DNA of 64,000 bases from Thalia democratica (lineage: Eukaryota). Below the pieces are notes generated by a model that searched no databases, had not been told where the DNA came from, and saw only the letters and a list, made by a program, of their open reading frames with translations. The DNA lies in NCBI GenBank assembly GCA_965202585.1, contig OZ241826.1, positions 26,846,001 to 26,910,000 on the forward strand, written 5' to 3'. Positions 1 through 64,000 of this stretch are shown one piece after another; the stretch's first letter is position 1; each line of letters opens with the position of its first letter. The position numbers and the translations under genes are program-made.

Positions 1-13
1 ATCAAACTCAAAC

Positions 14-101
14 CTGTCTCTCCTTCTCTGCACTGTTGAACTTGTGGCTGTTGGATTGGTGCCACTATGAACTTTGGTGGGGGCTGCACTAGCTTGGCCA
101 T
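14..101 (-). pseudogene. TEKT1: Frameshifted duplicate of tektin-1 exon 1 (second tektin-1 copy presumably continuing left of the window)
   Basis: 1-205 aligns to 20301-20520. ATG (101) and GT donor are retained, but an 8-nt deletion between two CACT repeats shortens the exon to 88 nt. Confidence 0.9.
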
Positions 102-399
102 GTTTACTTACTAAAAGTTACTTAGAGCATTTAGTCTGAAACTTTATGTTTAAAGTGTTTACATTTCATATCCAACAAATTTTACATTCAAATAAAAATA
201 AAAAAGCTAAATATTCTAGCAATAAAGTTTTAAAGTTTGCATAGTAACAAAATAATTTGAAAAAATAAAAAAATGTGAAATGTGCATTTAAAAAGGCATA
301 TTACGTAAGAGGTAATTTTAAAGTAAAAAATAAATTTGGCTCAGTATTAAGGTAGGCTAGGCTTTTAGGGTGGAGTAGACGGACGTGGAGGTATGAAAC

Positions 400-510
400 A
401 GCGCCATCGTGCGGTGAAAAAACACGCAAATAAATTTAATTTTTTCATCTAAATCTAATTCCGTGCAGGGTCAAAGGTCAGATGGTGACTCTGTGGCGCC
501 ACCTAGCGGA
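400..510. promoter_or_regulatory. GC-rich motif cluster: two CTCF-like motifs (400-414, 496-509) and a DR1 element (468-480)
   Basis: Reverse complements CCGCACGATGGCGC and CCGCTAGGTGGCGC; GGGTCA-A-AGGTCA. Confidence 0.4.
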
Positions 511-3500
511 TAAAATTTTTCTATTATCTTTATGCGTACTTGGATGCTAATTTTTTTGTTTATAGTTAGAGCTTTAAAAATCCAATTTTTCGTATGTTTC
601 TTTTAAATAAACGTCTTTAAACATACTTTACTTGATATACCGCACAAAGTAAAAGTTAAAGTAATGTCTCAACCTCAACAATTTTACATTAATTTAAAAA
701 ATTAATATACGATAAAACCTTTTAAAGAAATAAAACATGTAATTTCATAAGATTTATGAGCTAAATTTTAGAATTTTTCGTTTAAAATTTTCTTTTTTCT
801 TGTTTAAAATGTTTGTTTTCAGTAAAATAAAAACATACTAACAATCTCATTTACTTTCTGCATTACTGTTTAATATTAGGTCAAAAAAAGTGTTACTTGT
901 TAGTAAGAGTTAAATAAAAAAAATATTTTAATAAATGTTCTCAATTTAACTCATACGAAAATCCTTAACATTCTAGTTACAAATTAGTTTAGAAAATGCT
1001 TTCATTATAAACTTCGAAAACACTTTTAAAGCTCATATTCGATTGAAATTTACGCTAAACTTTTGAAAGATGCAAGGTGTTTTTGTCTGCTTAACTTAAT
1101 ATTAATAAGTACAGTCTCTAAGCTTAAGAATATATAATAACAAACATAATAATGTCCTGTATAGTAAGATACTGTTTTGTTCTTTAAGTAAGTGCTATCT
1201 TAAAATTAGTTGTCTGTCTAAGTATGAACTTAAATTCTCTAAAAATTTTATAACTTTTAGTTTCATAATATAAAAGAAAAGTTTATGTTTCAAGGTTTAA
1301 AACGGGCATGAACTTGTTTCGAATAAAATAATAAAAGTCTTGTTTAATGTTTCAAAGTTTGACTAATAATGGTATCTTTTATCTTACGATGCTATGCAAT
1401 ATTTTGATACTTCAAAAAACCTATAGATGTCAATGAACAACTTTTTCAAACTTAGTTGAACCGTGTTAGTTAACGTTCTAAAAAAAGGTAGTTAACGCTT
1501 CATTAAGACGATCTACTTCCAGGTGTATAGTTTAAAACAACTTTTTTGCAGTTATTAATAAAATTTTATTCACTATACGACAAAGTCGTAGATCATTTAG
1601 CATTGTTTGATTAATTTTTGTAATTTTAAGCTTTAAAAAAATTGGTAGAGAAATCTAAATACTTTTAAAGACTTTTATTGATAATGATATACACAACTTA
1701 ATGGTTCATTTTAACAAAAAAAATACTTTAAAAGTTTTAGTTAGTTTGTTTACAATTTCAAACAGCGCAAATAACAGTTTTAAGATATTATAAAGTATTA
1801 TATATTTTAGCGTAAAATCAACATACACATTAAAAACTAAAACTTTAACAAATATTGCTTAGTAAATTGAACAATATTGTCGTTGGTAGGCATCATATAA
1901 GTTCAAAAGATAAGTATACTTTGCAACAAAACCCAGATTAACTTTACTTTTAACCAACTATTTCCTGAATTCATTCATTTATAGTGTGTGTGTTGCCTAC
2001 ACGTTTAAATGATGTTGTGCAAACAGTTACGTAACTTATACTTTAAGGCATATATTATGTTGTATATACTGTCGATTGCATCTGTTAGAATTACTGTGAT
2101 TTCTATACATAATGAAAGTTTGTATGGCTTTGAAAATACGTTATTTTTATATAATGTTTTCTCATTAGTTTAGCAACTTTTCGTATAGTTTCAACTGTTA
2201 TTTTTTTGTTAGTTTGTATATATACAATTTCAAACTCTTTAATGTATCGTTGCTGTTGTTCAGGACTTTTGAAAAAATTTGATGTATATTTGTTTCGAAA
2301 GCTTTCAATTAAATCGTGAAATTATATTAAACCGTACTTTCTAAGTCATGTATAAATAAGAAATTAAAATGGTAATTTTTAATTGTTGATCATTAATAAC
2401 GAAACATGGACCATTTTCAAAGGTAATAAACTGAAGAATACAAACAAGTTAGTACAGGTTTACGTTGCCAAGACCTTAAAATTTATAGCTGAGACTGTAC
2501 CAAGACTACGTTTGTAAGAGTTTTTTTTAGATAATATCAATAAAGCATCATGAAAGTTCATTATTTAAACAATTTTTTGTAGAAAAATATATTCAGTTAT
2601 TGTCAGTAGTTTAAAACTATACCAGCTTAGGTATTTCATTTCTAAAATTTATAAGTTTTTACACAAAGTTATGCGATTTAAGTTATTTTGCAACCAAAAC
2701 AGAAACCTTAAAATAAAAAACTTTTTTAAAGCTCATTAATACATTTAACAAAAGTGTTGCATTTTAACAGACTAATTATAGTTGCATCTTTATGTACTTC
2801 GATAAGCAAAAACAAATTTTGATTGAACAAAAATTCAAAGGTTTTTTTTTCAATGCGCTCGTGATAAATCAACAAAAGTATAATGATGTTTATTCAAAGA
2901 CGAAATTATGTTTTTAAAAGTCAATTCTATAACTCAACTTACTCTTTAATTGAAATAGTTTAAAAGTGCTGCTTTGTTTAGATGAGTATTTGTGTACATA
3001 GAAATATTTTTTAAAACAAATTAGGAATTAGTTGAGTGGTAATCAATAGACATCCGCAAAAAATGTTTAGTAGGGCTAACTATCCTCTACTTCACATCAG
3101 TCTTAATAAGTTTAAATAACTCTACAATTTTATTTGACATAAATTTCAGACTAAATAAGTTCAACTTATTTCTAAATACGCTCATTTACTTTTATAAAAA
3201 ACACAATAAAAGTCATGACCAAAATAAATTCGGCTTATAGACGGTCTAATTACTTGGATCATTTAAATGTTTTACTATATTTAGAAAAGACCTAACTGGC
3301 TCAAATTTTTTTAACTGCTAGACATTGTACTAACAAGTATCTAGCCCGGTATGATAACTTGTACATATTAAACATAATCTTTATTATCAATTATTAACAA
3401 GCGTACTCTTATTTTAGGAATCATCAAGTTGCGTACATTTTAACTAAGACCAGCGGAACGCTCTTCTAGACAGTAATTCACGCGAGCAAATATTTTAAGA

Positions 3501-6500
3501 AAAATTTGCCAATAATTTATACCAAAACCTGTTTTGAACTTTTGTACAACGATGTTTAATTGACTTAATTTAGTCTTTTAATAAATACTCGATCTATCAA
3601 TATCTTAATTTAAACAAGACCGGCCCACAAAACAGTTTTTCAAAATCAACTGCATCTATCAAAAAACATTTCAACTATATTTTTACTTATTGCATTTTAG
3701 GTAGCTAATGATCATTGTCTTTCAAATACCTAAATATGAATTAAATTTTTTGCAGCAATCGATAAAACTAAACTTAACACTCTTGTTTTCCTTTTATTTT
3801 GAGCTTAACTTAAAAAACCTTATTAACCTAGTGAGCCGAAATTACATTTAATTTTTTGAAAAAACTTTTTAAATTATGCGAGAACAAAAACTTTTCATAA
3901 ATATCGAGGTAGACATTACTTATGACATTAGCAAACTTATAAACTAAATTTACTTGTATGTATAATTTTAGTAACTTAAGGTACAAAAAAAAATCAATTT
4001 TATAAATATAAATAAACCCTTAAAAGCGCAATCAAGTTTTATCATTTTAACAAAAAAAAAGACCATTTTAAGTCAATCATAATTTTATTGACAATAACAT
4101 TAAAAAAACAATTACAAAAATGAAGAAGCTGCCACCATAGTTCGTCTGCTGGGTTGTTGTCGTCCATTCCTGTTTAATACGATGGTACTTTTTATGAAAT
4201 TTTAACTAGTATATCATGAATAAGTAATAAATAACTACATATAACAAACAACTATATATGAATTTTAAAAAAATATTCACAGTCGTCTCTTAATTTTATT
4301 TAAAAAAATTTTAATTAAAACTGGTGGAAGTTATAATATAAGCAAACAAAATTTGTTAAAATGTACTACTATACAATTTTAAATCATTATTCTTTGTTAA
4401 AATTACAAAACTTATTGTAAAATAAAGTTTTATCAAATAGGAATATCGATTACAAACCAGTATTATATAAAAAACATAGTATTAGAATAAAGGCTTCAAT
4501 TAATAAAAATTAATTATTTTTAACAATAATTCAAGACTAAAAAGTGTCAACATTAACAATTAAACTATACTTTAAACAAGCTTTAAATTATTCTAAGACT
4601 TTGGCTACTATAAAATGAACAAAAACTTACTTAAAAATTTTTAACAAGTGATGTAACTAAACAAAACGTTTAATAAACTTAAACAATGAGCAAAACGTTT
4701 ATACTAAAAGTAAGTTTCGGCTTTACAAACATATTTAATGTCATTTAAGTTAATGCAGAGACTTTAAAAATAATAAAATCTACAATAACCATAAGCAAAA
4801 TTATTTTTCAAAGGTAAAACTATTAAATAAGTTTAGTTTCTTAAACTTTATCTTTACAGGAAATACCTTGTAATAATAAAAAAAAAACTTCTACTCAGGA
4901 TTGCCAATGATTTTTGAAAACGTTTTACAAGTTAAAAGGTTTTCGTACAAGTTTACAGTTTACGTTACAAGTTTTTGAGTTTGCATTTAGTATAAAATTA
5001 AATTTAAGCTCTTAAATGGCATAAAAGTAATACAAAGATACTGTGATTCTATTTTAAATACAAGTGTTCTTGTATGATAGATTTTTCGTACTTAGTATAA
5101 GTTTTATTATTATAAATGTGAATTTGTTTTAACTTCTGGGTTTTCCAGTTTTGTTTTTGCCTGGATGGTTAAAATCCAGGGAGCCCTGGTTAATCTGTGC
5201 CTGATTAATCTATTGGAAACTTATTCTAATATGAACAAAAAAAGATTTCTTTTTTAAACTTTTATTTTTTTAATTATGACGTAATTTTTCAAGATAAAAA
5301 CTTTAATCTGTTATATGTATCTTGTACAAAAATCTAAGACAGAATTTATTAAAAAAGGCATCTTTTATTAAAGCAAACAACAAATAAAATCGATTTCGGC
5401 TAACGCTTTTCAACTACTTTTGTTAGCAACTAATTTTAGGATTAAATTTTGAGTAAATAAACAGTTAGAGGTTACATCAGAAAAAATCAATTAACACTAA
5501 TTAGCATATTTGAGCAAAATAGACATTCACAATTCATAAACAAATGCTAAAAACAGTTGATCGGTAATTTAACTAAGATAAGCAACAATAACAAAACAAA
5601 AACTAAAATAAGCGATAAATTCAAATAAAACTAAACAAAATTTTAAAAAATAAACTTCCTTAAAAATTTACTTTAATTTAATTTATAACAACATATAAAG
5701 ATTATAATTATAGTTCTATATGCAACACACTTCTAAATCTAAATACTTAATTCTATAAAGGTGATTTTAAAATAAACAAAAAACTTCTTGCAAACAAAAT
5801 CAAGAGTAACTGAAGTATTTTGATAAATACAATTTTTATCCCTTTAAATTACAAAGTAAACTAACTTTTGTATCGTTTGATCAATTAGATCTCGCACCCC
5901 TTTGGTTTGCGTAGTTTCTAGTTATTTTTCCAGAATCTCGTTTCCTTTGTCACTGAAGGATGTTACGGGTGGTGGATTTCTAAAATATGATTTAATTTCA
6001 ACTATTTTCATTTTCAACTTCTTTGTAAAAAGATTTAGTTTTTTTTTTAATAAATCCCAAAATTTCTATATAACTAAGTTATTTAAATTGTTAAACCTCT
6101 ACAAAATGAATATTTTATTGTTTTCTCTAATCACCAAGAATAAACTAGACCTTAATAAACACAAAAATTAAAACGACTTTATTTACAATTAATGAGCTGG
6201 CTGCAACAGTACAGCTTTGGGCTAAGAAGCATACCATTATTTTGTATCCCATTAAAACTAATTTATGCAAAAGTAACTTAAGTCTGATGAGATAGTACAG
6301 TACAACCATGTACCAACAATTTTAAATACAATTCAGCCTAACAACCTCCCTCAACTATACTATTTTTAATCATTAACTGTTTTTAAAGAAGTCAAACACA
6401 AAGTAAACAAATTATTTTAATATTTTTGGTTGTAACTAATATTTAATTACATCACAGTTTAACAAAATAAAATTGTGTTTCTTGAAAAAACTGTATAATA

Positions 6501-9500
6501 AATGTTCTTGTGTGTGAGGTTTTTTTGGTATGATTATTATTTTGTTAAAACAACATACTTAACTTATGCAATATTTAACTTTTCTTTAACAAACAAAAAT
6601 TTATAGTTGTAGAGAGCATTATCAATAAAAAGAAAAAAAAATCAAATATATAATAAGACTATATTTCTACAAACTTAAGATTTGTCACTATTAAGTTAAT
6701 TATTTTAGTATATTTCAACAGATTCTTTATAATATTGCACAAGAAACATTTCATTGAGATATACAAGTCAAAAACTTAAAAAATAAAAGATAATTTTTTT
6801 GTGGGCTTTTAATTTTACCTCCATCAAAAACGTTCCATCTGTAGTTTTTCAAAGTGTTTATACAATGGACAAAGTGCTATTTCATACAAAAACTTTTTTA
6901 TGTTAAGGCCATAGGTGGTCCCTATTATAATTATATAGCTTAAAATACTGTATAAAAAATTGAATTTAAACCACAAAAAGTACTTTTGATTTTTATACTA
7001 TAATCCATTAACAAAAACATTCTAGTACAAATAATTTTTGTAAAAATAATTCTTAAATTTTCAGATGAGTTGACAAATGTACAATTACGAACCAGTTTGT
7101 TTTTTATTGTTGTAATTAGTACATTAAAAATATTACCACTCTGGAATTTCTTTAAAAACACCTTATGTTTGTCCAATCTGATTTTGTCAAGTTAAAAAAC
7201 AAGTATATATGTTTCAACAACTTTTTACATAAATATTTATACATAATAAGTTGTAAGTAAGTTTAATACTATATTAAATCACAATTATAAATCATACTTA
7301 TAAGATTAAGAGCCAAGATTAAGTTAATTAAGGTAGATTGTTAAACACCAATTAGCCATAATTGTAATTAGCTTGGTAAATTAAAGAGAATTATATCATT
7401 TCTAAAAAACATACTACAAAAGTTGACATTCTTGTAGGGAAAAAAAATATTTGAATTGAGTTATTTGAATTTTAATAGAAAATTTCGAATGTTAAATTGT
7501 TAGTGACAACAGTGAAATGCTACTGGTGAGCAAGCTTCAACAATTTCAACAACTAAGTTAAGTTAATACAATTTATCAACTAAAAGAGAATTTGAAGTTA
7601 AACAAAAATAATTGGTTAAAAAGAGTTTCTTAAACAATTTGAAGAGGTTTGCAAATAACACTTTAAATAAAACTTTTTTTTCTAATTTTTTTTAATTAGC
7701 TTTTGTCACCAGAGCAGCCTTAATGTAGTGAGCCTTACAAACCTTTATCTATATAAAACTTTATTGAAACAAACTTATTTACAAAATAGACCTTACAAAT
7801 TTTCCTTAAGATTTCATAAAATGTATGAGATTTAATTTAGCTAAAAAGTTATATAAGTACATTTATTTCATTATTTAGTGATTACATTTTTCAATACTAT
7901 CATATCATATTTTATATGGTAATTACACAAACTTTATAGCAACAAATTTTCTATTTAAATTTTTTTTTACTAAATCTCAATTTTTGAGAAATATTTTAAG
8001 ACATTATAAACTGTTCAAATGCTTTAGAATGAAAATTCATTAAAAAATATTAGTACTTATAATTCTGTAACTTACCTAATATAACAGTAACTGAACTATA
8101 AATCAATTAAAAATAATAAGAGAATTTATGGAATAACAAACCTTTACATAACTGTTGGAAATCAATTCTTCCCATTTCAGCGCTGGTGGGCATTAGCTAA
8201 TGAATTTCTTCTTTCATCATTGGTTTACTTGTGTAGATTAAATTATATACTGTTGTATATCATAATAATATTGTTATTTTAAAATTTTTTATTTCATGTT
8301 TATTTTTAAACTAAGATTTAACTTTACACTTATCAATCTTTCTTAAAACAAGATATGTGTATCTTAAATATTTTATTGTAAATAATTAACATTTATTAAA
8401 GAATTAAACTATCCAGCATTGTTAAGTACTATTTAGATTTTAAAGACAAATTTAAAAAAATATATTTAATCCTTTAATTGGTGACCACAGGATTTTAATA
8501 AATTTTATTAAAGTTTTATGACTGACTTCCAGATTTATACAAAACAATTGTTTCTACTTCTATTTACTTATGTACTATTAATGCTACTAAAAATTTATTT
8601 AATAACAAAACAAGATGTTGTGTTAAAAATTTTATCAAATGTCATAACTATTTCTAACCAAAACTTTATCTGAATTGACCAAGAATTTGTATTTTGGCTC
8701 AAGTTTAATGTTTTTTTTGCCAAAATCAAGTTCATGAGCTGAAAAGAAGCCTAGGGATGAGGGAGGGAAAATAAGGGGGTTCTTAGGCCATAAATTGAAA
8801 TATGATATTTTAAAACTCATCAAAATATTTTAACTAACCTGAGTTACACAATGTAAAACTATAAGCTGCTCAAAAAGTCTACAGTAGACAGGGTATCACA
8901 GAGTTATGAAACATGTGATTGTAGAATTAAAAACAATGAAAAACAAATGATAGCTTGTGTTTATGCCCCTTCAAAAGCATTAGCTTATATTCAACATACA
9001 CCATACTGTAGGTTACCATAAAAAAAAGTAATGTACAGGACTATCTGACCAGGGCTTGTAGTTTTACAAGTCGAAAATCTTACTTAAATAAATATTTTAA
9101 TTATTTTTAAAGCAATCAAAAAAACTATTGAACATTAAAAAAAATCTTTTAGTTTAAATAATACTGAAAAACTTCAGTTTAACTTCACGGCAACTTTAAC
9201 TGATTTTCGTAACTTTTAATTATTGTTAGTAAGTTGTTTTTTGTGAATAATAATTTAATATACTAAATAGGTTTATTTCCTTTTTTCCTTTTAAGTTTTT
9301 TTTTTTAAAAGCTTATTAATGACTAAAATTAAACTTAATGTTTTAAATCGAGCTTTTGATTTAAATTTCTTTTTAGTTTTGATTAAACAAAAACAATGCA
9401 TTTAAGTTTAAAATAAGAGATTTTAAAATAATATTGAAGCATTTTCTTACTACTTGATTTGTAACTAAAAATTGTTTCAAACGAGAGCTGGCTAACTTCA

Positions 9501-9749
9501 AACAACAAGCAAAACTAAAAAAAAGGTGTTTTATTTGTATATATATATGGTCTGATAGCTCCTAACAAGTTAATTTCTTTTTATTTATCAATGAAAAAAA
9601 ACTATAAAAAACCTAAGTTTTTATTTATATATTTTTCTTAACTTGAAAAAGGCTTATAAGCGCGCACTTGAAATGTGTGCTCTAAAATACAAAATATTAG
9701 GGCTTAATATAAGCGTGTAATAAATCTTTAATGCTAGAAAACGAATAGA

Positions 9750-10110
9750 AACCTTTCTAAAACTAAAGAAAACGTTTATCTTTTCTTTCTTATTGAAGTT
9801 ATTGAAAGTGTTGAGTTATTGAACTAACTCATACAGTAATCTTCCTATTGTTTAAGCAGTTCCAATTTCAATCGGTTCAACATGAAGTTTTTATATATAC
9901 TGGTAAATATTATATACTGGTATTTCTAAGGTACGAGCTGCCTGATAGATATGCAAGTTTTGGTTGCAAGCGCAAAAATTCATTTAAGAGAACGATTAGC
10001 GCGTAAGTTGATATTCAAAGATCAGTTTTAATCGTATTTTGTGTTAACCTAGTTTTAAGTGTATTGAATAAGTGCTGGAATATTTCAGGGAACCTAAAAA
10101 AAATTGTATA
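9750..10110. repeat. Dispersed repeat, inverted copy at ~38228-38605
   Basis: Long matching stretches (ccctgaaatattccagcacttattcaatac etc.). Confidence 0.85.
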
Positions 10111-10140
10111 AAATCGTAATGTGTTTGAAATAAAAAAAAT

Positions 10141-10236
10141 CATCAACGCTTCCGAAGACCCGGGAGAAGCAGAAAAGCACAACAGGATACTGACCAGGCT
10201 GCGAACCGACCCGGAGACGCATTTCTCGCTCGTCCA
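10141..10236 (+). pseudogene. Internal fragment of a paralog of the 51210 ORF (INASEDPGEAEKHNRILTRLRTDPETHFSLV)
   Basis: About 90% identical to the reverse complement of ~51583-51678. Confidence 0.85.
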
Positions 10237-10651
10237 TATGGATAGAAAACTACCAGTTTTAATATTGATGAAGTAATTTACAAGTTAGTCAAGTTAATAT
10301 CTAAGAAAAATTACAACTTATCATTTAAAAAAAACTTTCAAGCTTATACATATTTTCATATATGAAAAATAGTTTAAACAAATACTTAAAAGATATTGTT
10401 TTAATTTTGATATTCCGCTGTGAAAAAAAACTGTCGAAAATTAAGTTTAAGGCGATCTTTAAGTTTTACTTTTTATTTAAGTAGATCCATAACTGGTAAG
10501 CAAAAAAAAAGGTACTTATAAAATTAAATGAAAAATAATATAGTATTAAACAAGGCTTCATTTACTTAAACATCTATGATTTTTAAACAAACAGTAATTT
10601 AAAAAATTAAGTGACTGTTGTTGTTTTCAATATTCATTAACTTTTTTGGTT

Positions 10652-11495
10652 CAATGATAAATTTTTAAAATTTTATTACAATACAATGTTTCACTCGTTT
10701 AAAAACAACGAGATCTTCAGTTGTTTAAAATCTGTAAAAATTTATGTGATAACAAGTAGGAAGACATTAGGCTAAACTTGAAATAAAAGAAGTTAAAAAG
10801 AAAAAATGTATAACAAAAAACTGAGTAAAATCTAATTAAAACCTATAGTTTAAAGTTATTAGCGTATGATGATTTTAATGTTGCTAGGCTAAATTTAGGA
10901 AAATGCACGTTACTTAATAATTATACAATCTTAAAACTTAAACAAACAAAAAAAAAATATACAATAAAAAATAATTCTACTAACATTTAGTGGCCTTGTG
11001 AAATCTTTAGATAACTAACAAAGAAAAACATCTCTTTAACTAAACCTTTAAGTTAAGTTTACTCGTTTAAAAAAATTTGGCTATTGTATTATGACGTATT
11101 TATATAGTGGTTTAAGTACTTGTATAAATTAAAATAGATATTTTTTTATCAAAACGCTCTTAAGTTTTGAAATAAAGCTTCTTGAAGTGTATACAAGAAC
11201 ATATTAACTCGTTCCTTTTATTTAATGATGTTTCCCCGTCAGCGTTCGCTATTTCCATTTTTTCATAGGAGCAGGTCCTGCAGATTCTCTGCGGTTTCCT
11301 TATGTGTCCGATGTGGTGTAAAATTTCCCATTTGATGTTGTAGTTAGTGTTGTTGCGTTTTAGTTTCCAAATGTTGCGTCAGTTTTTAAACGAGTGAAAC
11401 ATTGTATTGTAATAAAATTTTAAAAATTTATCATTGAATCATTCTCCTTTTTAAGTCGAGAACTTTGATTGCAACCTTTAAAGCAAAAAGTACGC
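10652..11495 (-). mobile_element. 5'-truncated Penelope-like retroelement (GIY-YIG C-terminus + 3' region with hammerhead-like motif)
   Basis: 11378-11160 reads IWKLK..YNIKWEIL..ICRTCSYEKMEI..SLNKRNELICSCIH, the C-terminal pattern of PLE GIY-YIG endonucleases; 13-bp direct repeats aacttttttggtt at 10639-10651 and 11496-11508; absent at the paralogous site near 50.6 kb. Confidence 0.8.
10677..10720 (-). ncRNA. Minimal hammerhead-ribozyme-like core in the Penelope-like 3' end
   Basis: CTGAAGA-t-CTCGTT(loop)AACGAG-t-GAAAC-attgtatt-GTA; stem II perfect, stem III 3 bp, stem I not evident. Confidence 0.55.
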
Positions 11496-13185
11496 AACTT
11501 TTTTGGTTGCTAATAAAATAGTTTCAGTTCCGATTATGAGTTACGTTATTAGATTTAATAAATAAGAAGTTATTTTAATAAAAAGTTTCATCCGAAGTAA
11601 TTTTTTAGCTACAAAAAAAACTAAAACTTATTTAAAACAAGTTGTAAGTACTGATAAGTAATCTTGTGACAGAAACAAGTCATTATAAATTTAAATTAAA
11701 TTAATTAATAAATTAAAAACCTTAGAAAAATTAAAACAAATACCAATTGAAAATCTGATAGATGAAAAAAAATTTCACGAATTTCACCAAATTTTTTTTT
11801 TTTACGATAATATAGCTGAATAAAATTAGAATTAATTAAGATATCAGTTTTTATTTCAAGTATTACGTTAAATAAGTAAAAGCACAGTTTTAGCCAAAAA
11901 ATTCAAAAAAAAGTTTTTAAATAATACTTTTTTATAAAGTCCTTATTTATATTGCGCTTAAATTAAGTTTTAGTTTTTGTACTTTTTATTCTTTTTTTTT
12001 TCAATCTTTTTATTTTAATATCTATTTTTTGTTTAACTCGTTTGTACTTGAACTCAAATTATTTTGTAATTCTACATGAAACTATTTTTAAGTCGAAAAA
12101 TAAAAACTCAATAAAAAAGATAATTTTAACGTTTATTGCCTTTTATTTGCTAAAAAGTTAGTTTTTTGAAGAATTATGTATGTTTAAAACAAAAAAACTA
12201 ATAAGCTTTCCTTCTAAGAAATATGATTTTAGGTGTGGACTTTCTAAATTAAATTCAAAATGCCTCCTTCTAACAACCATTAAATGTATTAAATAAAATT
12301 TTATAGGCCTGAACGAAATTTTTCAATCTTTGGTAGGTTAACAATGTTTTAAAGAATACATTTAGTTTCGTTTACTTTTGTTCTAAAAGAGGAATTTTTA
12401 AATGAAAACTTTAATGGTGAAACTAGCTATTGAGGACACGAAACGTTTTATCATTTAATAACTTTTTTTCTCGCTTGCACTTTTGATATTTAAAAAACCC
12501 GTTTCATCCAAATTGGTACCGATCACTTATTGTAGACTTTCCTAAACTAAATACCTTGCTTGGCTCTCACAGATCAAAACGTTTAAAAATGAAACCTTTA
12601 GAATAGTTAGAACCGACAGATTAAAAAAAAAATTGTTTGTGAAAATTATGCTGGCTTAATGTACAAACTTTAAAATAATCTCAATGTACTTAGTTTCATA
12701 TGTTTTTTAACGTCTAAATATTTAAGGAAATAATGATGTTTTATTTTGGATGTAAACAGTCTTTAAATTACTCTTATCATAAAAAATGTTTGTGATTTTT
12801 CTGAGGACTGATGTACTCATTTAAGCACTCATATAACTTCAAAATAGTCTAACAAATAGTCTTCAGTTCAAAAACTTGTTTATTATTATACAGTATTCAC
12901 CAAAACTAAAAAAGCGAGTATTTCACAGTACGAAAAAGTTTGATAAAGCAAAAAACAATTACAGCAATTATTACGTCACACTCAAACTTTAAAACAAAAT
13001 TACAGTGCCGATACTTTTAACAGTAATAAACAAAGATATTCTTATGGCTAGCCATACAAAAGGCTTGTACACACATATTCACAGTAAGGAGGTGCTATTA
13101 ATTAAGTTGTTTGTGGTAATTGTGGATTGTAAATTAATTTTAGTGATAATTGTAAACTATTTAATCAACATAATAAATTTTATTT

Positions 13186-20409
<7,224 letters not shown>

Positions 20410-21047
20410 GTTTACTTACTAAAAGTTACTTAAAGCATTTAGTCTGGAATTTTATGGTTAAAGTGTATATATTTCATATTTAAGAATTTTTACATTCAAA
20501 TAAATATTTATGAAAAGCACTAACTAGCTTGGCCATGTTTAGTAAAAGCTAGTAAAAGCATTTAGTCAGAAAGGATAAATTTTAAAAAACCTATTTTAAT
20601 CGCAAAATTGTCTTTTTTTAGTCAACTTCAAATCCTTTTTTCCTATTCATAAACAGTTATAGTTAATTTAAAACTATTGGCACAAACAACTACAGCACTG
20701 ACTTGTTTATTATTTTAGTAAAAGTTACCTTAAGTGTTTAGTATGAAAGGTGCTTGTTTTAGAATAAGTTAAAACTACATTTTAGTAAACTTGACAACCA
20801 TTTATTTATAAAATATAGTAACAGTTATATGTTAGAATTATAGCACTATTATGAACTATTACAGCACTAACTTAGCAATTATTATGTTTAGTAAAAGTTA
20901 CTAAAAGCTTTTAGCAGGGTTGCCACAGATAAAGCTGAGAAAAATTTCCTTACTTTTCTAAACCCAACTCTTAATCTAAACTTATTTTAAAATACATAAT
21001 CTAACACTTGAAACTATATAAAGCTTTCAATCTAGTTTTAATACAAA

Positions 21048-21906
21048 GGGAATATGGGGGTCCATTTTTTTTTTACTAAAAATAACATTGGATTATATAT
21101 GAAAGCTACAAGCTACAAAATTTTTATAGAACTAAAAATCCTTATTTAACTTTTGAGATATTGTAGTTTTTATAAAAAGTTTCCTATACAAACATAAAGA
21201 ACGCAAATTTTTTGGGGTTAAGTTTAAAAATTCACTAAAAATCTATACTCTCCTTCATTTTTTGAGCTAGAGACCTCAAACTTTCAGAAACGTTCCATTT
21301 ATAGTTAAAAAGACTTTGAGTTTTGGAACTTTTAAAATATTAGAAAATAAAAATTTTAGATTAAAATAACATGTTTTAAAAATTTAAAGAACTTTGAAAA
21401 AGTTTCAAAGAGATAAAGTACACACATATACACACTATAAATCACTAAAAATCTATCTCTTCCTACGTTTTTTGAGATAACTATCTCAAACTTTCAGGAA
21501 ATGTTCTTTGCAATATTTAAAAAATTTGATTTGAAGAAAATTTGAATTTTTTTTTTTAACTAAAAGATAAAATTTTTATGACAAAAAAATAAAAAAAAAA
21601 CTTTTTTTTTGTTAGCTTATTTTATGACAATTTTTTTTAAATATTGCAAGGAACACTCTCTGAAAGTTTGAAGTATTTATCTCAAAAAACAAAAGAGAAG
21701 ATAGATTTTTAGTGAAATAGTCTTTTTTTTTTTTTTGATTTGCGCCTTCCATAAGAAACCTATCGTTGCCTCCGACTTTGACCAGCAATATCTCAAAGAT
21801 CATTTTAATTTTTTTAAATCTTTAAGAAACATTTTGTAGCTTAGTTAAAAATCTATAAAATAAGATCAAATCGTGAAAAAAGTGATTTACCCCTCCCACT
21901 ATGCCA
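21048..21906. mobile_element. Older, reverse-oriented copy of the same MITE family
   Basis: Degenerate ends; internal blocks shared (ctcaaactttcaggaaatgttc, gcctccgactttgacc). Confidence 0.7.
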
Positions 21907-22267
21907 TTAAAACTTAAAACTTTGTTTCGTTTGTGTGAAAAACACAATGATGATTTTAATACACTAATAATTCTGCAACAAATTCAGTTACTTAATAATT
22001 ATAATAAAAAATATTTTTAATTTAAAGTAAAACAGATTTCAACTATTTTTTTACCAATTTTTTACTTTATTAAAAAGTTTATTTAAAATTTGGAGCGGTT
22101 TAAAACTTAGATAAAAACTTTTAACAATAACTGATCATTTCATTGCAACTGTGGAAGAATTGTTAAACAAACTTGTTGAACTCTTTAACTTGGTTGCCTA
22201 TATTTTGAAATTTAGTTTTAAGATGTAATACAAAGCATGTAGTCTTCTATTTTTAGATTAAAGTTAA

Positions 22268-22945
22268 GGCCATAGGGGGGGGGGGTCCACTTTGTTTTTT
22301 ACAACTTGATCTTATTTTGTAGAATTTAATCTGAGCTATCAGACACTTTTATTTGCTTAAAAAAACTCAAAGTAATTTTTGAGATATAAGCGATCAAAGA
22401 AAGGGCCAATAGGTTCCTTATGGAAGGCGAAAACTAAAAATGCAAAAAAAGACTATTTCACTGAAAATCTATCTCCTCCTTCATTTTTTGAGTAATTTTT
22501 CTCAAATTTTTACAGAATGTGTATCATTAAACTTTGAAGAGATCTATTGTAGGATTTTTTTTAATTTTGAGTAAAAAAAAAAATTATTGTCAAAAAACTA
22601 CCCTTTTTTTTAGTTTTTTGTGGATAAAATTTTTATTTTTCAAAATTTTAAAAATTCCAACATTCAGATTCTTCAAAATATAAGGAACATTTCCTGAAAA
22701 TTTGAAGTCTCTAGGTCAAAAAATGAAGGAGGAGATAGTTTTTTAGTGAATTTTAAAATTTCCAAGAAAATTGACCCCAAAAAATACCTTTATGTTGGAA
22801 AATTTTTACAAAAAGTTAAATATCTCAAAAGTTAAATGATATTTTTGAGTTCTATAAAAACTGGCTTATAGTTTGTACTTTAAGCTTTCATATAAAAGCC
22901 AAAGTTAATTTTAGTAAAAAAAAATGTTGGACCCCCCCTATGGCC
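22268..22945. mobile_element. TTAA-flanked MITE, same family (GGCCATAG ends)
   Basis: TTAA|GGCCATAGGG ... CCCTATGGCC|TTAA; internal homology to 18355-18883. Confidence 0.88.
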
Positions 22946-23689
22946 TTAAATTAAGAATTTAAACTGTATTAAGTAGTATAAAAACATTGAAAAAATATTA
23001 TGAAGCTACTTTAAATGTGTCTTTTTTTATAATTAAAAAATCTAATGATAATAACTTTTTTAAATCAATATGATAGATTTTTGTGTCAAACCAAAATTTT
23101 ACTACTTAAATGTAAAAACTGATAAAAACTCCAGATTTATTATTGTTTTCTGTTTAAAATTTTAATTTTTTTTCAATTTATCTAAAATTCCAGGTTTTTT
23201 AGCCTAAATTTTCAAATTACAGGTTTTTCCTGGTTTTGTAGTAGCCTTGTTTAAAAAATTATGTGATACTTTTTATAATCTTTTAAAGTTAAACTTACTG
23301 AAAATTAAATGGCCTGTTTAGAAAATGTTTAATAAGACAGACCAAAAAATATTATTTCAGGTAAATTAGACCTGGAAAATAAAAAAATTTCTCAATTTTA
23401 TTATAGTATAAATCTGCTTTCAAATAAAGGTTGCTACTTGTTTTATTGGAAACAATGTTTGACCACCCCTAAAAGCTTAATATAGTATTTTATTATGAAA
23501 TTTGTTATAAAGTAAAATTATTTTATTTTTAAAGGCATTAGAATTTAGATCTTGAATTTTTACTATTGCCTTGTTTTAACTTTCTCAACGCAATTTTTCA
23601 TTTTAATTTAGAACTGGCAATACATCATTATTTTAAGATGTTTTAAAACTGTTACAACAATTCTCAGAACTTTTTAATTTATTAATTTA

Positions 23690-24061
23690 CAGGGTGGCCA
23701 CTAATTTTTTCTGAGTTTCATCCAGATTTTCAGAATTCCTTTCAGATTTTAGAAAGTACATGTTTTTGGGTCTATTTTTAGTTTAAAATTAAGCTTAAAG
23801 AAAAACTGTGTTAAAAAGGATATCAACATTGAAAAGATACTGTGTGCTTTTTTAAATTTCTTTTTAATAAAAATTAATTTGAATAGTTAAATTTATTTGT
23901 CTTTATGATAGTTTTTGTGTCAAACCAAAAGTCAGTACTCAAAATGTAATTTAAAATTATAATAGTTTTAAATTTCAGGTTATTATAGGTATTTTAAAGG
24001 TTTTTGTGCAAAATTCAAGGTTTTTTTTTATTTCTAAAATTCCAAATTTAGTGGCCACCTG
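23690..24061. mobile_element. MITE with CAGG(G)TGGCCACTAA terminal inverted repeats
   Basis: Inverted ends at 23690 and 24061; related sequence near 23.0-23.25, 56.9-57.2 and 63.2-63.35 kb. Confidence 0.65.
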
Positions 24062-26027
24062 AATAATACTTTTCTACTACATCTATCATAAAAGTTATTA
24101 GTAAAGAGCAGTCAATAAATTCATAATAGTTGAAATGGCATGATCAGCTTTTAATGGACAAATAAGAAAAGTTTATATTAAAATTATTTATTATATTATT
24201 TAAAAACAAAATAATAACAAAAACTGATCTTTAACTTATAAAACAATATTAAATGTTAATTTTTATGACATGGTAGGTTAGTATTAATTGAAAAGTGACT
24301 ATCAGTGATCAGTAAAAATTCAGATTAGTATTGTACTAGTATGATAGGTTGTTAAAACCTACTACAACCTTATGTGTAAACATTAGTTCGAATAAAAAAG
24401 TAGCTACTTATAACTATGTGATTCAGAAATAGTTTTGGTTTATTTTTATACTTTAAAATTAAATTTAAAAAAAGTAAATGATTCTACAAATAACCAACTT
24501 TTAAGAGATTATTCAATCTAGACTAAAATTTTTAATTGAAGACAAGTAGTTGATCAATTTTTGTTTAGATAAAAACAGATGTTAATAAAATAGTATATAA
24601 GCTGATTCTACTTTTTTATTCAAATTAATTGTAAACTAAGGTAAAAGTAAAAATCACAAACTTGCACAACAAATACCTAATTTCAAAACTTTATCCAGCA
24701 GTCTTTTTTTCATATATTTTTGAATGTTGTTTAATTTAAATGTTGATAGTATTTAAAAACTTCTAAAAATAGTTATGTTATTTGTCCTCTTTCTTCTTTA
24801 AAGTTAATACAATTTAATAAGTTTGTATATATGCCATTTCTTTATAATTATAGCAAAGTACAGTTGCTATGTACAAAATGTTTTCTTAACAAAGTATTCA
24901 AAACATTGAAGGTTTAAGAGTATCCAATCCACGACTAAAATAAACTTTAATTGGAAATACATTACAGAATGGAAAATTAATGATTTTCAATTTAAAAAAT
25001 TAAAACAAAAATGTAATTTTTAAATTTTTTAAACTTGATATAAAACCAAAGATTTGTATATAAAAATTTATAACTTTATTTTTAAGCCGATTATTTTTAT
25101 TTTGGTTTTAACATAGCTACGTTTGGAATTTAAAAAAATAACTTTTGTTTAATTACAATGCAAACCTGTTTTATATGATCATTTTCATGTATTTAAATAA
25201 AAGTGTTCTATAGCTTAAAAAGATATAACATTTAAAAATACGTACAACTGTATGTTTAAAAAACTAAGTTTGTATGTATACAAAACTAAACTACTGGAAG
25301 GTTTTTTTAACTTTTGATATTTCGAGGCAAAAATAAATATTTTTTTTTGTTTTTATAAAAAAAATTTAATTGTAAAAGATTTTGTGTGATTATAAAAAAT
25401 AACAAACTTTAGCTCAGTTGTACAAAAAAATGTAATAAGAAAACTAATTAATTGTGCTACTCAGTGAATGTAAAAAAAATAATATGTTGAAATAAATATT
25501 CTTCAATTTTAAAGTATATACACTTTAATTGTTACAAAATATTCTGTTATTATATTAAATAAAAGTTTATATACCATTTAAATGCTTTTTTAAATTGAGT
25601 AATTGTGGCTCATTTTTTTTTTGTTAGAGTAAAGGAACATTTTACAGCTACGAACTTAATTACAAATACAACTCTTTTTAAGTAATTACAGAATTTATTT
25701 TTTGAAATAAATTTTTAATTGATTTATTTAAATTTTGCTTGTTAGTATTATAAAAAATCTTTAAAAGTAAACTTAATTATTAAAATAACTAAAACTTACA
25801 GTTATAGAATATTGAATCTAGTTTTAAAAACATTGTTTTTTTTTCTATACGGCTTTATTAAATTTTAGTATTTTTAGATTATACCAATCTAATTAAAAAC
25901 TCTAATTTTAAAAACATATGAAGATTAGAAGTTATAAAAAATGAAATTTAAAACAACATGACGTTTTAAAATACATTTAAAGATATACAAAAACATTTAT
26001 AGATTTTTCAGTTTGAAAGTTCTTTGC

Positions 26028-27148
26028 TTAACCATTGTATATCAACATTTTTGTATACTTATGAACATAATCTAAAGCATATTGTTTGATCGTGTCAACA
26101 ACCAGAAACTGGAATTCCATGTTCGCGTGACTTGCATTTAAGTTTCTTAGTTTTAATTTGATTGAGTAGTGTTCCCCGCTTATTTTCTCTTTTACGTTTA
26201 TGTTGCTGTGAAAAACAAAAACATTGCAATCATTTTTTTCTATCCATTCTATCAGTATTTATTTGATATTATCATAAAAAAACAAGCAAAGACTTGAATG
26301 GAAACAATTGTGTTGAAACTGTTTTACTTACATTACAAGTTCATACTACAAACTTATTATAAGAGGTTAATAAAGAAATAACTTTAATAATAGTGATTTA
26401 CTAGCATAGTTAAATTTGAGAGACTAACAGTGGATTATCAATGTGGTTGTAAATATTGTATTGTGGGGATAGTTGTGCAATTTTTTCTACCTCTTCTTCT
26501 GTTGCCCTTCTTTCAGAATAAGGATTAAATGCTAAAACTAACATCTGTGAGGAAAATTAAACTTATCAAGTTGAACAGTTTTATAGATATATTTGTGTTT
26601 TGTTAACCTATATTTCAAAAATTACAAGAAAAAATACTTTATAATTCACTTAACACTATGCATTTTAAATTTGTTTTAGTTTAAAAAGGTTCACAAGAAG
26701 TAAAACACAAAAGTCAAATTTAAAATTACATTTTTTTTATCGTCGTTTATATTTTAGTGTAGTAAATATTCAACTTAAGATGTTGCAACAACTTTTTCAT
26801 ATGTTGTTTTGCATTTTTTTTAATGTCGTTTTGAATCTAAATTGCTATATATAGAATTAAATTGTGCACATACTTTTTTTTTATATAGTATGTTTTGATT
26901 TTGAAAAAAAATATACGCTTATATAAATGAGCTAATAATGAGCAAACTAGTTCTTTTGTACACTATTTACCAGTATAAGTTTACAAATTGACATAAAATT
27001 AAATAATAACAAACGTTGTGTAGCTTCACAACGTAGAAAAACTCTTTTGCTGGTTTCCAGAATAAATTCACTCCGATTGGGATGGTGACATTTTCGCCAT
27101 CGTGATAACTGACTTCTCTATGCCTCGAATAATAATCAATCTTGAATA
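26028..27148 (-). CDS. Three 3' exons of the ILEI gene (27148-27015, 26544-26429, 26205-26028); beta-rich, possibly Ig-like
   Basis: Canonical splice sites, phases 1-0, 0-2, 2-stop join in frame; the last exon could instead use an internal donor. Confidence 0.7.
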
Positions 27149-30100
27149 CTGTGTTGAACATAAATTTTTCTCAAAAATTTGTTTAAGTAATATAACAGAT
27201 TGCTTTTAATGCACATAATTTGGTGAAAAGTAATATAAAACTAAAAGTAGAGCTTACTGCTGCATTTTACGATTTTATAATACTTTATACAAGCTTTTGA
27301 AAATACTTAAATAAACTAAATATCAGGTCCTGGACATGGGAACAAACTACACCCGTGGTGTTTTATTAATTAATATAACCAATTTTTTTTCATACGCCAG
27401 GTTTCATTCTTGGACCATTTATTCAAGAGCTTTTTCGTCATTGAAGAAACACAATATTTAAAAAAAATTAAAAGTTTAAAAATAGGAAGGCATAAAAAAG
27501 GTACAAAAAGATAAATATACTTGAAACAAACTATGCCGAGAAGCGAAAGTTAGTATTAAATATTAATGCGTAAATTTACACTACTTGAATAAATTCAATA
27601 TTTTTATCTATTGAATCTAAAGTTTCAGAATCAAATAAAGTATTCAATATTCATTTTTGCCACTATTCTATTTTTATAAAACTTAAAGCACAACTTTGTT
27701 ACTTTAGGAGTCTAACTGTTACGTCCCACGCATATTTTATCATGTGTGCTGAAAATAAATTTGTATATTTAAAAAATCCAGCTTGATTTGCAATGAGGGC
27801 ATACAGAGCTTTGAACAAAAAGTCATTTAAATAACTTCATAAATAAATTAATTTGCCATAAACAGCCGTAAAATGATTAAAAACCAACTTGACTTGCAAT
27901 GCGGACATTTCAGAACTTTTTATAAAAAGTCGTTTAGTTAACTTAGTAAGTTAATTATTAATTTAGTAAATTAATTAAGTAGTTACATAAAGCCGTAACA
28001 TGATATAAAAGACTAACTTGACTCGCATTTGGGACATTCCCAGGGTCTGGGCCACCACTTTCCGTATCTATCGCACTTGTAGTCCGTCGGAATAGAATAA
28101 GGAGCATATCTGTATGATAAGTATCATTCTTAAAGCTAAGCATGTTTATTGAAATAACCTACTGTTGTGGTTGCAACTAACACAACATGTTATTTATTTG
28201 CTCATTGTTTAGCAGAACACTTGGTTTTTAGAAAATTACTCAATCAAAAACCGAAACAAAAAGGATAACTATTCATAACCTATGTAAATATGACTCATTT
28301 TTTTTTAAAATCCACTATTTATTAAAGTACCTTGTGTTACACGACAAAATCACGTGACAATCATTCCCGCCGTTACAGTTTTTATTGTCACGTGATCTCC
28401 AAATTTTTTTGTTCAAACCGTAAAATTCTGTGAAATCGTTGTTATTGCAAATATCACCATTTGGCAGTAGGCAACCTAAAAATGTTTATTAACAATTTTT
28501 AATTAGATTAATTTTCAGCACTATAAAAGTATATAGCACATAAAGTTAATTATAAATAGAAATACTGTTTCAAAAATTTTATAAACAACTAATAAACAAC
28601 AGGGACGTGTTTTGACTGGTTTCCTGTTTCCTGTGAACCCCTCTAAAAAAAATATATATTGTTAGAATGTCACTAAAAACGTTGTTTATTGTCTGTGTTT
28701 TGGTTATTTGATAAACTTTGAATGACGAATATTTAATTTATAACACTAAAAGATTATAAGTTTTCGTAACAAAAAATGCTCGTTTTTGCCCAGCTGAAAT
28801 TGATTTCAAATAAAATTTTAATTGTGACGTGATAATAGGTAAAAGTTTTAAATTCGAATTTTTTTTCTAGGTAACTTTTTTGAATGATTTATTATCAAGA
28901 TTTTACATTCTTTTTATTGGTATTTTTAGATTGTTTAAAGTTCAAAAGTTTTTATTTACTTTATAAAGTTTTATTCCAGCTGTGCTTTTTATTAATTCTG
29001 CTCAAAACAAAATATGAAAATTAATGATAATGCTCGTAAAAAGTATGATCTCAATTGTTTTATTTAAGTAAGTTGCAGTTTTATTTTCGACAATTTCTAA
29101 AGGTTTTTTCATTGAGTTTTGTATTATACAACAGACTTATTAAGTTTTTTTCAAAGTTTAAACCAATGGTTATAAAATACTAAGACTACTTACAAGTTTT
29201 GGTCTTTAATTGCCTATATTATTCATAATACAATGTTTGTTATTTTTGTTAATTAAAGAAACTGTATGTAACATATTTCTTTTAAATAACGGATTTTAAT
29301 TTTGATATACAATTTCGTGACTTTTTTTGGTTCTTTTACTTTTAGTTTGTATAAATTTAATACAGTATATAAAAAATATATACTATTAATCTTTTACTAC
29401 TTATATGTTACTTTTTTTTAATTTCTAAGCAGAAAAAAGTATTTTAGAAAACAGAGTTTTTCGGCTTAACATTGCGTACTTAACAGGCAGTGCATACCTA
29501 ACAAATGCGTACTTAAGCAGCAAATTAAGAACAAAAATATTGTGAACCCCCATTGAAAATGTCTAGACACGCCCCTGATAAGCAACCTAAATGAAAGATA
29601 AAAAGTCTTATAACTTTCAACATGGTTAAAGTAACCATAACAAGAATTTGCAAGTTACTTTAAAGATTAAATCATATCAAAGTATTTACTGATACAAACA
29701 TGGTCATGGCTTCCCAAACTTTTTTCATAAAAAACCTTTTCAAAAAACTTACAAAAAGCTATGGCCTTCTCTCGAAAAAAAATGTTAAATATGCCTAAAC
29801 TTTTTTTTGCTCTTAACCGTCAATTTCAGAAAATATAATGTAAGTTTCAAACTATGGTCCCATGGTCCCCCTGTGGCCCATTTAATACTCACGCCCCTAC
29901 CCCTTGGTCCCTTTATAGCTTATGGCCCCTAAATATCTGAAATGGCCAACTTTGGCAAACCCTGGTTTAGGTGGTTTAATTGAGAGACGTGTAACAACCT
30001 GAATGTTGGCAAGACCGGCGAATCGATTTATTTTTTTAATAAGCATTACTATATTTAAAATGAACTTTGTCGAAGAAGCAGTTGAAAGTTTAAAATTCAA

Positions 30101-33100
30101 GTTTAAATTGTTATTGAATCGTCCATCTGTTTTTTTACTTGTCTATGCTAGAAGTTCTATTTATCAAGCAAAGACTGTTATGTTTTAGTTATTATAATTT
30201 GTAGTCAGAGTTGTAACGTTTAGCCTCTTTTAAGCCACTTGAAAATAACCAAGCCTTTGTTTACAAAAGGCAGTTTCAAATAAAGTTAAGTAGTTTGAAT
30301 TAGCTTGTATTATTAGAAGTTTAAATAGTTTTGTTTTATTATTTGAAAAACATTTTCGAGTTTAAATAAATTTGCACAGCACAGTCTGAAAGTTTGTTCA
30401 AATGTTTGTTAACTTTTTTAATATCTTGAATTAAATGTGAAAAAAATTTTCAGGATACAGCCTTGTTTTATTTTGTTTGTAGTTTAAACAAAAATTTCTA
30501 AAACAACCTTGCTTACTGCATTTAAAAAAATTGAGTTTATTAGCAAACCCCAACTTCCCTTGATGACGATTTTTTCTAAACGCCTTTATTATAAACATTT
30601 ATATTTAATACTAATTGTTTTTTTAAAAATACCCCAAACTCAACGTCATTATCGTTTTAACGTCAGTAAACGGGCTATATCAATTTCATTATTAACTGTT
30701 GAAAACAAAATGTCGCTCCGTTTCAAACCGAAATTTACTCGTGACGACCCCACCAAACCATCCAACGGATTGTAATATACGTTGTTACACCTTCTATCAA
30801 CTGTGTTTTATGACGTCACTCACTTTCGAACCGAAATCTGCTCGTGAGTACCACCACCTTTCCCTCCTCGCGCGGGTTGTACGAGCACTTCTTCCAATCG
30901 GGTATTCCCCACCCATGGCTGTTACTCCCATCGGGAATCTTCCTCGTTATCAACGCAAACGGCGTCCTGTCTGTTTGTTTTATTTATGTGCATATGTCAT
31001 AATTCAACGTGCAGGCAGGTCATTACGTCACAATACATCTGTTATTTATAGACGGTAACATTTCACGACGGCGCGTGACAAAAAAAATAAGTCAATAAAC
31101 ATCCAGTATATATATATATATATTCACTTAATGGGTTAAATACTCAAACAAAAGACGGGGTCAAGACGAACACGTTTCATCGCGTTTCCACGTTTCAAAG
31201 CGTTTCAAGCTGAAATTTTAAATTTATCAATTATCTGGCAAAACCTATAACTCCTTGTAAAGAGCCTCTCTGTACGATCGAAGGTGCTAAGTTACTTCCA
31301 GTATGTGTGACGTGTACATATATTACGTCATAATAGTTTATTTATTCGAAAAAAAAGTTTTGCACGCGCAATTTTCTCGTCGAAAAAAAAAAACATATGC
31401 AAAGTGTGTTTTTTGTAAATTTCAAATCCTCTAAAAAAAATATTATATATTTTAAAAACTGACTGATAAACTACCTATTTTTTTAATAAGAATAGAATTA
31501 TATTAAAAAAACTGTAGTTATTATTGAAATTGTTTATATATATATGTATATATATATATATTACTTTTTATGTTGCACAATTATGACGTACAATTTTCTT
31601 AAAGTTAAATAACTATGAAGCTCGTTGTACAAGCATATTTCAAAACTTTTAGGAGAAAACATATTTACATACTAACACATGGTAAACGGGCAGCCCTTCA
31701 TCTTATTGTCTTTGTAAGTTTCCGAACCGAATCTGTCTATGTAAGAAATTATATTGTCGTCCCAGTGACTGGGCCATGAAGAGTCTTGGATTGCCATTAG
31801 AACTATGCTGTTCATTTTAACTTTCATCAAGAACACCACCATGTTATCGGCCTGAAATTTTTATTTACTCAGCTGCTTTTGCGTATAGCTTCATCATTTA
31901 AAGCATTTTGTTTTCTATGACTTAAGAAACCTTTATCAAGTTAAGTAAGTTAATAAAAAAAGTTTATCCTCAGCTGAACAATGTTCTACAACAAATGTAA
32001 TAAACCAATCTTTTTTTTTTAATTAATTTATTTGTAAGTTTAAAATGGTGTAAAATAATTCATACTACAACCAATCAGCAGAATAACAAATTAAAGAACC
32101 TCCATTTTAGACAAACCACGAAAAATAAAAACTTGTCTCATCTCAACTTGACAAACTCACAAAAGAAACAAAAACAAATTCACCTCCGATTCGCTCGCGT
32201 AAGTGTCGAAGCTTACGGACTGGTACTCGTCAGTGTACGTGTTGATCTCCACGATATTGTGACCCCTCTTGTTTTGGCACAAGTCCCTGCCGTTGACCCA
32301 TATCTGGCAGTTGTACCTGGCGGAGCGGACCTCGATGTCGTAGGAGCCTTGAGTTTGTTGAACAAAATAGAAAGTTTATTAATGCTCGATAAGGTCATTA
32401 TTGCGAAGTATGAATCGTTTTAAACTTATCAAGGTAACATTAATGTACCATCTAAACACACAGCGAACAATGTTATAAAAAATACAAGATTATTTTACGA
32501 TAATTAAACCTAAATTTAATGAAATTTAAAGAAAATTATGAAATTATCTTAATTCCCGTATTTTTTAATGCAAATGTACATTATCTTTACTGAACAAAAA
32601 AATAAGCTAAAAAAACTAAGAAACAAAACAAAAAGGCCATGAATAAAAGTACTAACCATCCGGGGCTAGGGGTACTTTTTCTCTGCAAAAAAAAGCAAGT
32701 TTAAGACAGATACTATTGCAATACATAAAAAAAAATTAAAAGTTATAACTATAAAATGGCAGCAAATTTAGTGGTAAATTTATAATATTATTTTAGTGTA
32801 GGTCTGATGTTTTATAAGTTAAGCTTGAATTAAACGCTAAAATTAATGATGTTAAAACTTTGTTCTTATAACAATAAATGTGCAATGTTTGATTAACGAC
32901 TTATGCAAACAACTTTTTGTTTTCTTAAAACTTAAGAAAATTGATCTTAATAGCAACTCTAAACTAACGCTTTAGTAGAATAAAATAAGTATGAAAAACA
33001 AATAATTAGGCAAAACAGCTTCATTGCAAATATAACAAAACTTGATATGTTTTTAAAGTTGTTTCAATGAAAGCTTTAAGTGCATGTACAATACTTTGTT

Positions 33101-34008
33101 TTTAAGGTAATTTTAGTTTGTATATATACTCAAACAATAAAGTTTGTACAAAAGAAACAACAATTAAAATATTAAACCAAATGATTGCTACAAATGCTAC
33201 TTCTAGTAAAATCATGAAGTTTCGCACAAAATCTTATAACAAACTTGTGTAATTTTTTTTTTGTTTGCATTTAAATTACAGTGAACTGCATGTAAATCCA
33301 TATGAGCTATCCTAAATCCGAAAACAATCATTTACACAAATTACTTTTGTAAACGACTTAAATAACCGATCAATAAGTTAATTTTTCAACGAAAGATTGA
33401 AATCATTATTAACATAGAGCTTAAAATTATTCTTTATACAAGCTGAGTTTACTTGTACATATAATTTTTTTAGATTAAACGTTATATCTATTTAGCAGAA
33501 CGTAACATCGAAAAGAATAAAGAATTTGTTCATAATTAAAACTTTCACGTCAATTTTAATTTACTTATTAGAGCTCGAGATTTTTCAACTTTTGTGGTGT
33601 TTTTAAATACTTAAAGTAAATTGCCTTTTTATTTATAATTGTATACGGGCTGAATATTCTACACATGTGTCGCTGATTGGCTGATCTATTTTCATAGAGA
33701 TAAAGCTATCCAACCGTAAATTTTGATGCTGTTTATCATATTTTGGAGCCACAAGTTGTTACAAGTTAGCAAAAGACTTAGTTTAAAATTTAAAAGTATG
33801 TTCTCAAATATTAAACCTTACTAGTTTCAGAAATTTGTATACAATTTAACTGTAATACATCTGTAGGATGAGAGAAAGTTATTAAATAATAATTTAACTT
33901 AGGATTATTTATTTTTACTGCTAATATAAGGTTATGAGTGGTGGGGTTCATTATTTTGGTTTAAAAATTCACAGTAATTACCTAGGATGAAGTTGCACCA
34001 ATGTCAAG
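26028..34008 (-). CDS. Multi-exon gene: ILEI/PANDER (GG-type) domain + CCP/sushi-like + possible Ig-like segment; 5' end not found
   Basis: Exons 34008-33982 (tentative), 32682-32657, 32347-32184, 31851-31677, 30970-30824, 30048 or 29998 to 29901 (uncertain), 28109-28018, 27148-27015, 26544-26429, 26205-26028, with GT-AG and matching phases. IEVRSA..IWVNG..RGHNIVEIN..FDTY..MVVFL..IVLMAIQD..FGS..YRTPFALITRK follows the ILEI/FAM3 pattern. Confidence 0.8.
28018..28109 (-). CDS. CCP/sushi-like exon (YAPYSIPTDYKCDRYGKWWPRPWECPKCES)
   Basis: tacag acceptor, GTTAGT donor; C-x3-G-x-W-x6-C spacing. Confidence 0.75.
30824..30970 (-). CDS. ILEI domain C-terminal exon (YRTPFALITRKIPDG...SRFRFE)
   Basis: aacag acceptor, GTGAGT donor, 147 nt, phase 1-1. 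Confidence 0.85.
31677..31851 (-). CDS. ILEI/PANDER domain exon (ADNMVVFLMKVKMNSIVLMAIQD...CPFTM)
   Basis: tttcag acceptor, GTTAGT donor, 175 nt. Confidence 0.88.
32184..32347 (-). CDS. ILEI/PANDER domain exon (SYDIEVRSARYNCQIWVNG...FDTYASESE)
   Basis: 164 nt, GC3-rich, caag acceptor, GTGAAT donor; this frame is not in the ORF track. Confidence 0.88.
32657..32682 (-). CDS. 26-nt microexon (EKVPLAPD) of the ILEI gene
   Basis: poly-T gcag acceptor, GTTAGT donor, phase fits the next exon. Confidence 0.7.
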
Positions 34009-35267
34009 CTGAAATTATATTGAATTTAATGTTTTTCTAACTATTATTTTAGGCTAAAAATCAATGTTTTATGCTAACTATGTTTAGCTTGAAGTATACT
34101 TTGTTTTAAACAAGATTTAAATACATAGTGAGAATAAAATTTATTTATGACAAACTAAAGTATTCGATTGATTATGTTTTACAATATCATAATCAATATA
34201 AAAAATTGAAAAGATTTAATTGCTTTATATTGTTTAATGAAAGCAATTATATATTTAAGTTTTATTAATTTATGATATATAACTCAATTTATGTACTTAT
34301 AAATATAAACTTTTAGCCAAAAATTATAGTTAAGAATACATCAAATACAATATAATTTCAGTTAGATATTGGTGCAACATTAAACTAGATAATTATAAAA
34401 TTCACATTAGCTTTTATGTAATAAAATATATATAGGATTGCCACTTACTAATGAGCTCAGAGAAATTTTAACTAATAGAAAATCTCAGGGAAACTCACAA
34501 AAATTTTAACTTTTTAAACTTTGGGAAACTCAAAGCAGTTTTAAGATTTTTAAGAAAACCTCAGGAATTTTTTTAAAATAGTTTATTAAAAATATTTAAG
34601 GATTTGAAAAAATACTCTGGTAAGGTTAAGGTTACTCACAGAAGATTTTATGACTTAAAGAGTAGCAAACAAGTATATATTAGGATTTAATTTATATAAT
34701 TTCTTGAAGTATTAGCTTATAATATTTACAGTTATAGTTAGTTTTAATTAAGTTCAGGTTAAATGTATAAAATAATGTTCACAGGGTAATTTAGGCCTCT
34801 GATTGTTTTTAAAACTTTGTTTTGGATCTAAAACATTGCTTGAACAACAGATATCTAATTTGCCACAAGAACTTTTTTTAAGGGTATAGGAGGTTAAAAG
34901 CCAATCACTTCCATGTTTTTGTTTATTTATATAACTATGATTCTTCCATTAAATAAGCAAAAGGAAATTACAGTTGAGGCCAGGGGGTTACATACATGTA
35001 TGATACTCACTAAATTTTTAAAACATATATGTTTTATATTTAAAGAGTATCTTTAAGAAGTACGCATCAGTGTAAGGTACGCACAAATTTTTCAAAATAT
35101 CTATCTATTACACTCAAAGAGTATCTTTGAGAAGTATGCATTTGTGTAAGGTAAGAATAAACTTAGGGGCATAGGGCGGTTAAAACACTTTTTTTTGAAA
35201 TAAATATTAGTTAAAGGTCAGTTATTCATTAAGAAAAAGTGTAACCCCCCTGTATAAATAAATTTAG

Positions 35268-35913
35268 GGGCATAGGGGGGTTTAAACACTTTTTTCGTAA
35301 TGTGATCTTGTTATGTATAGTTTTTGTTAAGCTACAAGTTGCTTTTTACAGACTCTAAAAATTCAAAACATTTTTTGAGATATAGCCGGTCAAATTCGGA
35401 GGCAACAATAGGTTTCATATGGGAGGCACAACTAAAACAGCAAATAACTAGAATTCACTAAAGATATATCTCCTAGCATTTTTGAAATTACTATCACAAA
35501 TTTTCAGGAAATGTTCCTTGCAACATTTGAAAATACTGGTGCAAGGAATTATTAAAATTTTTAAAAATATATGTATAAAATAAAACAATTTTTTTTTGTT
35601 TTTTTTGTTATAATATTTTTGTTTTTTTTCGTAAAAGACTTTTCTAAACATTGCAAGGAACATTTCTTATAAATTTGAGGTAGTTATCTCAAAAAACCTA
35701 GGAGAAGATATATTCTTAGTGAATTCTAGTTATTTGCTGTTTTAGTTGTGCCTCCCATAAAGAACCTATTGTTGCCTCCGACTTTGACCGGCTATATCTC
35801 AAAGATTGATTTGAATTAATTTTTTAAATCTGTAAATAGCATCTTTTAGCTCAGTAAAAACTATATAAAATAAGATCACATTCTAAAAAAAGTGTTTTAA
35901 CCCCACTATGCCC
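35268..35913. mobile_element. Symmetric fold-back MITE of the same family (long inverted arms)
   Basis: GGGCATAG ... CTATGCCC|TTAA; arms pair over roughly 250-300 bp. Confidence 0.85.
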
Positions 35914-36056
35914 TTAAACTTATCCTTATCTTACACGGATGTGTACTTCTTAAAGATACTCTTTGAATGTAATAGATAAATAATAATTGGCTTTTTATTT
36001 ATGTTTTATAATTATATGTGGTTACTTACATAATTATATAAATAAATAAAAATATG

Positions 36057-36133
36057 GAAGTGGTGGGCTTTGAACCCTAACACAGGTGTTTCTGAGCAAA
36101 AAATACACTGCCTTGACCACTCGTCCATGTTAC
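36057..36133 (-). mobile_element. tRNA(Ser/Leu)-derived SINE head or degenerate tRNA
   Basis: A-box-like TGGACGAGTGGTCAAGGC, B-box-like GGTTCAAAGCCC; cloverleaf not intact. Confidence 0.55.
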
Positions 36134-39100
36134 TTGTGCTAAAGTAGCACATTTTGCGTTTATTAATGTAAAATTTTTAACAATTTTTCAAAAGTTTTTG
36201 CATTGAAATTTATTCATAAATACTAATTCAATAAAAGTATGATAACATAATTAATTATGTACCTATTTTGTTAACATAACAAAACAACTAAACTAATTTA
36301 ATCATTATATTTAATCAAGTATAATACTTGCTATTTAAAAAAATACAAAACAACAAAACAAAAATTATACGTAATACACACAACAAGTTAATACATAAAA
36401 CAAAGAAGATAATTGACTTACTTAAACTAAATAAAAGTGATAGTTACTTTAATTTAAACTGTTATGCCTAAGTATAAGCTTAATATTTTAAACTACAATT
36501 AATAAAATCCTACGCCTACCCCTTACACTCATTTTATTTCTAAACTTTATAGATCTCATAAAATTTACTCCTTTATTAAACTAACTCTCAATTATTTTTA
36601 GAGCTTTGTTTTTCAATAATTTTAAAACTTTTTCAACTATACTTTTATGTTTATTTTCGCAAAAAAAAACTATTTCAAGTTTATATTAAAAACTTGCTTG
36701 AACATTTTGTTTACTATTTTTTGTTTATATGTGATAAAAATCTCGAATCAAGATGTTTTGTAAGCGTTTTGTATTATTTTTTATTTAAAATTTTGTTTTC
36801 TCTGAGTGTTTTAAATGAAAACAGCTTAAATACAAATGAACAACATTGTTTTAAAGAACAAATAATTAATAAAACTCATTACTAAACGGGTTATCAACCA
36901 ATGAGAATTTAAAGTAAAGTTTTTGATTGTACGAACCTTGATTTAATTCCTTTGGTAAACCTGTTTTGACCATATATTTAATATTCTGTCATTTCAGTAT
37001 TAAAGGGTTATAAGTAGAATTCAAAATGTTTTTAAAGTGTATTCTTGTCTCTTAAAACGTGAAATTTTATTTATACTTAATTTTTTTATAAACTTCTTAC
37101 AAACCATCTTTTAATAATATTTTGATATTTACATACAAAAAATTGATCTATATATGACATTTAAACGACGTTTTAATGTTTATTTTATATACAAAATGTA
37201 CTAAATACCATTGTTTTTATTGAAACTGATTAAGGTATAACGTTTTTAGGTTTTCTTATTTTTTTCTGAGTTAAAACATAAAATTTTAATCACTATTGAT
37301 TATTTTACATTGTTTTACCCAAAAGTACGTTTCTTTTAAATGTTTATTTTAAAATTTACGTAAATTTGGTTTTTTATAGGTAATTATTATAAAAAATTAC
37401 TAATACTTAGTGGTTTATAAAAACACTAATTAAATTATTAAAAACTAACTGTTTTATGTTATATTACTTAAATTAGTTACTTTTCAAGTTAATTTATTAC
37501 ATCAAAGTTTAAAATATTAGAGTTGTTTTAGGTTTTTTATTAACAATATGTTTGCTTTTTTAATGTTATTGCATCATTTTGTCCCTGGTTTTATAATTAT
37601 TTAAAAAGTTTAAAACTTTTTTATGCTTTTTAGCGCTACAAATTTTAAACAAATCAGCGACGCATTGGTGGAATATTCAGCAGATTGTATACCATACTAA
37701 AAAATAATTATCAAAAATTACAACAAAATAGGCGCTAAACAAAATTTTCAAAGGACGCCCAAAACAAAAATAACATCATACTTGTATTATTTTTTGACAA
37801 TTAGTTTTAACTTAGGTTTAATTATACACAATCTGTTTAAATGCATAACAAAAAGCTTACTACAATTTTGTGTTTGATCGGGTCGATTTATGCTGTAAGC
37901 TGTAGTTTGTTCCTGCTATAATGCTTTAACTGTATACTTTATATATAAAAAAAAAACTTGATGTATTAAAAGTTTTAAGTAAAATCGTTAAAAGTTTAGT
38001 TGTTTTTAAGGTAATTGACAAAATAATTTCATAAACCTTAATACAATTAAATTTAAATATTAAATCATATGTTTATAAACCTTATGTATGTTATTTACTC
38101 GTGACTGTACCTTTTAAAGTATCAAAAATGTTTAACAAAGTAAAAGTTTTACACTTTTGTATTTAAAATATTTTAAAATACTAACTTAGTATATGTTAAA
38201 TGAATTTTTTATTTCAAACACATTACGAATGTTATACAATTTTTTTTAGGTTCCCTGAAATATTCCAGCACTTATTCAATACAGTTAAAACCAGGTTAAC
38301 ACAAAATACGATTAAAACTCATCTTTAAATATCAACATATGCGCTAATCGTTCTCTCAAGTGAATTTTTGCGCTTGCAACCAAAACTTACGTATCTATCA
38401 GGGAGCTCGTACCCTAGAAATACCAGTATATAATATATACCAGTATATATAAAAACTGCATTTTCAACCGATTGAAATTGGAACTGCTTAAACAAGAGGA
38501 AGATTACTATATAAATTAGTTCAATAACTCAACACTTTTATAAGCTTAAATAGGAAAAAACGTCTTCTTTAGTTAATTTAATAATCAAAAGGTTATTTTT
38601 TTTGCAATAGGTCCTAGGACCAAGCTTTTGAGTACTTTTTTGTCGTTTTATAAGCTAAAAAATAAAAGTGTTTGGTCTACGACGTGTATTTTAGCTGAAA
38701 AATGTTATGCAGCTAAGTCAAAAGTTCAAGCATTTTATAACAAAAGTTTCTAATTATATTTTTTATAAAGTTTTGTTTTGGTACTGAATTATATTAGAAA
38801 ATTTATAAAAAAATAAAGTTAGTAAAAACTGATTAAGTGTTGTATAAATTTAATTTATGTATAATGACTTTATAAATTTTGCTGAAACTAGTTACCTCAC
38901 AAAAAGTCAAATGTCAAATTCTTTATAATTGTTTGATACAGAATTAAGTTATAATTTAATGATTTAAAGACATTGTTAAAATAAAAAAATATCTATCAAA
39001 GTTAAATTAGTTTTTAAATTATGTTCTTTGCAGCCATTGAAAAAATATTAGAATTTTTATACTTTTTGGTTATTTTGTAGTGCTTTGAGTCTTAATATAA

Positions 39101-39386
39101 ATATTTACTTATGCCTAATTATTAAAACAAATATTTGACTAAGTTGTACTACTTATTCAAATGATGATTCATATAATTGACTTGTATTTTGAATAAAATC
39201 AAAATATAAATAACAACACCAAGTATTACAAAAAAAAATTGATTTCTTAATTTAAGAAAATGCTAAATAAATTTTTAAATGTGTTTTCTAATCTTTTCAA
39301 AAGTTCGGTAATTAAAAAAAACGTTAATTGTCTTCCATATATCATAATTAATATATCTTCAAGATAATAGTTAGTCATCATTAAAT

Positions 39387-42300
39387 TAAAAAGTAACAAA
39401 TTAAAAAGTATATAAACAAGACAATAACTAGTTTAAATAGTTTACCAGGTTAACTGTTTGATGAACGTAAAAAAAAATATTATGCTTTAAAACGTTAAAA
39501 AATTGAAAGAAAAATTAATTTAAAACAAATGTAACTAGTAGAAAAAAAACTAACTATGTGTTTTTAAACTAACACAAATTTAGTTGTAAGTATTTGTTTT
39601 TTATAGTTTGAATGAAGCTAGAATTTTATCATTTCAATAAATTAAGTTTAAAATTTTTTCAAGTTGTATATAAGCTCACTTTATATAAATAAAATTATTT
39701 TTTTTTTATAACACAAACGCACTTACAAAGTTATGCATACATTTTCTAATTACTACTTCATTCTATTTTGCTATCATCAAAAAAAAAAAAAACGCTTAGA
39801 TAGAATAATGTAAAGTAGAGTTTTCATTAGCTTTATTGTTTTTTTTATTCTCAAAAAAAGTAACATTTAACATTTTGAAAAAAAAAAATTTAGTTACTTT
39901 TTACATTTTTCATTTATTTCAAATAAAAAAATTTAAACAAACATATTATTTATTTGGTATCTTTATTTAGTAGAATAAGCGTTCATTACTTTAATATTCA
40001 TAGTTTAAATAAACTGTTAACGTAAGTCATCAAGATCTAAAGTTATCAAATATATAATTTTTGAAAGTCAAAAACAAAAGTTAGACTATTGATATAAATA
40101 AAAATACAATATATTAAGTGTAACATTAATTAAACAAAATAATTTAACTTGAAATATTTAAAAAAAACGCAATTAAATAAAGTAAGATTTATAAATAAAT
40201 TTTGTTCAAGAAAAAAATATTATCGTAACTAAAAAGACTTTTGCACAAACTTTTATTTAGAAAAACATTTTTCCAAAAAATTTTTTAATCAAAACACTTA
40301 TGCTAGACGCTTTCTTTTCTCACTACCTTATGTAAAAATGAATAAGACTTCAAATAGTATTAACAGCTCAAGCAAAAGGTCTGTATTAAAAAAAAAGATA
40401 AGATAGATTCTATTAGTTTAGCATCTATTTAAAGCAATGAGTTTCAAAACAAGTTCTCTTTGAAAAATTTTCAACCAAAATATATGTGTTACTAACAGTA
40501 TCAAAAAACTATTAAATTGTTATATTTAAGTATAGTAATTGAAACATATTTTTATAAGCTAAGGAAAAGTATAACAGCATAAACGTATGTCTATTCAAAC
40601 TTATGAAATTATTATGAAATTGATAATTTAACAATTTTAATTTAATCTGTTCGACTATAAATAAAAAGCACAATACACATAAATAAAAACATTTTATGTT
40701 TAAGGATTACCATACTTACAAACGTTTGTCATAGTCTTTATTAAAAGTAAGTTTGTGCAACTAATAATGCAAGAACTGTTACAATGAAAACCTCCTTTAT
40801 TGTTAACAACTTGTTTTTCAAACACAACCTCAATAACAGTTTTGTTTAACCAAAACTTTTTATTTGTCTCATATAATTCAACAGTTGAGTTTACACATTC
40901 AGTAATGGAATAATTATTGTAACGCAAGATTTCTTTATTTATAATCAACTTGTTTTTTAATGATAAAACTGATAGCTTTAATCTATTTGAAACTTATTAC
41001 TTATAAACAAGCTATTTGTAACAGGTAACTTTAATCAATCAATAATGGAAGAGTTCTTACAACGCAGGGAAACCAACCGAGACGCGGCATTTTTCCCGCA
41101 AGTAATTGCCGCAAGGATATTCGCTTCTAAAAAATAGGCGGGCAAACAAATCGTAAGTTTTAACGAGTTGAAGTGGGGACAAGTCAGCCAGTACAGTAAT
41201 GAGAAGATCGAGTGTGAACGAATCGAGCCGGTTTCGAGTTGCTGTGTTTTGTGTGGTATCCGACACGATTCCGAACTGATCCTCCCGAAGACTGCCGCTC
41301 TGAGAGAAAAAGAAAATCTAAGTGGTAAACAGAAAACTGTAGATGAAGATTTGAGTGCTTGTGAAAGTAGCTCATCTATTTCCAACGTAATCAATCTGCG
41401 AGAAAAAGAACGTTTGAGTGATGAAAAGCAAACTTATAAAAAATATTTGGGTGCTTGTGAAAAAAGCTCACCTATTTTCGACGTAAGTGATGAAAAAACT
41501 ATTGATTTCCAAGAAAAAACTGTAAAAGAAGATTTAAGAGCTTGTGACAATAAAAAGTAACAAATTAAAAAGTATATAAACAAGACAATAACTAGTTTAA
41601 ATAGTTTACCAGGTTAACTGTTTGATGAACGTAAAAAAAAATATTATGCTTTAAAACGTTAAAAAATTGAAAGAAAAATTAATTTAAAACAAATGTAACT
41701 AGTAGAAAAAAAACTAACTATGTGTTTTTAAACTAACACAAATTTAGTTGTAAGTATTTGTTTTTTATAGTTTGAATGAAGCTAGAATTTTATCATTTCA
41801 ATAAATTAAGTTTAAAATTTTTTCAAGTTGTATATAAGCTCACTTTATATAAATAAAATTATTTTTTTTTTATAACACAAACGCACTTACAAAGTTATGC
41901 ATACATTTTCTAATTACTACTTCATTCTATTTTGCTATCATCAAAAAAAAAAAAAACGCTTAGATAGAATAATGTAAAGTAGAGTTTTCATTAGCTTTAT
42001 TGTTTTTTTTATTCTCAAAAAAAGTAACATTTAACATTTTGAAAAAAAAAAATTTAGTTACTTTTTACATTTTTCATTTATTTCAAATAAAAAAATTTAA
42101 ACAAACATATTATTTATTTGGTATCTTTATTTAGTAGAATAAGCGTTCATTACTTTAATATTCATAGTTTAAATAAACTGTTAACGTAAGTCATCAAGAT
42201 CTAAAGTTATCAAATATATAATTTTTGAAAGTCAAAAACAAAAGTTAGACTATTGATATAAATAAAAATACAATATATTAAGTGTAACATTAATTAAACA

Positions 42301-43717
42301 AAATAATTTAACTTGAAATATTTAAAAAAAACGCAATTAAATAAAGTAAGATTTATAAATAAATTTTGTTCAAGAAAAAAATATTATCGTAACTAAAAAG
42401 ACTTTTGCACAAACTTTTATTTAGAAAAACATTTTTCCAAAAAATTTTTTAATCAAAACACTTATGCTAGACGCTTTCTTTTCTCACTACCTTATGTAAA
42501 AATGAATAAGACTTCAAATAGTATTAACAGCTCAAGCAAAAGGTCTGTATTAAAAAAAAAGATAAGATAGATTCTATTAGTTTAGCATCTATTTAAAGCA
42601 ATGAGTTTCAAAACAAGTTCTCTTTGAAAAATTTTCAACCAAAATATATGTGTTACTAACAGTATCAAAAAACTATTAAATTGTTATATTTAAGTATAGT
42701 AATTGAAACATATTTTTATAAGCTAAGGAAAAGTATAACAGCATAAACGTATGTCTATTCAAACTTATGAAATTATTATGAAATTGATAATTTAACAATT
42801 TTAATTTAATCTGTTCGACTATAAATAAAAAGCACAATACACATAAATAAAAACATTTTATGTTTAAGGATTACCATACTTACAAACGTTTGTCATAGTC
42901 TTTATTAAAAGTAAGTTTGTGCAACTAATAATGCAAGAACTGTTACAATGAAAACCTCCTTTATTGTTAACAACTTGTTTTTCAAACACAACCTCAATAA
43001 CAGTTTTGTTTAACCAAAACTTTTTATTTGTCTCATATAATTCAACAGTTGAGTTTACACATTCAGTAATGGAATAATTATTGTAACGCAAGATTTCTTT
43101 ATTTATAATCAACTTGTTTTTTAATGATAAAACTGATAGCTTTAATCTATTTGAAACTTATTACTTATAAACAAGCTATTTGTAACAGGTAACTTTAATC
43201 AATCAATAATGGAAGAGTTCTTACAACGCAGGGAAACCAACCGAGACGCGGCATTTTTCCCGCAAGTAATTGCCGCAAGGATATTCGCTTCTAAAAAATA
43301 GGCGGGCAAACAAATCGTAAGTTTTAACGAGTTGAAGTGGGGACAAGTCAGCCAGTACAGTAATGAGAAGATCGAGTGTGAACGAATCGAGCCGGTTTCG
43401 AGTTGCTGTGTTTTGTGTGGTATCCGACACGATTCCGAACTGATCCTCCCGAAGACTGCCGCTCTGAGAGAAAAAGAAAATCTAAGTGGTAAACAGAAAA
43501 CTGTAGATGAAGATTTGAGTGCTTGTGAAAGTAGCTCATCTATTTCCAACGTAATCAATCTGCGAGAAAAAGAACGTTTGAGTGATGAAAAGCAAACTTA
43601 TAAAAAATATTTGGGTGCTTGTGAAAAAAGCTCACCTATTTTCGACGTAAGTGATGAAAAAACTATTGATTTCCAAGAAAAAACTGTAAAAGAAGATTTA
43701 AGAGCTTGTGACAATAA
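39387..43717. repeat. Exact tandem duplication, 2164-bp unit
   Basis: Constant offset of 2164 (ORFs 40700/42864, 41168/43332); 3-bp TAA microhomology at junction 41551-41553; no differences seen. Confidence 0.95.
41045..41560 (+). pseudogene. Truncated duplicate of the 43209 orphan ORF
   Basis: Identical to 43209-43717 including the TAG (41135-41137); ends NKK* at the duplication junction. Confidence 0.65.
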
Positions 43718-44377
43718 GAGCTCGTCTGGTATTGACCAACCCGATATTGAAGTGATTCAGCCGAAGACCGCTGCTCTGCGGCAACAAATCGACAAAAAAG
43801 ACGTGGGCTTTACAGATGAAAACAGCTCATCTGGTTTGATAGCAAAATTTCAAAAAAGTTCGCTAAGCTTTTGGATGTTATTGAAAAAGATGTGAGTTTC
43901 TATTACACAAAAACCTCCTCTAGTTTTGAAGTGAACATTTCAAACACTCCTGATTTGCAGAATCTTACTAGAAATAAGAAATCGAGTATTACTAGCAAAA
44001 ACAGCTCACCAGATACTGATGCTGACAGCCAGATAATTTCTTCAATGCAGAAACAATCAGAAGACGATATTAATGTTGGTGAAAAAAGTAGCTCACCTAA
44101 TACTGACAGCCTAAGAGCTTCTCTTGATCAGAAACAAAGTGAAGAAGAACTGAGTGTTGGTGACGTTAGTAGCCCGTCTGGTGCTAAGGTGAACAACCAT
44201 ATCATTTCCGATTCGCAGAAACAAGCTAAAAATGAGGGCTTGGGTTTTTACGATGAAATTTCATCTGGCTCCGACGTGAAGATGCCTGAAACTTCTGATT
44301 TGCGGAAGAACATCAAATCAAAAGACTTGAATTGCGGTGATAAAAGCAACTCATTTGGTTCAGGTGTGAACAACTAA
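43209..44377 (+). pseudogene. Orphan Ser/Lys/Glu-rich protein with degenerate ~30-aa repeats (about 389 aa if repaired), disrupted
   Basis: ATG 43209 (MEEFLQRRETNRDAAFFPQVIAARIFASKK), TAG at 43299-43301 in frame with ORF 43332-43895, then a one-base shift at the A6 run 43852-43857 into ORF 43871-44377. Confidence 0.65.
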
Positions 44378-45903
44378 CATAGTTTCGCTCTGTGAAAAGA
44401 ACAAAGAAGTGAGGACTTGTCAAAAGCAATCATCTAATACTGTGTGTGAAGCTGATGTTTGTGGAAATGAAGTATCTAGTTACTTTGTTGATGTTGCATG
44501 TCAAACCTCTATAAATTTTATATAAATTTTTGCGCTTAACTTTTACTTCATGATGCTAAATAAAATTTACTAAGCAAAAACGTATACATTTCTGTTTTGT
44601 TTATAAGAAAAATTTAACTAGTAAAATTTGATAGTAAGTAATCTTAAAAATATCATCATTATTATTGCAAAAAAAAAAAAACTATGAATTTTTTATCACA
44701 TAAATTGTAATATATACTAATAAGATGTTTCAACAGTACATCTTCGCTTATCCGGCCTCACCCTCGCTAATGTATTCTGTTTAAGTTGTTTTATGAACTA
44801 AAATTTCTAAAAACTAATAGCATCTATACATAGTCTAGTGATTTAAAATAAAATTAAATTTTTCATTAGTAGAAATCTATAATGATAAATAATATTTACA
44901 CAGTTTCAAAAGTAGTCCAGTAATATAATTAAATTAGTTGGCTTTTAACTTTTCATTTCTTACATATTATGTTTATTTGAATGTATTAATCTTATATTTT
45001 AAAGAAAGTAATTTTTGTGTTTATAAAACAAAAATAATATTATATTATGTTCAATGCAGCTAAAACGGCGTTGGCTACAAAAATAAAAAATAAAATTAAT
45101 AAGAAAAAAAAAACAGTAATTTTAAGCCAATTAAAAACTACTACAGTTCCTCAAGAAGTTCATTATTACATAACCTGTAATTATGTGTTTTAAATTTTTT
45201 AATCTTAAAACCTTTTTTTTATGAAAGGTATAAAACAAAGAAAAGTTATAAAGTTTATATGAAACTAGAATACTAATAATTCGTGATAATAAACTAAACA
45301 TAGGCTTTTAGTCATACTAATTACTGTTTTCTAAATAGCTTATATAACTATCAACAAAATAGTTTAAAAGGGCTTGTTTTAGCACAATTCAAAGTTAAAG
45401 AGTAGTAAAGCTTTTACTATAGAATAAAAAAATTATTAGTTTTCTACTTGGTTTATTCGTGACAAAAGTTTTCATTGAACTTGAATAAAACATATACCTT
45501 CTAAAAAATTGATGAGTTTGAATGACTTTAAAATGTTTAGTTTTGTATTGTTGCTAACAAATTAATTATACTAAAGTATATTAGTAGCTTTAGACAATTT
45601 AAAGTATTTAAATAATTTAAATTAATTTAAATTTAAATTTAAAGTATTTAAATAATTTTAGTATTTTCTAGATCTCTAGCATTTGACCAAGTTTATATTA
45701 CTGCTATCATAAATAGTTTTCATTCTTTCTATATACTTAAAAAACTTGGTATATACCAAAAACTATGTTATACGATAGTTACTACCAGTTTTATTCTTTT
45801 AAGCCGGCATGCAATTTTAAATATAACAAAACTATTAAGTTACTCGAGCATGCAACCAACATACTTATTTAAACTTACTCAGCCTAATAAATTAATTTTT
45901 CAG

Positions 45904-46539
45904 AGGTGGTTTGATTATTATGAGATCGAAAAGATGCGCTGTTAAAAACTGTGGCAACACTTTGACCACAACTCGCGGTACTTACACTTTTTACAATGAT
46001 CTTATTGTCAAAAGCGAAGCTTTTTGTGTAAAAAACACGGTGGAATAATCGCACCTCTGAACACTCAAGAAGAATTCGACGCAGTTCAAAAATTTGCTTA
46101 CAAATGTCGACCTTGGTGCTGTTCTTCCTATTACCACACCGGTTTTTATCTCAACAGGATTGAAACGAGATTCTACTCTGATTGCACCGAGTGGGATTAG
46201 GACAAACATGACAAGTTGTACCGCAGCGAAATAGGAAAAGGGCCATGTTGGGATGTAGTGTACAGACCTTTGGACAAAATACAAAGCATTTTTATTGACG
46301 GGTATTGCACTGATAGCAGATGGAGAACCATATGTTTCAACACTGCTACTGAAAGTTCCAATAGAGCTTTACAAGCACAACATGATGCACTAGTCCATAC
46401 AAACAATGCTCAAGGTTTTGATCGTTTCTCTACTGTAACTGCTTTTTTTGCTTTGGCTTCATTGACTGTAGGATTAGCTCTGACTGTTGTAAAAGCAAAC
46501 AAGAAGATTAAAAAGTATGAAGAGAAGCTTTCTTTTTAA
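45904..46539 (+). pseudogene. C-type-lectin-like domain + C-terminal transmembrane helix, disrupted
   Basis: Repaired frame ..CAVKNC..YTFY..SEAFCVKKHGGIIAPLNTQEEFDAV..YHTG..SDCTEWD*..GPC..YC..WRTICF..TAFFALASLTVGLALTVV-KANKK. One base short in the A6 run 46030-46035 and in-frame TAG at 46198-46200; tttttcag acceptor at 45903. Confidence 0.75.
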
Positions 46540-48098
46540 TTGAAAAGACTTTGCTGAAACTGATTTTTCTTAACTAGCATCGAACCTATTATACATTCAA
46601 CTATTTCAGTCAAAATATACATAATTAAATTGTTTCATGATTTAATTTTAACTATCAACTCGTTTAAAAGAAATTTACACTCGCATAAAAATTTTTATTT
46701 AAATTATACAAAGTTTATACATAAATAATAAGATTAATATCTAAGTAATTTAAGTAAAGTATGCACGTTAAACCAAAGAAAATAAGTAAAGATTGTGTGA
46801 AGAACCGTAATAGTTTTAAATTTAAACTTCTATTTCTATAAGTTGATATGTCCTCAAATATATATCAATTTATTAGAATATTATTTTAGTGATTTAAGTT
46901 TTAAAATATAATTTAAATTTCAAGTCTCATTTGACGCAGGAAAATTTTTATTTCATTATTAAAGTTTTAAACTCAAATTTTAAATTTTTCTTAATAAACT
47001 TATAAATCATATGTCCTATATACTTACTTAGGTATTTTAAAAATTAGAATAAAAGCTACTTGTTTCAAAAATTGTTTAATTTTACAACAATTTAAATTTA
47101 TAAAGGATTTCGATTTACATTTTACACAAGAAAAGTTAAAATGTAGCTAAAAATCCTTTAAAGTAAAGGCATTAGTTAATTAAAAAGAATAAAAGATAAA
47201 TAAAAAGTAGTTAGCATATGAGAATGTCAAAAATAAACTTTTTATAGAACTAAAAAAAATCGTTTTTTTTTTGAAATTATCCTCATGTTATACTAAGAAT
47301 GTTTTTTTAAATATTTAAAGAAAAAAAAATTATAATTAATTCATTTATGAAAAAAAAAGATGAATTCTTTAAAGTTAAATTAAAAATTTACAATTGTTTA
47401 TTAAGTATTTATTGAATTTTTAAACTCCTTAGCCTATAAGTAATTAATTATAGGAGAAAGTTTAGATACTATAGTTTATTTAAAATTTATTGCATTGAAT
47501 TTATTGAAACACATAGATCACTGTTTTAAGTAAGTATACGTATGACCTTGCTGAGGTTGGCGTGTTTTGAAAATAAGAACAGTTTTGTAGTTACAAAGTA
47601 ATGTTGAAAAAATATGTTGTTATAGTTTTAAGTAGCTGAAATTTACTAATTTTTACTAAAGTTTTCTAGTAATAAGTTTTTGTGTTACAAAAGAATGTTT
47701 TAGCTTTTCAACACTTTTTTCATAAAAGTTGTGTTTTTTATCATTTGTTTAGTTTAAAAATTTACAAATTAGGTGGTATTTAATTTTTTACTGCTATATG
47801 ATGTGATGATACTTTTGTATGAACAATGAGTAAGAAATGACTGTTTTTTTTATTTATTGATTAATAGTAAATAGCTTTTTCAATTTCAAAGCTTAAAAGC
47901 AAGTGGACTGTTGATTTTTGAACAAAACTAGTTTGCTAATAAATATCACTTAGAACTTTACTATTTTTTTTCTTCAACCATGTTTTAGATTGTTATTTAA
48001 AGTGTTTCAGTTTTTGTAGCATTTAGAATATTAAATAAAAACTGAATTTCTTGTGTCTGCAAAAAATCTCTTGTATCTAAAGTGAAATATTTTTTTAA

Positions 48099-48644
48099 GG
48101 GCATAGGGGGGGGTAAACAACCTACTAAAACGGCAAAAATAGACTATTTTACTAAAAATCTATCTTCTCCTACGTTTTTTGAGATAACTACCTCAAACTT
48201 TCAGGAAATGTTCCTTAATATATTTAGAAAATTCTGTCAAAAGAAATTTTGAAATAAATAAAAAATAAAAAATTTTTATAAAAAATAAACAAAAAAAAAC
48301 AGTTTTTTTTTGTTTTTTTGTTATAAAATTTTTATTTTTTAATTTTTTTAAATTCTGTTCCGACAGAATTTTCTAAATACTGCAAGGAACATTTCCTGAA
48401 AATTTGAGGTAGTTATCTCAAAAAACGTAGGAGGAGATATATTTTTAGTGATTTCTAGTTATTTGCCGTTTTAGTTTGCGCCTCCCATAAGGATCCTATT
48501 GTTGCCTCCGACTTTGACCGGCTATATCTCAATAATTATTTTGAATTTTTTAAATCTGTAAAAAGCATCTTGTAGCTTAGTAAAAACTATATAAAATAAG
48601 ATCAAAAACCAAAAAAGGGTGTTTACCCCCCCCCCCCTATGCCC
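48099..48644. mobile_element. TTAA-flanked fold-back MITE inserted in the duplicated tektin intron
   Basis: TTAA on both sides; absent from the paralogous intron near 15960. Confidence 0.88.
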
Positions 48645-48739
48645 TTAACTTTTATTATGTATTTTGTTGTATTTAACTATCACTAAGCTAGTTTATAAAA
48701 AAAAAAAAAACAAATAATAAATAGTATTCAACGAAATAG

Positions 48740-48834
48740 GTTCTGAATGAAATAGGCGAACAAGAAAAGAACATTGAGGAATTGAAGAAAGGATTGAGTG
48801 ATAAAATGGCTGCGATGATGGTGGCTCAGACAAG
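48740..48834 (+). pseudogene. TEKT1: Orphan inverted copy of tektin-1 exon 7
   Basis: 95 nt, AG/GT intact, VLNEIGEQEKNIEELKKGLSDKMAAMMVAQTR; 3 substitutions vs 15778-15872; no other tektin exon seen on the + strand. Confidence 0.9.
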
Positions 48835-51209
48835 GTTTCTATATTTATTTATACTTTTTATATATTTACAATAACAATGTTAGTATGGTGTAAGTGATAA
48901 AATGGCTGCAATGATGGTGGCTCAAGTTTTAGGTTTAAATACTTCTTTTATGATATATTTCAACTTGTATTTGGTTTTATGTACTTAACTATTGTCTTTT
49001 AGTATCAAACCAAGTTATTTGATAGAAAACAACTTATGATAGATGTTAATCTACAAATTCAATACAAAACTACCCAAACAAAAAGACTGCTAAGAGTTAC
49101 TTTCAGCAAAATTTTTTCTGTTCCATACTGACACAAATTGTAAAACTAAAATCAAGATTGCAAGTAAACTGATAAAGACGGGAAAACAAAAAACTACTGC
49201 TAAATGTTTAAAGTAAGTTATATTTGTGTTTAAATGAGTGCATAAATCCTCAAAAATTATCACAAACATTTTTTATGATAAGAGTAATTTAAAGACTGTT
49301 TACATCCAAAATAAAACATCATTTTTTCCTTAAATATTTAGACATTAAAAAACAAATGAAACTAAGTACATTGAGATTATTTTAAAGTTTGTACATTAGG
49401 CCAGCATAATTTTCACAAACAAGCTTCTAACTAATCAGATGATTACATTTTTAAACGTTTTGATATGTGAGAGTCAAGCAAGGTATTTAGTTTAGGAAAG
49501 TTTACAATAAGTGATCGGTACCAATTTGGATGAAACGGGTTTTTTAAATATCAAAAGTGCAAGCGAGAAAAAAAGTTATTAACTGATAAAACGTTTCGTG
49601 TCCTCAATAGCTAGTTTCAACATTAAAGTCTTAAGATAAAAAATCCATTTTTAGAATAAAAGTAAACAAAGCTAAATATATTCTCTAAAACATTGTTAAC
49701 CTACCAAAGATTAACAAATTTCGTTCAGGCCTATAAAATTTTATTTTATACATTTAATGGTTGTTAGAAGGAGGCATTTTGAATTTGTTTTAGAAAGTCA
49801 ACAACTAAAACCATATTTTCTTAGAAGGAAAGCTTATTAGTTGTTTTGTTTTGAACATACATAATTCTTCAAAAAACTAACTTTTAAGTAAATAAAAGGC
49901 AATAAACGTTAAAATTATCTTTTTCGTTAAGTTTTTATTTTTCGACTTAAAAATAGTTTCATGTAGAACTTTCAAAATAATTTGAGTTCAAGTACAAACG
50001 AGTTGAACAAAAAACTACGATTAAAATAAAAAGATTTAAAAATTAGGAATAAAAAAGTACAAAAACTAAAACTTAATTTAAGCGCAATATAAATAAGGAC
50101 TTTATAAAAAAGTATGCTACCAAGCTAATTAAAAAATTTTTTTTTGAATTTTTTGGCAAAAACTGTGCTTTTACTTACTTAAAGTAATACTTAAAATAAA
50201 AACTGATATCTTAATTAATTCTATTTTTATTCAGCTATATTATTGTAACAAAAACAATTTGGTGAAATTCTTGAAATTTTTTTTTCATTTATCAGTTTTT
50301 CAATTGGTAATTGTTTTATTTTTTTTAAGGTTTTTAATTTATTAATTAATTTAATTTAATTTTTAATTTATAATGACTTGTTTCTGTCACAAGATTACCT
50401 TTATCAGTACTTACCACTTGTTTTAATTAAGTTTTAGTTTAAATGTTTTTGGTAGCTAAAAAATCACTTCGGTTGAAACTTTTTATCATAATAAATTCTT
50501 AATTATTAAATCTAATGACGTAACTCATATTCGGAAGTGAAACTATTTATTTGTAACCAAAAGTGTTTAAAGAATATTGACTTTTGAGACTATTAACTTG
50601 AATATTAAGAACAATAGTCACTTAATTTTTTAAATTACTATTTGTTTAAAATCATAGTTGTTTAAGTAAATGAAGCCTTGTTTTATACTATATTGTTTTT
50701 CATTTAATTTTAAAAGTACTTTTTTTTTTGCTTACCAGTTATGGATCTACTTAAATAAAAAGTAAAACTTAAAGATCGCCTTAAACTTCATTTTCGACAG
50801 TTTTTTCTAAGCGCAAAATCAAAATTAAGACAATATCTTTAAAGTATTTGTTTAAACTATTTTTCATATATGAAAATATGCATAAGCTTGAAAGTTTTTT
50901 TTAAATGAATAGTTGTAATTTTTCTTAGATATTAACTTGACTAACTTGTAAATTACTTCATCAATATTAAAACTGGTAGTTTACTATCCATATGGTTGTT
51001 TACAAATTAAAAGTTATTGATATAAAAAACAACTTAAAACAACAAGCAACCGAAACTTAACACAAATTTTACAGCCAATGTCGACTTGCTAATTTTATTC
51101 AGGTTTTTTAAAAAGAAAATAGGATGTTTATGCAGGCAGTTATGACATCAATATAATTATTTAAACTTTTTTAACTTGTTTTTACTGGGTTGTTGTCTGT
51201 TTGCTGGTG

Positions 51210-51770
51210 TTATACCTTGTGTTCCTTGCCCTTGTTTGATACCATTTGAACCTTTACTTCTTTCTTTATCATATTTTCTAACTGCGCTGAATTCACTACA
51301 ATTACCGTTCCTGCTTCATCTGTTTGTACTGCTTTTGCTTCTTGCCGTGGTTGTCCTGCTGCTTCTTGCCGTGCTTGTGCTGCTGCTGCTCCTTGCCGTG
51401 GTTGTCCTGCTGCTTCTTGCCGTGCTTGTGCTGCTGCTCCTTGCCGTGATTGTCCTGCTGCTGCTTCTTGCTCTGGTTGTGTTGCTGCTCCTTGCCGTAA
51501 TTGTCCTGCTGATCCTCCTTGTTGTGTTTTATTTCTCTCTTTTACCACCTCAATCTCTTCTTCAACCACTTCGTACAGCTTCTGGACGAGCGACATATGC
51601 GTCTCCGGGTCGGTTCGCAGCCTGGTCATTATCATTTGGTGCTTTTCTGCTTCTCCCGGGTATCCGGGAGCGTTGATGAAGTTCTGCAGAAACACCCTCC
51701 GTTCGTCCCGGAAATCGTCGCCTGACAAAATCTCTGTGAAGGCACGAAATACGTTTTCAAACCTATTCAT
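51210..51770 (-). CDS. Intronless orphan protein (186 aa from ATG 51770): helical N-domain + Q/A/G/R tandem repeats
   Basis: GC-rich ORF in AT-rich context; ATG preceded by a tgtgtgcag acceptor-like sequence; homologous fragment at 10141-10236. Confidence 0.75.
   Translation of the reverse strand: MNRFENVFRAFTEILSGDDFRDERRVFLQNFINAPGYPGEAEKHQMIMTRLRTDPETHMSLVQKLYEVVEEEIEVVKERNKTQQGGSAGQLRQGAATQPEQEAAAGQSRQGAAAQARQEAAGQPRQGAAAAQARQEAAGQPRQEAKAVQTDEAGTVIVVNSAQLENMIKKEVKVQMVSNKGKEHKV
51340..51510. repeat. Coding minisatellite, alternating 21-27 bp units (AQARQEAAGQPRQG)
   Basis: Repeated cttgccgtg(g/c)ttgt(c/g)ctgctg. Confidence 0.85.
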
Positions 51771-54700
51771 TTCTGCACACACAACGAACACACACAGTGA
51801 AATTTAAAACCCTTTCAGAAAATGCATCATTTATACTTAAAAAATCAACGGTATAGTCACGTCACAAACAAACGTTAAGTTTTCATTAACTTTTCAACAG
51901 GATTTGTTTTTTTTTAACCAAGGTTTAAAAAAAGACTGCTTTTCGATGTAAGTTCTTTTACTGTAAGCCGCGGGTTAATTTTCATAGACAAAGTTCAGAA
52001 TATTTGTAGTAATCAATAAAAAAACATTCTTTGAATCACATTACTGATACATAAGCAATAATAAAGTACAGTAACCTCTCGCTTATTTACGCACATTGTG
52101 TTAACATAAAAAAAGTGCGTAAAGATACGAGAGGTACCAAATATACTTACTACATCGGCTGTTTTTTGATAATGCTTCTAGTTAAAAGAAGACTTTTAAC
52201 AAATTGTTTACTTTATTTATATAAGTTAAAACAAAAGATAAAACTATACATATTTAAAAAAATAGGATTTAGATTTATATAAATAACAATACTTTTAGAA
52301 AAACTATACTAATTTTAATAAAAAGTAGATTTTATGTTTATCGTTATTTATATGAATTTCAATTCAAGGGCTTTAAACCAATTTTAATCGAGACCATCAG
52401 TTTTAACGCGCAGTTGTGTTCTTCCAAAGCTGTAACTGGTGCTGGTTAGCATTACTGAGAATTGAAGGCAACCTGCGAAAAGTTTCAACGCTTGCTGTGC
52501 AGAGCAAATGTTACAGAAGAAGAACAACTTAAACAAAAAAAAAACGTCAAATGAAGATTAGTGAAACGTTTAGAAAAATACAATTGAGATTTTTGTTAAG
52601 TGTAGACTCTTTACTTATCAAGTATCACTGCTACTTTTTGCTAGGAAGTTTCATTAACTTTTTTTTTAGATGTTTACTTGTATATAGGGCAAGAGTGCTG
52701 TAACACTTAAGTGAGATATAAACTCTCATCATTTCATTATATCTTCATTGTTTAACGCAGTCATATTTCTCTAGAGTTTTAATTTAATCTCTTATTATTA
52801 ACAAAATTTACGATATACTAAGGTATAACTATATGTTTATCAATTAGTCAAAAAACATAAGTTTACAAAATTTAAAGATATAGAGAGGTGAGTTAGCATT
52901 TTAAAACATATTTTAAATTAAAAATATACAATTAAGCTAATTTGTGCAATATTAAAAAAAAAGAAAAATTTTTGAGTTTTTAGAATTCTAATATGCGTAA
53001 CTAAACGAGAGTGCGTAACGTCATAAGTGCGTAAAGATGCAAGAGCTTACTATTCATTTTCAAGCTAAGAGTCTAAATGTATGTTTTTGCCGCTATTTTT
53101 TATACTGTCTTAAAAAGTATGATTTTAGCTGAAAAGTTTACAGAGGCCCGCAAGTTGTTAAATTAAATATTAGCACAGCGAAGCTTCTAATACAAACAAT
53201 ATTTTATTTGAAATGTTCATGTCAATTTTTTTTCTTTAGTTTTGTATAAAAGTTTGTATACAATTGATAGATTAATTTTTTTAAATGACTTAAATATACA
53301 AACGATAAGGCTACCTGTAATACTGTATCAGCTACTTGAGTGATATACATCAAATACGCTCTAAGTATAACTCAAGTTAATTTTGTTTCGTAGTGTGAGC
53401 AATCTCGTTGACAGCTTTTTAGTTTAAATAATCACGTTGTTGTGCAGAACAAAGTTAATATGATTCATGGTAGAAGCGTTTAAAACAACGTAGCAGTCAG
53501 TTTAAATTTTACCAGTTTGCTCATCTGTTTGTCTCATTGCGTGGCATATTCACTCACTGTATATTCAATTGTGTCTTGCGGTCCGGTTGTTTTTTATTTT
53601 AGCTTGTTTAATTTTTAAGACGGGAAACATATGAAGTTCGGCATCAGTTATTACCTCATAGTTTCGCCCGCACATGTTCATTTTAAGCTACCAGTCAACT
53701 GGGGGTATTTTATTATTGCCAAAGTATTCAATGCGTTTCTAAAAATTTTAACAGAACAGTGAACTAATTAGACTTAAAACATAAGGCTGAAAGTTGTAGA
53801 AAGAGTTTTCCCAAACTCGCTTTAGTAAACGCCCCAGGTTGAAGAATACAAAAAAAAAACGGTCGGCGCCACCCCTTTTCAAAACCCAAAAATACCCAGT
53901 GTAGCTCACCGGTTGTGCCCAAGACCTTTTGCCTTTCGACCTTTACCACAAACCCGAGAACAACTGGTTGAGTTTCGGTTTTCCCGTGAAACGAACCGAA
54001 ACGCCCCCTTGAGTCCTCTTTATGCGCCCCCTCCCCCCAATCGGTCCTTCTCCTTGGCCCGTTTGCAATTTGTTACCATCTCACCCGCCGAGACGGACCA
54101 CTTTCGGAATGCCCTACTGTAGGGTGTTTGCTGCAACTGTGTAAGTTGGTGTTAAGCATGAGGCCGACGGGTTTACGTCGCCTTATACTAAAAAAATACT
54201 ACAGCTCAACGTCAACCAACAAGCTGTTGTTTTTTCATAAAAACTTACATGTTAAGACAACTGATTAATAAAATTAAAAAAAAGTTACGTGTTAAAAAGG
54301 TTGGGTGAACGAGGTTTTGTCATTACCGATTAGTAACAAATTGCTTTTGTTTGTTCAATTTAATGCAACTTTATAGATTGGAGGTTTGGTTGTTGAATAA
54401 AAAAGTTTTCCACTTTGTATATGGAGCACAAACATACATTTTAGTTTTTTACTTTTTTGCCTGACTTGACACCTTCGATGTTGCTTGATATAAAAAAATA
54501 ACTTTTTAAAGCTTACTTGTAAAAAAAGCTCTCATTTAAATATGATCATGCACTATACTAAAAAATGTTTAAGATTATTTGTGATTTTATAAATTAAGAA
54601 CCGAATATTATGTTAAGTCAAAGTTTAAGGGATAGATGACATTCGCAAATTGTAATTAACCTAGTTAATGAGTAATTATTGCATTTCAATCACGAAAATT

Positions 54701-55694
54701 GTATAAAATTTGCGTTTGTCACTATAGTATTATACTATTACGGTATTTATATATAAATATTTCTTACAATAATCAAAAATAAGTTCTAAACTTTTCAAAC
54801 TTTGGCGAAAACTTGTTTTTGATGCATATAAAACTAAGTACTTATATTTCTGCTAAAATAGTGCTGACTTAATTCAGTACAGTGCTACCTCACTTACCCG
54901 GCTGTGTTGGCCAAGCTTTTTATTAGTTATGACCGGATAAGAACGAAACGTCCTTTTGAAATAGTTTACTTCATTAATATTATACAAAGCATATAAAAAA
55001 GTGCATTTAATTATCCGCTAACTTATTTTATCTTGAACTTTTTCACAAATACCAAAAAATTCAAACGGATAGAAAATAAGCGAAACAAAACTTTGTAAAA
55101 ATAAATCTGACGAATACGAATTGCATCGCGAACAGTTTACCTAATATCGGAACTCTTTCTTAAAAAAGGAAGTACGGGAGCTTGTCTGACGTGAATTCCT
55201 TTCACAAAACCCACCGAAACAGACAAACACTTCCCGGTGCGACTTCCGGTCTTTTGTTTCATCTGGCCGGTTGAGTATCGATGTCGAGATGTGTCCTAGC
55301 AAAATCGTTATATACAACCAGGTTCCATCGCAGTTAACTTCTTGATATTCGGAGTGGCCCTCGATCTGGTGTTGTTAAGTTTGTAAAGCCAAAAAATTGT
55401 AAATTAAAACATCAAGTTTGGTTTAAAGAAATTATTACGCTTTTATAAACTGCTTGCTTAGTTATTGAAATCAAAATATACATGTATATAAATAAAAAAA
55501 AAAGATTTTAGCTGATCTAAATTAATCTACTTCTGAACTAAAATTGACCAAATAAGCGAGGAGACGGATAAGTGAGGAAGCACTGTTTTAAAATAGTATT
55601 ACATCTTAGATTGGTCCAAAAAATTTAAAGCACATTTTAAGATCACTAAATCGAATAGTACATTATATAATGGGTCAAGATGTTAAAGCCTAGA

Positions 55695-58223
55695 ATGGGG
55701 TCGGAAAATTGCGGCCCGCAAGCACGTTTTTATTCTGGATAGAATGCGGCCTGCGACCATGTTAATGTTGCCCTCCGAACAAAATATCTTTAAGTCAATT
55801 TCTTTTAGATAAAATGATGTAATTGATCATTACAAGTCTTTGAAAACGTCCAAATCTAATGGTAAATGTTTACTGGTTAGGCTTTTGAATGTGAAAAAGA
55901 CAGATTAGCTTTCTTGCAGTGTTTTTTTCTCATTTCAGATAATAACTTATTTCTTTCAACACCAACTGGTGAACTATAAGTTTTAAAAGTACTTGGATTC
56001 AGTATGTTATTTATGAAACAAATTTTTAATAAATTAAGTATTTGCGAATATTTTCTTTTATGTACAAAAGTAATGCACAGAACTGAACTAAAGTTTGGTT
56101 TCTTTGAAACTTAGGTGTTTTGTTTAGCTTGTAAATTATACCTAAGTTATAATAACACATATCTCAAGTACGTATTATATTTAAAAGATCTTAACAAAAA
56201 CACATAAGGTAACATTTTTTCTTTTTTGATTTTGAGTTGTTTTGATTTTTTACATGAGTTTTTGTGGTCTTTTAATTAGTTCTTATGCACACTAAGGTGT
56301 TTATAAACAGTTTTACATTTTAGTTTTCAGCTATTTTTTTCAGTAGTAAATACCCCAAAAGCACCCTGTGTAAAGTGATTTGAAGAAATTTTCATCTTCG
56401 CGAAATTCGATTTTTTATAACTCACTACAATTCAAACTGTATGGGATCTAAAAAATTCGACCTTAAAGTTTTTATTTAGATTATTTATTTTATAAGTGGC
56501 AATCATCATGTAAACACTGGTGCCCAATTTAATAAAACTTAACGAGAGATTTATGGTGACACTTCTTGAGATTTAAACAAAAAAAAAATTCAGTCGAAAT
56601 ATTTTTAATTCTAAAATCTCCGACTAAGTTTTGATTACCAGTTTTGACTTTTTTGCTTTGAAGAGTGGTAAGGAAAACTTATGATGTATGTCATTTTAAA
56701 TTTACAGCTTTAATTTTAAATATATATAAAACTTTAAGCCCTGAAATAGCTATAAATTAAAATAATACTTATATTTAATTTGTACACATATAAGTTTAAA
56801 AAACGCACACTCGCTTTAAAGGCAACTGCATTTAACCCTGAAAACTTTTTCTGAAGAATTTAAATCAGAGTTGCACTAAAAAACCTGGAATTTTAAATTT
56901 TGAAAAAAACCTGGAACTTTGAACAAAAACCACTAAAAAACCTAAAATTTTAAACAACTTTTTGATATTAAATATAAATATTTCGATTTAACACAAAAAA
57001 CTTATCGTATAGATAAAAACTTTCTGTCATCATCAAAAAACTTTTTATTAAAAAAATAAATTTAAAGCTATACGATATCTTTTCAATCTCGTTAAACTAC
57101 TTAAAACAGTTTTTTATCTTAAAATTAATTTCAAACTAAAAATAGACCCTAAAACGTGTAATTTTAACAGCCTTGAAGAAGTTTTGAAAAAATGGAGAAA
57201 ATTTGCCAAAAATGTTTGGTAACCCTGTTTAATGAACCCACACTGATTCATGCTAGGTTTTAGTCATTGAGACTAACTTTCATATGCCTCATAAGAGTGT
57301 TTGCCATACTATTCTACGTTTAAACTTTGTTTTATAAAACACCGATGTACTTTTAATGTCTTGCTTTGTAATAAAGTCATTCGAAACTAACTTTACTAAG
57401 AATAAGGTTGTATAACAACACAGTCTTAATGGTCTGTTTTTGTTTTCAAATTCTTTCTAAGGGCTAAAAACAGCACTAAAAAATTCTTTATTTTACATAT
57501 TCTATGAATACCACACCGAAAAAACGAGCTTTTACAAAAAAAAAAAATAATCTATAAAAAAAAGCTATTTATTTCTATGGTTAAAACTTACATAAATAAG
57601 AAAAAATATTCTGTTTCATCATGTAAACATTATTTTATTATAGATTAACTTTAATCGATTGAGTATTTATTAAAAATCATAGTTTTTAGTGTAGCTATAC
57701 ACTTAGATGTTCTTAAACTTGTCTTAAAATTTGTAAAAAATAGGATATCTCATACTAGTTTGAAGCTTTTTTCGAACGATTCAGGCTGTTTTATTATTTT
57801 TACTTAAATTAAATTAACAAAATCTAATTTCTACTGACTAGTTATTAAGGGTTTGAGAAAAATCCATGCTTTTATCTTTCTTTAGTTAATAAAGTATTAA
57901 TATCTTGTCATAGGGTCGCCGCCTAGTATTAAACGTACTAAGCTTTAAAAACAGTAAATACTTTATTAAGACTTAAGTATATTAGTCAAAGTAAGTTTTA
58001 GTTCAAAAATATGTAAAATTTAAAAAAACCTTCTGTATTTAGCTAAAAGTCATTTTATTTAGTTAAGTGAATAAAAGTAAGACTTTGAATGAAACTAAAA
58101 CAGTGTCCTATTTGTGCGACTAAAATAAAATATAAAGATTATTAAAATGTGACTTAAACTAAAACTGCGTCCCGCGACGATTTTGAAATTTGGACCGCGA
58201 GCATTAATTGCCTGCCGACCCCT
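55695..58223. mobile_element. hAT-like non-autonomous element (GGGGTCGG ends)
   Basis: Left ggggtcgg..gcggcccgc, right tgccgacccct; flanked by agcctag on both sides (55687-55693, 58224-58230). Confidence 0.55.
56866..57227. mobile_element. MITE with CAG(A/G)GTT ends nested in the hAT-like element
   Basis: cagagttgcac ... ggtaaccctg. Confidence 0.5.
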
Positions 58224-59227
58224 AGCCTAGCGGTTTACACAACCGAAGCTTTCTGTTTATTTGTTAGTTAATTTAAAACGAAAATGTATATTTAAACTTA
58301 GTTTATATTATGTTAAAGTCGGTCATTTGTAAGTTTTAACTCTTTGTTAGTATTACCTTCTCAACTAGCACTATTTTAGCCCTGGTGGTGGTAAATTTAC
58401 GACTTTAGAAACATTCTGAAAATAACTTTATCGAAAGCTTTACTAACAACGTGTTACGTATTTCAAAATTACAAAAAAAACATTAAACTAAACTCTTAGT
58501 AGCGTTAGTAGAGAAAAAAATCTTACTTTGTACATTACTAACTGTAGCTTAAGTTTCTACTTTAATTGTAATTAAGCGCTTCGAGTCAAGAATTCCCAAA
58601 CTCATTTTCGTAAACGCCCCCTTGGCGGAGTCTTACGTAATATTTATTCATTGCACTTATTAGGGTAATATTGCCCACTTGGCACTTATAAGGGTAATAT
58701 CTATTTTTTTCAAAGATGCTTTATAATTACAAACAATAACTAATGTTTTACTTACTTATGAGAAAAAGTAAAACAATCAAACTTTAGTAAAGTTGTAATA
58801 AAAAGTTGAAGTGTTGTTGTTTTGTTAGAATTTCAGTTTGAAAAAATAAAAAATAAACTGAGCTTGCTTGATATAAAAAGTTTAACCTTTTAAAGTTAAG
58901 CTTTGAATGTCTATCATTGTGTCTTTTACTGTTAAAATTAGTTACAAACAACATTGAAAAAAAATTATAGACTTTAACTTTTTGAAAGCTACCTTTAAAA
59001 AATTAATGAAAATCATTAATGAAAAATTTTTTGCAAAAAAACATAAAATACAAAGTAATATATCTATAAGTTTAATTTTAAGACTACAATTTTTATGTTT
59101 ATTATTATTTTTATTCTTAATATGTTCAGGTGTTTAGTTTAAAACCATTTTACATTATAAAAACTGCCAGACTGTATTGTCTTTTTTAGGAACATTTATT
59201 TTTATACACATTTAAAAAAATTTGTTT

Positions 59228-59620
59228 CTATCTTTGTTCAAGGTTTCCTTGGTTTGCCAAGCGTTCATTTTCTAACACTAGCTGTTCTTTATACCATTCG
59301 AAAAACTTCCTGACAAGCTTTTTTTTAAACTCGTTATCATTATGCAGCTTTCCCATCACTTCTGTCAAGGTGCGATCTTTGCTTACTAAAGAGTCATAAA
59401 TTTCTGCCACTTGACTTATCGTTGTTCCGAAGGCTAAATTTAGCCTTATCGTTGTTATCCAATTACCCGTATACTGTATGAGGTCTCTTTTCGAAACATC
59501 TTCTATGTCAATTTCTAGGTCAAAATCTGGTTGATTTTCAGGTGGTTTTTCCGCATTTTCTTTATTTGTGTTTCGCTTAATAGCACGTTTATTTTTAGAT
59601 GTTCTTTCTACTGTTTCCAT
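59228..59620 (-). CDS. Intronless orphan protein (130 aa from ATG 59620), putative distant homolog of the 51210 ORF
   Basis: Open frame with protein-like composition; 11/33 ungapped identity to the 51210 ORF motif. Confidence 0.65.
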   Translation of the reverse strand: METVERTSKNKRAIKRNTNKENAEKPPENQPDFDLEIDIEDVSKRDLIQYTGNWITTIRLNLAFGTTISQVAEIYDSLVSKDRTLTEVMGKLHNDNEFKKKLVRKFFEWYKEQLVLENERLANQGNLEQR

Positions 59621-59835
59621 TTTAATAAGTAAATGTACACACACAATAAACAGAAAGATCAGATATTTTTATGCAGGCAAATCGTTAAAAATATTTTGTA
59701 TAAAAAAAGCCGTAAAGTTACGTAATAATTGTTTAATTTATTTACTTTTTGCTGAATTTGCAAACCGTTTTAAACTAGTTGAACACATACTCTTAAAATC
59801 TCACAAACTTTACTTTGGATTTTTAAACCTAAAAG

Positions 59836-60073
59836 ATAACTGACTCATTTTCGAAAAATATTTATTTATTTATTAATTTCGTTTAGCTCTCTTCAGAATA
59901 ACATTGCTAAAAACTATGAATATTGTAGAGTAATTTTAGTAATATATAATGAATTTGAAAAGTCTAAAACTAAAATTACTCTACAATATTCATAGTTTTT
60001 AGCAATGTTATTCTGAAGAGAGCTAAACGAAATTAATAAATAAATAAATATTTTTCGAAAATGAGTCAGTTAT
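59836..60073. repeat. Perfect inverted repeat: 105-bp arms, 28-bp spacer
   Basis: 59836-59940 is the exact reverse complement of 59969-60073. Confidence 0.95.
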
Positions 60074-61049
60074 GTTTGAACTTTTTAATTAAAACCAGTA
60101 CCAAAACCAAACTATTCAAACCTAAAAGAGTCTTCATAATAATTTCAACTAAAATTCTTATCCAATTTGAATCATACAAGCTTTTAGCACATTTAAAAGT
60201 AGTACTGTTTTTCAATGAAAAGTTATAATCTGCAATAATCAAACCTCAATTAAAATTAAATTCAGACTTTAAATAATAAAAGTACAGTTCGAAGCTGAAA
60301 TAACTATAAAAAACTATAAACCAAGAAAGTTCACAAAAGGTGTATAAAGCGAAAAACCTTTTGTGTAAAAGTTTTAGTAAAATAAATACTACTACAACTT
60401 TAGCATTTAACAAAAATTGAAATAAAAGTTATTTTTGATTATTACAGCTTACTATTTTAAATACTGAGATAAAGTTTTGTTGTTATACTATTACCGTAAG
60501 CATCTATAGAGTTTGTATTTAATGATAGTCGTTTTTATATTTTTTTGTTAGCTTTCAAGGATTTTTTAATTTATTGTTTTGATTATAACAAAGGTTTGAT
60601 AACTTCACTGCCAATGAAGCCTTACAGAGAATGTCAAGAATTTTTAAAATGTTTTGTTTGTTTCAATAAAAATATATTTGCAAGTTTTAAGTATGGAGCT
60701 CTAAAAACTACTTTATAAAAAAAATCTCAACATAAACACCAAGTGCATCGAAAAATAACACTAGTAATGACTTTAAAATTTTATACAATATAAAATTAAA
60801 CTTTAAACCCTAAATTTAAAACCTAAGTAATACCAGTTATGTACAAACTTTATGTGTATCAACCAACGAAACATATCATCATCATTTTATTAACTATTTT
60901 TCGAAACAATTTTGCATATTTGTTTAGCACAAAAAACGTAGCAATAACGTTTTATCCTCAAATTCTTTTTAAATCGTTTTGTGTACTTTTTAGTTTAAAG
61001 ATGGCAATCAAAGTTCTCAACTTAAATAAAAGGAGGATGATCAGTTATG

Positions 61050-61250
61050 AAATCTAAATTTTATTAACAATAAAATGTTTCACTGGTTTGAAACTAGTAA
61101 AACGAGATCTTGAGTTGTTTAAAATCTGTAAAAATTTATATAATAACATGTTGGAAGACATTAGGCTAAACTTGAAATAAAAGAAATTAGAAAAAAAAAA
61201 ATTAAACAAAAAACTGAATAAAATCAAAGTAAAACTTATAGTTTAAAGTT
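61050..61250 (-). mobile_element. Second copy of the Penelope-like 3' region, hammerhead core mutated (CTCAAGA)
   Basis: Direct similarity to 10670-10870. Confidence 0.7.
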
Positions 61251-61471
61251 ACTAATGCATTAAAATCTAAAATAAATGGTTTTAATGAATATACAGTTGT
61301 AACTTTGTATATTACTGCAAAACTTGTTTTGAATGCTGAAGTACATTTTTTTAGAACAATTTGAAAATTGGCTTTGTTAATTTTTTTTCAATATAAAACT
61401 TTGATTTAAAGCTTTTTATATTTTATCTGAAGACAATTTTGTACCTTTTAAAATAAATGTAACGTATAGAG

Positions 61472-62100
61472 CAGGGGTCGGCAGGCAGTTGGTGGTCGCG
61501 GGCCAAATTTCAAGTTTCCAAAGTCTTCGCGGGCCGCAGTTTTAGTTTTAGTGACATTTGAATACTCGTTTGGTTTTAGTCTTAGTCACACTAGAGAAAA
61601 GTTTTACTTTTATTGTTTTAAATGACTTTTAGCTATACATAGAATGCCTATTTAAATTAATTTTTATTAGAATAGAATTTACATTGACTAAAAAACTTAA
61701 GTGTTAATAAACTATGTACTTTCAGAAGCACTTAATAAGTTAAACGTAATATTTTAGTAATTTTACTTACAACCTAACTCTCTATAAAAACCTAACTTGA
61801 AAGACAATTTATGGGTTACTTTTATACATTTGTTACATTATCAACCGTTTTTTCAAGAATATTAACTTAAAAAAATTTTTTGCGTGTTAAATAATTTACA
61901 CTTACTAAAAATTTAGTGATCAGTTAACTTAATTAAATTAATACCTGTTTGTATTCCAGAAAGCTAAAACAAATTCTTCAAAATAATTAATTCTCGAATA
62001 CTTTGATAAAATACTTTATAAGTAATTAGACTTTTAAACAGTTGCCATTTAAAAAGTAAAAATCTCTGACTTGTATAAAACTAGCCTAAGTTTATTAAAA
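61472..62100. mobile_element. hAT-like element end (CAGGGGTCGGCA..GCGGGCC), inverted homolog of ~57560-58223
   Basis: Terminal and subterminal sequence match; right end not located. Confidence 0.6.
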
Positions 62101-64000
62101 GTTAAAAAAGCTAGTAAATAGTTGTTATCAAGCTAAAATACCTAGTTAAAATATCATCATTATCAAAAAGTACACTAAGTGTAAGAAAACAAGAAAAAAA
62201 TACAATTAGTAAGCTACACTACAGTCATAAAAACTATTCTGAGAAATGGAAGATTTCTTTAAAGTGTTTGAAATAAAAGTTTCACAAACATCTGAGATTT
62301 TAAGCTTTTATAACAGCCTGTTTGTGTAGCAACCAAGTTAAAAAAAAGTTCACAACATATAGAAATAACGAAGGTTATTAACAGTAAATAAATTACTTGC
62401 CAAAAAAATATAAGTTAGCTGGAACGGATAATTAAGTTTCTTAAACAAATTTAACAAAAGTATAAAACTTTCTTGAGTCATTAGCGAAGTAATAAACACT
62501 TATTTTTTATTAAACATTATAGCTATTCTTTATCTGCAATATAAATATTTCATTTAAAAATAGTAATTGTAAAATATAAGACGAGCTTAAAATAAAATTA
62601 GTTTGGAGTTATTGCGAGAAAAATTAAAATCAAATCACCAAAGTCAGTTCCAACAAAGCACATGATTACCTTCAGTAACTACAGAATGATCAGAAAAAAT
62701 TTTTAAATTATAAAGTAGCAAAATTTATTACTTAAAATGAGATACCGTTTAGAGTTGTAAACTTTTTAAAGAATTAATGTTGACGGTAAGGAAAAACTTT
62801 TGTTTATTTCTTTAATTACAACAAGAAGTGGTGTTTAGGAAGGTTATAAAGTCGCATAAATCAAATTAGGTCTTTAATCAATCTGTTAACATGGGAGCAC
62901 TGATAGAAAAACTATTGCTCATCTGAGAATGTTAATTATAGATGTTTTTACTAACTTTGACATTTTAGTATAATTTCTTGGTTTAGTTCCAACACGAAGC
63001 ACAACAATCGGTGAAATTTCACAAATAAAGGTGAAAAGCACCAATACAAAGTTTTTGGAAGTACAATTCCTTCTTTTATTTTTAGTAAAAAGTTTAACTA
63101 AAGTTTAAAAAAATGTCTTAAAAAATATATCTATATTAAACAATACTGTTAAGTTACTTTAATATATTTTTTAATTAAAAAAAATTCATTTGGTAATTTT
63201 TTTTGTCAAATCAAAATTTTATTACTTTACATGTAAATGTTGTTTAAAATTCCAGGTTTTTCGAAAACTCTCAAATTCAATTTTTTTTCCAAAATTTTAA
63301 ACATAAATTTTCAAATTCAAAGCTTTTCCGATATTCAAATTTTTTGGCAACACTGATTGTTCACACTTAAATGTACACAATAATATAAACAATATGTTGA
63401 ATTATATTAGCTGCAAAACTTAAAATTTAACATATATTACAACTCAAACTAACACTGTGAATAGAAAAAAAACATACATCATAAGTTTAATTTGCCACTC
63501 TTTTAAGCAAAAACGCCAGCCTGAGTCAACAAAAACATTCATGATATTTTGTATACAAAATGCAATTCTAGCCAAAATCTTAAAAAACTACTTGTTTGGC
63601 CTGAGAGTTGAAGTCTTCAAACAGTGATAGTCTGAGTGCTAGCAATGTTTAGTTGTTTATTTGCTTGAATTCGAACTGTTTTGATTAAAAATGTACAAAC
63701 TTAATAAATTTACCATCCCTAAATTTAGTTTATGTTAAATAGATAGCTCCAAAAAACAGCAATTGTGTGAATTGATATGCAAGGCATTAAAATTAACTTA
63801 GTTTGACAAAAACAATGTTTAAAAAATGAAAATGTATTCATAAAAAAAACTATATTAACTTATGTCATATATATTGTTTTAAATGTGTCTGTACAAATTT
63901 AGATATTACATGTAGAAACAACAATGTAGAAAATTATGCATAAACTAGACTTAAACTAACTAATATTAAAGTATTAAATAAAAAGTGGTTTAAAATATGA

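Follow-up and report, generated by a model that had tools for sequence, protein, structure and literature searches.

Two transcribed, lineage-restricted orphan genes in Thalia democratica with a borderline likeness between their helical segments

Taxonomically restricted animal genes are short, often intronless, fast-evolving, and sometimes found in local clusters. They make up a descriptive class rather than a family, and belonging to it says nothing about function. Two open reading frames in the 64,000-nucleotide stretch of the Thalia democratica genome analyzed here (the window), ORF1 and ORF2, resemble this class in several ways: they have no homologues beyond close relatives, they are small, each apparently has a single exon and a TATA-type promoter, their dN/dS is near 1, and their length varies through repeats. 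Many orphan genes encode secreted peptides, and in this respect the two differ, as a reading of their N-termini finds no evident signal peptide. The two share a strand and are separated by 7.5 kb. We consider it slightly better than an even bet (a probability of roughly 0.55 for our reading as a whole) that ORF1 and ORF2 are separate, genuine host genes found only in this organism and its close relatives.

The features of ORF1 are:

51210..51770, minus strand: ORF1 gene, a 186-aa CDS from the first ATG (51770) to a TAA stop
51519..51770, minus strand: N-terminal helical region, residues 1-84 (AlphaFold2, low confidence, pLDDT 42.5)
51534..51632, minus strand: 33-aa motif of the first-pass annotation, residues 47-79 (predicted helices 3 and 4)
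51324..51516, minus strand: 24-nt (8-aa) minisatellite encoding the Q/A/G/R-rich tail
51213..51350, minus strand: C-terminal segment, residues ~141-186, predicted beta-hairpin and helix
51829..51835, minus strand: TATAAAT box ~60 nt upstream of the ATG, a putative promoter element read from the sequence

ORF1 appears to be intronless, with last codons that overlap a GT, a possible splice donor. Its predicted helices cover residues 3-15, 24-32, 40-53, and 55-84 in the same low-confidence model, built on a shallow alignment, and the N-terminal region shares 71% amino acid identity over 80 codons with its orthologue P0001, which is located in the syntenic contig L001. The rest of the protein is less stable. 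The Q/A-rich tail that had been described is present and lies C-terminal to the motif, but it is not a defined tail: several frames of the minisatellite are open, and L001 uses a different one for the homologous tract. P0001 lacks the C-terminal segment, where collinearity with L001 is lost.

The features of ORF2 are:

59228..59620, minus strand: ORF2 gene, a 130-aa CDS with a TAG stop and relatives P0003-P0006
59261..59359, minus strand: 33-aa motif of the first-pass annotation, residues 88-120 (predicted helices 3 and 4)
59676..59676, minus strand: transcription start, from which the cDNA contig L003 runs collinear with the genome
59692..59702, minus strand: TATA-like element 16-26 nt upstream of the start site as placed by L003, putatively a promoter element
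58762..59676, minus strand: extent of the unspliced ORF2 transcript in L003 (915 nt, 98.3% identity, no gaps)

The N-terminal tail of ORF2 is basic and leads into an acidic linker, and the C-terminal ~85 aa (residues 44-130) are helical. The K/R/N-rich composition of the tail suggests that the protein may be located in the nucleus or associated with nucleic acids. An AlphaFold2 model built on a shallow alignment has four helices (pLDDT 46), and a Foldseek search of this low-confidence model against the PDB returned no matches.

Both ORFs are transcribed. The evidence is, for ORF2, the cDNA contig L003, which covers it completely, and, for the C-terminus of ORF1, the metatranscriptome peptide P0002, which follows the ORF1 frame and is identical to ORF1 over its last 36 aligned residues. 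The first 8 letters of L003, directly before the collinear part, are what we take to be a remnant of a template-switch oligo; the catalogue of P0002 and the JGI record are presumably metatranscriptomic, as this remnant also indicates.

Searches place both proteins in a narrow lineage. Word-indexed searches with ORF1 and ORF2 returned only P0001-P0006, relatives from marine metagenomes that are either near-identical or syntenic; a search with residues 1-82 of P0001 returned only P0001 itself; and when the ORF2 family was run exhaustively with HMMER against 1.84 billion representatives, nothing beyond its orthologue cluster came back. Pfam matches of the ORFs and their relatives, at E-values up to 10, were all below threshold and disagreed with one another, and in the PDB neither ORF matched a natural solved structure by sequence. 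The description of two intronless frames without a recognizable family thus holds: both ORFs are real, apparently intronless, and lineage-restricted. Two candidate families were considered and rejected. The helical region of ORF2 matches the Pfam family DUF4709 (PF15821) at E 0.081 and 13.8 bits, and P0006 does so at E 0.63 and 10.9 bits, with no match for P0003 or P0004; these scores fall well short of the 27-bit gathering score, and many unrelated matches are equally weak. The only PDB match of the ORF1 N-terminal region (residues 21-61) is ribosomal protein S15 (PDB 1AB3 and others), which is likewise small and helical, but at E ~0.9 and 13 bits the match is not significant.

Whether the two frames function as proteins is less clear from their evolution. 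Sequence comparison indicates that both change at about the rate of the non-coding DNA around them: dN/dS is 0.86 in ORF2 and 0.80 in the N-terminus of ORF1, and coding divergence in ORF2 and ORF1 (12.8% and 14.6%, respectively) exceeds that of their flanks (9.4% and 7.6%), the latter figure being the divergence from L001 of the 300 nt upstream of ORF1. Purifying selection, judged by a dN/dS clearly below 1 or by coding sequence more conserved than its flanks, was thus not detected in either ORF; the one lower value is 0.55 in ORF2 residues 81-130, the half that holds the motif, where sites are few. A dN/dS near 1 counts against coding function, and so against part of our preferred reading. 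The frames could instead be nonfunctional as proteins, transcribed but recent or decaying and drifting neutrally, with a helical look that comes from E/K/L-rich composition. The tail of ORF1 is frame-shifted between relatives, its C-terminal segment is absent from P0001, and its locus is structurally unstable, with a duplication relic and a different 3' end in L001; in neutral simulations its N-terminus stays open by chance in 28% of runs. Against neutral drift, an open frame of 130-146 codons in DNA of 26-33% GC is very unlikely by chance (our arithmetic from base composition and an ORF census), and the metatranscriptome peptide assembly follows the ORF1 frame. In four diverged relatives, at ~13% divergence, the ORF2 frame is still open, and its two indels (24 and 6 nt) preserve it; under neutrality it survives in 12% of simulated runs with indels not counted, and the joint probability with the two in-frame indels is ~0.01. 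The lower dN/dS of the motif half also counts against drift. We regard a lack of protein function in one or both ORFs as quite unlikely.

The position of the genes in the chromosome bears on a suggestion of the first-pass annotation that they could have been carried in by a mobile element or an integrated virus. In favor of this, both proteins are orphans, a duplicated block has its edge at ORF1, and a foldback-type insertion lies upstream of ORF2; the insertion, however, is separate from ORF2 and missing in relatives. Tektin-1-like exons at 16.7-19.7 kb speak for a host context, and 51.3-60.7 kb of the window has collinear counterparts in four contigs of a related organism (L001, L002, L004, and L005). 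The ~9% divergence at which the 51-61 kb region remains collinear indicates that ORF1 and ORF2 occupy a fixed chromosomal position. A Pfam scan of the window's 42 longest ORFs reported only Tektin and weak noise, with no transposase, integrase, or capsid-like ORF. PHROGs gave only noise-level matches, no relatives were found among IMG/VR viral contigs, and neither family had a locus in the viral and JGI metagenome contigs that were scanned. An origin as viral or mobile-element cargo therefore seems highly improbable.

What had drawn attention to the pair was a segment of 33 residues that aligns without gaps between the two proteins. Its two translations (51534-51632 and 59261-59359, both on the minus strand) and its 11/33 identities were given correctly, as was its placement, N-terminal to the Q/A-rich tail of ORF1 and close to the C-terminal end of ORF2, and both proteins are predicted by AlphaFold2, at low confidence, to be all-helical around it. 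The ungapped BLOSUM62 score is 52, or 53 if the alignment is extended to 37 residues. Whole-protein and local-composition shuffles never reach the motif score (0/1000, 0/3000, and 0/5000), and a gapped Smith-Waterman alignment has P ~9e-4. When the hydrophobic pattern is kept, the probability rises to ~1e-3 to 6e-3, with 5/2000 shuffles in the gapped comparison when hydrophobic and polar positions are fixed. Among the 831 six-frame ORFs of the window, each ORF is the other's best non-self match by score (53, versus 38-39 for the next) and the top non-self match of the other's profile HMM (E 0.015 and 0.15, calibrated with pattern-preserving decoys to 6e-4 and 5.6e-3). A comparison with hhalign finds the same register (P 0.0023), which is also recovered in 10/10 cross-family pairs, and the four predicted helices of the two proteins line up once a fixed offset of 41 residues is applied, with a helix break at the aligned Asp in both AlphaFold2 models, whose pLDDT of 42-46 is too low for tertiary structures to be compared.

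These results, with a pairwise P of ~1e-3 or lower, speak for ORF1 and ORF2 as anciently diverged tandem paralogues that share a four-helix domain of ~85 aa in which only helices 3 and 4 are still similar; they would then be the novel lineage-restricted family of the first-pass annotation. The genes are neighbors on the same strand, both apparently intronless with TATA-type promoters and both orphan. Adjacent genes of the same strand and architecture are indeed an expected product of tandem duplication, an observation that counts against our preferred reading. Other comparisons argue the opposite. The likeness is limited to 37 residues; none could be detected across the first half of the putative domain, and alignments of the promoters and 5'UTRs and of the 3' flanks do not rise above shuffles. 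The hhalign probability is only 12.6%, and composition-adjusted BLASTP of ORF1 against ORF2 does not report the alignment. An all-against-all diagonal scan of the 831 ORFs finds a handful of other pairs, not linkable to a repeat, that score at least 53. When ORF1 is replaced by its orthologue P0001, the cross-family score drops to 40-48 (P 0.02-0.06). By our count from the alignments, the orthologue pair loses 4/11 identities, which implies that the shared residues are not specially constrained. Of the proposed single family with a novel helical domain, what survives is that both proteins are orphan, predicted to be helical, and lineage-restricted; their membership in one family would depend on a 37-residue likeness of P ~1e-3 that weakens with P0001. 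We consider the likeness borderline and only suggestive.

A comparison with a designed protein offers another explanation for it. The best PDB match of the ORF2 family profile is 9HNH (E 1.1e-4), a de novo designed alpha-solenoid, A_1_1 (bioRxiv 10.1101/2025.04.23.646631). Its helix unit, 30 residues long and repeated, aligns inside the motif, at profile positions 78-107. As a computed design, 9HNH cannot be a relative of ORF2; it is moreover a tandem repeat protein, whereas ORF2 has a single copy of the helix unit. The match instead implies that the ORF2 helix is close to an idealized amphipathic helix, and it is better than that between the ORF2 helix and ORF1. The shared 33-37 residues may form a short helix, an Asp-containing break, and a long amphipathic helix unit rich in E, K, L, and V, which could pack against the two preceding helices or pair with a partner helix, and in either case would serve self-association or protein binding. 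We lean moderately towards a resemblance of idealized amphipathic helices, rather than common descent, as the source of the likeness between ORF1 and ORF2, and place tandem paralogy somewhat short of even odds. More generally, an identity of ~30% between E/K/L-rich helices calls for pattern-aware controls, given that a designed protein here outscored the proposed paralogue.

A stronger form of the paralogue explanation would have the two genes define a new four-helix domain of ~85 residues, restricted to one marine animal lineage and under diversifying selection, the selection being proposed because coding divergence exceeds that of the flanks, the middle segment of ORF2 is hypervariable, and the repeat tail of ORF1 varies in length and frame. 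We find this doubtful. Were ORF1 and ORF2 true paralogues, they would be a small example of a lineage-restricted family born by local duplication and diverged until one helix pair is recognizable, although even then their relationship would give no functional lead. On our preferred reading of separate host genes, the finding is an ordinary one, adding two transcribed orphan genes to the annotation of an animal genome.

A fragment near 10 kb had been listed as a third member of the family, ~90% identical and starting at 10141. The DNA match itself is real, with 90.7% identity over 97 nt between 10140-10236 and 51679-51583, but the start at 10141 is out of the coding frame, and the matching frame is an open stretch at 10112-10273 on the plus strand. 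The fragment reaches only as far as residue 16 of the 33-residue motif and belongs to a larger duplication:

10140..10236, plus strand: truncated ORF1 relic, ~residues 31-63, with no start codon, ending halfway through the motif
10140..16579, no strand assigned: one arm of an inverted segmental duplication whose other arm is 51679-47506, in blocks 74-94% identical with internal deletions

The sequence of 50996-51582 is missing from the duplicated copy at 10 kb. Far from being an independent third member, then, the fragment is, to judge by its sequence, a decayed duplicate of ORF1. Rfam and tRNA scans of the 64-kb window were empty.

ORF1 and ORF2 are real orphan genes that sit at a host locus, are transcribed, and evolve fast. 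They lie 7.5 kb apart, both on the minus strand, in an AT-rich window (GC ~26%) that has no assembly gaps and gave no matches in tRNA and Rfam scans.

Features of the window (coordinates, strand, description)
16680-19750, minus: Tektin-1-like gene (exons), with Pfam Tektin positions 49-271 covered in order by four open stretches
51210-51770, minus: ORF1, 186 aa, ATG 51770 to TAA stop 51212-51210
51829-51835, minus: TATAAAT box of ORF1, read from the sequence
59228-59620, minus: ORF2, 130 aa, ATG 59620 to TAG stop 59230-59228
~59676, minus: ORF2 transcription start, at the 5' end of L003 collinearity, 55 nt before the ATG
59692-59702, minus: TATA-like element of ORF2, 16-26 nt before the transcription start

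Neither gene matches any Pfam family at threshold, PHROG searches returned noise-level matches only, and viral contigs and JGI metagenome loci gave no matches. Searched exhaustively with HMMER against 1.84 billion representative proteins, the ORF2 family recovered its own ortholog cluster only, and a word-indexed search with the N-terminal region of P0001, the ORF1 ortholog, found only itself. Four contigs of marine metagenome origin (L001, L002, L004, and L005; two carry a Tara Oceans label) are collinear with the window over 51.3-54.4 kb and 54.1-60.7 kb and differ from it by ~9% substitutions in non-coding flanks, and thus represent this chromosomal locus as it exists in a related organism, where the order of ORF1 and ORF2 is kept. 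From the null searches and this collinearity, ORF1 and ORF2 are orphan genes at a fixed host locus, which argues against viral or mobile-element cargo, one of the origins offered by the first-pass annotation.

ORF2 is a gene. P0003, a protein 98% identical to it, is encoded on a 923-nt JGI contig, L003, which runs collinear with window positions 59676-58762, ungapped and at 98.3% identity; no intron is therefore seen in the transcript. Letters 1-8 of L003 mismatch the genome; we take them to be the end of a template-switching oligo, in which case L003 is a cDNA contig and ORF2 transcription starts at ~59676. A foldback-type insertion at 59837-60114, ~160 nt upstream of this start site, has arms of 116 nt that are 97% complementary and enclose a 28-nt loop, and it is flanked by an imperfect direct repeat of 15 nt; its absence from the related contigs L002 and L004 suggests a miniature inverted-repeat element.

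For ORF1, a peptide from a marine metatranscriptome-derived catalog (P0002) shows full identity to it in the final 36 residues of the alignment and keeps its reading frame through the repeat tract that encodes the Q/A-rich tail, a 24-nt minisatellite (51324-51516) open in several frames. The homologous DNA in L001 is read in another frame, giving a Q/D/N-rich tail, and therefore the amino acid sequence of the ORF1 tail is not conserved. L001 also lacks the C-terminal segment, and directly after the P0001 stop it continues with sequence found 2.4 kb farther along the window (L001:2427-2472 against 48924-48973), so the two organisms differ structurally in the 3' part of ORF1 and in what lies downstream. 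A GT overlapping the last codons of ORF1 could be a splice donor, as an alternative to the stop. About 20 nt upstream of the TATA box is a cAMP-response-element-like site, TGACGTGAC (51856-51864, minus), identical at L001:1886-1894, and a TTACGTAA-type palindrome occupies a similar position upstream of ORF2 (~59714-59722); the two sites may reflect common regulatory logic or coincidence.

Both genes diverge in coding sequence at least as much as in their flanks: 12.8% versus 9.4% for ORF2 (Fisher p 0.055) and 14.6% versus 7.6% for ORF1 (Fisher p 0.012), the 300 nt upstream of ORF1 being better conserved against L001 than the gene itself. Comparison with the related contigs gives a dN/dS of 0.86 for ORF2 and of 0.80 for the N-terminal 80 codons of ORF1. 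The most variable part of ORF2 is residues 36-80 (51% amino acid identity, one 24-nt and one 6-nt indel, both in frame), and the motif-bearing residues 81-130 have a dN/dS of 0.55 from few sites. Under neutral simulation the ORF2 frame stayed open in 12% of runs, and factoring in the probability that both indels keep the frame brings this to ~0.01, moderate evidence that the reading frame is maintained; the ORF1 N-terminus stayed open in 28% of runs, which is uninformative.

The fragment at 10140-10236, earlier counted as a third family member, does match ORF1 DNA (51679-51583, 90.7% identity), but it is an ORF1 relic and not a member in its own right. It lies at the outer edge of an inverted segmental duplication (10140-16579 versus 51679-47506, blocks 74-94% identical) whose copy at 10 kb has no equivalent of 50996-51582 or of anything upstream of the fragment. 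In the matching frame (10112-10273) it corresponds to ORF1 residues ~31-63, with only the first 16 motif residues and no start codon. The relic is slightly nearer L001 (92.8%) than the window's own ORF1.

Whether ORF1 and ORF2 themselves form one family, as had been proposed, depends on the 33-aa helical motif common to them, both peptides of which translate exactly as claimed. Its ungapped score of 53 was never reached by plain shuffles (0/1000 whole-protein, 0/3000 domain, 0/5000 motif-only). Among 831 six-frame ORFs the two are reciprocal best non-self matches, with runners-up scoring 38-39, and reciprocal top matches of the family HMMs (E 0.015 and 0.15). The register is unchanged in hhalign (P 0.0023) and identical in 10/10 cross-family pairs. 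However, hhalign assigns the match a probability of only 12.6%; controls that preserve the hydrophobic/polar pattern raise P to ~1e-3 (5/2000) by Smith-Waterman and to 6e-4 and 5.6e-3 by HMM; an all-against-all ORF scan yields a handful of pairs scoring at least 53 without a traceable repeat link, in agreement with a Karlin-Altschul estimate of ~4; and P0001 in place of ORF1 lowers the score to 40-48 (P 0.02-0.06). Composition-adjusted BLASTP of ORF1 against ORF2 reports nothing, no alignment extends outside 37 residues, and the two genes have unrelated promoters and UTRs. PDB 9HNH, the best PDB match of the ORF2 family (E 1.1e-4), provides the most telling control. Its repeated helix unit is aligned with the motif region, yet this solenoid was designed de novo by computation. 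A sequence with no possible kinship thus beats ORF1 as a match to the ORF2 helix. On this balance the sequences leave paralogy possible, at about 40%, and not proven.

The predicted helices of ORF1 (3-15, 24-32, 40-53, 55-84) and ORF2 (44-60, 64-78, 85-94, 96-129) line up at a constant offset of 41, with helices 3 and 4 separated at a shared Asp; this counts in favor of a family link, whereas pLDDT values below 50 for both models count against it. The motif would be the last two helices of an ~85-residue four-helix region in each protein. A short helix followed by a long amphipathic E/K/L/V-rich one is a typical arrangement in helical-bundle or coiled-coil contacts, and the motif may serve self-association or partner binding. 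The N-terminal 25 residues of ORF2 are K/R/N-rich and precede an acidic linker, which suggests a nuclear or nucleic-acid-associated location.

Elsewhere in the window, the four minus-strand stretches at 16.7-19.7 kb match the Pfam Tektin model part after part, which marks the window as animal DNA. The closest solved relative of one is a tektin chain of PDB 8SNB, with mammalian Tektin-1 next, and the gene probably has additional exons on both sides. Between ORF1 and ORF2, the neighborhood's highest-GC stretch (53498-54368; L001:19-897) is 81% conserved in L001 and has open frames overlapping on both strands at 53764-54122, with no Rfam match and no recognizable Pfam family among the long ORFs scanned. 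A perfect (100%) 2167-bp tandem duplication (39387-41553 and 41551-43717), carrying S/K/E-rich open frames that run on to 44374 on the plus strand, is either a very recent event or an assembly artifact. Finally, copies of a ~500-bp dispersed repeat (17918-18748, 21056-22755, 35254-35917, and 48124-48658; 65-82% identity) match one another in both orientations, and the unit is therefore palindromic.
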